A stretch of 64,000 bases of DNA from Mobula hypostoma (Eukaryota), in the NCBI RefSeq assembly GCF_963921235.1, contig NC_086107.1, positions 109,370,001-109,434,000 on the forward strand, given 5' to 3'. Shown here one piece after another: positions 1 to 64,000 of the stretch. How positions within the stretch are numbered: the first letter of the stretch is position 1; the number at the start of each line of letters is the position of its first letter. The position numbers and the translations under genes were made by a program. The notes beneath the pieces are model-generated. The model had not been told where the DNA came from, made no database searches, and saw only the letters and a program-made list of their open reading frames with translations.

Positions 1-1599
1 TGCCTCATGGAGGCAACGTCTATCATCAAAGATACCCATCACCTAAGCTGTTCCATCATCTCACAGCTAACACTGGACAGGAGGTACAGAGGTGCAAAGT
101 CCCACACGCCACCAGGTTCAAGGACAGCTACTGCCCTTCATCCATTCTGTCCTTGAACCTACCTGCGCCCTGACCAGTACTTCAGCATAGCAGCACTATA
201 AACACTTTGCTTCTTTTTTGAGGGAAATGGGTTGTTTCTCATCAAAAGTTCGTATCTTCTTCTTCCTTAAGCCCACCGCGCCTACGGTGGCATAGGCCGC
301 CGAGAGCAGCTCACCAGAGCCCTCCGTCCTAGGCCGAAGGTTGATCAGCCCTCTGGCTTCTGCTTTCACCGCACAACCTCCCACGTCTTCTAGGCGAAGG
401 TCCTTCCTCTTCCAGGAATGAGGTCTTTGGAGCTCCTGTTGGTGTTTCTGCAGCACAAACACGAGGGAATCTGCAGACGCTGGAAATCCGAGCAAAATGC
501 TCAGAATGCTGGAGGAACTCGGCAGGCAGGCAGCATCTGTGGAAACAACTACAACCAGTCCTGCTGGAGGGTTTTTCAGCCAGAAATGTCGACTACTTTT
601 TTCCATAGACGCTCCCTGGCCTGCCCAGTTCCTCCAGCATCTTGTGTGTGTTGCTCGGTGTTTCTGTAGCTCTTGAGTTTTTACTTGATGGGATTGCTAG
701 CCCCATGCCCAACCCTCCTCTTTTCACAGCCGGGCTTAGGGCTGTCCATGGCAGAGTTAAACACTTTGTAGAGTTTATCTTTAATTTATGTTTTTCTTGT
801 AAATGTTGCATATCTGATGCTATTTGCCTGTGATACTTCTCTAAGTAAGTTTCTTATTACATCTGTGCGCACACGTATATGACAATAAACTCCACTTTGA
901 CTTCGGTCACAGCAAGCATTCTAAGACAGACGATTGCCTATTGTCTCCTGTTTCCATAGGTCAGTAAGTTGTTTTGTATCACTTTGTCCTGAGAGTAGAA
1001 AGATATGATTATGAGGACACGCAGTCCCCTTTTATTGTCATTTAGTAATGCATGCATTAAGAAATGATAAAAATGTTACCATGGCATCTGACATAAAACA
1101 ATAATATGGCATCTGGTTGATCAGAAATCCTGACAGTCCAGTATCTGACTCATTCATTGGTCCAGAATGAGCCTGGGGTCAAAGTGCAGTTGGGTGGAAT
1201 AGCTGCAGCCAGGGTACAGATTGTGGGTTGGGGTCCAGATACCAAGGCTCAGGTACCTGGGTTAATTTTCCAGATAGCTTGTGTCCTTCCTGCTCCCTTT
1301 ATGTTCACTATACTACTGTATTGTGTAGCATTTCATTACTTTTTTAAAATTATTTTACTTTGTTAAGATACAGCATTGTCCTTTGAGCTACACCATACAG
1401 CAATCCCCTAACTTAACCCTAGCCTAATCACAGGGCAATTATCAATGACCAATTAACCTACCAACCGGTACATCTTTGGACTGCTCTCCACAGTCCGTCT
1501 GTAGAGGATCCAATTGCAGAGGGAGGTGCAGAGGCCGGGATTTTGAAGCTGGTTGATGAGTACTGAGGATCTGACACTTGTGTTTTCCTCATTTCCCAG

Positions 1600-1697
1600 G
1601 AAGGTGTCAATGATGGACATGGCATCGGCATCTTCGGTTCAAGTAGTGTCCGTCATCGAGCCCATCATACAGAACGCGGACAGCATCTTCCCTGAAG
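1600..1697 (+). CDS. SH3BP1: SH3BP1-like RhoGAP, internal exon (end of RhoGAP domain)
   Basis: Acceptor tttcctcatttcccag|G, donor GAAG|gtacgg. Translates KVSMMDMASASSVQVVSVIEPIIQNADSIFPE, resembling the RhoGAP C-terminal helix of the SH3BP1/ARHGAP17/ARHGAP44 family (recalled, not aligned). Upstream exons lie outside the window. Confidence 0.88.
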
Positions 1698-1715
1698 GTA
1701 CGGCCCCATTTCGAT

Positions 1716-1975
1716 TTATTCATTTGAGATAACAGCGCAGAATAGGTCTTTTCGGCCCTTCAAGTCGTGCCGTCCAGGAACCTCACAAGTAATCCTAGCC
1801 CAATCACAGGACAATTTACGAAGACCAATTAACCTACCAACCGGTACGTCTTTGGACTGTGGGAGGAAACCGGAACAGAACCAGAAAACCCACATGCTAC
1901 AGGCAGCAGCGGGAATCGAACCCAGGTCACTGCTACTGTAAAGTGTTATGCTAACCACTACGCTGCCGCCCCCTC
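1716..1975 (-). mobile_element. HE1/V-SINE-like element (representative of many copies)
   Basis: Reverse strand carries the V-domain-like CCGGTTTCCTCCCACAGTCCAAAGACGT and a tRNA-like head (GGGTTCGATTCCCG). Similar copies lie near 1360, 11525, 19670, 26110, 33245 and 45800. Confidence 0.7.
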
Positions 1976-2789
1976 CCCCCAATAGTATAATTTTAATAGA
2001 CGGTCCAGGGCCTCCTCTGCTGCTGCAATGAGGCCACGCTCAGGTTGGAGGAGCAGCTCCTTATATTCCGTCTGGGTAACCTCCAACCCGAGGGCATGAG
2101 CATCGATTTCTCGGACATCTGGTAAATGCCCCGCTCCTCCCACCATTCCCATTCCCGTTTCCCCCTCTCATCTCATCTCCTTACCTACCCATCACCTCCC
2201 TCTGGTGCTCCTCCACCTTCCTTTTCTTCAGCAGTTACAGTCTTGCGCACACATGTATAGTTGGGACACTTATGTCTTTTGCACTGTACCGTATAAGATT
2301 TTTGTCTTGGGCACTAGCAGAGAAACCATGGGAGGGTTTTAAAACAAATTCAAGTGTGGTATGAACGTTGAAGGTGATGGGTAGGTTGATATTCAAAATT
2401 AATCCGTTTAGGTGGAAAAGGGAGTGCTCTTTGAATGGGGGAAAACATTGGGGTGGGAAGGTGTTGGGTTGTCGATGGGGCAGCGAGAGATTTGGCGAGG
2501 AAGTATCCAGCCTCCCGCCCTTCAGAGCTGGCAATCGTATGGCCCCAGACCATCATTGGATTTGGTTTACTATTGTCTCGTGTACTGAGGTACAGTGAAA
2601 AGTTTGGCTTGCATACTGTTCATACAGATCAGATCATTACACAGTACATTGGGGTAGAATGAGGTAAAACAATAACAATGCAGAATAAAGTGTACCAGCT
2701 ACAGAGAAAGTGCAGAACAGGTGAACAGTAAAGTGCAAGGTCATAGCAAGGTAGATGGGGAGATCAAGCAACCATTGTATTGTACAACG

Positions 2790-3560
2790 GAACCACTTAC
2801 ATACTTCACATACTTTATACTTTATTGTCGCCAAACCATTGATACTAGAGCCTACAATCATCACAGCGATATTTGATTCTGCGCTTCCCGCTCCCTGGAG
2901 TACAATCAATAGTAAATATTAAAAATTTAAATTATAAATCATAATAGAAAATAGAAAAGGGAAAGTAAGGTAGTGCAAAAAAACCGAGAGGCAGGTCCGG
3001 ATATTTGGAGGGTACGGCCCAGATCCGGGTCAGGATCCGTTCAGCAGTCTTATCACAGTTGGAAAGAAGCTGTTCCCAAATCTGGCCGTACGAGTCTTCA
3101 GGCTCCTGAGCCTTCTCCCGGAGGGAAGAGGGACGAAAAGTGTGTTGGCTGGGTGGGTCATGTCCTTGATTATCCTGGCAGCACTGCTCCGACAGCGTTG
3201 CAGTGTAAAGTGAGTCCACGGACGGAAGATTGGTTTGTGTGATGTGCTGCGCCGTGTTCACGATCTTCTGCAGCTTCTTCCGGTCTTGGACAGGACAACT
3301 TCCATACCAGGTTGTGATGCACCCTAGAAGAATGCTTTCTACGGTGCATCTGTAAAAATTAGTGAGGGTTTTAGGGGACAGACCAAATTTCTTTGGCTTT
3401 CTCAGGAAGTAAAGGCGCTGGTGGGCCTTCTTGGCAGTGAACTCTGCTTGGTTGGACCAAGTCAGGTCATTTGTAATAATTGACCCCGAGGAACTTAAAG
3501 CTTTTGACCTGTTCCACTTGCGCACCATCGATGTAAATGGGGTGGTGCGGTCCGCTACTC
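2790..3560 (-). mobile_element. Rex1/Babar-type non-LTR retrotransposon, 3' fragment
   Basis: ORF 2932-3528 contains KKAHQRLYFLRK..FGLSPKTLTNFYRCTVESILLGCITTWYG, the post-RT region of this clade, with frameshifts. Related fragments lie near 1-170, 5800-6050, 13200-13690, 37270-37670 and 59910-60430. Confidence 0.75.
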
Positions 3561-4009
3561 CTTCTGATAACAGTCAGGTAGGAGCTGTCGTTGAGCCTGG
3601 TGGTACTTACTTTCAGACTTTTGTACCTTCTGCCCAAAGGGAGATGAGAGAATATTTGGGGAAGGTGGAGTTTTTGATTGTGCTGCCTGCTTTACTGAGG
3701 GAGCGGGAGGTGAAGACAGAGCCCACGGAGAGGAGGCTGTCACTCCACCAACAGGCTCTTCGAATATCATGTTGGGAGGGGCAAGCGGAGTTTCATGTTG
3801 CTGTCGTAATCTGAGAAGAGGCAAGTTAAAGACATCAACCAACCAAATCAGAGCTTGGTGTCACCCTCTTCCCTCAAGTTCACCCAGGGACCAGTTGGAG
3901 AAATGTCTACAATTAGGGCACAGAACAGTGGGTGGAAACTGGCCCCTGTTGTCAGAGAGAATCGGTATCGGCCATCCATACACAGATCTATCACCTTGTT
4001 AGCCTAACG

Positions 4010-4960
4010 TGACACTGGCCTGTGCTGTCCCCGTCCTGGGGGTGTATATTGGGACAGTCTAGTCTAGAGGGAGATTTGCTCTGTATCTAACTTGTGTTGT
4101 CCTTGCCTAGCAATATTTAATAGAATAACGTAGAGGTCTGTAGAGCTGATCTGACTGTGTTCCTGTGGCCTGCATCCATCAGGCTCCCGGACCGGCTACA
4201 ACACCACTCTAACTCCGTGGCTGGGGGCCCCACAGTTCATGTTCTGTGTAACTTGTTTACTTTTTTTTTAATTGCTTACACAATTTGTTCTTTTTTTTTC
4301 TTTGCACATTGGGTGTTTGACGTGGAGTTTGTAGTGTGGGTTTTTTAGCGGGTTCTATTGTGTTGCTTTCTCGTGCGAACGCCTGCAAGAAGATGAATCT
4401 CACGGTTGTATGAAGAATAGAAGGACGTCCCTTTAGAACAGAGGTGAGAAGGAATCTCTTTGGCCAGAGAGTGGTGAATCTGCAGAATTCATTGCCACAG
4501 ACGGCTGTGGAGGCCATGTCTTTGGGTATACTTAAAGCAGAGGATAATAGGCTCTCGATTAGTAAGAGTGTCAAAGGTTACAGGGAGAAGGCAGGAGAAT
4601 GGGGTTGAGAGAGATAGTAAATCAGCCATGAGCGAATGCCAGTGCCAACTCAATGGGCTGAATGGCCTAACTCTGCTCCTGTCTTATGGTATACATACCT
4701 TGTACTTTGAACCTTGTGAACTTTGAGGGGGCTTTACTCTATAGCTAACCCATGTTGTCCGATCCCTGGGCGTGTTTATGGGATAGTGTAGAGGCAGATT
4801 TACTCTATATCAAATCTGCAAGGTCCCTGCTTTGGGATTGTTGACAGGACAATGTCAAGAGTTCTTTACGCTGTCGGTAGCCAGCATGCCCCAGTTTCGG
4901 GTATGTTTGACGGGACAGGTTAGAGAAAGCTCTATTCTGTATCTAACTCATGCTGTGACT
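4010..4960. repeat. Degenerate ~65-bp minisatellite arrays (about 4010-4140 and 4725-4960), split by TE fragments
   Basis: Recurrent unit resembling gtgtttgatgggacagtgtagagggagctttactctgtatctaacc-tgtgttgtcc. Confidence 0.55.
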
Positions 4961-6959
4961 TTAAAAGACACGGACGACCCTTTGCACAGACAGCACAATG
5001 GGAAGGTGAGAGATCCGGAGAATCTTGGCCGACAGTCAACACTCAAGCTTCGTTTGTTCTGACCAGTCAGATTGGTTTGAGAGGCGATTCTGTCCCACAG
5101 TGCCATCATCTGTCAACTCACCACAACAGCAGTGTTAATGGGAGATGCTCAGTCTCAAAGTTCAAGTAAAATTATTATCAAAGAATATGTTGCCATATAC
5201 AACCCTTGGATTAATTTTCTTGCAGGCATTCACAGTAAATACAAAGAAATTCAATAGAATCAATAAAAGTCATGAATGAAAGGGTTCTCATATGAGGAAC
5301 GTTTGATGGCTTTGGGCCTGTTCTCGCTGTAATTTAGAAGGATGGGGGGGGATCTCATTGAAACCTTTCGAATGTTGAAAGGCCTGGACAGAGTGCATGT
5401 GGAAAGAATGTTTCCCATGGTGGGGGATAGAGGGGTGTCCATTTAAAACAGAGATGCAGAGAAATTTCTTTCGTCCAAGGATGATGAATTTGTGGAATGT
5501 GTTACTACAGGCAGCTGTGGAGGCTAGGTCGTTGGATGTATTTATGGTAGAGACTGATAGGTTCTTGGTTGGACATGGCATCAAAGGTTATGGGGAGAAC
5601 GCTGGGGAATGGGGTCGAGGAGGGGAACGAAGGGTCAGCCATGATGAAATGATGGAGCAGACTCGATGGGCCAAATGGCCTAATTCTGCACCTACATCTT
5701 ACGGTCTAAGTCTACACATAACAAGGTGGACGTACACCCAATGTGCAAAAAAACAACAACTAACTGCAAATACAAAAAGAAAATAATATTAATAAATAAA
5801 CAAACAATAAATATCAAGAACATGAGACGAAAAGTCCTTGAAAGAGAGTCCATAGGTTGTGGGAACAGTTCAGTGTTGCAGTGAGTGAAGTTATCCCCTC
5901 TGGTTCAGGAGCCTCATGTTTGAGGGGTAATAATTGTTCCTGAACCTGGTGGTGTGGGACCTGAGGCTCCTGTATCTCCTTCCCGATGGCAGCAGCAAGA
6001 AGAGAGCGTGGTGGAGGATGGGGGTCCCTGATGATGGATGATGATGTGACAGCACTCCATGTAGATGTGCTCAGAGGCGAAGTCCACGTGGAGTCCTCTG
6101 CTGGTACAGAGCCCACTCGGATACAAAACCGACAACCGTGTTACGAGCAGCTTGTACTCTCTGTCAGGTAGTGGAGTATCAAATATCCCCATTTATTTTC
6201 ATTGTTGACACTTCCTTCTTTCCGTTTATTCTTTTCCAATGAGAAAATGAGATGAAGGTGAAAGATTAGCTTTATTTGTCACACGTACATCTAAACATCG
6301 AAACCTACACTGAAACATGCTGTTTTGTGCCAACATGGTCCGAGGATGTGTCTGGTGCCAGCCCGCAAGTGTTACCATACCTCTGGCACCAACATAGCAT
6401 ACCCAGAATTTACCAACACTAACCAGGACGCCTTTTTTGGACTGTGGGAGAAAGCTGGCGCACCTGGAACGAACCCACGTGGTCACGGAGAGAACGTACA
6501 GTCTCCCCACAGACTGTGGCCGGAATTGAACCCCAGTCTTCCAAACACTGGCGCTGTAAAAACTGCTGCGCCAACCGCTATGCCCACTATCTGCAGGGCA
6601 ATGTACTTAATGTGACAGTATTTTGATGGAGTCACTGGGAGGTCTGTCATTTTTTTTTCCAGGGAGTCTTTAGAAAGTATGTCATGTTGAAAACCCCCAC
6701 CTATCAGTCCCAGGGCGGGGGCAGTGTGGACACTATGCCAGTTTCACCGGGAAGTTTCCTGGATTAAATAGTATTAACTATTAGATGGACAAACTTGGAT
6801 GCTTTCTCTGAGTGTCAGAGGCTTAGGGGAGACCTGACAAAAAGAGGTAAAATTATGAGAGGTGTTTATAGGGGAGATAGAATCCATTTCTCCCCACCTA
6901 ATTATTAAATAGGAAAGGTTTAAGGTGAGGGGCTGAAAGTACAAGGGTTCAAGTTCAAG

Positions 6960-7680
6960 TACAATGGATTCCTGTTGACTGTGGTTCGATCTGTTGGTTG
7001 GGGTCAACTATGGATGTTGCATCCCAGCTCTCTACATGATAGCAACATACATCAAAGTTGCTGGTGAACGCAGCAGGCCAAGCAGCATCTATAGGAAGAG
7101 GCGCAGTCGACGTTTCAGGCCGAGACCCTTCGTCAGGTCTCTACATGATATGCAAGCCAAGGCAGTACGATGGAGGACAAGCTGTTCCCCATGGCGCAGG
7201 CTCCCCCTCTCCACACAGCTGATGAATCCAAAGGAACGGCAGAGACCGATACAGTTCGGCACCAGTGGCATCGCAGGAGTTGCCAGTCAGCATTGAACTC
7301 GGTGTACGACTGCCTTAGGGACTCCAGTAGTTCTGGATTTTTCCTCCTGGCTTTATTCCTCAACCCTTCCCCGTGAGTGGGTATTGCCGCAAGGCAGCAG
7401 AGAATTGAGATCAGAGTTTTCCCTCTCCGAGATGAGCTGCCAACCACGGCTGATGAGCCACATCTGTCTGAAGCGACTGGTTATAAGGCACCAGTAACCT
7501 GTCTTTGCCCCTTCTCCTGTCAGTAGAAATGGTTCCGCTAAGCCACACGTGATGGTGAGGAGCTGGACTTGGTTATCAGAAGCTATTTGAGCTGCACGCC
7601 ATTGGGAGCATTTAATAGGTAGTGAGAGCTTGTCCCCACCACTCACCCCCACCCCCTGGGCTATTGACGGCCTGAAGGAA
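6960..7680 (-). mobile_element. RTE/BovB-related non-autonomous element (other copies 12520-12870, 26660-27038, 28058-28150)
   Basis: Multi-copy ~600-bp unit with no intact ORF. Clade assignment is from recall of RTE 5' and 3' ends. Confidence 0.55.
7042..7137 (-). mobile_element. 96-bp Penelope-like terminal fragment with hammerhead core and 13-bp TSD
   Basis: TSD tctctacatgata at 7029-7041 and 7138-7150. The minus strand starts CCTGACGAAGGGTCTCGGCCTGAAACGTCGAC. Confidence 0.85.
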
Positions 7681-8292
7681 CCATTCCAGTTAATTGGGCC
7701 ATCGGTTAATCAGAGCAGCCATTTATTTGGGACAAGCCTTAAAGGAGGAAAAACTAATCAAGAAAATAGCCAAGATTTCCTTGAAATATTGTTTATTTAG
7801 ATAATATGCCACTTTACTGGGGCAGGAGACGGTTGCCGAACAGTTTCTAACTAGCACCAGTCACGTGCACTTCTGTGGCCGTCAGACCCTACACTGTGCT
7901 TAGAGTGAACAGATTTTAAATAGCATCAGCTGCGTGTGCTTGTGTTCAAAAGGCAGTGCTTTTTGTCACTAATAGTTGGTGGGAAATAAGCAGTAAGGCA
8001 ATTCAGAACCGTTTTGTTCACTGTGGTTTCGAGCATTCAGCCTTGGAGATGCCAGAAAACGGCTGGAAGTGAAAAAGGAATGATTTTGTCACTTCAACAA
8101 GTTAGGAACTATGAAGAATTCCCCCTCCCCTCTATCCTTCCCTCTTAACCCCTCTCCCCATCCTTTCCTCCTTCCTCTCTTTCCCAGTAATAGTCCCACC
8201 CATGCCAACGAGCCCACGCTATCCAACGATGCCCATGTGACCATTTAACCTACTGACCAATCGGTGTTCACAGAGTGCTTTTGTCTTTGCAG

Positions 8293-8434
8293 ATTTGGAT
8301 TTCAGTGTGTCAGGAATGTTCGGCCCAAGTTCCCTGTACTCGAGTTACACAGCTCCGAAGAAAGAGAGTGTCTCGATGGAGCCGACACAGACTGCAGCCC
8401 CACCAGTCAAGGAGGTCGCGGTGCAGAAGGAAGA
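8293..8434 (+). CDS. SH3BP1: SH3BP1-like internal exon
   Basis: Acceptor ttttgtctttgcag|AT, donor GA|gtaggt. Phase 1 joins the previous exon to give FPE-DLDFSVSGMFGPSSLYSS...VAVQKE; SH3BP1 has FPGDINFNVSGLF here. Confidence 0.85.
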
Positions 8435-8548
8435 GTAGGTTCAGTATTTATCAATCAATTTAACTTGTGTGTTCCTAAACACAAGAGATTCTGCAGACGC
8501 TAGAAATCCAGAGCAACACATACAAAATGATGTTGTGTGTTCCTGTAT

Positions 8549-9064
8549 GCTCAGTGGCCACTTTATTAGGTACGCCTGCTCTAATCAGCCAATCACATGG
8601 CAGCAACTCGAGGCATAAAAGCATGCAGACATGGTCAAGAGGTTCAGTTGCTGTTCAGACCAAACATCAGAATGGGGAAGAAATGTGATCTAAGTGGCTT
8701 TGACTATGGAATAATTGTTGGTGCTAGACAGAGATCAGAAACTGCTGATCTCCTAGGATTTTCACGCACAATAGTCTCTAGAATTTACAGAGAATAGTGC
8801 GGGGAAAAAAATCCAGTGCACAAAAACACCTTATTAATGAGAGGGGTCAGAGGAGAATGGCCAGACTGGTTCAGGCTGACAGGAAGGCGACAGTAACTCA
8901 AATAACCAGATGTTACAACAGTGGTGTGCAGAAGGTCATCTCTGAAAAAACAACACGCCGAACCTTAAAGTGAACGGGCTACAGCAGCAGAAAACCACAA
9001 ACATACACGCAGTGACCACTTTATTAATTACGAGAGGTACCTAATAAAGTGGCCACCCAGAGTA
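8549..9064 (+). mobile_element. Tc1-like non-autonomous element (other copies 9605-10092, 39083-39642, 48108-48632)
   Basis: Terminal inverted repeats (TIRs) cagtggccactttattaggtac...gtacctaataaagtggccac with TA flanks; four ~500-bp copies in both orientations. Confidence 0.75.
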
Positions 9065-10417
9065 TTAGTTGCTCCCCTTTCTTCAGTGGCCTGGGTCCCA
9101 AACTTGCAAATTCAACCAATCAAACCAGTCCACTTCTTCAAAAGACGATACCTCAAGAAGGCAGCAGCAATCACGAAGGCCCTCACTATCTGAGACATAC
9201 CCTCTTCTCATTACTACAGGAGGTACAGGAGCCTGAAGATCCACACTCCATGTTTAAGGAACAGCTTCTTCCCCTCTGTGATCAGGTTTCTGAACAGGCC
9301 TTGAACCGTGATATACTTCATTAATTTGCTCTCTTTTTGCATTATTTATTTAAAGATCAGCTTTGTCAATCACATTTACAGTACATCGAAATTTACAGTG
9401 AAATGCATCATTTGTATCAAATCAAATCAGTGAGGATTGTTCTGGGCAGCCCACAAGGTTCACCATTCCTCCGGGGTCAACAGAGCATGCTCACAACTCA
9501 CTAACCCTAACCCTAATCCACCATGGACTGTCCCAAGGCCAGATGCGAAAGGAGGAGGGTTGGGCATTGCCACTATCAACTCCATCCCATAAAAACCCAG
9601 AGCTACAGCAATATGTTCATGGTCTTCTGCTGCTGTAGCCTCTCCACTTAAAGGTTCGACATGTTGTGCATTCAGAGATGCTGTTCTGTACACCACTGTT
9701 GTAACATGTGGATATTTGAGTTACTGTCACCTTCCTGTCAGCTTGAAAAAGTCTGGCCATTCTCCTTTAACGTCTCTATTCCACAGAACAGCCTCTTATT
9801 ATATTTTTTTTGTTTCTTTCACCATCCTCTGTAAAGTCTAGAGAATGTTGTGCGTGAAAATCCCAGGAGATCAGTTTCTGAGATACTCAAACCACCCCAT
9901 CTGGCACCAGCAATCCTTCCATGTTCAAAATGACTTAGATCACATTTCTTCCCCATTCTGATGTTTGGTCTGAACAACAACTGAACCTCTTGACCATGTC
10001 TGCGTGCTTTTATGCATTGAATTGCTGCCACATGATTGGCTGGTTAGATATTTGCATTAATGAGCAGGTGTACCTAATAAAGTGGCCACTGCCGTACTGT
10101 ACAGCATCGGAACAGCCCCTTTGGCCCACAATGTTTGTGCTGAATGTGGAGCCAAATTAAACTTTTATCTTCTACTTGTACACGATCCATATTCCTCTAT
10201 TCCCTGAATATCCCCGTGTCTATCCAACTGCCTCTTAAAACATCTCCTTCAAACCTCTGTTGGCTGTCTGTATTCAGTCCGTGCCTTTTTGTGTCAAATT
10301 CTGCCTGATAATGTTCCTGGGCTGCACTAGAAGTGTTTTACTTTGTTTCAAGGAACCATACATGTATGTGTTCAGGGATACAGTAGAAGCCGCCAGCAAA
10401 ACAGCGATTAAATTTTT

Positions 10418-11510
10418 CCACCATCAACTGCATCTCTTCCATTTCGCGCATGTCTGCCCTCACCCCATCCTACCACCACCCCGCCAGGGATAGGGTTCCT
10501 CTTGTCCTCACCTACCACTCCACCAGCCTCTGCGTCCGGCACATAATTCTCTATAACTTCCGCCATCTCCAATGGGATCCCACCACCAAGCACATCTTTT
10601 CCTCTCCCCCAACTTTCTGTTTTCCGCAGGGATCGCTTCCTACATGACTCCCTTGTCCATTCATCCCTCCCCACTGATCTCCCTCCTGACACTTATTCTT
10701 GCAAGCAGAACAATTGCTGCACCTGCCCCCACACCTCCCTCCCTACTATTCAGGGCCCCAGGCAGTCCTTCCAGGCGAGGTGACGCTTCGCCTGTGATTC
10801 TGTGAGTCTATTGTATCCGGTGCCCCCGGTGTGGCCTCTTGTATATCGGTCAGACCCGATGATGATTGGGTGACCGCCTCACCAAGCACTTGCGCTCCAC
10901 CTGCTAGAAAAAGAGGGATCTCCCAGTGTCCTCCCGTTTTAATTCCACTTCCCATTCCCATTCCGACGTGTCAGTCCACGGCCTTCTCTGCTGTTGCGGT
11001 GAAACCACAGTCAGGTTGGAGTAGCAAAACCTTGTATTCCATCTGGGTAGCCTCCAACCTCATGGTTTGAACATTGGTTTCTCAAACTTCCGGTAATCCC
11101 CCCCCCCCGGCTTCTCTATACCCCATTCCCATTTTCCTCTCTCACCTTATCCCCTTATCCCCTTGCATCACCTCCCTCTGGTTCTCCTCCCCTTCTTTCC
11201 TTTCTTCTATGGCCTTCTGTCCTCTCCTGTTAGATCCCCCCTTCTCCAGCTCTACATCTCTTTCACCAAGCATCTTCCCAGCTCTTTACTTCACCCCCCT
11301 CCCCCTCCCCCCGGTTTCACCTCTCACCTTGTGTTTCTCCCTCCCCTTTCCCCACCCCCTCATTCTGACTCCTCATCCTGATGAAGGGTCTCGGCCCAAA
11401 ACGCCAATTGTGCTCTTCTCCATAGATGCTGCCTGGCCTGCTGAGTTCCTCCGGCATTTTGTGTGTGTTACTTGGATGTCCAGCCTCTGCAGGTTTGCTC
11501 TCGTTTGTGA
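10418..11510 (+). mobile_element. Penelope-like retroelement, 3' part (GIY-YIG endonuclease and pseudo-LTR)
   Basis: VYCIRCPRCGLLYIGQTR from 10806 (GIY-YIG motif), a decayed downstream HLGSLQP.G motif, a pyrimidine-rich tract, then a decayed hammerhead at 11378-11405. Confidence 0.85.
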
Positions 11511-11835
11511 TTGGACTAAATTTTTTTAATTACTTATTTGTTGAGATATAGTGTGGAATAGGCCCCTCTGGCCCTTCGAGCCACGTCACCCAGCAATCCC
11601 CCGATTTAATCCTGACCTAATCACTGGACAATTTACAATGACCAATTAAACTACCAACTGGTACATCTTGGACTGTGGGAGGATACCCACGTGGTCACAG
11701 GGAGAACGTACAGACTCCTTACAGGCAGTGGCGGGAATTGAATCTGGGTTGTCTGTACTGTAAAGCGTTGTGCTAACCACTACACTACCATGCTGAGACT
11801 GATCTGGCTAAGTGTACATCTGCTTCTCCGGACAG

Positions 11836-11990
11836 GTGCTTGAGCGAGGAACAGCCCCCGGTCCCCCCACCGTCACCACCCTCGCCCGTGGCCGAGGGGC
11901 CCAGCAAAGTGGAAGCCCGACCGAACCAGACCCCATCCGTCCAGGCCGAGGTTACCACCGGCCAGAATCCTAACAACTCGGCGAAGAAAG
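11836..11990 (+). CDS. SH3BP1: SH3BP1-like Pro-rich internal exon
   Basis: Acceptor ttctccggacag|G, donor AAAG|gttagt. Phase 2 in and phase 1 out match both neighbours. Translates CLSEEQPPVPPPSPPSPVAEG...NSAKK. Confidence 0.8.
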
Positions 11991-12453
11991 GTTAGTGGTG
12001 AAGAAGCATCCCTTAGTTTGGTCGCTTTGAGATTGGATGATGCTTGGGTCAGGTTGAGGATTCCAGTTCGGGTTGGAGGGGGGAAGTCATGTCTCCTTTT
12101 GGTTGAAGAGGCTGTGGTCTGCTTTGGAGAGAGTTTTTTTGTCACATCACTTTGAGTCCTGGGAAGGAGGGGTAGGGAACTGAACATGAAAATGAGGTGC
12201 TGTTGATGAACCAAAGAACGGAAGACTGTTGAAGCTGCTTCTACAGCTGCTGACTGACCTGCTGGGTATTTCCTGCGTTTGCTGTTTCTGTTCCAGTAAT
12301 TTTAGTAAATGCTTCAATTGAAAGTGAGAATTTTACATCAAAGAGAAGGAGACTTGCAGAGTTGTGAGGAAAGAGCAAAGATTGTGGTTAGAGGAAGGTG
12401 CAGGCGGGGATCATCAGTGAAATCGAGTGGGTTCATCATTGAAATCAAAATGG

Positions 12454-12458
<5 letters not shown>

Positions 12459-12497
<39 letters not shown>
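12459..12497. repeat. (TG)n microsatellite
   Basis: Directly visible. A compound (CA)n/(CTCCCACT)n repeat also lies at about 14530-14625. Confidence 0.95.
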
Positions 12498-12504
<7 letters not shown>

Positions 12505-13770
12505 GTACAGTATGTGTCTATGCCCAGCTCTGGATTTTTCCCTCTGGGTTTACTCCCAAAGCCTTCCCCATGAGTGGGTATAGCCGCAAGGCAGTGGAGG
12601 CTTGAGATCAGAGTTTTCCTCTCTTAGATGAGCTGACGAGCCCCATCTGCCTGAAGTGACTCATTTTAAGGCACCAGTAACCCAGCTTTGCCCTTCTCCT
12701 GTCAGTAGAAACGGTTCCGCCGGACTTAGTAGCTAAGCCGCACCTGAAGGCCAGGAGCTGGACTTGGTTGTCAGAGGTTATTTGAGGTGCACGTGACTGG
12801 GGATATTTAGTAGGTAGAGGGAGCTTATCCCCGTTACCAAACCCGGCTATAACACCTTGCGGGACCTTGCTCACAGCACGTATTTGTACTGCTTACCATT
12901 CTTCTTCTTAAGACCCCTCATTCCTACTGTGAGATAGGCCGCCAAGGGCAACTCAACATGGTCCTCTGTCCTGGGCCAGCCTTCCATCGAAAATCCTCCC
13001 TCTCCCGGGGATGAGGCCTTTGGAGGTCCTGTTGGTGTGGCTGTAGCGCTGGGTGCTTGCAGGATGAGGTTGCTAGCCCACGCCCGACCCCCACCCCACA
13101 CCGCCGCCTCTCGCAGCCAGGATTGGGACCATCCGTGGCAGAGTTGTGCTTGGTATTCATGTTGGTTTATTATTGTCGCATGTGCCAAGATGCAGTGAAC
13201 TGCTCATACAGATCAGATCATCACATCGTGCATTGAGGTAGAGCAAGGTAAGACAGTAGCAATGCGGAATAGAGCGTAACAGCCACTGAGAAAGTGCAGT
13301 GCAGGTAAACAGTAAACCACAAGGTTATAAAGAGGCAGATTATGAGGTCTAGAACTTACCTCATTGTGCGGGAGGTCCATTTCGAGAGTCTGATGACAGT
13401 GGGATAGAAGCTGTCCTCGGGCCTGGTGGTACGTGCTTTCAGAATTTTGTATCTTCTGCCTGACGGGACAGGGGAGAAAAGAGGGAGAATGTCTGGGATG
13501 GGCTGAGTCTTTGATTGCGTCGGTTGCTTTTTTGAGGCAGCAAGAATTGTAGACAGGGTCCATGGAGGGGAGGTTAAATTCTGAGATGTGCTGAACTGTG
13601 TCCAGAACTGTGTGCGGTTTTTGTGGTCATTTGCAAAGCAGTTGTCGTGCCAAGCCGTTATGCATCCATGTAGAATAGTGTATCAGCAAAACTTTTGGCT
13701 CCAGGAGCACCAATGTAATGGGATCCACCACCTACCGTAACACAATATGCGTTTTGTGTCTCTGTTTCAG

Positions 13771-14235
13771 CAAAGAAACCAGGCCCCACCAGACCATCCT
13801 ACCCTCCCCCACAACAGCCGAAAGCCAATCTGCCGTGGACCTCGAAGCCAGTCTGCAGCACCCTAACCCACACCAGCGAGGACAGGGTGTCCATCGGCCG
13901 CAGAGCCACCACCGGTCCGGTCCGAGTGCCCGCGGTACCTCCCCCTCCCGTTCCCGCTCCTCGCTCCCACCTGCGGACCACCAGCCTGGATTTGCCCAGC
14001 GCAACAGCGGCGGACGGCCTGCAGCCGGGGTCCAAGGACAAGGGCAAACAGACGCTGGAGGCCCTGATCAAGCGGACCATTCCCGAAACCCTGTCCTCCC
14101 ACCCTCGCCACCCGCTGGTCAGCTGGGACAAGCAGCCAGAGGCAATGCCCAGGATCAGGGTTTACTCGGCCGGTCAAGTGATGCTTTCCGGAGTGAAATT
14201 GGAAATGAACGGATCTTCTTCCGAGGACAAAAGTG
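13771..14235 (+). CDS. SH3BP1: SH3BP1-like Pro-rich (SH3-binding) exon; may instead read through to TGA at 14310-14312
   Basis: Acceptor gtctctgtttcag|CA. Translates AKKPGPTRPSYPPPQ...RRATTGPVRVPAVPPPPVPAP, similar to SH3BP1 TKRPAPARPTMPPPQ...LRAPTVPPPLPP. Strong donor G|gtaagc at 14236; AATAAA at 14495-14505 would serve a read-through isoform. Confidence 0.83.
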
Positions 14236-14685
14236 GTAAGCATGGAAAAGGGTGGGTAGCTGCTGAGGGAGGAAAGGTGGAGCGGGTGTGGAGAAGCATT
14301 TCATCAAACTGAACAAAGTATAGTCCAGATCTGGAACAGGCCCTCCGGCTCATAATGTTACACTGAACTAACTAAACTGATAAAGTTAATCCTTCTACCA
14401 CCAACTGATCCATACCCCTCCATCCTCTGCATATTCATGTTTCTGTCTAAGAACCACTTATATGCCCTACTGTATCGGATCTGTCATTGCCAAAAATAAA
14501 ATAAAGTAACTAAAATCATTAGGCCCAGAACACACACACACACACACACACACACTCTCACCCTTACTCACACTCTCCCACTCTCCCACTCTCCCACTCT
14601 CTCACACTCTCACACACACACACACCCCATGACTCAAACATATTTTAGTGTTGCCCTATCACCCACACTGTTCTGAATTCTGAAC

Positions 14686-15013
14686 CAGTGTTCCCTCTAA
14701 TGTTTTTTTTCTTACAGGCCAACCATTGCTCTGGACAGGAAACTTTTACATGGCCTGAAAACTGCGCGACACTTTAATTTTTTTTGTAATATGCGTCCTA
14801 TGACTATCTCGAATGAAAATTGAAATATCACATACTTTTGATTTTATTTGTTAACTAAAGGGTATAATGAAATTCAACAAAGAAAATCTTCAACACTTCA
14901 TAAACTTTTTCTAGCTGTATCCCATTCTAGCTGTGTGGCAGCAGAGGCTCTGTACGTGGGGACATTTCAGTTACCGTACTGCTGTACACCCACACAGCTT
15001 AGTGGGAACAGTG
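14686..15013. mobile_element. hAT-type MITE
   Basis: TIRs cagtgttccctctaa / ttagtgggaacagtg; 8-bp TSD ttctgaac (14678-14685) / atctgaac (15014-15021). Confidence 0.8.
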
Positions 15014-17006
15014 ATCTGAACAGAAAACTACTGTTTTTATTCTGAAATGGCTTACTAGTTATGGATATTGACCATTTGGTAAATTGTACATCTATCTGAA
15101 TTTCTTACTTATAAAATCAATCACTGTTCACAGTAGAGATTTTAAAAGTCAATCAAAACTTCAAGCTGACAATCGATGACATTTTGAAGTTAGTACAGAC
15201 AATTGTCCCTTAGCTCTTGGTGCAGATCACATCCTTCCATTAGTCCTATCTCGTCTGTATCTGGCACTCCCTACTGTGTAAAGGGAAGCTATGTTTTAGA
15301 GAGCCTTTTCTAGACTCACTACAGGGGCTTCACTCATTTTGCTTGACTACACACCATCACAGTCACCCCTGCCTATCTCGTCTGCAGTAAGCAGAGGTGT
15401 CTCTGGTGGTCTCACTTCAAAGGTCTCCCTTGTCTGGGTTTGACTACCCACCTCCTCAGCCATCCCCACCTGGACGTTGTCTTTTATCCTTGCCTTACCA
15501 CGCTCCCTCCAGCAGCACATTCCAGGCACCCACCGTTCCGTGGTTTAAAAAAAACGTGCCCCGCAGATCTCTTCTGTACTTTCCCCTCTCACTTTAAATG
15601 TATGCCCTCTATTATTATACATTTTGACCCAGGGCAAAGATACTGACTGCCTCTCTATGCATCTCATTATTTTGTAAACTTCTATCAGATCTCCTCTCAG
15701 CTTCTGCTTCCTGAGTGTGTCTTACAACCACAGACAAGGCATTCTACTGATGTTGGAAATCCAGAGCAACACACACAAAATGCTGGAGGAACTCAGCAGG
15801 TCAGGCAGCATCTGTGGAGACAAATAAACAGTCCACATTTCAGGGCGAGGTTCTTTTGTCAGTATGTCTTACCTTTCCTTATAGCACGTGCCCTCTAATC
15901 CAGGCAACGTCCTGGAGATCTTGTCTGTGTCCTCTCCCGATCCTCAACATTCCTCCTAAGATAGGCTGACCAGAATTGAATGCACTAACTCTAGCTGCGG
16001 CCCAGTCAGAGTTTTACAAAGCTGCAACTTAACTTCCTGGCTGTAGACTTCAGTTCCTTGACATATAAAGGCTAGTGTGCCACATGTCTTTCTTACCACC
16101 CTAACCTAGGTGCAGCCACCTTCCGTGAGCTGTGTACATCGGCACAGTTAGCAGTCCTGCCTGGTTCAGGAACAGTTATAACCCCTCAACCATCAGGCTC
16201 CTGAACCTGTGTGGGTAACTACACTTACCTCAACACTGAACTGATTCAACAACCTATGGACTCATTCCAAGGACTCAGGTTCTCGGTATTATTTATTTGA
16301 ACTAACGCTGTTTGTCTTCTTTTGCATGTTGGTTGTCTGCCAGTCTTTGATCGTGGGTTCAAAGGTTATTATCAAAGTATACAACCCTGGAATTACTCTT
16401 CTCCAGAGAGTCACGAAACCAAGAAAGAAAAGAACAGCAGTACGATCGTCAACTCACCCCCCACAAATCCCTCCTCCCCACACAAAAAAAATGGAACAGG
16501 CACGTCAACCCCCCCCCCAATCCCTCTCCCCCATGCACAAAAATACGAGAAAGGTCAGGCAGAAATGCAGAATATAAAAAATGATAACACTGAAAAAAAA
16601 ATCTATAGTCCAATTCTATATCCAAAACACAGAAAGCCTGGGTAACATTCTGGGTTTGTGTGTAGTTTTTCATTGGTTCTGTTGCATTAGTTGTGTTCGG
16701 CAGGGATCTGTGCTGCGATCTCTGTTGTTTATAATGTATATAAACGGTCTGGATGAAAATGTAGATGGGTGGGTTAGTAAATTTGCGGATGATACCAAGA
16801 TTGGTGCTGTCCTTTTCTATGTTCTACTTCTTTGTTTTACTATGAATGCCTACAGGAAAATGAATCTTCGGGTTGTATATGGTGATATATACATACATCG
16901 ATAATTAATTTACTTTGAACTTTGCTAGTGCCTCCTCCCCCTCCTCTTCATTTCAGCTACAATCCTTAACCCTTCTCCTTTCTCCCTCTGGAGCTTCACC
17001 TTAAAC

Positions 17007-17086
17007 CAGGGGTTCCCAACTCTTTGATACCGTGGACCCCCTACCATTAACTGAGGGGTCTGTGAATCCCAGGTTGAGAAGCCCTG
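17007..17086. mobile_element. 80-bp hAT-Charlie-type MITE (second copy about 57502-57590)
   Basis: TIRs caggggttcccaac / gttgagaagccctg; perfect 8-bp TSD ccttaaac at 16999-17006 and 17087-17094. Confidence 0.85.
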
Positions 17087-17559
17087 CCTTAAACCCATCA
17101 CCAGTCACTTCTGCCACTGCCTGCAAGAGCACGAGAGCAAGTTCCATATCCTTCCGCCCCCCCGGTCCCTTGTTCTGGTCCATCCTTCGGGCAGAGAAGA
17201 TACTTCAAGCTGATCAAATCCCTTTCATCATTTTAAAGCCCCCATCAGTCTTCTCCATTCCGGAGAAGGGAGCCTTGGCTCTTTCACATTTCCAACAGTT
17301 CTGACAATGTCCTTGCAAATCCATTTGAAACTGTTTCTTAATGGAGTGGCCAAAAACAGTGCATCCTCCGAGTGAAGGTAACAGGTTCTCTGAGTGGTAG
17401 GTGTTATTTTTGAACTTGCAGCAATTTGGAGGAACATTTAGGTGACAAATATGGATTCCTTTAAGTACCGGTGCTCAAGTCAAGATGCTTATGATGACTT
17501 AAGAGTCAGGGTGGAGGGAGAGAACTGATCTTTCTAATTGGAAGGTGTGAGGCGTGGGA

Positions 17560-18890
17560 TGGTGTTGGTTTGTGAGGGGTGGGGGTAGGGGGATGGGTGG
17601 TGGGGGTTTGTGAGGGGTGGGGATAGGGGGACGTGTGTTGGGGGTTTGAGGAGTGGGGATACGGGGACGGGTGATGGGTGTTTGTGAGGGGTGGGGATAG
17701 GGGACGGGTGATGGGGGTTTGTGAGGGGTGGGGATAGGGGGACGGGTGGTGGGGGTTTGTGAAGGGTGGGGATAGGGGGACGGGTGTTGGGGTTGTGAGG
17801 CCTGGGGATTGGGGATTTTGAGTGGTGGGGATAGGGGTAAGGGTGTTGGGGATTCTGAGGCCTGGGCATAGGGGATGGGTGTTGGGGTTGTGAGAGATGG
17901 GGATAGGGGGACGGGTGTTGGGGTTTGTGAGGGGTGAGGATGGAGGATTGGTGGTGGGGAGCGTGTGAGGGGTGGGATGGGTGTTGGGGGTTATGAGGGG
18001 TGGGGAAAGGGGGATGGGTGTTGGGGAGTTGTGAGGAGTGAGGATAGAGGAGTGGGTGTTGGTTGTGAAGGGTGGGGATAGGGGGACGGGTGTTGGGGTT
18101 GTGAGGCCTGGGGATTGGGGATTTTGAGTGGTGGGGATAGGGGTAAGGGTGTTGGGGATTGTCAGGCCTGGGGATAGGGGATGGGTGTTGGGGTTGTGAG
18201 AGATGGGGATAGGGGGACGGGTGTTGGGGTTTGTGAGGGGTAGGGATAGGGGGATGGGTGTTGGGGTTTGTGAGGGGTGGGGATGGAGGATTGGTGGTGG
18301 GGAGCGTGTGAGGGGTGGGATGGGTGTTGGGGGTTATGAGGGGTGGGGAAAGGGGGATGGGTGTTGGGGAGGAGTGAGGATAGAGGAATGGGTGTTGGTT
18401 GTGAAGGGTGGGGATAGGTGGATTGGTGGTGGGGAGGGTGTGTGGGGTGGGGATAGGGGGACGGGTGTTGGGGTTGTAAGGGATGGGGGATGGGTGTTGG
18501 GGATTTTGAGTGGTGGGGATAGGGGTAAGGGTGTTGGGGTTGTGAGGCCTGGGGATAGGTGATGGGTGTTGGGGTTGTGAGAGATGGGGATAGGGGTAAG
18601 GATGTTGGGGATTGTGAAGGGTGGGGATAGGGGGATGGGTGTTAGGGTTGTAAGAGATGGGGATGGGTGTTTGGGGGTTTTTGAGTGGTGGGGATAGGGG
18701 TGAGGGTGTTGGGGTTGTGAGGCCTGGAGACAGGGAATGGGTGTTGGGTGTTTGTGAGCTGTGGGAAAAGGGGAAAGGGTGTTGGGTGTTGTGAGAGATG
18801 GGGATTGGTGGTGGGGAGAGTGTGAGGAGTGAGGATGGAAGGAGTGGATGGATGGGGGAAGCTGTGAGAGGTGGGAATCGGGGGGGGGGT
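17560..18890 (+). repeat. G-rich ~30-bp minisatellite with higher-order duplication
   Basis: Unit resembles gggtgttggggttgtgaggggtggggataggggga(c/t). Blocks starting at 17761 and 18067 are near-identical (306-bp offset). Confidence 0.92.
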
Positions 18891-19312
18891 GGAAATGAAG
18901 ACTTCAGAATGCAGAACTCAAAATGAGCACAGCCTCCCTCAGGAGTAATGGATGATGGCTAATACTCCATACAACACTTGTGGAGATTTAATAATCATAA
19001 TAACTTTATTTAAAGAGCTTTAAAAAAAATGATGTAATTCAAAGTGCTTTACAATAGGATAAGAGAACAAACATGAAAATAAAATAAACATGGCAATAAA
19101 AGATAAAAAGATGTTTGTTAAAGACAAGGTTAAATAAATAGGTTTTGACACGTCATTTATAAGCGTGAACTTAGGCTGCGTCCCTTATAGATTTAAGTTT
19201 TGAATTCCACAGTTTAGAAGCATAGGTATTAAAGTGACCGACACAATCTGTGTCTCTCTGCCCCCAAAGAGGGTTTCACATTCTTCCATTATCCTTATCC
19301 CACCTGTCTCAG

Positions 19313-19553
19313 GCACCCCCTGTGTAAAGAGGCGCTATGATGCAGAATGCTCTTTCTGGAAAAGTGACACGACAGAGGCCTTACTCACCTCGATTGTCGC
19401 AGTCACCCCGGTCTATCTCGTCCGTCATAAGCCAAGGTGCCTCTGGCGGTCCCACTGGACCACAACTGCCCCCAGGTTATCCTTGCCTGGACGCTGTCTT
19501 CAACCCTCGCCGTGCCGCAACTCGCACACTCGCGCTGGTTTACTACGCAGCAG
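19313..19553 (+). CDS. Candidate additional 3' exon of the SH3BP1-like gene
   Basis: Unique CpG-rich segment between repeats. Acceptor ccacctgtctcag|GC, donor CAG|gtcagt; open in the phase required by the 14235 donor. No recognisable homology. Confidence 0.45.
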
Positions 19554-20262
19554 GTCAGTGCACATCGTAATAACTTGATACAGAGGGACAACTCAACCAT
19601 GAGCTACACACACTAAATGCTGGAGGAATTCAGCAGCTACGGAAAAGAATAGAGAGTCAATGTTTTTTCTTATTTATTTATTTATTGAGATGCAGTGTGG
19701 AATCGGCCCTTCGAGCCATGCCACCCAGCAACCCTCGATTTAACCCTAGCCCATTCATGGGAGAATTTACAATGACCAATTAACCACCAACCAGTACGCC
19801 TTTGGACTGTGGAGGAAACCAGGGCACCCGGAGGAGACCCACATGGTCACAAGAAGAGCATACAAACAGCGGCGGGAATTGAACCTGGGGCATTAGTACT
19901 GTAAAGAGTTGTGCTAACCCCTGCACTACCATGCTGCCCGCTGTGAAGAGACCCTTCGTCAGGACTGGAAAGGAGCCAGAATGAGAGGGTGGGGAGGGGA
20001 GGGTAAGGAGTAGAAACTGGCAAGTGATAGGGGAGACCAGGTGGGTGGGTAGGAGAGGGGGATGGAGTAAGAAGCTGGGAAGGGATAGGTGCAAGAGGTA
20101 AAGGGCTGAAGAAGAAGAGATCTGATAGGAACTTAGTCATACAGCACAGAAACAGGTGATTCGGTCCATCTAATCTATGCCGATCTATTATTTTACTTAA
20201 AACCCAAAGCTCTTCCATTTCGGATGAGCGGTACTCAACCTGTACCGTCTGTTTCCTTGCAG

Positions 20263-20368
20263 GTTCCCAGGAGCAGTTACCAGAAGCCACCACAGAAGAG
20301 CAGTCATGATGATCATCATCCTCCCTGTATTCCCCCCACCCACCCAGTTCCAAAAACAGAACCTATGA
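20263..20368 (+). CDS. Candidate terminal coding exon of the SH3BP1-like gene
   Basis: Acceptor ctgtttccttgcag|G. Stop at 20366-20368, or 20307-20309 in the alternative frame. Followed by UTR-like sequence ending in AATAAA at 21493. Confidence 0.4.
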
Positions 20369-21492
20369 TTGGACAACGCTGGAGCACCTGCAATACAAGT
20401 CATTTTTATTGGCTCCCCTTTCATTCCAGCATCCAATGAGAAAGTGATGATTTGAGACCTGCCTGTCCCATTGGCTAGCCCACGCCAGAGAAGCGTCCAA
20501 TCGATTTGGGCAGATCCTGGTTTGCCTTTTGTCGACGGGGGAAGGCCGAAGGCCTGAAGTGAGGGTGGGAGAGACTGACGTGCCCAGCAATGACCACGAC
20601 AAGTGCGAGCAGTCTGTCACCAGGCAGGAGAGAGGCATTCCTGTTCAAGACCAGCTCCCATCCCCAGGAATGTTCTGCCCCCTGGCATGGGGATGCAAAT
20701 CCAGGAGAGAGATCCTGAGGACTGAGTGCAGCCTCTGCCCAGACTCGGCCAGGGTGCAAAATCAGACGCAAGATGTTCCAAAGCCTTTCCCATTACTGTG
20801 TAGTCTCTCCACAAAAGATTAGCCTTATTTGTCACACGTACATCGAAACGTACGGCAAAATGCGCCGTATGCGTCAACAACCAACACAGTCCGAGGGCGT
20901 GCTGGGGGCAGCCCGCAAGTGCGCCAAGGTAGCAAGCCCACAACTTACCGACTCTAGCCTGTACGTGTTTGGAATGTGGGAGGAAATGCACATCACCACG
21001 GGGAGAAGGTACAGGCTTCTTATGGACAGCAGCAGGAATTGAACACCGGTCTTCATGCTGGCAGTGTAAAGCGTCGCGCTAGCCACTGCGCCTCTGTGCT
21101 GCCTGGCCCGTCCTCCCGCCGGCGCCAGCCTGGGTCGTGTGCTTGCATTTGTGAAGTTTGCGGTGGGGGGGGGGGGTGGAGTTCAACCTCACAGCCACCC
21201 GCCTCAGGACGGAGAGTATGACCCCCGTGAGCCAGAGCTGGCATCTCGTGGTGAGCGCAGTGGAACACTCGGCCTGGTCTCGGCCCTCGACTGCAGCCCA
21301 GCCCGCTCTGCGGCGCAGTGAGTGGGCTTCAGGTGAGGGGTGGGACACCTCCGCCTGCCTCAGCCCTCTGACCAGAAGTGCCATATTCTGTACCCAGTGG
21401 CCCAGGCCCCTTTATTTTTGTACAAAAATATCTCTCTGTAAATACTACATGAAAAGTGCCTTGTGTAATTTAAATATGCCTGATACCGCAGT

Positions 21493-21498
21493 AATAAA
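21493..21498 (+). terminator. Probable distal polyadenylation signal of the SH3BP1-like gene
   Basis: AATAAA preceded by an AT-rich tract with several TGTA motifs (21411-21470) and followed by T-rich sequence. Confidence 0.5.
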
Positions 21499-21637
21499 AG
21501 AAGATAGAGTTTTCTGACTTGCTATTCATTTATCAGAGAAAAGAACATCTTTGCAGCTTATTCAGTCCTTTGAGTTTGTGCTAGCCACGGAAGAACAATC
21601 GGGCCTTATCCCTCGTCTCAGCTTTTAGTCTATAACA

Positions 21638-22095
21638 CCGTCTGGGTAGCCTCCAACCTGACGGCATGAATATTGACTTCTCTAACTTCCGTTAATGCCC
21701 CACCTCCCCCTCGTACCCCATCCGTTATTTATTTATATACACACATTCTTTTTCTCTCTCTTCTTTTTCTCCCTCTGTCCCTCTGACTATACCCCTTGCC
21801 CATCCTCTCGGTTTTTCCCACCCTCCCCCTTTTCTTTCTCCCTGGGCCTCCTGTCCCATGATCCTCTCAAATCCCTTTTGCCTATCACCTGTCCAGCTCT
21901 TGGCTCCATCCCTCCCCCTCCTGTCTTCTCCTATCATTTCAGATCTCCCCCTCCCCCTCCCACTTTCATATCTCTTACTAGCTCTTCTTTCAGTTAGTCC
22001 TGACGAAGGGTCTCGGCCCAAAACGTCGACTGTACCTCTTCCTAGAGATGCTGCCTGGCCTGCTGCGTTCACCAGCAACTTTGATGTGTGTTGCT
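21638..22095 (+). mobile_element. Penelope-like pseudo-LTR fragment
   Basis: Starts at RLGSLQPDGMNIDFSNFR*, then a pyrimidine tract and a hammerhead motif with GAAA changed to AAAA at 22020. Similar copies lie at 23580-23955 and 24570-25045 (+) and at 25485-25990 and 28505-29030 (-). Confidence 0.85.
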
Positions 22096-22180
22096 GGTGT
22101 ACAACCCTGTTGGTTTTAGTTGTACAAGATTTTTTGAATGTTTAGACCTACTGCATGGTAACAACCCATCAGGCCCAATT

Positions 22181-23186
22181 TGTGTGTAGAGCCCAGGTAT
22201 GTGGGCACCAAGTACCACTATGTGCCCAGGTTCTACTTGTCGCCCTGGCTACGAAGGATGGGTCTGGCCCCACTCCCGCGCAACGCCCCAGTCAGCTGGT
22301 CGTTGCCGGCATACCTGTCCTACGTAGCAAAGTTCTTCCAGGAGAACGCCTTTGACCACAGGGCCATCAGGCAGTGGTCGGCACGTAGTGTCCTGCAGGC
22401 ACTGCAGGAGAAGGACGTGATGGACACAGTGGGGTGGTTCCCTGAGCAGACTGTCCAGTTCATCTGGCAAAATGCCTCATCGCCAGATCTAACCAACAGG
22501 CACCAAGACCTCACCTGGCTGGCGGTGAGAGGGGCCCTCCCAGTCAGAGCCCTCCTGTACGCCCGGAACGTCGTCTCCGCACCCCACTGCCCATGGGAGG
22601 ACTGCAGTGAGGAGGAGTCTGTGACCCACCTCTTTGCACACTGCCAGTTCGCAAAGAGGGTGTGGAGGAGGATGGACGGGCTAGTGTCACGTTTTATCCC
22701 CAGCAGCTGCGTAACAGAGGACTCTCTGATCTACGGGCTGTTCCCGGGGACGCACACGGAGACCAACATCCGGTGCTGCTGGCAGATCATCAACTCAGTG
22801 AAAGACGCTCTTTGGTCGGCCCGAAACTTGATGATCTACCAGCACATGGAGATATCTGTGGGAGAATGCTGCCGACTGGCACATTCTCGGCTGCAGGAGT
22901 ACGTGCTGAGGGACGCACTGAAACTCAGTGCAGCCACCGCAAGGGCCCGGTGGGGAAGGACCACAGGGTGGGTTTCTTCACCCGCGGGAGTGGGAGGGGT
23001 CGGAGGCGGGGAGTATACCCCTCAACAATGATATGGTAAGCTGAACTACTGGAGTGCCACGTGGGTGGCTATAAATACGGATATGTACTGTGTATAATGG
23101 AAACGTATGTAAAGGATGAAAAGTTATTGAATGGTTTATTGTATATATTTATTTTTGAATAAAATATATTTTGAAATAAAAAAAAA
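22181..23186 (+). mobile_element. L1/Tx1-clade LINE, 5'-truncated, young
   Basis: Uninterrupted 283-codon frame with a zf-RVT-type motif (CPWEDCSEEESVTHLFAHC), 3' UTR, AATAAA and poly(A). Perfect 13-bp TSD atcaggcccaatt at 22168-22180 and 23187-23199. Confidence 0.9.
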
Positions 23187-23846
23187 ATCAGGCCCAATTA
23201 GACCATAAGACCATGATGTATAGGAACAGAATGAGGCCACTGAATCTGTTCTGCCATTCCATCATGGCGGATTTATCAACCCTCCCAACCCCATTCTCCT
23301 GCCATTTGACAAATCTGTACGTCTCTGGGATGTGGGATGAAACTGGAGCACCCAGAGGAAACCCCTGCAATCAGATGGGAGAACGTACTATCTACCAACA
23401 GTCAGTGGCAGGAATTGAACCCGGATCACTGGCTCTGTAATGGCATTACGCCAACCTCTACGGTACTCTGCCACTTGCCTCTGCCGCACTCTCAGGCTGA
23501 AAGTTCAGGCCTCCTCCTTGCCCCTTTCTGGGTGAGAATAATTCTGCTTAATGTTCATCCAAACCCCCAACAAGTATTTTAAATATTGATTTCTCCTTCT
23601 GGCGAACAAGTTCCCCCCAAACCCCACCTTCCTCTATTCCCCCACTCTGACCTTTTACCACTTCTCACCTGCCTATAACTTCCTCCTGTGTTCCTTCCTC
23701 CTCCCTTTCTCCCGTGGTCCACTATCAGATTCCTTCCTCTCCCAGCCCTTGACCTTTCCCACCCACCTGGCTTCACCTATCACCTTCCAGCTAGCCTCCT
23801 TCCCCACCCCCACCTTTTCGTTCTGGTGTCTTGCCCCTTTGTTCTC

Positions 23847-23882
23847 AGTCCTGAAGAAGGGTCTCGACCCGAAACGTTGACT
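23847..23882 (+). ncRNA. Minimal type-I hammerhead ribozyme motif (Penelope-associated)
   Basis: AGTC-CTGAAGA-A-GGGT-CTCG-ACCC-GAAAC-GTT-GACT: both core boxes, stem I AGTC/GACT, stem II, GUU triplet. Confidence 0.6.
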
Positions 23883-24187
23883 ATTTATTCCCTTCCATAG
23901 ATGCTGCCCGACCTGCTGAGATCCTCCAGCATTTTGTGTGTGTTGATTTGGATTTTAAATTGATGACTTGACTTTGTACGAGCAGTGGTATAAAAGTGAC
24001 AAGGGGAGAGTGGTCAAATTTGGTCAGTCAGATTCGGAATCAGATTTATTGTCACTGAAAAATGTCGTAACTTTGGCCGTTTTGCAGCAGCACAGATCAA
24101 TATATAAAATATACTATAAATTGTTCTGGCTATGAACCGGGAGACTCTGAAGTTGGTGAATATTAAAGCCTTCATTCAGTAAATGTG

Positions 24188-24495
24188 TGGACACGTGGCC
24201 AAGTGGTTAAGGCATTCGACTAGCAACCTGAAGGTCGTGCGTTCGAGCCCCAGCCGAGGCAGCGTGTTGTGTCCTTGAGCAAGGCACTTAATGACACAGT
24301 GCTCTGCGACGACACTGGTGCCAAGCTGTATGGGTCCTAATGCCCTTCCCTTGGACAACATCGGTGTCGTGGAGGAGGGAGACTTGCAGCATGGGCAACT
24401 GCTGGTCTTCCATACAACCTTGCCCAGGCCTGCACCCTGGAGAGTGAAAACTTTCCAGGCACAGATCCATGGTCTCGCAAGACTAACGGATCCCA
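24188..24495 (+). mobile_element. tRNA-derived SINE (second copy about 50930-51225)
   Basis: A-box TGGCCAAGTGG, B-box GTTCGAGCCC, CORE-like gtgtccttgagcaaggcacttaa; two highly similar copies. Confidence 0.8.
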
Positions 24496-27039
24496 TTCAG
24501 CACAGTAAGCAGGCATCACACGGGAGACACTTATGGAAGAAGAGGCTCATAAACTCAAAGTACATCACATTGGGTAGCCTCCAACCTGGTGGCATGAACA
24601 TTGATTTCTCTAACTTCCATTAATGCCCCTCCTCCCCTTCTTACCCCATCCCTATATTTATTTATTTATTTTTCTCTTTCCCTCTCACAATAACGCCTTG
24701 CCTGTTCTCCATCTTCCTCTGGTGCTCCCCTCCCCCTTTCTTTCTTCCAAGGCCTTCCATCCCATGATACTCCCCCTTCTCCAGCCTTGTATCCCTTTTG
24801 CCAATCAACTTCCCAGCTCTTGGCTTCATCCCTCCCCCTCCTGTCTTCTCCTATCATTTCGGGTCTCCCCCTCCCACTTTCAAATCTCTTACTATCTGTT
24901 TTTTCCGTTAGTCCTGACGAAGGGACCCAACCCAAAACGACGACTTTACTTCTTCCTATAGATGCTGCCTGGCCTGCTGCGTTCCACCAGCATTTTGTGT
25001 GTGTTGCTTGAATTTCCAGCATCTGCAGATTCTCTCGTGTTTGCGTACGTCACATGTTAATATCTTTAAGATCAATGATAACTCTATACTGTTTCGATAG
25101 TTACAATGACATTGCTTACTTCAATACTTTGGATTGGCAATGCTTACTTTGCGCTTACTTTCATATGATTTTCAAACACCTCAATCTTCAACTAACACTC
25201 CAGACATCCTAGATTGAGCGTTAATCACCACTGTCTCTGAGTTGCATTCATGCACATGCAGGCATCTCAGGTCAATGAGATGCTTCCTGGTTTGCAATCG
25301 GCCCCAGTCTGCAGGTCCAAGAACACCATTGTTCTGAGCTGCATTTTAAATTCAGTCTACAATCCACATTCAGATCTTAAGACTGGTTGCTGTTGAAATC
25401 AGAATACACGCTAGCTTAAGTAACAATAAGAAGTATAATAAAAAATAAGTAATAAAAAAGGGAGCAAAATAGTGATATAATCGTAAACATGAGAACTTCT
25501 GCAGATGCTGGAAATCCAGAATAACACTCGCAAAATGCTGGAGGAACTCAGTGGATTGGGCAGTATCTATGGAAATTAATAAACAGTCGGATTTTCAGGC
25601 GGAGAACCTTCATCAGGACTGAGAAGGAAGGGGGAAGATGCCAGAATAAAAAGGTGGGGGGAGGGGGAAGGAGGACTAGCTGGAAGATAATGTCTGAAGC
25701 CATGTGGGTGGGAAAGGTCAAGGGCTGGAGAGGAAGGAATCTGATAGGAGAGGAGAATGGACCATCCCATGGGAGAAAGGGAAGAAGGAGGGGACCCAGG
25801 GGGAAGTAATAGGTGGGTGAGAAGTAAAACGTCAGAGTGGGGAATAGAGGAAGTGGGGAGGAATTTGTCTACTAGAAGGAGAAATCGATATTCATGCCAA
25901 CAGGTTGGAGGCTATGCAGACAGTGTTGCTCCTCCACCCTGAAGTGGCCTCATCCTGGCACATGAGGCCGTGGACCAACATGTCAGAACAGATTAGATCA
26001 GATTATAAGGACACGCAATCCTCTTTTATTGTCATTTAGTAATGCATGCATTAAGAAATGATACAATATTCCTCAATAGGAATGAGAATTAAAATAATGA
26101 GGTATTGTTTATTTATTTATGTTTCCATTGAGGTAGATACAACACAGAATAGGTGCTTCTGGCTCTTTGAGCCATACCGCCTAGCAACCCCGATTTAACT
26201 GTGGCCTCATCATGGCATAATTTACAATGACCGATTAACCTACTAACCAGTTCATCTTTGGACTGTGGGAGGTAACCAGAGCTTCCAGAGGAAACCCACG
26301 CATTCCACAAGGACTCCTTACAGATGGTGTTGGAATTGACCTCTGAACCCCAACGCTCTGAGAATGTTCATGAGTTCATAGACCATTCAGAAATATGATG
26401 GCAGAGGAGAAGCCCTTCCTAAAATGCTGAATGTGCGTTTTCTCTCTCCTGTATCAGGGAGTGATGATGGAGGGACAATAGTCTGCCCCGGTCTCGTTCA
26501 GTACCGGTCACTGAACCTAAAGGATATTATGCTGTGCCCTCACCAGCAAATAAGAGCTATCACAAGGCCAAAAAAATAGGAATGGCTGCTGACAACACAA
26601 TTCAATAAGGTCACGAGGGATCTAATAGGGTCATAGAGTTCACACTGACAACAAAGCAACCATGTCATTGAGAGGGAGAGATGGAGGCCCTTCGCTGGTC
26701 AGGGTTGACGATGAATGTTGCATCCTAGCTTTCTACGTGATATGCCAGCCAGGGCTGTACGATATGGAGAGCAAGTTGTTCTCCCTCTCCACACAACGGC
26801 TGAACCCACAAGAACGGCAGAGACCAATACTGTTTGGCACCAGCAGGGTCACAGGAGTGGCCGGTCAGTATCGAGCTCAATGTGTGACTGGCTTTGGGAC
26901 TCCAGCTCTGGATTTTTCCCTTGGGGTTTTACTCCTGAAGCCTTCCCCATGAGTGGGTATAGCCGCAGGGCAGCGGAGGTTTGAAATCAGGGTTTTCCTT
27001 CTCCGAGATGAGCTGCCAACCAGGCTTGATGAGCCCCTT

Positions 27040-27705
27040 TTAGATTATGAGGACACTCAGTCCTCTTTTATTGTCATTTAGTAATGCATGCATTAAGAAA
27101 TGATACAATGTTCCTCCAGTGTGATATCACAAAACACAAGACAGACCAAGACTGAAAAACTGACAAAAACCACATAATTATAACATATAGTTACAACAGT
27201 GCAACAATACCGTAATTTGATGAAGAACAGGTCATGGGCACGGTAAAAAAGTCTCCAAGTCTCTCGAAAGTCCCATCATCTCACACAGACGGTTGAAGGG
27301 AGAAACTCTCCCTGCCATGAACCTCCAGCGCCGCAAACTTGCCGATGCAGCACCCTGGAAGCACCCGACCACAGTCCGACCCTGAGTCCGTCCGAAAACT
27401 TCGAGCCTACAGCTGGCCCTCCGACACCGAGCACTGAGCACCATCTCTGCCGAGCGCTTTGGCCCCGGCCCCGGCAACAGGCAACAGGCAAAGCCGAGGA
27501 TTTAGGGCCTTCCCCTCCGGAGATTCTCGATCGCACAGTAGCAGCGGCAGCGAAGCGGGCATTTCAGAAGTTTCTCCAGATGTTCCTCCGTGCTTCACAC
27601 GTCTGCCTCCATCAAATCAGGATTGTGCACGGCCCCCATTTAACAAATACGATATCAATTTGGAGCGGCCGCGCGCGCTGCGTCGCGCCGCCATCTTCTC
27701 CTCCC
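27040..27705 (-). mobile_element. Short non-autonomous retroelement with GGGAGGAGAAGATGGCGGCG head and (AATCT)n tail
   Basis: An internally deleted copy lies on + at 28152-28505, and tail-only fragments lie near 1005-1080 and 25995-26070. CpG-rich. Confidence 0.7.
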
Positions 27706-30065
27706 CTCTTGTTTATTCACTTCCGTGGATGCTACCTGAGCTGCTGAGTTCCTCCAGCATTTTGTGAGCGTTGAACATGCCAGAGCAGGGTCATGTAGCC
27801 CTACAGCACCAGCTGTAAGGTCAGGATTCAATTCCCTCTTCAGTCTGTGAGGATTTTGTGCACGCTCCCCATGATAGTGTGGATTTCCTCTCGGTGCTTA
27901 ATTTCCTTCCAGATTCCAAAGATGTACGGTTAGCTTTCGCGAGTGGTGGGCAGGCTATGTTGGTGTCGGAAGTGCAGTGACACTTGCACAACAGCACAAT
28001 CCTCGCTGATGGGAATGACGCATTTCACTGTATGTTTTGATATATATACAACATACATATACTAAGCCCAGTGGAACTGTTTCTTCTGACAGAATAAGGG
28101 GCAAAGGTGAGTTACTGGCACCTTAAAACCAGTCATTTCGGGCAGAAGGGCGGGAGGAGAAGATGGCGGCGCAGTGAAATGATATCGTATTTGTTAAATA
28201 GGGGCCGTGCACAATTCTGATTTGATGGAGACAGCCGTGAGAAGCATGGAGGAACACCTGGAGAAACTTCTGAAATGCCCGGTTCACTGCCGCAGCTACT
28301 GTGCAATCGAGAATCTCCAGAGAGGAAGGCCCCAAATCCTCGGCTTTGCCCGTTGCTGTTTTTTTTGTCAGTATTTTCAGTCTTGGTTTGTCTTGTGTTT
28401 CGGTGATATCATTCTGGAGGAACAAATTGTATCATTTGTTAATGCATGCGTTACTAAATGACAATAAAAGAGGACTGTGTGTCCTCATAATCTAATCTAA
28501 TCTAAACAGTCGACGTTTTGGGCCGAGACCCTTCCTCAAGAGTGGAAAAGAAGGGGGAAGATGCCAGACTAAAATATAGTGGGGAGGGGAAGGAGAATGG
28601 CTGGAAAGTGATAGGTGAAGCCAGGTGGGTGTGGAAGGTCAAGGGCTGGAGATGAAGGAATCTGATAGAAATGGAGACTGGACCTTCGGAGAAAGGGAAG
28701 GAGGAGGGGACCCTGTGGGAGGTGATAGGCAGTTAAGAAGAGTGGCCAGAGTGCGGAATAAAAGAAGAGGGAATTTCTTTTTTTACCAGAAGGAGAGATC
28801 GATATCTACCCCATCAGGTTGGAGGCTACCCCGATGGAATACAAGGTGTTGCTCCTCCACCCTGAGGGGGGGCCTCATCTTGGCACAGGAGGCCATGGAC
28901 CAACGTGTCAGAACGGGAATGGGAATTGGCAGTTAAAATGTTTGGCCACGGGGAAGTTCTGCTTGCGGTGGATGGAGCAAAGGTGCTCGACGAAGCAGTC
29001 CCCCAACTTACAACAGGCCTCACCAATGCTGAGGAGGCTGTACTGTATCGGGAGCACAGGACACAGTCGAAGTTCCCAGCAGATTCACAACTTAAGTTCA
29101 AGCTCACATTTTATGATCAGTCAACTGTACATAAATACCCATGAATACAGCCAGGCAAAAGTGTTCCTCTGGGGCCAGGGTGCAAAAAGCAGAACCTACA
29201 GCACATATAGCAACACCTTATACTCCATCTGGGTAGCCTCCAATCTGATGGCATGAATATCGATTTCTCCTTCCGGTAAAAACAACTCCCTCTCCCTCCC
29301 CTCTTCGTTTATTCCCCACTCTCGCCACTCTTCTCAAATGCCTATCACTTCCCACTGGGTGCCCATCTTCTTCCCTTTCTCCTGTGGTCCACTCTCCTCT
29401 CCTATCAGTTTCCTTCTGCTCCAGCCCTTTATCTTCCCAGCCCATCCTATTATGTTGTAGCTTATCCACTTTTCCAACCACCCAACATTTTATAAGCCTG
29501 TGAAAGACTGGTCTCTCTTTCGCTCTCCAGGAGGAAGGTGTCTGCCGTTGCTCGGTCTCCGTCTCCCTCCCTCTCACTTGATGCTGCCAGGGCTCTGGGT
29601 CTGGGGCAGGGTTTAATCGATGTGGTTTGTGGGTTGAACTCTGTAGTTCACGTTATGACGGGTCTCTGGCTTCTGGTCGCTCCTTTTTCTCTGTTGTTAT
29701 TTTGTACAATTTTGATCGGGGCGGACTGGCGCTGCAGAGTGCAGTCAACGAACGACAGGGTGCCAGATTGAACTGAACTGAATATTCCTGGACTGTTTCG
29801 ATGACGTGGTTTGAAGGTTTATATTCTGTGTTTCTCAATCCATTGTTTGTACCGTTTGTGTAATTTGTTCTTTGCACGTTGGGTGTTTGAATTTTTTCTT
29901 TGAATGAGTTCCATTTTTTTTACTTCGTAGTAGTCTGTGGGAAAACGAATCTGAGTTGTATACTGCATACATACTTCGATAATAAATGCACTTTGAATCT
30001 TTGAGTAAACATACAGTGATATGGCAAATGTATATAACGCTACAAATGTATATAACTAAGAAACA

Positions 30066-30413
30066 TTACAAAGACTGCCTGAAAGCATCCCTCAAAGGCC
30101 TGGGTGTCGACATCAACACGTGGGAGACGCTTGCCCTCGACCGTCCAGCTTGGCGCAGCAAGATCACCACAGGAGCCCGTGCAGCTGAAGTCAGGCGCAT
30201 CATCGAGGCACAACGAAAGCGTGCTGTGCGCAAGGCCCGAGCAGCATCCACTGCCGCGACAGCACCCACCCACTTGTGTCCCACATGCGGGCGAGCCTTC
30301 AGGGCCCGGATTGGCCTCATCAGTCACCTCCGGACCCACAGCCACCAATCTCCCATTTGACTTTGAAGCCATGGTCACCTTCGACGACGAAGGACGAACA
30401 ACAACAACAACAT
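30066..30413 (+). mobile_element. RTE-clade LINE 3' end
   Basis: YKDCLKASLK...WETLALDRPAWR...CPTCGRAFRARIGLISHLRTH (terminal C2H2 finger), short 3' UTR and (CAA)n tail. Confidence 0.85.
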
Positions 30414-31139
30414 ATAGCCCAAATCTCCAAGTACATTGATGGTGCAGAGGTGTTATTGGCAAGATCGAGCCCTCAGCAGTCCACAGACGAATGCATGCAT
30501 GCACATAATCCAGTTTGTCTTGCACCGAATTAACACTGGGGGGGGGGCAGTACCGATGGGAGGAGCCTGCCTCCAATCCAGCACCAACACTGCGCCACAC
30601 CACCTCTGGCATTCCCCACCTCCCGTACTGCTGCAAGAGGCATGAGATCTAGTCCTTACCACAACCAAGGCCACACAACTCCCCCGCCGTCAGTCTCACC
30701 AATGAACCAGACTTGTAGGTTTGAAAGGGGCTTAGCGTGCCTGCTCCTCCCCTTTGCTTTGACCTTGAAGCATTAACTCTGTTTCTCTTCCCACAGTGAT
30801 TTCTATTTATATTTTAGATATCTAGTATCTGCATTTTAATTTTTACTTTCACTGTAATCTCTCTTGTACCATCAACTACCATTTGACCTCCATGCCAATT
30901 ACCCCCACTAAGGTATAATTTCCAAAAGTCAACTACCCTGTTACAACATCTCCTGGCTGTGGATGGACATTAAGAAAAAGGGAACAAATATTTAAATTAT
31001 TCCCTTCCACGTTTCAAACTTCCCTGACAACCAGCTCCAATATTTCTCCTAACCTCCATTCTACACGCCCAAATAACTCATTTTGAAGCTGGATCTTCTC
31101 AAGGCATGGCCCCAGCCTTTTTGGATGGAAAAGCCACCG

Positions 31140-31415
31140 TCTCACGTGCATCAGAATTCTAAACGCTGATTGGTTCTAGGGAAACCATCAATCAAACAGC
31201 TGCCGCTCATTCCACTCGCCCACACAGGAGGCGGTTCGGCTGTGGTCCCACCTCGCTAATTGGCTGCTCCCCCGTGAATGACGACATCTTCGCGGTGATA
31301 GGCCGGATGAACTGTCAGTCAGCCTTCTCAGCGGAAGTGTCATCACTCGGTGGCGGCGGCGGTCGATTGTGAAGTGGGGAGTTGTGCTGGGATCTGCCGT
31401 TGGTTCTTCGTAGAG
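31140..31415 (+). promoter_or_regulatory. CpG-rich TATA-less promoter and 5' UTR of the PDAP1-like gene
   Basis: E-box CACGTG at 31143-31148, inverted CCAAT boxes (ATTGG) at 31169-31173 and 31259-31263, ETS/GABP site CGGAAGTG at 31332-31339, and local CpG enrichment just upstream of the ATG. Confidence 0.75.
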
Positions 31416-31428
31416 ATGCCGCGGGGAG
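31416..31428 (+). CDS. PDAP1: PDAP1-like exon 1 (MPRG+G)
   Basis: gagATGCCGCGGGGAG|gtgagg; 13-nt coding first exon matching the PDAP1 N-terminus MPKGG, in phase with exon 2. Confidence 0.88.
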
Positions 31429-31709
31429 GTGAGGGCTGCCGAGGGTTGCCAGAGCGGTGGGGAAGTGTGGAGGGAGGTGATAAGTCAGTTCTGTGAGGGA
31501 CGGCTCTCCTCAGGGGCCTGGGACGGGCACTTGGGCCCGAACGGCGCCATGGCAACTGGGGGTGATGGTGGGGGGGGGAATGGTGAAAGTGACCGTCCCC
31601 CAGGGGAGGGGGAGTAGGGAATGTTGATCCCGAAAAAGGAGCTTGGAGTTGTGTGGGGAGAGGTGGGGTGTTGTATCCCTCCCCTCCCCCCCCCCCGTGG
31701 TTGTAATGC

Positions 31710-32025
31710 TGAGGACCCAGTCAGGGTGGGGAAGTATTAGCTAGGGGGAATGGGTGATGAGGGATGGGGTGACCCTGGGTGGGACCTGAAACGATTGGGG
31801 TGGGATAGCCCTATTTGGATGCTGAAGTGGTTGGGGACTGGGACGGTGACCCTAGTTGGGTGCTGGTGATTGGGGACGGCGGGGTGGAGGTGACCCCAGT
31901 TGGGTGCTGAAGTGGTCGGTATTGGCGTGACCCTAGATGGGTGCTGCATCGATTGGGGACAGTGTGGGACCCTAGTTGGGTGCTGAAGTGCTTGGGGGGG
32001 GGTGGGGGTGACCCTTGTTGGAGGA
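31710..32025. repeat. Degenerate ~40-bp tandem repeat at the start of PDAP1 intron 1
   Basis: About seven copies of the core gtgaccctagttgggtgctg(aagtgg). Confidence 0.7.
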
Positions 32026-32564
32026 GGGAGGTGAAGACAATTTTAAAATGAATGTGAAACCGTGGAATGTAGGAGCCTGACCCCAGTTGTTGGTTTAATA
32101 TGGAAGGTAATAACAAATCAGTGAGAAAATAGCACTGAGATTAGACAACATTTAACAGGATTTCTAAAGGGGGTAGTGATGTATCTAAGTTTGTTGATGA
32201 ATAAATGGAAAGGCAAATTCTGCAGAGAGACTGTAGAGATATAGTTAAGTGGGCAAGGCTCTGGCAGATGAAGTGCAATAATGCTGACTTTAGGGTCATC
32301 CACTTTGGAAGGAAAAATAGCTCAGATCATTATTTAAATTGCACCATTGTTGTAAATAGGGACTTGGGAGTGTCTGCACATGAATTGCAAAAATTAGTTT
32401 GCATGTGCAGCAGGTTATCATAAGCAACTGAGATGTTGGCCTTCATTGTTAGAGGGATTGAGTTTAAGAGCAGGGAGGTTATGTTGCAATTATATGGGGT
32501 CCTGGTGAGGCTATGCCTGGAGTACTGTGTGCACTGTTCTCCTTGAGAAAAGATAAACATGAAC

Positions 32565-33240
32565 TCGGGTTATTTGGGACACATTGGGACCAGTACATTC
32601 TGGCGCATTTAAGCGGCTGCCCCAATTAGCCAAAGTTTCATGGATTTAGTTAGAGCTATTTTTAAAAAAAGACAAGACATGTATTTAAGTAAAATACAGA
32701 ATTAATTAGAACACTACCAATACTATTGTAGTACTATAAAACTATATTACTTCCTAATAATTATTGATGGAGGAATTCATCCATGTCACATTCTTTTAAC
32801 TGTAAATGAGCAAAATCAGCGCAGATAATGGACTGCATACCATGGTGTCGACGATTGCACCCTTCAAGTCTTCATTTTCATTATAACATTCAAGATGATT
32901 GTTGATACCTTCAAATTCTTTATAGTTTCTAACTTGTTGAAGTAATGAAATCGTTGCACTTTCACTTGCGGCCATTTCTGGCATCTCCAGTCCGAACGCT
33001 TGAAACCACAGTGAACAAATCAGTTATGAATTACCTTGCTGCTTATTTCTCGCCAACTATCAGTGACAAAAATCACTGCATTTTGAACACAAACACGCAC
33101 GATGGATACCCTTTAAAACTGATCACTCTGAACATGGTGTAGTGTAATGGCCCACGATTGCACGCATCGGACACTAGTTTGAAACTGTTCGCAACAGTCT
33201 CCTGCACCAATTAGATTGCACCATCCAGTAATTCCCCCAT
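32565..33240 (-). mobile_element. Probable Tigger/pogo-like DNA transposon remnant (reverse copy at about 7685-8120)
   Basis: 32900-33230 is the reverse complement of about 7830-8120, so it is a repeat. The superfamily call is tentative. Confidence 0.45.
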
Positions 33241-33395
33241 TTAACTTTAACGTAATCATGGGACAATTTACAAATACCAGTTAAGCTACCAACGGGTACG
33301 TCTTTAGACTGTGGGGGCTGTGGGGGAACTGGAGCACCCAGAGAACTCCATGTGGTCATGGAGAATGTACAAACTCTTTGCATCAGTCCATAAGA

Positions 33396-33575
33396 CAGGT
33401 GGCCAATCTTTTACATTCCATGCGTCAATTTTTTCAAGCATGAGTTCAGCTGCGCCATACAACTCTTGTACCCACAATTCTTGTAAAAATATGGGACTCG
33501 TGCATGAAAAAAAATTGCATCTGAACTTGTGCGTGAAAAATTGACGCATGGAATATGAAAGGTTGGCCACCCCTG
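33396..33575. mobile_element. hAT-Charlie-type MITE with ~55-bp inverted repeats
   Basis: caggtggccaatcttttacattccatgcgtcaatttttt ... aaaaattgacgcatggaatatgaaaggttggccacccctg; flanks ccataaga / ccataaaa. Confidence 0.8.
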
Positions 33576-33579
33576 CCAT

Positions 33580-35330
33580 AAAACATAGCAGAATTAGGCC
33601 ACTTGGTCATTAAGTCTGTTCTGCCATTCAATCATGCCTGATTGTTTTTTCCCCCTCCTGAGTTCCACTCCCCAGCCTTCTCCCCGTAGCCTTTGATTCC
33701 ATGTCCTATCAAGAACCTACCAATTTCTGCCTTAAATACACCCAGTGACCTTGCCTCCATAGCTGCCTGTGGTAATAAATTCCACAAATTCACCACCCTC
33801 TGGCTAAAGAAATTTCTCAGCATCTGTTTTAAATGGATGCCCCTCTATGCTGAGGCTGTGCCCTCTTGTCCTAGACTCCCCCACCATGATAACCCTTTCA
33901 TTCCTGGAATGATCCTTGTGAACCTCCTCTGAACCCTCTCCAATGCCAGCACATCTTTTCTTGGATGAGGAGTCCAAAACTGTTCACAATACTTAAGGTG
34001 AGCCCTCACCAGTGCCTTATAAAACCTCAGCATCACAACTCTACTGTTGTATTCTAGGCCTCTTGAAATGAATGCTAACATTGCATTTGCCTTCTTCACT
34101 ACTGACTCTACCTGCAAGATAACCGTTAGGGCGTTCTGCACAAGGATGCCCTAAAGGTTCCTTTGCATCTCAGAGTTTTAGATTTTCTCCCCATTTAGAA
34201 AATAGTCTGCACATTTATTTCTAGTACAGAAGTGCATGACCGTGCATTTTCCAATATTGTATTTCATTTTCCTCTCTTTTGCTCATTCTCCTAAACGAAG
34301 TCCTTCTGCGGCCTACCTGTTTCCTTAACACTCCCTGCCCCTCCACCAATCTTCGTTTCATCTGCAAACTTGGCAATAAACCCATCTATTCCATCATCTA
34401 AATCATTGATATGCAGCATAAAAGGAAGCAGTCCCAACACCAACCCCTGCAGAACATCACTAGTCACTGGCACCCAATCAGAAAAGGATCCTTTTATTCC
34501 CCACTCACTGCCTTCTACCAATCAGCCAATGCTCTAATCATGCCAATAACTTTCCTGTAATACCATGGACTCTTAACTTTGTAGGCCACTTCATGTGTGG
34601 CACCTTGTCAAAGGCCTTCTGAAAGTCCAAATATACAACATCCACTGCATCCCCTTTATCTATCCTACACGTAGTCTCCTCAAAGAATTCCAGCGGGTTC
34701 GTCAGGCAAGATTTTCCATTAAGGAAACCATGCTGACTTTGTCCTACCTTGTCTTGTGTCACCAAGTACTTCGTAACCTCATCCTTAACAATTGACTCCA
34801 AAATCTTCCCAACCACTGAGGTCAGGCTAACTGGTGTATAATTTCCTTTCTGATGCCTTCCTCCTTTCTTAAAAAGTGGAGTAACCTATTCAGTTTTCCA
34901 GTTCTCTGGCACCATGCAGGAGTCCAATGATTTTTGAAAGGTAATTACGGATGCCTCCAAAATCTCTACCGCCACTTCTTTCAGAATCCTAGGGTGCAGT
35001 TCATCTGGTCCGGGTGTCTTGTGTACCCTTGGGTCTTTCAGCTTTTTGAGCACCTTCTCCCTTGTAATAGAAACTACACTCACTTTGCTTCCCTCACACT
35101 CTGGCACACTGCTAATGCCTTCCACGGTGAAGACTGATGCAAAATACTCATTTACTTCATCGGCTATCTTCTTGGCCCCCATTATTATTTCTCTGGCCTC
35201 ATTTTCTAGCGGTCCAATATCCAGTCTCATCTTGAAAAAACTTCGACTATCCTCTTTGATATTGTTCGCTAGCTTGCTTTCATATTTCATCTTTTGCCTC
35301 CTAATGATTCTTCTAGTTGCTCTCTGAACC
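33580..35330 (-). mobile_element. CR1-clade LINE ORF2 remnant
   Basis: RT motifs SQHGFLNGKSCLTN, VYLDFQKAFDKVPH, QGLVLGLL and KFADETK, broken by frameshifts. Many shorter CR1 3' fragments occur (4415, 5270, 32120, 40600, 41780, 44520, 49380, 51240, 52380). Confidence 0.92.
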
Positions 35331-35779
35331 TACGTCGCCTGTGCTGTAAGGTGTTATGCTAACCACTCTGCTGTCATGAGAAGGCATCTTACAGAAACAT
35401 AAAATTATGGAAGGGATAGATAGGGTAGAAGTGGGTAGGTGAGACATGGCCTCAAGGTTCAGGGGAATGGATTGAGGACAGAAATGAAAAGAAACTGCTG
35501 TTCACAGAGTAGTGAATCTGTGGAATTCTCTGCCCAGGGAAGCAGTAGAAGCTACCTCAATGAATATCTTTGAGACACTGATAGGTTTTTGCGGAGTTGG
35601 GGAATTAAGGGTAACGGGGGGGGGGTGGGGTGGAGGATAAGGAAAGAAGGTCCTTGGCCAGATCTCCTACAATCTTATTGAATCATGGAGCAGGCTCGGC
35701 AGGTCAGATCGCAACTTAGGCTCCTGTTTCTTATGGTCTTGTGTTCTTAAAATCTTATTTGACAGACCTACTGACGTTT

Positions 35780-36125
35780 TGGGTGGCATGGTGGAGATGC
35801 ACCTCTACCAAAGAAGGTGTAATGTACTCCTTCTCTCATCTAGCCTGCAGGTCACTCTTGGGCAAGTTGTACTACCTGTTCAGCCCCCTGATCAGGATCA
35901 AGTTAAGCCATGGCAGCAGGTGCTGGATTGTCGTATGAGCAGCTGGTACATAGCTCAAGTCCTAGCTATGTGACCACTGACACCAGACACACAATCCCTG
36001 AAGAGTCTTGATAATGGCTGGGGTCACCCGTCTTGTAAACACGCTGCCCAGAAGAAGGCAATGGCAAACCACTACTGTAAAAAAAATTTGCCAAGAACAG
36101 CCATGGAGAGATGATGATTACCCAT
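35780..36125 (+). mobile_element. RTE-related SINE-like repeat (reverse copies 42530-42876 plus 44374-44392, and 58970-59295)
   Basis: Three copies share gaagaaggcaatggcaaaccact, resembling the Bov-A/RTE motif. Confidence 0.55.
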
Positions 36126-36809
36126 GTCACATAATGAACAAGCTGGTATTTTGAAGTAATTTGTAGATTTTACAGTACAGAAAGAAGCCTTTTGATCCAC
36201 CTCCATCCCTGTTTATTTAATTTTGCCTCATGGCACCTCTAATCTCACTTGTCTGCACTTAGCCTGTATCCTTCTGTGTTTTGCCTTTTCAGGTGCCTAC
36301 CAAAGTGAGTGTTAAACATGTACTACCTGGTGGTGAATTCAAATAGCAATCATTCTTGATGTAAAAAGATGTTTTTCCCCTTTAAATCTTCTGGCCTTGA
36401 ACTTGCACCTTCTGATTTTGATATCCTTGTTGCAATGGGATGGAGATTCTATTTTCCCTATCTATGGCTCTTGGGATTTTATATACTGCAACCTCCTTTG
36501 CTCCAAAATAAATTTGTCTTCAAAACTAAAGTCCTCCAATCCAGGCAACATCCTGATGAATATCTTCTACGATTACATCAAGTTCAAAGTAAATTTATTA
36601 TCAAGCTACCTACATCACCATACACTACCATGAGATTCATTTTCTTGCGGACATTTACAGGAACAATAAAGAAATACAATAGTTTATTTTTTTTTAAAAA
36701 AAACTATACAAAGACTAGCAAACATCCAGCATGAAAAAGAGGACTAACCTTAACCCTAATGTGAATAATAAATAAAGTAATAAATAATTTTGAGAAAATG
36801 AAAATCAGT

Positions 36810-37259
36810 CCGTCTGGGTAGCCTCCAACCTGATGGCATGAACATTGACTTCTCTAACTTCCGCTAGGCCCCACCTCCCCCTCGTACCCCAGCTGTTACT
36901 CATTTTTATGCACACATTCTTTCTCTCACTCTCCTTTTTCTCCCTCTGTCCCTCTGAATATACCTCTTGCCCATCCTCTGGGTCACCCCCCCCCCGTCTT
37001 TCTTCCCGGACCTCCTGTCCCACGATCCTCTCGTATCCCCTTTTACCTATCACCTGTCCAGCTCTCGGCTCTATCCCTCCCCCTCCTGTCTTCTCCTATC
37101 ATTTTGCATCTCCCCCTCCCCCTCCAGCTTTCAAATCCCTTACTCACTCTTCCTGCAGTTAGTCCTGACGAAGGGTCTCGGCCTGAAACGTCGACTGCGC
37201 CTCTTCCTATAGATGCTGCCTGGCCTGCTGCGTTCACCAGCAACTTTGATGTGTGTTGC
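36810..37259 (+). mobile_element. Penelope-like pseudo-LTR insertion in PDAP1 intron 1
   Basis: 12-bp TSD ttgagaaaatga at 36790-36801 and 37260-37271; interrupts a Rex1-like repeat. Confidence 0.85.
37161..37196 (+). ncRNA. Minimal type-I hammerhead ribozyme motif, intact core
   Basis: AGTC-CTGACGA-AGG-GTCTCGG-CCT-GAAAC-GTC-GACT: stem I AGTC/GACT, stem II AGG/CCT, palindromic ACGT in place of stem III, GUC cleavage triplet. Confidence 0.7.
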
Positions 37260-40200
37260 TTGAGAAAATGAGTTGTAGGTTCCTTGAAAGTGAGTCCATA
37301 GGTTGTGGGATCAGTTCAGCATTGAGGTAGTGAAGTTATCCACACTGGTTCAGGAGAGCAGTAACTGTTCTTGAACCTGGTGGTGTGGGGGCTAAGGTTC
37401 CCATACCACTTGCCCGATGGTAGCAGCGAGAAGAGGGCATGGCCTAGATGGTGGAGATCCTTGATTATGGATGCTGCTCTCCAATGGCAGCACTCCTTGT
37501 AAATCTGCTTAGAGATGGGGAGGGATTTGCCTGTGATAGACTGGGCTGTGTCCATCGCTTTTTGCAAACCTTTCTGATCCTGGGCGTTGGTGTTTCCATA
37601 CCAGGCCATGATGCAGTCTGTCAAGATGCTCACCACCATGCATCTATAGAAGTTTGTCAGAGTTTTAGATGACGTGCTAAATAATCTAAAATGCTATTAG
37701 AAATTTGCTTGATGTCAAAATTCCTTTATTTTGGATGTGATGTGATGTTAAATTAGACTAGTACTTTCCCCTAGACTACGTGCAAGAATCTTGCACCATA
37801 TTTCAACCAATAATTATTGATCAAAACTCGAAAGATATGGCAGACAGCTCATTAATCTCACAGTGGGACTTCAGCTATGATTCAACAGCTACCACTTTGT
37901 TTTAATGATGTGGAAGATAAGTGAGTTCTTATTTTGGATATCAGGAAGTAGCAATTGTCTTCAATTGCTGCTGAACCAGCACAGGGAGCGAAGTTGTTTC
38001 CAACTACACAACTTTGTGAATCTGAACACATCGAATTGGAACTCGGGATAATGGTACAAATCCTGATTAAAATGGGAACTTTTGAAGTGGAAAGTAACAA
38101 AATCTGCAGATTTCCTCTTGTTTGAAATTAATGCTTGCATGGCTAGCCTATTTGATTATTACAGATTGTATCTTAAAAGGGTTGTATAAAGTCAAGCACT
38201 TACAAAATTAAAATGTCCATGTTCAGTAGTTTTTTTTATTGCTGAGAATTGATTTTTTTTGGTGTGGGGGGAGTTCATAATTCCTCAGTGTATACACCAC
38301 TGCACAAGGGACATAAACTCAGTGAGCATTGCTGCTACCTTTGACTAACTTGCCTCAGAATGCACTGTGTGAAATTTTTTAACTTTGACCAGCCTCATCT
38401 CTGCTTACACATTCTAGTCTTTCAGAGAAGATTCCATTATTCTGCATTGTCGTCTTTTGCAATATTATTTATCTGTATCTTTTAAAATAGCAGGATTTTC
38501 TGAGCTAGTTTGGTTAAGCCACTGCCATCAACATTGTAAACACCAGAGATTCTGCAGATGCTGGAAATCCAGAGTAACAATAAAATGATGGAGGAACTCA
38601 TCAGGTAAAGCAGCATCTGTGGAAATGAATAACGTCGACATTTCGGGCCAAGACTCTTCATCAAGATTCAAGAAGGGTCCTTAAAAGTCTCAGCCTGAAA
38701 TATTGACTCTTTATTCCTTTCCACAGATGCTACCTGACTCTAGCATTTTGCGTGTGTCATCAACATTGTTCCCTCCTTTCCATTGTTTCCAGGAATCTGT
38801 TCTTTGCAATTTACTTAAGACTTCTGCTTCTCATGCCACGAAGTCTTGTAGTTGTTGGTATTGAGCTGACTGAGGGTGTAAACCCACTTCTCCTGGGCCC
38901 ACACATCCATCAATAATTGTCAGTCATCTTAACCCTGTTGAGTGGGATACAGGTCACCAGACCTTCTAAAGTTAAGGTGACACTTTCAGGTTCAATACTT
39001 ACTAACTCATGCTAAAGCCAAATTCCCCTGCACTTTGCTTTTGTCAAGCAAGAATTGCTAAACAAGACCAGTTCCTTAGTATACGCTCACTGGCCACTTC
39101 ATTAATTGCAGGAGGTGCTTAATAAAGTGGTCACCTGGTGTATGTTCATGATCTTGTGTTACTATAGCCCATCCACTTCAAGGTTTGATGTGTTGTGCAT
39201 TCAGAGCTGCTCTTCTGCACACCACTGTTGGAACACATGTTTAACTGACATCTTCTTGTCAGCTTAAACCAGCATGGCCATTCTCTTCTGGCCTCTCTCA
39301 TTAACAAGCTGTTTTCACCCACCGAACTGTTATTCCCTGGATTTTTTTTTTCTATTTTTCACGCTTTCTCTGTAAACTCTAGAGACTGTTGTGTGTGAAA
39401 ATCCCAGGAGATCAGCAGCAGTTTGAGATACTCAAACCACCCCATCTGGCACCAACAATCATTTCACAGTCAAAGTCATTTGGATCACGTTTCTTCCCAA
39501 TTCTGATGTCTGGTCTGAATAACAACTGAACCTCTTGAACATGTCTGCATGCTTTTATGCATTGAGTTGCTGCCACGTGATTAGCTCAGTAGAAATTTAC
39601 ATTAACGAGCAGGTAGACCTAATAAAGTGGCTACTGAGTGTATTTCAGAATATGAAGCAAGCAAGATCTATGAGAAAATTTGGGGGACAATATGTAAGAT
39701 AAACCTTGCAATTAAGCAATCAGTACCATGTTTATAAGAGTTTTATCATTTGGTAAGGGCAGGATTAGATTAGAACATAAAAAAGTGAAAGCTTAAACAT
39801 AAAACATCCTGTTGAAATTATTCTGAGGTTATCTTGTGGGTTTGGTTCAGTGAACAACGGAGCTCAATGCCATTAGCAAACTTTGTCTTTGTGTGCTTAA
39901 CATTTGGGTCGGTTTCAGCTTCATCTCGACGCAGTGCACCTTGGCAGGATGAGGTCACAGGATGAACATGGCTTTTGGATTCATTGTCCCCGGATTCTGC
40001 ATGGCACATATACAAAACAAGCATATTATCAAGGGTGAAACCATGTAAATTTCCTGATTCTGGAATCAGGGCTCATATTTAACAGTAGAAGGTTTGCCTG
40101 CACAGGCAAAAGTAGTGGAAATGAGGTGGATAATTACCAATAAAATAGCAATGTGAAAAAGCCATATAGAAGGGCAACTTTCCATTGTTTTTGTGACCGA

Positions 40201-42350
40201 TAACTAGTTTTCCTTTATTCAAAAGGGGAAAAATAGTTACATTCTCCTGCTTAGAGTCCCTTCCAACCTCAGCAATTGACTTTTATAAACTGCTGTGGGC
40301 TCTGTGGCAATTCTACTCCACAGTGATAGGCTGAGGCTGTGGGCCTGCTCTGGGTTTTGTCTATGGACTCGCTTTCAATCTAAATGCAATTTGCTTTTAT
40401 TGTTTGCACGATTTGTTTTTTCCCTCTCTCCCTGCACATTAGGTGCTTGTGGCTATTTTTATGGGTGCTTTTGAGTTTCTTGCTTTTGTGGCTGCCCGTA
40501 AGGAAATGAATCTCAAGGCTGGGGAGTAGGACTGAGGACAAGAAAAAAGGATCAGCCATGATTGAATGGCGGAGCAGTCATGACAGGCCAAGTGGCCTAA
40601 CTCTGCTCCTATTTTTTATGGTCCTGTGTAAACCCACTTCAAAATCAATCTAACCCTTCTGTCTAACCCTTTTTTCTCTTCATCATTCATGTGCCTACCT
40701 AAGAGGTTCTGAAATGCCCTTGATGTATCTGCCTGTACCACCACCCCTGGCAGAATGTTCCACGCACCTATCATTCTCTGTGCAAAGAACTTCCCTTTGA
40801 CATCACCCTTATGTTTCCCTCTAATCACCTTAAAATTACGTCCCTTGTATTAGCCGTTTCCTCGAGAAGAAATCTCTGTCTATCCACTCAGTCTATGCCT
40901 CTTGTCTTGTATGCCTTTTATCTTTTACACCTCTATCAAGTCATCCCTCTTCCTCCTCCATTCTAAAGAGAAAAGCCCTGACTCGCTCAACCTGTCTTCA
41001 ATAGAAATGCCCCCTAGTCTGGGCAGTATCCTGGTAACCTCCTGTGCATCCTCTCTAAAGCTTCCACATCCTTCCTATAATGAGTTGACCAGAACGGAAC
41101 ACAATATTCCAAGTGTGGTCTAGCCAGAGTTTTATACAGCTGCAACGTTACCTCACTGCTGTTGAACTCAATCCCCGACTAATGAAGGCCAATGTACCAT
41201 ACGCCGTCTTGCACCCTATCAACTTGTGTGGCAACTTTGAGAGGTTAGAAAACGTGGGTAAAGTGAATGGGGTGGATGGTAGATATTATTGGATAACGTG
41301 AGTGAAGTGAGGTGAGGTCGATGGTGAGTGTTATTGGAAAGCTTGGGTGAAGAGACCCAAAGAAGATAAGAGGGTTCAACAGGATGTTCTGCCTGGTAGT
41401 AAATTTGTATCATTACTGTTAATTATTTGTGTTTCTCCCCCTGAGCATTTGTCTGTGAGACTGAGAGATTGAGATTGCTAAATTTGTGGTGCAGTTATTT
41501 CTCAAATCAAAGCAAATGTGACACAATGTCAACAGATCGTTAAACCTTTAAGAATTGCTAAACAAGCATTAGTCCTTTGTGGGTACTTTATAACTGTACT
41601 TGGTTTTCTTTAACAAGCTGAGTTATCCACTGCTTCACTTAAATGTTGAAATCTTTTGGGATGGCCCTGCATATACCTATAATCGAACATGTATCTGTTT
41701 AACATTGCATGATTAGCTTCAAAGATTGAATTGACTTTTTGTGTAATGTATAAAGACTGTAGCATCCTAGTGCTTTAGTCATAAGGCCTTAAGATATAGG
41801 AGCAGTATTAGGCAGTTTGCTCTGCCATTTGATCATGACTGATTTACTATCCCTCTCAGACGCATACTCCTGTCATGTAACCTTTAATGCCCTTATTAAT
41901 CAAGAACCTATCATCCTCATCATTTTAAATATACCCAATGACTTGGCCTCCATAGCCATGTGTGACAATTAATTCCACAGAATCATCACGCTCTGGCTGA
42001 ACAAATTCCTCCTCATCCCTTTTCTAAATAGACATCCTTCTATTCTGAGGCTGTGACAATAACATTGAAGCATAAACATTATTACCTTTATGAAGCATGA
42101 GCGTATTATACTCAGAATATTAAATTGTTTTAAATATTTATGGTCACTATAAATGGGCAGAAGATGTTGCCACATTTCAACAGTAAGAAAAAAGATCTTT
42201 TTTATTTTGCAGTATGACTGAATATTGACATTTTATGCCATACGTGTGGAATTTCCTGAAGTTTGAACCTGAGGAAATCTTGAATTGTGTGACATGTCAT
42301 CCTATCTACTTGATCAAAGCTAATGATTTTTTTCCCCTTAACCCTTCTAG

Positions 42351-42433
42351 GAAAACGGGGTCACAAGGGGAGGGCAAAGCAGTTTACAAACCCAGATGAG
42401 ATCGACGCTCAGATGAAAGCAGAGAAAGAAAAG
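42351..42433 (+). CDS. PDAP1: PDAP1-like exon 2
   Basis: Acceptor cccttctag|GA. Translates [28 protein letters not shown] (human [28 protein letters not shown]). Donor is AAG|gcaagt (GC). Confidence 0.93.
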
Positions 42434-42878
42434 GCAAGTAACAGTGGTATTATATCATCCTGCACGTCAGTCTTCACAACTCTTACACAGCACTTTTCAC
42501 CCAGTAAAATATCTTGAGTGCTTCAGAGCACATGTTCATTTTGTTCCATGGGCGATCATAGTCTTTCTATGATCATGATTGTTCTCGGCAAAATTTTTCT
42601 ACAGGAGTTGTTTGCCTTTGCCATTTCTGGGCAGTGTCTTCATAAGGTGGGTGACCCCAGCCATTATAATTGCTCTTCAGAGATTGTCTGCCTGGTGTCA
42701 ATGGGTGCACAACCCAGGACTTGTGATATGCACTAGCTGCTCGTATGATCTGCTCCCATGGCTTCATGTGACCCTGATTGGCTGGGGTGGGGGGGGGGTG
42801 CTGAGCAGGTGCTACGCCTTGTCCTAGGGTGATCTGCAGAGGGAAGGAGGGCTTTACACCTCCTTTGATAGAGACGTA

Positions 42879-44371
42879 CAGTTGCAAGAAAAAGTTTGTG
42901 AACCCTTTGCAATAACCTGTTTTTTTTTGCATTAATTACTCATAAGATGTGGTCTATCTTCAACTAAGTCACAAGAATAAACGAACACAATCTGCCTGAA
43001 CTAATAACACACAAACTAATGTACTTTACATGTCTTTATTGAATACATTGTTTAATCATTCAGTCCAAATTGGAAAAAGTATGTCAGACTGGCACACCGG
43101 CAAGGAGGAATTTTACACCATTCCTCCATACAAAACTGTTTCGGTTCATCAATATTTCTGGGATACCTTGCATGAATAGCCCTCTTTGGGTCATGCCACA
43201 GCATCTCAATTGGGTTGTCTGGACTCTGCCTTGACTATTCCAAAACACGATTTTTCTTTGTTTTAAACCATTTCGTTGATTTACTCTTGGGTTTTGGATC
43301 ATTGTCTTGTTGCATTATCCAACTTCTATCAAGCTTTAGGTGATGGACTGCTACCCTGACTTTCTCCTGTAAAACGTCTTGATACAATTTTGAATTCATT
43401 GTTCCCTCTATGATTGCAAGTTGTCCAGGTCCTGTTGCAGCAAAGCAGCCCCAAACCATGATGCTCCTTCCACCATGCTTCACAGTCGGGATGAGGTTTT
43501 GGTGTTGCTGTACAATGCCTTTTTTCCTCCAAATATAATGGTGTGCCTTTCTGCCAAAAAGCTCAATTTTTGTCTCGTCTGTCCACAGAACATTGTTCCA
43601 GAAGTGTTATGAAACATCCTGGTGGTCTTTTTCAAACTTTAGGCATGTAGCAATGTTTCTTTGAAGAGCAGTGGTTTCCTCTGTGGTGTCCTTCCATGAG
43701 CACCATTCTTCTTCAGTACTCTTATAGTGGACACACGAACAGGGACTGTAGCAGGTTCTAGAGATTTCTGCAGGACTTTTGCTGTTACTCTTGGGTTCTT
43801 TTTCACCTCGTTCAGCATTGCACATTGTGTTCTTGGTGCGATCTTTGCAGGACACCCACTGCCAGGGAGAGTAGCAACAGTATTGTTTCCTTCATTTGTC
43901 GGGAGTTTCTTTTTCTGTGGACTGATGAATACTCGGGTCTTTAAAAATGCTTTTGTAGCCTTTTCCAGCTTTATGCATTTCTAATTCTTGTAAGGTCCTC
44001 TGAAAGTTGTTTTGATTGAGGTATGGTGCACATAAACAGATTTTTCTTGAGAAGAGTAGGCTCTGTCAGTAACCTGACTTTGTGTATCTTTTTTATAGAG
44101 CAGGGCACCTCCACAACCCACACCTCCAATCTCGTACACCTGACTCCAAATGGCTTTTGTAGAAGGTATTACCCCAAAGGTTCACGTACTTGTTTTGAAC
44201 CTGGACTGTGATTGTTTAAATGGTGTGCTCAGTATTGATGAGAAGAAGTACAGTTGCTTCTGTGTTATTTGTTTAGACAGATTGTTTGTCTATTATTGTG
44301 ACTTGGATGAAGATCAGGCCGCATTTTATGAGTAATTAGCAAGGGGTTCACAAACTTTTTTCTTGCAACTG
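42879..44371 (-). mobile_element. Tc1-family transposon with both ends and a decayed transposase
   Basis: TA TSDs at 42877-42878 and 44372-44373. TIRs start cagttgcaagaaaaagtttgtgaaccc and extend imperfectly for about 200 bp. Motifs KHGGRSIMVWGCF and QQDNDPK, with stops and frameshifts. Confidence 0.95.
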
Positions 44372-45728
44372 TATCTCTACCCTGCCACCCCATGAGCACA
44401 TGAGTGGCAACAAATAAAGTTTAGCACGAGGCCAAGTTAGAAATTGCAACAAATAACTGGCAGTAATTTTCAAAAGAGAGGGGATGGAAATCTTTATGTA
44501 AATTCAAACCTCCTTTTTCCCCAGGGTTCAAACATCAGATGTCAGAGGGCATGCATTTAAGGTGAGAGGGGAAAATTTCAAAGGAGATGTGACGGGCAAG
44601 TTTTTTTTTTAAACAGAGTGTTGGGTGCCTGGAATGCACAGCCTGGAGTTGTGATGGAGGCATATACATTAGGAACTTTTAAGAGCCTTCTAGAAAGACA
44701 CACAGATGTGAGGGAAATGGAAGGATATGGACGGGAGATTAGTTTAGTTGGCTATTCAATTACTAATTTAATTGGTTCAACACAATGTGGTCTGAAGGGC
44801 CTGTTCCTGTGCTGTACTCCTCTATGTTCCCTGAAGTTCAGGGGAGCACGGTAAAAATGTTTGCTATTTTTTTCAAGGCTGGTGCAGTGAGTTGCGTGCA
44901 GAAGGTAGAGAGGATGAGGGAAGAGACTGTTGTGCAAAGCGAGGGGGATATGTTGTTTGGTACTGGTCTTTGTTTCCTGGAACCTGGTTTTGGAAACTTA
45001 GCCATGGATGGTCCAAAGCCTGGCTCTGAAAGGAGGAGGTTTGGGCATGGGGCTAGCAACCCCATCCTGGAAAAAAACCGGACTTACAGGAATGCCACAA
45101 CAGAGGTTCCAAAGACCTCATCCCTTGGAGAGGAAGGATCTTCATCTAAAAGATTAAAATCACATGGTGAAAGCAGAAGCCACAGGCAAATCAACATTCA
45201 GCCCAGGACAGAGGACTCTGATGAGCTGCTGTTGGCAGCTTATGCCATAGTAGGCGTGGTGGGCTTAAGAAGAAGGAGTTGCCCTGTTTTCAAATCTATT
45301 TCAAATATTTGAAGCAAAGCTTTTTTCCACCTGGCTCACTGTGCATGCACATTCTGCATGTAGGGTTACATTTTGAATCTGGCACAGCGATACATTTGGA
45401 TAGAGGAAAATTACCCAGAGTTGCTGTTGCACTGGTCAGAAAATATTTAGTCCATGTCCTTTATAGTCTTGTAATTGATAGCCAAGCAACTTATCTCTGG
45501 GTACTGCAGAACTGCTCAGTTCCTTTCAATAAACCCACTTTTGATCAAAGATGAATGTTTAAATGACTATATAATTATATTGCATCCAGTTTACTACTGG
45601 TATTGGAAATTATTATTTATATGATAATTTATTTGGTAACCAAATGAATTGTCATAAGAAAAAGTGAGTTACTGATTGTATCAATTTATTTCCAAATTAA
45701 AGAGTTTGTCTTCTGATTTTTTTTATAG

Positions 45729-45794
45729 GCCAGAGACCTGCCCGAACATGGAAGCGATAGTGATTCTGACGACAGTAGTGAAGATGACTCTGAG
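45729..45794 (+). CDS. PDAP1: PDAP1-like exon 3 (acidic Ser/Asp tract)
   Basis: Acceptor ttttttttatag|GCC, donor GAG|gtgact; 66 nt, phase 0/0. Translates ARDLPEHGSDSDSDDSSEDDSE. Confidence 0.88.
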
Positions 45795-47320
45795 GTGACT
45801 TTATTTTATTGAGATTCACCGTGGAGTATGCCCTTCCAGCCATACCTACCACACAACAAACCCTGATTTAACCCTAGCCTAATCACAGGGTAGTTTACAA
45901 TGACCAATTATCCCACCAACTGGTATGTCTTTGGGCTGTGGGAGCACCCGGAGGAAACACAAAGAACAAACACACTCCTTACAGGCAGCTGTGGGAAAGC
46001 CAATGTGCTTTCCTGCTTTTTGCCTTTCTGTACAGTAGTAAAGATAGTTCATTAAGGATTTTATTTTTAGAATATCAGTATGTGAGTTCTCCCTTACCAT
46101 GAGCTGCATCAAATTTATCATATTTTAGAACAGTTCAGTTTTAAGATTTTGCTGGCTTCTCCTTCCACCACTCCTGAAGACTTTGAATCTTGCTGAAGAA
46201 TAGCTGCATAGGCTCCAGGCACTCAGCACAGCCCAGTGTTTCATATTTGAACCAGTGGTGACTATCACTGAAGTATGTTTATAGTCCTTGTCTCAGTTGA
46301 TTCTTTCCAGTAAGGGAGTTGGAAACTGGGTTTTCATTTCCCATTTCTCCCCAAATGTGAGCATGGTCTAATGCTCAGTTTTGGGTTGGCTGACTCTTTG
46401 CACTCTTGCAGACAGTATTTTTTGTCCCTGAAGATCTGCTCCATTTTACTTCATATGGTAGAAAGCAAGGAAAAGATCTACATTTCTTCACTTTCTTTCA
46501 CTCACACATTCTTCCTAAAAGTCTACCCACCTATTGACGTCAAAGTACATTTATTATTAAAGAATGTATGAATTGTACAACCTTGAGATTCGTCTGCTTA
46601 CAGGCAGCCACGAAGCAAGAAACCTGAAAGAACCCAAGTATCAGTCCGTTATATTGGCAGGCATGGAGCACGCAGCCGGGAGCAGTTTTCACAGCCTCAG
46701 CACCATAGAGGAGCAAACATCACGGGAGAGCGAACGAAATCAGCTCTTGCCTCTGATCCTGACGCCCTGTCTTTCCAGTATGTCATTTAAGTTGTCCAAA
46801 CAGCTTATCGTACATTGCAGTAGGACCCAGGCAATGCTGCATCGAAAGGCTCCAGGCCCAGACCATGCCTCCCAACCTGAAGCCACTCTCCGAATCAGTT
46901 CTGCGCCCAGAGCAATCCAACCTCACAACCAGTCCAATTGTACAGACTTCGTAACTCCTTTGCTTTTAAAAGCTACTTATTCTTGCATAATAGGAAATTT
47001 AGCATGCAACATGTGTGCAGAAAGCTTCTACGAATAGCTGTGTGATAAATTACCAGTCAATGTATCCTCATAATGTTGACTGCTGCATACATGTCAGAAA
47101 TTGGATACTGGAAATGACTTCCCCATATTTTTGTCATTTTCACATTCACTTAAATTAAGTCTCAATTGCTCACTTAACATCTGATCCAAAAACCTGCTGC
47201 CGACAGACCCACATTTCAGTGCTACACTGGGACTATGCAATTGTCCCTGAATTACTGGAGTTTGATTCATGTCCTGAACTTTTTTGACTCGATTTAAACG
47301 TACACTTATCAAAGTATATA

Positions 47321-47778
47321 CGAGGGGTGATTGATAAGTTTGTGACCTAAGGTAGCAAGAGTCAATTTTAGAAAACCTAGCACATTTATTTTTCAACATA
47401 GTCCCCTCCTACATTTACACACTTAGTCCAGCGGTTGTGGAGCATACGGATCCCTTCTTTGTAGAAGTTGGCGTCTTGGACCTCCAGGAAGTGGTCCACA
47501 GCAGGGGTGATTGATAAGTTCGTGGCCTAGGGTAGAAGGAGATGAGTTATGCAGCTCTCATTACATGCACTTTTGAGTGATTATGCAGCAAGTTTGAAGT
47601 TAATAACTCATCTCCTTCTACCTTAGGCCGGCTTCTACAAAGAAGGGATCCGTATGCTCCACGACCGCTGGACTAAGTGTGTAAATGTAGGAGGGGACTA
47701 TGTTGAAAAATAAATGTGCTAGGTTTTCTAAAATTGACTCCTTCTATCTTGGGCCACGAACTTATCAACCACCCCTCG
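47321..47778. mobile_element. Mariner-derived palindromic MITE
   Basis: TA|cgaggggtgattgataagtt ... aacttatcaaccacccctcg|TA. The ~150-bp arms encode the mariner C-terminus FYKEGIRMLHDRWTKCVNVGGDYVEK*. Confidence 0.92.
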
Positions 47779-50207
47779 TACACAGTATACAATCCTGAGA
47801 TCTGTCTGCAGCCGCAAAACAAAGAAAACTCTGGAGCCCATTCAAGGAAAACCATCAAAACCCTCCCCCATATGCCAAAAAACACAAGTAGCACAATAGC
47901 AACAAAAAAAAAGTGGAAAACACATAAAACAAAAAAATTGAAACAGTCCAGCCAAAATCTGAGGTTAAAAAGCCAAATGAATTTAAATCCCAGTCATGTG
48001 TCAGTATGCAAGTTAAAGTTGGAGGAATGTTAAAAACCACTGGGCCACTTTGAGTCCAACTGATATCTGGGTCAGAAGTTTTGACAGGCAAGTAGTCTGT
48101 GTTACTTAGTAGCCACTTTATTAGGTACACCTGCACGTTCATGCAAATATCTGATCAGCCAATCATATGGCAGCAACTCAATGCATACAAGCATGCAGAC
48201 ATGGTTAAGCAGTTCAGTTCAGACCAAACATAAGAATAGGGAAGATCTAAGTGACTTTGACTGTGGAATGATTTTTGGTGCCAGATGGGGTGGTTTCGGT
48301 ATCTCAGAAATTGATGATCTCCTAGGATGTTTGCACACATTCTCTACAGTTTAGAGAATTGTGCAAAAAAAAAACCAAAAGAAATCTAGTGAGCAGCGGT
48401 TTTGTTGTCAATAATGCCTTGTTAATGAGAGGGGTCAGAGAAAAGTGACCCCACTAGTTCAAGGTGACAGGGACTCAAAAACCCATGAGTTACAATGGTG
48501 GTATGCAGAAGAGCATCTCTGAAAGCACAACACGTCGAAGTGAATGGGCTACAGCAGCAGAAGACCACAAATATATACTCAATGGGCACCTGATATTAGG
48601 TACAGGAGGTACCTAATGAAGTGGCCATCAAGTGTATTGTTCACTTTGTACAGGCAGAGTTCCACACACACCACCAACTTTTCTGTAAACAGCTAACCCC
48701 ATCACACTTGTGTCTATCTAGCTTTAAATTCACTGGTGCTGTTGCTATCAACAAGCTGCACATGGTAGTGTTTCACATTCTATTTTGGTATGTAATTTTA
48801 TTTCTAGTAGAGTATTGTATAACAAGCTGGAGCCCCAGATTCATTCTTCTGCATGCCAGAGTAGGCTTGTAATTCCTGCAGTTGTCACAAGATCTGCATG
48901 CTCTCTCCCTCTAGTCCGAGGGAGACTGACAACTTTCGCTCTTTACAATTTTGCGTTGTGGCACAAACATCTGAGTGCTGTCAATATTCGTTAGCTGATC
49001 ATAACTTGCACCACCGCCCACTTTGATGGAATTTCATAGAGAATATATACAGTACACACCCGGAAATCCTTATTCTTCGCAGCCAACCACGGAACAGAAG
49101 CAAAACCCCAAAGAATGAATGACAGAAAACATTAGAACCCCAAATTCCCGCCACACACTAGCAGCAGCAAAGCATCAACCCTTCCCCCACTTGCTCCAGC
49201 AAAAGCACCACCACACACCATGCAAGCTCCCAGAGACGATGACCTAGAGTCCATCAAAAATGACTGCCTATCCCAACACTTTGACATCTCAGACAGCGAA
49301 GAGGAGAGAGAGAGATCGCCCCTGCAACAGACGAGGGGAGACCAGCAGCTTGCTGCTTTATTGTACAATTAGCAGTGTCGCTGCTAAAGAACACATATGC
49401 AATGTTGGCATTTATTTCGAGGAAAATAGAATGTAAAAGAAAGGAGATAATGATGAGCCTTTATAAGACACTAGTCAGGCTGCACTTGGAGTATTGTCAA
49501 CAGTTTTGCACCCCATATCTCAAAGGATGTGTTGTCATTGGAGAGAGAGGCCAAAAGAGGTTCACAAGGATAATTCTGGGAGTGAAGCGGTTAACATGAG
49601 GAGCATTTGGCAACTTTGGGCCTGTACTCACTTACATTTAGAAGACTGCGGGAGGATCTCACTGAAACCTACTGAACACTGAAAGGACTAGGTAGGGTGG
49701 ATGTGGAGAGGATGTTTCCTATGGTGGGAGTATCCAGAACTAGAGGGCACAGCCTCAGTATTGAGGGGGGACCTTTTAGAACAGAGGTGAAGAGGAATTT
49801 TTTAGCCAGAGAGTGGTAAATTTGTAGAATGCTTTGCCACACAGCCTGCAGTGGAGGCCACGTGCGTGGGTATACATAAGGCAGAAGTTGATTGTTTCCT
49901 GATAGGTCAGGGCATCAAAGGATATGGCGAGAAGGCAGGTGTATAGGATTGAGTGGCATCTGGGATCAGCCATGGTGTAGTGACGGAGCAGACTCGATGG
50001 GCTGAATGGCCTAATTCTGCTTCTATGACTTATTCAACTTACCCCGACTTTCACTTACCATCGTGAGAGAGAGAGACATAGCTCAAGAGCAGGGGTCTTT
50101 CAACAGTAGTGGACACAACCTGCATATTGTCTTGGGATGGTAAGATAAATGGTTCCTGTACTAGGTTTGATGAAATGGTTAAGATTTGAATTTTATTTCA
50201 ATTTCAG

Positions 50208-50332
50208 CCCAAGAAGAAAGGAGTGGAAGGTTTAATAGAAATTGAGAACCCCAACAGAATAGTACAGAAAAACAAGAAAATAACTGAAGTGGATCTCAAT
50301 CCCCGAAACCGCGAGCTCTCCAGGCGAGAAAG
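50208..50332 (+). CDS. PDAP1: PDAP1-like exon 4 (PP28 domain start)
   Basis: Acceptor atttcag|CCC, donor AG|gtgaga. Translates [41 protein letters not shown], with the hallmark KGVEGLI.IENPNR. Confidence 0.96.
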
Positions 50333-51726
50333 GTGAGAGAGAGCCTCTCCTGGCATATTTGAAACTTAATCATTTAAAATGATTTGAATCACTGAACATT
50401 TTCCTTCAAGGTGAATGTGTGTCAAGTGTACCCTCTGCAGATGTATACTATGTGTGTGGATGATGAACTGTATACTGACTGGATGAACCAGACAGTTTTC
50501 CTCTGATTTTGGTTCCTCACTGTCGATTTGGCTTTGTCCTTGTCCTAAAAGTATTGTATGGCCCATTTAAGCTATTCTGCAACTGAAACATCATCCCTCT
50601 GGTATTTCTGTATTGGACTGATTATATTACTTTCCTGACCACCCGTGTTTTTTAAAAAATTTGTCAAAAATCGCCTGTGCTGTGTAGGTTTTCACATACA
50701 TAACTTCACTATTAATATTGAATCCTGCTAAGTCTTGCAGTCTTGAGTTTTTCTTTCCCCATACTGACTTCTACCAAGCCTATTTAATTTCACACCAATA
50801 TTTTCACTGCCTGATGTGCATTACTGATTAAACATCACTTTGTTTTCATGAACCTTATGGCATCAGCTTTGTTAAATGGGTCTGTGTAAATGTAGGCTTT
50901 CCTCTTAATAAAAGTAACACATATAACCATGGGCACGTGACCAAGTGGTTAAGGCATTCGACTAGCGATCTGAAGGCCATGAGTTCGAGCCCCAGCCAAG
51001 GCAACGTGTTGTGTCCTTGAGCAAGGCACATAATCACACATTACTCTGCGACGACACTGGTGCCAAGCTGTATGGGTCCTAATGCCCTTCCCTTGGACAA
51101 CATCAGTAGCATGGAGAGAGGAGACTTGCAGCATGGGCAACTGCCTGTCTTCCATACAACCTTGCCCTGGAGAGTGAAGATGTTCCAGGCGCAGATCCAT
51201 GGTCTCGCAAGACTAACGGATGCCTCAAAAAAAACTATAAAACCATAAGATGTAGAAGAATTAGGTCATTTGGCCATCCAGTTGGCTCCACCATTCCATC
51301 ATGGCTGATTTATTATCCCTCTCAACCCCATTCTCCTGCCTTCTCCCTGTAACCTGTACTGATCAAGAACCTATCAACCTCCACTTTAAATATACCCAAT
51401 AACTTGGCCTTCACAGCTGTTTCTGTGGTAACAAATACCACAGATTCGACATCCACTGGCTAATGAAATTCCCCTTACCTCTGTTCTGAAGCATTGTCCT
51501 TGCAATCTGAGGCTGTGCCCTCTGGTCCTAGACTACCCGTCCGTAGCTGAAATCCTCTCCTTGTCCACTCTCTCTAGGCCTTTCAGTATTCAATAGGCAT
51601 TCTATTTGTTCAGTGATTCACGAGCCCTTTCTTTAAAACCTGTGCAATGGTAGAATTGTGACACTGCTGAAATATCTTTAACGTGGGCTTTTAATTTATT
51701 TTTGTTGTCCTTTGCCCTGCATGCAG

Positions 51727-51878
51727 GGAAGAGATCGAGAAACAGCAAGCTCGGGAACGGTACATGAAACTCCACCTCGAAGGGAAGACCGAGCAGGCAC
51801 GGGCTGACCTGGCGCGGCTTGCAATCATCCGGAAGCAGCGGGAAGATGCCGCCAGGAAGCGTGAGCATGAGAAAAAAC
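51727..51878 (+). CDS. PDAP1: PDAP1-like exon 5
   Basis: Acceptor catgcag|G, donor C|gttagt. Translates [50 protein letters not shown]. Confidence 0.96.
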
Positions 51879-52735
51879 GTTAGTGGCGAGGTCGAATGTA
51901 TGATCATTTGTCAGCTCTGAGCTCTGTTTTCCTTAATTTTACCTCTTTCTGACTTTTAGTGTGTTTTAACGCTTTCATAGGCCTGATCAGTGTTAAGCTG
52001 GACTAGTGATATAGCTGGGTTCCAGTGGCTTGACGGTTAGTGATGGGGGGCAGAGTTGGTCAACGGGGGTGGGCAGGTATTTTCCAGTCAACCCATTAAA
52101 TAAAACACATGTCTGCAGATTGGGGAATCTGGGGCAACAAACAAGCCCCCTTGACCTGCTGAGCTCCTGCAACAAGTAACTTATTGGACCATTAAATTTA
52201 AAGGAACTATGTGGAAACAACTGGAAGCTATCAGGGAGCAGAGGAACTAGGGCCCAAGCAAGTGGGAAGGGAACTGTCCCTGGTATATTAATGAGAGTAT
52301 GGAACAGCAGTAGGAAGTGCCACATCTTTAAGATTTCTGACTAGTTGGAAAGAAAATGGTTGAGGATTTCCTGAGAATGGTATAGTCTGCAGAGTGGATG
52401 TGGAGAGGATGTTTCCTATGGTAGGGGAGTCTTAAGACCATAGGACACAACTATAGAATAGAATCCTTTTAGGATGGAGATGAGAAATTTCTTTAGGCAG
52501 AGAATGGTGAATCTGTGGAATTTGTTGCCTCAGGTAGCTGTGGAGACCAAGTCATTGGGTATATTTAAGGCAGAGGTTGGTAGATTTTTGATTAGTCAGG
52601 GCATGAAGGGGTGCTGAAAGGGAAAATGGGTCAGTCATGATGAAATAGCGGAGCAGACTCAATGGGCCAAATGGCTCAATTTTGCTCCTATATCTGATGG
52701 TCTTATAACTCATATATTCCACTTTCTTTCTGCAG

Positions 52736-52755
52736 TGAAAGAGGCAAAGGCCTAG
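52736..52755 (+). CDS. PDAP1: PDAP1-like exon 6, coding part (LKEAKA*)
   Basis: Acceptor actttctttctgcag|TG in phase 1; TAG at 52753-52755. The spliced CDS totals 459 nt (152 aa plus stop). Confidence 0.8.
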
Positions 52756-55700
52756 CACCAAATCTGCCCAACAGAATCATCTGGAAACCTGGAAGGGACA
52801 TTCAGCCCATCTGCTCTTGCACAACTCATCTCCTCCTCACCATCCAATGCAAACAACAAGACAAAAAAAAACTACCCATCACATCGACACATCTCGCCTG
52901 CATTCAGCGCACAGCCAGAGGGGAAAATCTGCCTTCTGAATTTGTACTCTTCCAATAACCAAGAATAAACAAGGTGTTTTTTTTTAAAAATCCGGCTGTG
53001 TGCTTTCAGAAGCACCGTTCGGCATTCTGTGCATGAAGACTGAAAAGACTTGTGAATGTTTAACGTGTGCTGTGGTCTACTGGCACTAGACAGAGGTTCA
53101 AGTAAGGAAAGTGACTCTGGGTGGTAATCTCCCTGTTACCCAGATCTTGCTCCAGTTAGGAACAGGCCCTTTAAGTACTGAGGTATATAGTCCTCACAAC
53201 TCCTTAAGATCTGTTTTTTTTAAAAAAATCATAAGCAGATTATATCTCAGATTATTTTGTTCGGTTTCCACAAGTGTTCCAAAGGGTGGAGAGTGGAGGT
53301 GCACCTTGAGGGGAATGGGATGCAAGTGAGATCCACTTGGAAGGTGTATGGAAGACAAACGAGAGCTTGAGGAGATGGCGTGGTTAAGGATATAATTGAT
53401 ACTGCAGAAGCTGGGGAATGTTTCAAATTGCCACTTTATTGTGAATTGTAAGCATTGCCTATGGTCCAGGTGGCTCTACGTACTCTTAATGCCACCTCCT
53501 GATGTCATCTTTTTCAGACCCCAGGTGTGATTATCTTCCCTTTATTTCTTGCTCTCCTTGTATCAAATATTTGCTATAATAGGTTTTTTTGAGAGCTCTG
53601 GTTAACGGTGCTGCAAGCTGATAATAAAACCACCCAGCCTCAAAAAAAAATTTAGTAATTTTTTCTTGCATAAATTTTAAGCTTGTTATAATAGAGAAGT
53701 TTGGCTCTTCCCTTGGGCATTTAACTCCCAGAATCATATCTGCCTTATTTTTTTGTACGTTTATGTTTGCATCTTTATAATTTTTGGAGTGTGAGAAATT
53801 AGTAGAAATGTTTAATTCTGATGGAAAACCAAAGTAGAAACTTTTGCAAATTCCTAAATTCTATTCTACCATTGGCTGACCTGGTCTGTGTTGGGTTTAT
53901 GGAGGGGAGATGCGTGGGGGTTTGGAGGAATGCTGTTATTCTTAGGAGGTATCAAATTAGTATCGAGTTTTCTTCTGTTTGGAGGGGGCAAAATAAATTG
54001 CCAGAAGTTTTACTGCTGATCTCCATTATCCGGGGAGTTTAGAAGAAAATGCAGCTGTGCAGTGGTTGGTTGTGTGCACCTCTTCCTTTCAACCACTGTC
54101 CTATTCCCCCTATCAGATCCATGGTCTTGTGCTGGGTTGGCTGTGGTAAGAAGAAGGACAGTTCTAACTGGCACCCATTTTATTTCAGTCCACACTCAGA
54201 GAGTGTAGGTTTGTTGGCATAAGTATTGATGCAAAAAGTTTGGAATTGTAATGGGTGCACCTAGTGCATGCATTGAAAGTTTGGCTTTTTCCTCAAATGG
54301 ACTTTGGCTCAACCTTTGCATTTCCAGCAACTTTTATTTCTTGGTAACTTTGCCGGCTCATCAGTAAGATTCCCAATAGCTTTACTTTGCATTTAAACCT
54401 GAAATTAAGGTAAGCAAAGTGGAATCTGATTTATTCCACTAACATTTAACAGCAAATATTATCTCCTTTTCCAGATTAATGTTTGGTATGTCAATGTCCG
54501 TATGTTAAGGTCTTGTTTCACCCCTGTCTCCGTCCTAAGCAAATCCCATGTCCCTGTAAACAAAAATACAGTCCATTTGAGATTTGGTAGATCACAGCTA
54601 ACCTGCAGTGGATCCCAACATGTTCCATTTTCCCTGTTTGTGAGAACTGGAGATAGTGATTCAGTGTCTGAGATCAACATACCTAAGAACATTTGAACCT
54701 AAACCTGAAGGTGGGAGAGGTAAGAATGATTGCTTTGTCTGCCTTTCTCCCCTTTGGAATCCGTGCAGTCCTACCCCACATCCAGCTTCACTGAGCATCT
54801 ACTGTGCTCAAGGAATTGGGAAGATTATTATTCCATCTACCATACTGCGGACAGGAAAACTTGTGAAATATCCCTGGCCTCTGCAATCCCATATTAATAA
54901 TCTGCTGTTTGTGTGGAATGACTGGTATTGATCTTGGTACCCTCTTACACTGCTCTGTAGTTCTACCCCTTAATGTGATTGGAGCACAATCTTTGTTCAA
55001 GTCATGAACCCAGCCTTCCATGTGGTGTATTTGGGTTGGAAATACTGCCTGAAGTCCCTTTATCATTTTGATTTCTGTAGTATCTTGTATCCATTTGAGT
55101 TGAGAATCTGGTATTACCTTAGGTAAGGTGAGCCTCATTTCAGACTGAGGCGCTAACTTGCAAATGCTTCTAATGCCTAAAGCACATAGAACTTCATTTA
55201 TATTCCACGTTATCTCACAATCATAAGGGAAGCACTGGGCTGCATCTACTGGATTAGGGTTTGAAGTTTCCACTGGTTTCAGTTGTTAATTCAAGATCTG
55301 CCAATTCTTTTCACTTTCTTTCAAGCAGCTAGCTGTGCTTTAGACCCTTCAACGCCTGCACTTTTGGAGGTAGTGCTTTGAAAATTTTCTGGTTTTTTTT
55401 AAGGCATGGAAAGTAGATTACAGTTACCTTGAAATCTTGTGTTAGGATTGTGAAAGAGGTGCCAGACTTCTATTGGGGTTGAATTCAAGCAAAAATACTA
55501 ATATTGATTTCACTTATAGTGAAATGGCTAATATATCAACTCACTTGGTCACCCTTTTGAGCATCTACACAAACCCCCTTCAGTATCTTGGGCTATAACC
55601 AACATAGATAATCTTCAGTGTAACAAGTTAATCAGCTATTGAGATTTCAAGTCAGTACCCTAGGATTAGCAAGCATCCTGACTGAAACCCTTCAACAATC

Positions 55701-55790
55701 TTTCATCAAGACATAATCACAGGGTTTAAAGAATTTTTTTTAAAATTTAAATTGCAATAAAATCTCTAGAAGGAGTTGCCATTTGTCTTG
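52756..55790 (+). other. Long 3' UTR of the PDAP1-like gene
   Basis: About 3 kb with no recognisable repeat. AATAAA at 52964 (proximal) and 55756-55761 (distal, followed by T/GT-rich sequence); repeats resume near 55950. Confidence 0.6.
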
Positions 55791-58050
55791 TTTTCTTTAA
55801 ATAGGATCATCCTAATCCATTCATGAACTTTACTTCTACAACTATGGTCGTAGTAATGGCCAGCTATACCAAAACTTGTGTTAATCCCTGCATAGCTTTG
55901 CCCCTTGAAATCTCCACAGCTTTCTCAAACCTTCTGTTGGCTTGAACAAAGCTCAAAGTAAATTTATTACCTAAGTACGTGTATGTCATCGTATACAACC
56001 CTGAGATTCATTGTCTTGTGGGCATCCTCAATAAATCCATCAAATAATACAGAATCAATGAAAGACTGCACCAACTTGGGCATTCAACCAATGTACAAAA
56101 GACTATGAACTGCAAATACAAAAATAAGAAAGAAAGAATAAGTAAGTAAGTAAATAAATAAATAAATAAGCAATAAATATCGAGAACCTGAGATGAAGTG
56201 CCCTTGAAAGTGAGTCCCTAGATTGTGGAATCAGTTCAGTAATGAAGCGAGTGAAGTTGTCCCATTTGGTTCAAGAGCCTAATGGTTGAGGGATGATAAC
56301 GGTTACTGAGCCCGGTGTGCAAGGGTTGAGGCTAATGTACCATCCTCCTGATGGCAGCAGCAAGAAGGGAGCATCTCCTGGGTGGTGGGGGGCTCTCTGA
56401 GATGTTGCTTTTCTGCAACAGCATTTCATGTAGATGCACTCAATGGTGAATCCCCTTCAATGTTGCATTTCATGGTTAAGTATGAGTGGCTACAAGGGCC
56501 TGGGCCGACTCTCCAGAGCCATATTGAGAGAATGTTGAATCAGCAGAACACTCTCAGGTGATGCCTTAAGTAATGGCACAGTCAGTTAGCTCTTGAGAGG
56601 GAGATAAAGGCTCCTTATTGAGCAGGTTTCAATTCTGGGGAGAAAATGTGATGTAGATGTTAGAGATGTGTGATTCTGCAGCTGCTTCAGCAACATGAAA
56701 TAGTGGAGGAACTCAGCAGGTTGTCAGGATCTAATGAGGGAAATGAAGTTATCTTGGGCCAAGACCCTTCAGGCCCAAAATGTCAACTGTCTATTTTCCT
56801 CCACAGATGTCGGCTAACCTGTTGAGTTTCTTGGGATTTCGTATGGATGTGTGTGTGTGTGTTACATGTTCTTTGGTGGTGAGACCTTGGATTTCTTCTG
56901 TGTACTCCATTTTGAAGGGGTTGTGAAAGATGTGCAATTCAGAATTTCCTTCCTAAAATTCCTTTTTAAACCCCACCTCGGACTAGATCACATCCCCACT
57001 CCCCTCTCATCCACCCATTGTGTCCTACTTCCAAAGTTTGTCTGGTGTTAAAGGTGGTCTCTAAAGGGAAGTTTTTGTTGTGTACATGCCTTGTATTATG
57101 TGTCGGACTGAGCTTGTGGAACTCATCACATGCATGCTACAAACTTGCTTTAAGAGATTATGGTGAGAAGATACAAGCCTAAGAAGGGGACGTCACTAGA
57201 TGGAGCACACTTCAGAAGCTGGCAGCACCTTATAATTGTACATCAAACTATTGTTGAAGTATAAATAGTCTAACCAGGATCCTTTGGTTATTTCCCATTG
57301 ACATCGCTATATCAACACTTGACCTATGAGTGAGAAGTTGGGCATCATATCACTTTCTAAGTTCAGATACCTGCCGATTAAATCGTACAGCATTTTGCGT
57401 GCCCCAATTTCTTATTCTGACTTCTTACCCCCACTCCCCTTCCTTTCCAGTCCTGATAGAAGGGTCTTGACCCGAAGCTTCAACCATCTATTCTTCTCGA
57501 TCAGGGGTTCCCAACCTGGGTCTGTGGACCCCTCGATTAATGGTAGGGGTCCATGATACTACTTTCAAAAAAAAAAGCTGGGAGACCCTGCTCGCTGACC
57601 TGAGTTCTTCCAGTATTTTGTATGTGTGTCTGTCGCATTAAATCAACTTGCTTTCCCTGCATTTACTGTAACTACGTTGCTCATCTGTCAACTGGGAGGA
57701 TATTTGAAGATTTACTAATAATCGGTTTGAAGCAAATTCTTACCACTGAATGGCAGAATTACTGGAAATATCTGGGCAAAGGTTGAGACAAAGTCATCTG
57801 ATCAATACTGAAAATGTTGTGGAGCCCCTTGTGTCCTCTTTCTTACTACTGCAGTAATGACAATGTTTCACTCATCCATCCTCACTTGTGTGGAAAACTT
57901 TTTGCATAAGTAGAAACATCGTACATTTACAGAATCCTCATAGACTAATTGTCTCCAAACCAGCAATAATAAACGGTTCTTAACTTGCATTTATCTCATT
58001 TCTTGATTATGTGTATCCTCTGGGCGAAAAAATACTGTGTACTCTTAACC

Positions 58051-58253
58051 AACACACATCAAAGTTGCTGGTGAACGCAACAGGCCAGGCAGCATCTCTA
58101 AGAAGAGATACAGTTGACGTTTCAGGCCAAGACCCTTTGTCAGGACTCGAAGCGTCGACTGTACCTCTTCCTAGAGATGCTGCCTGGCCTGCTGCGTTCA
58201 CCAGCAACTTTGATGTGTGTTGCTTGAATTTCCAACATCTGCAGAATTCCTCG
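58051..58253. mobile_element. Inverted pair of Penelope termini inserted as one unit
   Basis: 58050-58120 is the reverse complement of about 58155-58222. Flanks tgtgtactcttaacc (58036-58050) / tgtgtactctaacc (58254-58267). Confidence 0.85.
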
Positions 58254-60449
58254 TGTGTACTCTAACCATTTGACTTTTAATCTAGCTCTCACATTGCTGT
58301 ACTGTGGGAGTAGAAAGAAACAGGCTCCTCGGCTCATCTTTGTCATGCTAAACAAATTGCCTACCTCAGCTAGTCCAATCTGCTTGCATTTAACCTTTTC
58401 TTCCTGGTTACCCTTTTGCTTTTCAGAATCTAAGAATTTTCCTTTACCTTATCTGCCAAAGTTATCTCATGTCCTCTTTCTCTTCTCCCCAGATTAAGTG
58501 TACACCCAACAACCTTTGCACTGGGCATTCAGTTGAATCCAGCTGGCTTTTTTTCCTGTCAGGACCTTAATGTCCTCGCCTGCCAGATTTCGCTAATCCT
58601 GCCACACTTGCCCTTCACTGTAACGGGAACATGCTGGCTGTTCCTCCTCCCTAATCTACCTTTAAAAGCCTCCAACTTGCCAAGTCCTTGCAAGCAGCCG
58701 GTCTTGATCCACATTTGCAAACTTCTGTCTAATGCCATCAAATTTAGACTGTGGTCCAGTTTATTGTAACTCTTAAAGCTAATAGAATTATGGTCACTGA
58801 GCCCAAAGTTCTTCCCCCACTGACACTTCAGTCACTTGCCCTGTGTCAGTTTTCTAATGGGAGGTCCAGACCCACCCACTCTCTTGATAGCCTATCTACG
58901 TAATACTTGAGAAAACGTCTGTGACCACACTTAAATTTGGCCCCATCCAAGCCCTTTGTTAATATTTGTTCATTATGTGCCGTGTTGTATTACGTGGACA
59001 ATTATGAGCTTTACATGATCATGATTGTCCTTGGCAATTTTTTTTTTGCAGAAGTGGTTTGCTATTGCTGCCTTCTAGGAAGTGTCTTCACAAGAGGGGT
59101 TTCCACGGCCATTATCAATACTCTTCAAAGATTGTCTGCCTGGTGTCAGTGGTTGCATAACCAGAACTTGTGATATGCACCAGCTGCTTATCCAACCTTG
59201 ACCCTGATACACCTTGCCCAAGGGTGACCGACTGGCTAACGAAAGGAAGGAGCAGCTAACATCTTTGGTAGAGACATATCTCCACCACACCACCTAATAC
59301 CAGGAAAGTCAAAATCACCTATTACAGTGCTATTATTCTTGCAGGTATATATATAGTAAAGGTCACTCATCTGAGTGCTACTGGTACCATGTAACCCAGT
59401 ACTACCTGTCACATGGTCAGGTGGTCGGCGACTAAACCAGCTCCCCCACCAGGCTTGCCTGGTGAGGAGGGTGGCTAGACACCCTGCAGGATGAAAGACA
59501 AGACCTGTCAAAGGGCGGATGAACCCTCTCGTAGGGTCAACGCCCATCTAGCAAACACGTGCCGTGAAGTGCGGAAAGGGCATCCCTTGCATCGAAGCTT
59601 GGTCTGGCCATTCACTGCAACAGATCTTCCCCCAGCCGTCTTGGACCCCACCATCCTGCTGGATCCGGGAGGGGATGTGGAGAGGGTGGGTCTGGACCCG
59701 TGCAAACCCCCTACTCACCTAAAATCCATTCACGCACACGCCGTTCCTTTCTGAGGAGTGGGGTCAACCCCACTAACTGACTGAAAGGAACCATCATCAT
59801 TCTATGGGATGGATAGCCAGAGATATACAGTAACAGTATAGTAATACTATTAAGATTCCCAATAGCTATGAAGTAGGCAAGCCAGAATATATTTCATTCA
59901 GAGTTTGAAGAGATTTAGTTTGTCAACTAAAACACTCAAACTTCTACAAATATGCTGTGGAGAGCTTTCTAACTGTCAGGCAGATCAGTTTGACGTGGGG
60001 GGTGAGCCACCGCACAAGATCGAAGTAAGTTGCAGAAACTCATAAAGTTAGTCAGCTCCATCATGGGTACTAGCCTTCGTAGTATCTAGGACATCTTCAA
60101 GGAGCGGTGCTTTAGAATGGTGGCGTCCAAAATTTAAAAACCCCCACCACCCAGGGCATACCCTCTTATCATTGCTACCATCAGGAAGGAGGTACAGAAG
60201 CCTGAAGGCACACACTCCATGATTCAGGAACAGCTTCTTCCCCTCTGCCATTTTATTTCTGACATTGAACCTATGAACATTACCTCACTACATTTTTTAT
60301 TCCTATTTTTGCACTACTTATTTACAAACATAATTTAATGTGATCCATGGTTTTTTTTCTATTGCATTGTACTACTGCCTCAAAGTCAACAAATTTCCAC
60401 AAGTAACATGCCAGTGATATTCATTCTGATTCTGATAAAACATAGAACG

Positions 60450-63135
60450 TTATAGTCAGAGTCAGATTAGGAAGGCTTTGGCTCAACGGGGCTCCGGCAA
60501 TAGCGTATCGAGGCCAGGTAGGTTGTCTGTGTAGAATACAGACAGGAAGAATCTCTGTGAGGCCGGTGTTCTGTGCTCGGTGTCAGATAGGAAGTCCTGG
60601 AGACTCCCAGCCTCACAGACGGCCACACCTGCGCCAGGTGTGTCGAGTGGCAGCTCCTTAGGGACCGTGCCAGGGAACTGGAGATGCAGCTTGATGACCT
60701 TCGTCTGGTCAGAGAAAGTGAGGAGGTGATAGAGAAGAGCTATAGGCAGGTAGTCACCCCAGGACCTGGGGAGACAGATAAGCAGGTAACAGTCAGGAGA
60801 GGGAAGGGCAGGTGTCAGAGGCTAGATAGCAACCCTGTGGCTGTACCCCTTGACAATAAGTACTCCTGTTTGAGTACTGTTGCGGGGACGGCCTACCTGG
60901 CGGAAACATTAGTGGCCGTGCCTCTGGTACAGAATCTGGCCCTGTGGCTCAGAAGGGTAGGGAAAGGAAGAGGATGGCAACAATGATAGGGGACTCTATA
61001 GTTAGGGGGTCAGACAGGTGATTTTGTGGACGCAGGAAAGAAACACAGATGGTAGTTTGCCTCCCAGGTGCCAGGGTCCGAGATGTTTCTGATCGCGTCC
61101 ACGATATCCTGAAGTGGGAAGGAGAACAGCCAGAGGTCGTGGTACATATTGGTAACAACGACATAGACAAGAAAAGGGAGGAGGTCCTGAAAGCAGACTA
61201 CAGGGATTTAGGAAGGAAGTTGAGAAGCAGGACCACAAAGGTAGTCATCTCGGGATTACTGCCTGTGGCACGTGATAGTGAGTATAGGAATAGAGTGAGA
61301 TGGAGGATAAATGTGTGGCTGAGGGATTAGAGCAGGGGACAGGAATTCAGATTTTTGGATCACTGGAACCTCTTTTGGAGCAGGAGTGGCCTGTACAAAA
61401 AGGACGGGTTGCACTTGAATCCCATGGGGACCAATTTCCTGGCAGGGAGGTTTGCTCAGGGTATTGGGGAAAGTTCAAACTAGGATTGCTGGGGGGTGGG
61501 AACCAAACTGAAGAGACTGGGGAAGAGGAGGTTGGCTCACAAATAGAGAAAGCTTGGAGACAGTGCAAGAGGGAGGATAGGCAGGTGATAGAGAAGGAAC
61601 GCGCTCAGACCAATGGTTTGAGATGTGTCTATTTTAATGCAAGGAGTATTATGAACAAAGCGGATGAGCTTAGAGTGTGAATCAGTACTTGGAGCTATGA
61701 TGTTGTGGCCATTACAGAGACTTGGATGGCTCAGAGGCAGGAATGGTTACTTCAAGCGCCAGGCTTTAGATGTTTCAGAAAGGACAGGGAGGGAGGCAAA
61801 AGAGGTGGGGGTGTGGTACTGTTGATCAGAGATAGTGTCATGGCTGCAGAAAAGGAGGAAGACATGGAGGGATTGTCTACAGAGTCTCTGTGGGTGGAGT
61901 TAGGAACAGAAAGGTGTCAATAATTCTACTGGGTGTTTTTCTAGACCACCCGATAGTAACTGGGACATCGAGGAGCAGACAGGGAGACAGATTCTGGAAA
62001 GGTGCAATAATAACAGGGTTGTCGTGGTGGGAGATTTTAATTTCCCAAATATCGATTGGCATGTCCCTAGAGCAAGAGGTTTAGATGGGGTGGAGTTTGT
62101 TAGGTGTATTCAGGAAGGTTTCTTGACACAATATGTGGATAAGCCTACAAGAGGAGAGGCTGTACTTGATCTGGTATTGGGAAGTGAACCTGGTCAGGTG
62201 TCAGATCTCTCAGTGGGAAAGCATTTTGGAGATAGTGATCACAATTCTATCTCCTTTACCATAGCATTGGAGAGGGACAGGAACAGACAAGTTAGGAAAG
62301 TGTTTAATTGGAGTAAGGGGAAATATGAGGCTATCAGACAGGAACTTGGAAGCATAAATTGGCATCTCAAGGAAATGTACGGAAGAAATGTGGCAAATGT
62401 TCAGGGGATATTTGCATGGAGTTCTGCATAGGTACGTTCCAATGAGACAGGGAAAGGATGGTAGGGTACAGGAACTGTGGTGTACAAAGGTTGTTGTATA
62501 TCTAGTCAAGAAGAAAATAAGAGCTTATGAAAAGTTCAAAGAACTAGGTAATGATAGAGATCTAGAAAATTATAAAGCTAGCAGGAAGGAGCTTAAGAAA
62601 GAAATTAGGAGATTCAGAAGGGGCCATGACAAGGCCTTGGCGGATAGGATTAAGGAAAACCCCAAGACATTCTACAAGTATGTGAAGAGCAAGAAGATAA
62701 GACATGAGAGAATAGGACTAATCAAGTGTGACAGTGGGAAAGAGTGTATGGAACTGGAGGAGATGGCAGAGGTACTTAATGAATTCTTTGCTTCAGTATT
62801 CACTACGGAAAAGGATCTTGGCGATTGTAGGGATGACTTACAGTGGACTGAAAAACTTAGCATGTAGATATTAAGAAAGAGGATGTGCTGGAGCTTTTGG
62901 AAAGCATCGAGTTGACTAAGTCATTGGGACTGGATGAGATGTACCCCAGGCTACTGTGGGAGGCAAGGGAGGAGATTGCTGAGCCTCTGTCAATTATCTT
63001 TGCATCATCAATGGGGACGGGAGAGGTTTCGGAGGATTGGAAGGTTGTGGATGTTGTTCCATTATTCAAGAAAAGGAATAGAGATAGCCCGGGAAATTAT
63101 AGACCAGTGAGTCTCACTTCAGTGGTTGGTAAGTT
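60450..63135 (+). mobile_element. CR1-clade LINE, 5' part: ORF1 (Zn finger, coiled coil, SGNH esterase) and ORF2 endonuclease to RT start, decayed
   Basis: ORF1 motifs CARCQ..HTCARC, IGDSIVRG, CLPGARV and VHIGNND; ORF2 motifs YFNARSI, AITETW, VGDFNFP, SDH and PGNYRPVSLTSVVGK; frameshifts present. Confidence 0.92.
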
Positions 63136-64000
63136 ACATAGAAACATAGAAACATAGAAACATAGAAAATAGGTGCAGGAGTAGGCCATTCGGCCCTTCG
63201 AGCCTGCACCGCCATTTATTATGATCATGGCTGATCATCCAACTCAGAACCCAGCCTTCCCTCCATACCCCGTGACCCCTGTAGCCACAAGGGCCATATC
63301 TAACTTCCTTTTAAACATAGCTAATGAACTGGCCTCAACAGTTTGCTGTGGCAGAGAATTCCACAGATTCACCACTCTCTGTGTGAAGAAGTTTTTCCTA
63401 ACCTCGGTCCTAAAAGGCTTCCCCTCTATCCTCAAACTGTGACCCCTCGTTCTAGACCTCCCCAACATCGGGAACAATCTTCCCGCATCTAGCCTGTCCA
63501 ATCCCTTTAGGATCTTATACGTTTCAATCAGATCCCCCCTCAATCTTCTAAATTCCAACGAGTACAAGCCCAGTTCATCCAGTCTTTCTTCATATGAAAG
63601 ACCTGCCATCCCAGGAATCAATCTGGTGAACCTTCTTTGTACTCCCTCTATGGCAAGGATGTCTTTCCTCAGATTAGGGGACCAAAACTGCACACAATAC
63701 TCCAGGTGTGGTCTCACCAAGGCCTTGTACAACTGCAGTAGTACCTCCCTGCTCCTGTACTCGAATCCTCTCGCTATAAATGCCAGCATACCGTTCGCCT
63801 TTTTCACCGCCTGCTGTACCTGCATGCCCACTTTCAATGACTGGTGTATAATGACACCCAGGTCTCGTTGCACCTCCCCTTTTCCTAATCGGCCACCATT
63901 CAGATAATAATCTGTTTTCCTATTTTTGCCACCAAAGTGGATAACTTCACATTTATCCACATTAAATTGCATCTGCCATGAGTTTGCCCACTCACCCAAC
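63136..64000 (-). mobile_element. Young CR1-clade LINE 3' end nested in the older CR1
   Basis: Intact 251-codon ORF2 C-terminus (WQMQFNVDKC...RPHLEYCVQFWSP), 3' UTR and an octamer tail, (CATAGAAA)4 at 63137-63168 on +. Confidence 0.95.

What the first reader, a model, noticed from the sequence alone, without database searches (positions are those of the whole stretch)
37161..37196. Dispersed family of minimal hammerhead ribozymes, one intact copy in sense inside the PDAP1 pre-mRNA
Seen: the Penelope termini carry AGTC-CUGANGA-stem II-GAAAC-GUH-GACU. Cores are intact at 37161 (+), 23847 (+) and 7105-7137 (-). Decayed copies occur near 560, 11378, 21997, 24910, 25585, 28508, 38633, 57449 and 58111; several have GAAA changed to AAAA, as expected from CpG decay. 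Known: Penelope-like elements carry minimal hammerheads with a palindromic stem III thought to work as dimers. Inference: the 37161 copy is transcribed within intron 1 and could cleave only when paired with a second copy.
Basis: partly seen in the sequence, partly recalled or inferred. Interest (0 to 1): 0.7.

Follow-up and report, generated by a model that had tools for sequence, protein, structure and literature searches.

The report
Penelope hammerhead relic in PDAP1 intron
A jumping-gene fragment that landed in the first intron of the PDAP1 gene carries a small self-cutting RNA motif of an already described kind, but this lone copy has no intact partner in the gene and is most likely a silent passenger.

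Summary
37161-37196 (+) is a minimal type-I hammerhead motif near the 3' end of a 5'-truncated Penelope-like element (36802-37259). The element has a 12-bp target duplication, sits inside an older repeat, and lies in sense in PDAP1 intron 1 (31429-42350). About 16 copies or half-copies lie in the window; 3 of 12 scored keep the whole core and 4 of 12 have G12>A. The class is described (Cervera 2014), and this scan noted the same family many times on this genome and others. Corrections: 37161 has G10.1-U11.1 instead of the conserved G-C; the 7140 copy has a broken stem I; the best-formed copy is 23847, outside the gene. Folding predicts that the 37161 core is trapped in an inactive hairpin, and the active dimer lies 10.5 kcal/mol above two monomers. 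No intact sense partner was found in the gene; the nearest sister copy is antisense. A related PLE hammerhead needed the element's protein to cleave (Frangieh 2024). The window copies show no covariation; 26 outside motifs do. Cleavage and RNA ends were not testable. Verdict: new member of a known kind, probably inert.

The parts
37161..37196 (+). Minimal type-I hammerhead motif. Stem I 37161-37164 with 37193-37196 (a fifth U-G pair 37160/37197). Core C3-A9 37165-37171, extra A 37172, stem II 37173-37176 with 37181-37184 (10.1-11.1 is G-U), G12-A14 37185-37187, 4-nt palindrome 37188-37191, C17 37192. Predicted cut after 37192.
   Evidence: (27.4 bits, E 9e-6 with a model built from 26 outside motifs)
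36802..37259 (+). 5'-truncated Penelope-like insertion: last codons of the endonuclease ORF (about 36810-36863), pyrimidine-rich stretch, hammerhead, 3' tail. Family homology starts at about 36809.
   Evidence: (loose ends before 36809 and behind 37263)
36790..36801 (+). Left copy of a 12-bp target-site duplication
   Evidence: this 12-mer occurs only at 36790 and 37260 in the window
37260..37271 (+). Right copy of the 12-bp target-site duplication; its first 4 bases also match the family tail
36560..37700 (.). Older repeat sequence interrupted by the insertion (ends approximate); three other copies in the window run across the junction unbroken
   Evidence: 5790-6076, 16198-16297, 56161-56277; table 5c (one contig joins 36787 to 37281 with 24 other letters)
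31416..31428 (+). PDAP1 exon 1 coding part (ATG, then GT donor), in a CpG-rich stretch
42351..42433 (+). PDAP1 exon 2; closes intron 1 (31429-42350); its donor reads GC
45729..45794 (+). PDAP1 exon 3
50208..50332 (+). PDAP1 exon 4
   Evidence: (PP28 E 0.003)
51727..51878 (+). PDAP1 exon 5; no later exon found
   Evidence: (PP28 E 1.1e-21)
38533..38676 (-). Antisense sister copy in the same intron (decayed hammerhead at 38632-38669, C3>U)
38672..38709 (+). Sense, heavily decayed hammerhead remnant (4 core changes)
23847..23882 (+). Best-formed copy: full core, G10.1-C11.1, GUU triplet; upstream of PDAP1
   Evidence: (34.8 bits)
7105..7140 (-). Core-intact copy, 97% like the 37161 copy over 100 bp, stem I broken
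21996..22031 (+). G12>A copy in a sister element (21638-22095, 88% like the 37161 element)
10704..11500 (+). Longer sister fragment: broken GIY-YIG endonuclease frame followed by a decayed hammerhead at 11374
   Evidence: (GIY-YIG E 7e-4, below the Pfam cut-off)

Best explanation
A Penelope-like retroelement (PLE) family carries a minimal hammerhead in its 3' pseudo-LTR. One reverse-transcribed, 5'-truncated copy inserted into an older repeat in PDAP1 intron 1 and made a 12-bp duplication (shown). It is copied passively into the pre-mRNA and spliced out with the intron (inferred from gene anatomy). The motif served the parent element, where tandem copies and possibly the element's protein let it fold and cut (from the literature). 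Here it is alone, is predicted to misfold, and cuts too rarely to matter to PDAP1 (inferred).
For: Duplication and empty-site copies. A GIY-YIG frame in a sister copy, 68% like a ray protein of 422 aa. 3238-10593 contigs per run pile on these 541 bp, so the family is very large. 9 of 12 window copies have core damage. G5-G8 are paired in about 97-99% of the predicted monomer ensemble, and the hammerhead-compatible fold has p 0.0006. The double hammerhead scores -9.5 kcal/mol against -20.0 for two monomers and -28.3 for the best dimer. That 10.5 gap compares with a median of 4.5 in 26 outside motifs; 6 of 26 reach 10 or more and 3 of 26 show the same trap. With 50-200 nt of flank, stem I forms with p 0.05-0.08. 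No intact sense partner was found in the gene, and the antisense neighbour can pair with it (-98.6 against -52.9 +/- 11.4 for 175 random intron pieces, best random -87.5). Cervera 2014: a single min-HHR gave no detectable cleavage, dimers little. Frangieh 2024: no cleavage without protein and no RNA-seq reads ending at the site.
Against: All 11 core positions scored, the GUC triplet and both stems are kept at 37161. U11.1 and C7 look like the majority state of the family in four public runs (C at 37184 in only 21-29% of depth; no row listed for 37169), so they may be features of a successful master and not lesions. Nearest-neighbour folding ignores tertiary contacts and proteins, and it also predicts misfolding of 23847 in context, so it discriminates poorly. 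Nothing here measures cleavage.
Confidence: 0.87

Rival explanations
1. Conditional cleavage: the copy is caged by the core-sequestering hairpin but cuts when the PLE protein, or a second abundant family transcript in trans, refolds it. PDAP1 intron 1 would then be cut when the element is active.
For: Protein-assisted cleavage is shown for the anole PLE hammerhead. The core is complete. The family is very abundant. The caged state (C7) appears to be the family norm (by absence of a listed variant).
Against: Only a 4-bp palindrome would join a trans dimer, and better inactive dimers exist. In the anole element the RNA needed for activity includes the first 172 nt of the ORF, whereas this copy ends about 67 nt after the cut site; whether it keeps a protein-binding site is unknown. 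No full PLE ORF was seen in the window. No reads ended at the site in the anole. A cut deep in an 11-kb intron need not block splicing (own knowledge).
Confidence: 0.08
2. Domesticated intronic ribozyme that regulates PDAP1, like the conserved RECK-intron hammerhead of amniotes.
For: Sense orientation in intron 1 and a complete core. Such domestication is described for other type-I hammerheads (PMC6155905 passages).
Against: It is a recent insertion nested in another repeat, with the duplication still perfect, and 97% like an unrelated copy over 100 bp. It lacks helix III and the loop contacts of canonical motifs. One core-intact sense copy among about 16 copies per 64 kb needs no selection.
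Confidence: 0.02
3. Chance resemblance to a hammerhead.
For: Rfam gives no hammerhead hit; the 36-mer folds no better than shuffles (z -0.37); there is no covariation among 12 window copies (80/500 and 117/500 shuffles reach the observed values).
Against: Rfam also gave no hammerhead hit in 12 of 12 outside loci that bear this motif. The same architecture elsewhere predicts stems that were not in the search pattern: stem I of 4 bp or more in 43 of 104 against 8.1 +/- 2.5 shuffled, and inner stem II pairs in 79 of 98 against 24.9; covariation 0/500. All four traits listed by Cervera 2014 are seen in the family.
Confidence: 0.03

Closest known systems
Minimal hammerheads (min-HHR) in the pseudo-LTRs of metazoan Penelope-like elements (Cervera and De la Pena 2014, PMC4209133; parts 1-2 of 4 read)
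   Same: Type-I topology, short helix I, one extra nucleotide between 9 and 10.1, palindromic 15.2-16.2 without helix III, position downstream of a GIY-YIG ORF end, mostly dispersed single copies from truncated elements.
   Different: The host is probably a cartilaginous fish, a group not named in the parts read. Helix II is 4 bp here (7-8 bp in Schistosoma). This copy, and apparently most of the family's depth, has G10.1-U11.1 in place of the conserved G-C. C at N7 is rare elsewhere (4 of 104).
Small hammerhead variants that cleave as dimers (Lunse, Weinberg and Breaker, RNA Biol 14:1499; not held, seen only as a reference title and through the review PMC6765202)
   Same: Very short palindromic stem III; dimer model.
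   Different: No tandem partner at this locus; activity untested.
Poseidon PLE of Anolis carolinensis, PAc (Frangieh 2024, PMC11167929; parts 1-2 of 4 read)
   Same: Vertebrate PLE with a pLTR hammerhead; insertion at an AT-rich site; 3' end downstream of the ribozyme, so the template was probably uncut at that site.
   Different: PAc is full length, with the ORF starting at stem II; this is a 458-bp 3' fragment. Clade (Poseidon or Neptune) was not tested.
Non-LTR retrozymes (bioRxiv 10.64898/2026.07.22.740005; part 1 of 5 and passages read)
   Same: PLE-derived type-I hammerhead repeats; reported in one chondrichthyan; about 42-44% of Xenopus copies overlap introns.
   Different: Retrozymes are defined as tandem units; this copy is solitary and keeps the ORF end.
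Conserved intronic hammerheads of amniotes (RECK, CTCL; PMC6155905 passages)
   Same: Type I, intronic.
   Different: Those are canonical and conserved across species; this one is minimal, repetitive and recently inserted.

Membership tests
PLE minimal hammerhead | Conserved core C3-A9, G12-A14, A15.1, U16.1 and H17 | tested here: met
   11 of 11 positions and GUC at 37161
PLE minimal hammerhead | Helix I of 4-5 bp, open (type I) | tested here: met
   5 of 5 pairs, one U-G
PLE minimal hammerhead | Extra nucleotide between 9 and 10.1 | tested here: met
   A37172, invariant in 12 of 12; this register is favoured over the unbulged one, -7.0 against -5.6
PLE minimal hammerhead | G10.1-C11.1 pair (highly conserved, not absolute) | tested here: inconclusive
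   Not kept in this copy (G-U); kept in 6 of 12 window copies, including 23847; C in 21-29% of depth in four runs
PLE minimal hammerhead | Palindromic 15.2-16.2, no helix III | tested here: met
   4-nt palindrome at 37188-37191
PLE minimal hammerhead | Covariation of stems | tested here: inconclusive
   Not significant in 12 window copies; strong in 26 and 104 outside motifs of the same architecture, which are partly related to each other
PLE minimal hammerhead | Self-cleavage as a dimer or with protein help | not testable with these tools
   Only contigs were available, which cannot show RNA ends
Penelope-like element | GIY-YIG endonuclease upstream of the terminal repeat | tested here: met
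   Sister copy: Pfam GIY-YIG E 7e-4, below the cut-off; 68% to P0001, itself GIY-YIG E 5e-4. Its C-terminus matches 36814-36855 (14 aa, 79%) and endonuclease-like frames in 4 of 118 outside hammerhead loci
Penelope-like element | Telomerase-like RT in the same ORF | not tested
   No RT part of this element was seen in the window, and no genome is held
Penelope-like element | Tandem or partial-tandem arrangement | tested here: inconclusive
   Not at this locus; single contigs in 2 of 4 runs join the 3' part back to 36809
Non-LTR retrozyme | At least two tandem hammerhead-bearing units | tested here: not met
   Single unit between target duplications
Rfam hammerhead families | Score at the gathering threshold | tested here: not met
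   No hit at E up to 5 or 10; none in 12 of 12 control loci either, so Rfam does not see this variant
Domesticated intronic hammerhead | Conservation at the orthologous position | not testable with these tools
   No vertebrate genomes were searchable; a young nested insertion argues against it

The most novel reading that the evidence does not exclude
The dominant subfamily carries a built-in cage: C at N7 lets the core pair with the palindrome, and 11.1 is U. The cage keeps the many intronic sense copies silent until the PLE protein opens them. Activating the element would then nick host pre-mRNAs such as PDAP1, and the uneven loss of the CpG at C11.1-G12 (kept in 2 of 12 against 22 of 32 at three other CpGs) would record pressure to disable such copies.
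Probability: 0.05. Interest if true: 0.6.

Novelty: new member of a known kind. Interest (0 to 1): 0.15.

Why it matters
As most likely read, it matters little: it is one of very many relics of a described ribozyme-bearing retroelement, in a lineage (probably rays) for which my searches found no dedicated paper. Its practical value is as test material. A genome this dense in near-identical minimal hammerheads allows a genome-wide test of the open question of whether PLE hammerheads cut in vivo and whether hosts select against sense intronic copies.

Tried and rejected
Rfam found no hammerhead in the window or the 251-nt region, nor in 12 control loci, so the miss is uninformative. No whole genome is held, so there is no copy count, orientation test or orthology test. 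Sequencing runs: no RNA holder listed; 8 runs hold 0.08-0.23 of the words. Four of the 8 were laid; all are contigs of uncertain RNA status and show no RNA ends, strand or expression. An unbulged register with A10.1-U11.1 is less stable than the bulged one. My first idea, that U11.1 is a private CpG lesion, is weakened because T is the majority letter in all four runs (reference bias possible). The CpG excess at C11.1-G12 (Fisher p 0.005; p 0.023 when the TG copies are dropped) is not taken as selection: the copies are not independent, the site was picked after looking, and TG may be inherited. The last PDAP1 exon was not found, so whether 57449 and 58149 are inside the transcript is open; neither is an intact motif. 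A neighbouring BUD31 gene, sought with recalled motifs, was not found. The Lunse paper is not held. A search for rate data on the 10.1-11.1 pair gave nothing usable; that G-U lowers the rate is recalled only. No supplementary files were read; those of Cervera 2014 and the 2026 preprint may list cartilaginous-fish motifs.

Full report
Observation. The 36 bases at 37161-37196 (+) read as a type-I hammerhead: a 4-5 bp stem I, the C3-A9 core, one extra A, a 4-bp stem II with a 4-nt loop, G12-A14, a 4-nt palindrome in place of helix III, and C17 at 37192. A strict pattern finds three such cores in the window (37165+, 23851+, 7136-) and none in 100 shuffles. I scored the 12 that align without gaps and left out 557, 57449 and the two halves. 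Three of 12 keep all 11 core positions, and 4 of 12 have G12>A. G12 is the general base (PMC6155905 passage), so those four are very likely dead.

Is it a hammerhead? Rfam gives no hammerhead hit, but it also gave none in 12 of 12 outside loci with this architecture. Among 104 distinct motifs, stem I of at least 4 bp was present in 43 (shuffled mean 8.1, maximum 17 of 2000), and the two unfixed stem II pairs in 79 of 98 (shuffled 24.9). The 26 motifs of the same length and register covary (0 of 500 shuffles), though some are relatives. A model built on these 26 ranks eight window copies first: 23847 at 34.8 bits and 37161 at 27.4, against 13.0 for the best non-family hit. The core part of that score is circular, since the pattern came from the window. 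The 12 window copies show no covariation (80 and 117 of 500 shuffles), as expected of decaying descendants of a few masters. The architecture matches the traits listed by Cervera and De la Pena 2014 (PMC4209133, parts 1-2 of 4 read): extra nucleotide after A9, G10.1-C11.1, palindromic 15.2-16.2.

The carrier. The motif lies in a 458-bp insertion (36802-37259) between two copies of a 12-mer found nowhere else in the window. Three other copies of the surrounding older repeat run across the junction unbroken. The insertion starts in the last codons of an ORF. A longer sister copy (10704-11500) extends that ORF into a broken GIY-YIG frame (Pfam E 7e-4, below the cut-off), 68% identical to a 422-aa protein annotated in the ray Mobula hypostoma. 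The host is therefore probably a cartilaginous fish; I did not determine the species. In four public runs (two studies, contigs only, RNA status guessed), 3238-10593 contigs pile on these 541 bp. Loose ends show the family continuing before 36809 and behind 37263, and single contigs in two runs join the 3' part back to 36809, as in tandem copies. The RT domain was not seen, so the clade is untested.

The host gene. PDAP1 lies on the + strand: exon 1 (ATG 31416-31428), exon 2 (42351-42433), exon 3 (45729-45794), exon 4 (50208-50332) and exon 5 (51727-51878). Together they give an open 146-codon frame, with PP28 hits on exons 4 and 5. The motif is thus in sense in the 10.9-kb intron 1. Transcription itself was not shown. 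The last exon was not found.

How intact is it? In the published register, 37161 has G10.1-U11.1, not G-C, and so do four other window copies; the 7140 copy also has a broken stem I. The best-formed copy is 23847, 13.3 kb upstream of 37161 and upstream of the gene. I first took U11.1 for a private CpG lesion, but C makes up only 21-29% of the depth at 37184 in the four runs. It may be the state of a dominant subfamily; reference bias cannot be excluded, and 40 variant rows were not shown. C at N7 lets G5-G8 pair with the palindrome and C17. The core is paired in about 97-99% of the predicted monomer ensemble, and the hammerhead-compatible fold has p 0.0006, against 0.64 for 23847. The double hammerhead scores -9.5 kcal/mol, against -20.0 for two monomers and -28.3 for the best, inactive dimer; for 23847 the first two figures are -13.5 and -15.2. 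Among the 26 controls, 3 show the same trap, 6 have a gap of 10 or more, and the median gap is 4.5. So 37161 is at the poor end but not unique. These models ignore tertiary contacts and proteins, and they predict misfolding of 23847 in its flanks too.

Partner. Sense copies downstream of the start are 38673 (four core changes), 57449 (insertion in the core, A15.1>G) and a half copy at 58149; none is intact. The nearest well-preserved neighbour, 1.4 kb away, is antisense and could mask the motif (-98.6 kcal/mol against -52.9 +/- 11.4 for 175 random intron pieces, best -87.5).

Mechanism. Shown: a PLE 3' fragment inserted with a target duplication into PDAP1 intron 1 and keeps a complete hammerhead core. 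From the literature: a single min-HHR gave no detectable cleavage and dimers cleaved weakly. The anole PLE hammerhead cleaved only with the element's protein, was dispensable for insertion in vitro, and left no read ends at its site (PMC11167929, parts 1-2 of 4). Inferred: this copy is transcribed and spliced out as a passenger and seldom or never cuts (0.87). Rivals: cleavage conditional on PLE protein or a trans partner (0.08), chance resemblance (0.03), domestication (0.02).

Known or new. The class was described in 2014 with thousands of copies in fish, coelacanth and frog genomes. A 2026 preprint (part 1 of 5 and passages) reports PLE-derived hammerhead repeats in one chondrichthyan and finds about 42-44% of Xenopus copies overlapping introns, though depleted relative to intron size. 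Five literature searches found no paper on this family in rays or on PLE hammerheads cutting host pre-mRNA; subscription papers and supplements were not seen, and the Lunse paper was not held. This scan has noted the same family repeatedly: 61 of 200 notes on this genome fit 'hammerhead Penelope', and others lie on other genomes. These are unchecked notes and are not counted as support.

Loose end. The CpG spanning C11.1-G12 is kept in 2 of 12 copies against 22 of 32 at three other CpGs (p 0.005), although one of those has the same 4-base context on the other strand. Shared ancestry and picking the site after looking may explain it; a genome-wide test is needed.

Verdict: observation confirmed, interpretation partly supported, new member of a known kind, interest 0.15.

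Noticed in passing
window 42433/42434: PDAP1 intron 2 appears to use a GC donor (GC-AG intron): the frame with exon 3 is kept only with the cut before the GC. Not confirmed by reads.
   Followed up: partly
window 51878 onward: No last PDAP1 exon was found up to 64000. Reading through the exon 5 donor gives a stop after one codon, so the protein may end there or the last exon may lie beyond the window.
   Followed up: partly
C11.1-G12 position in 12 window copies: This CpG is lost far more often (kept 2 of 12; TG 6, CA 4) than three other CpGs of the motif (kept 22 of 32). Unexplained; inheritance is likely part of it.
   Followed up: partly
window 58047-58258, 454-658 and 38533-38709: Family copies in inverted, back-to-back pairs; the 58102-58170 junction forms a long hairpin that gave a chance Rfam microRNA match.
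   Followed up: no
window 7140 (-), 58147 (-), 557 (+): Several copies begin at or next to the 5' edge of the hammerhead, and contigs show loose ends before 37159-37162. This may be a preferred truncation point, or just the limit of similarity between subfamilies.
   Followed up: no
window 23847-23882 (+): Best-formed motif of the window and the better choice for an assay; no host gene was identified around it.
   Followed up: partly
window 17500-18960 and 31700-32010: Low-complexity, tandem-like G-rich or C-rich repeat arrays.
   Followed up: no
window 2935-3573 (-), 22162-23028 (+), 29986-30357 (+), 43238-43606 (-), 61904-62428 (+): Fragments of other mobile elements, with Pfam hits to ALKBH8_N, zf-RVT, zf-C2H2 (below cut-off), DDE_3 (below cut-off) and endonuclease domains.
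   Followed up: partly
L003, L006, L007, L017, L030 and others: About a fifth of the metagenome motifs (21 of 104 by the register rule) carry two extra bases after the palindrome, a tiny helix III variant.
   Followed up: no
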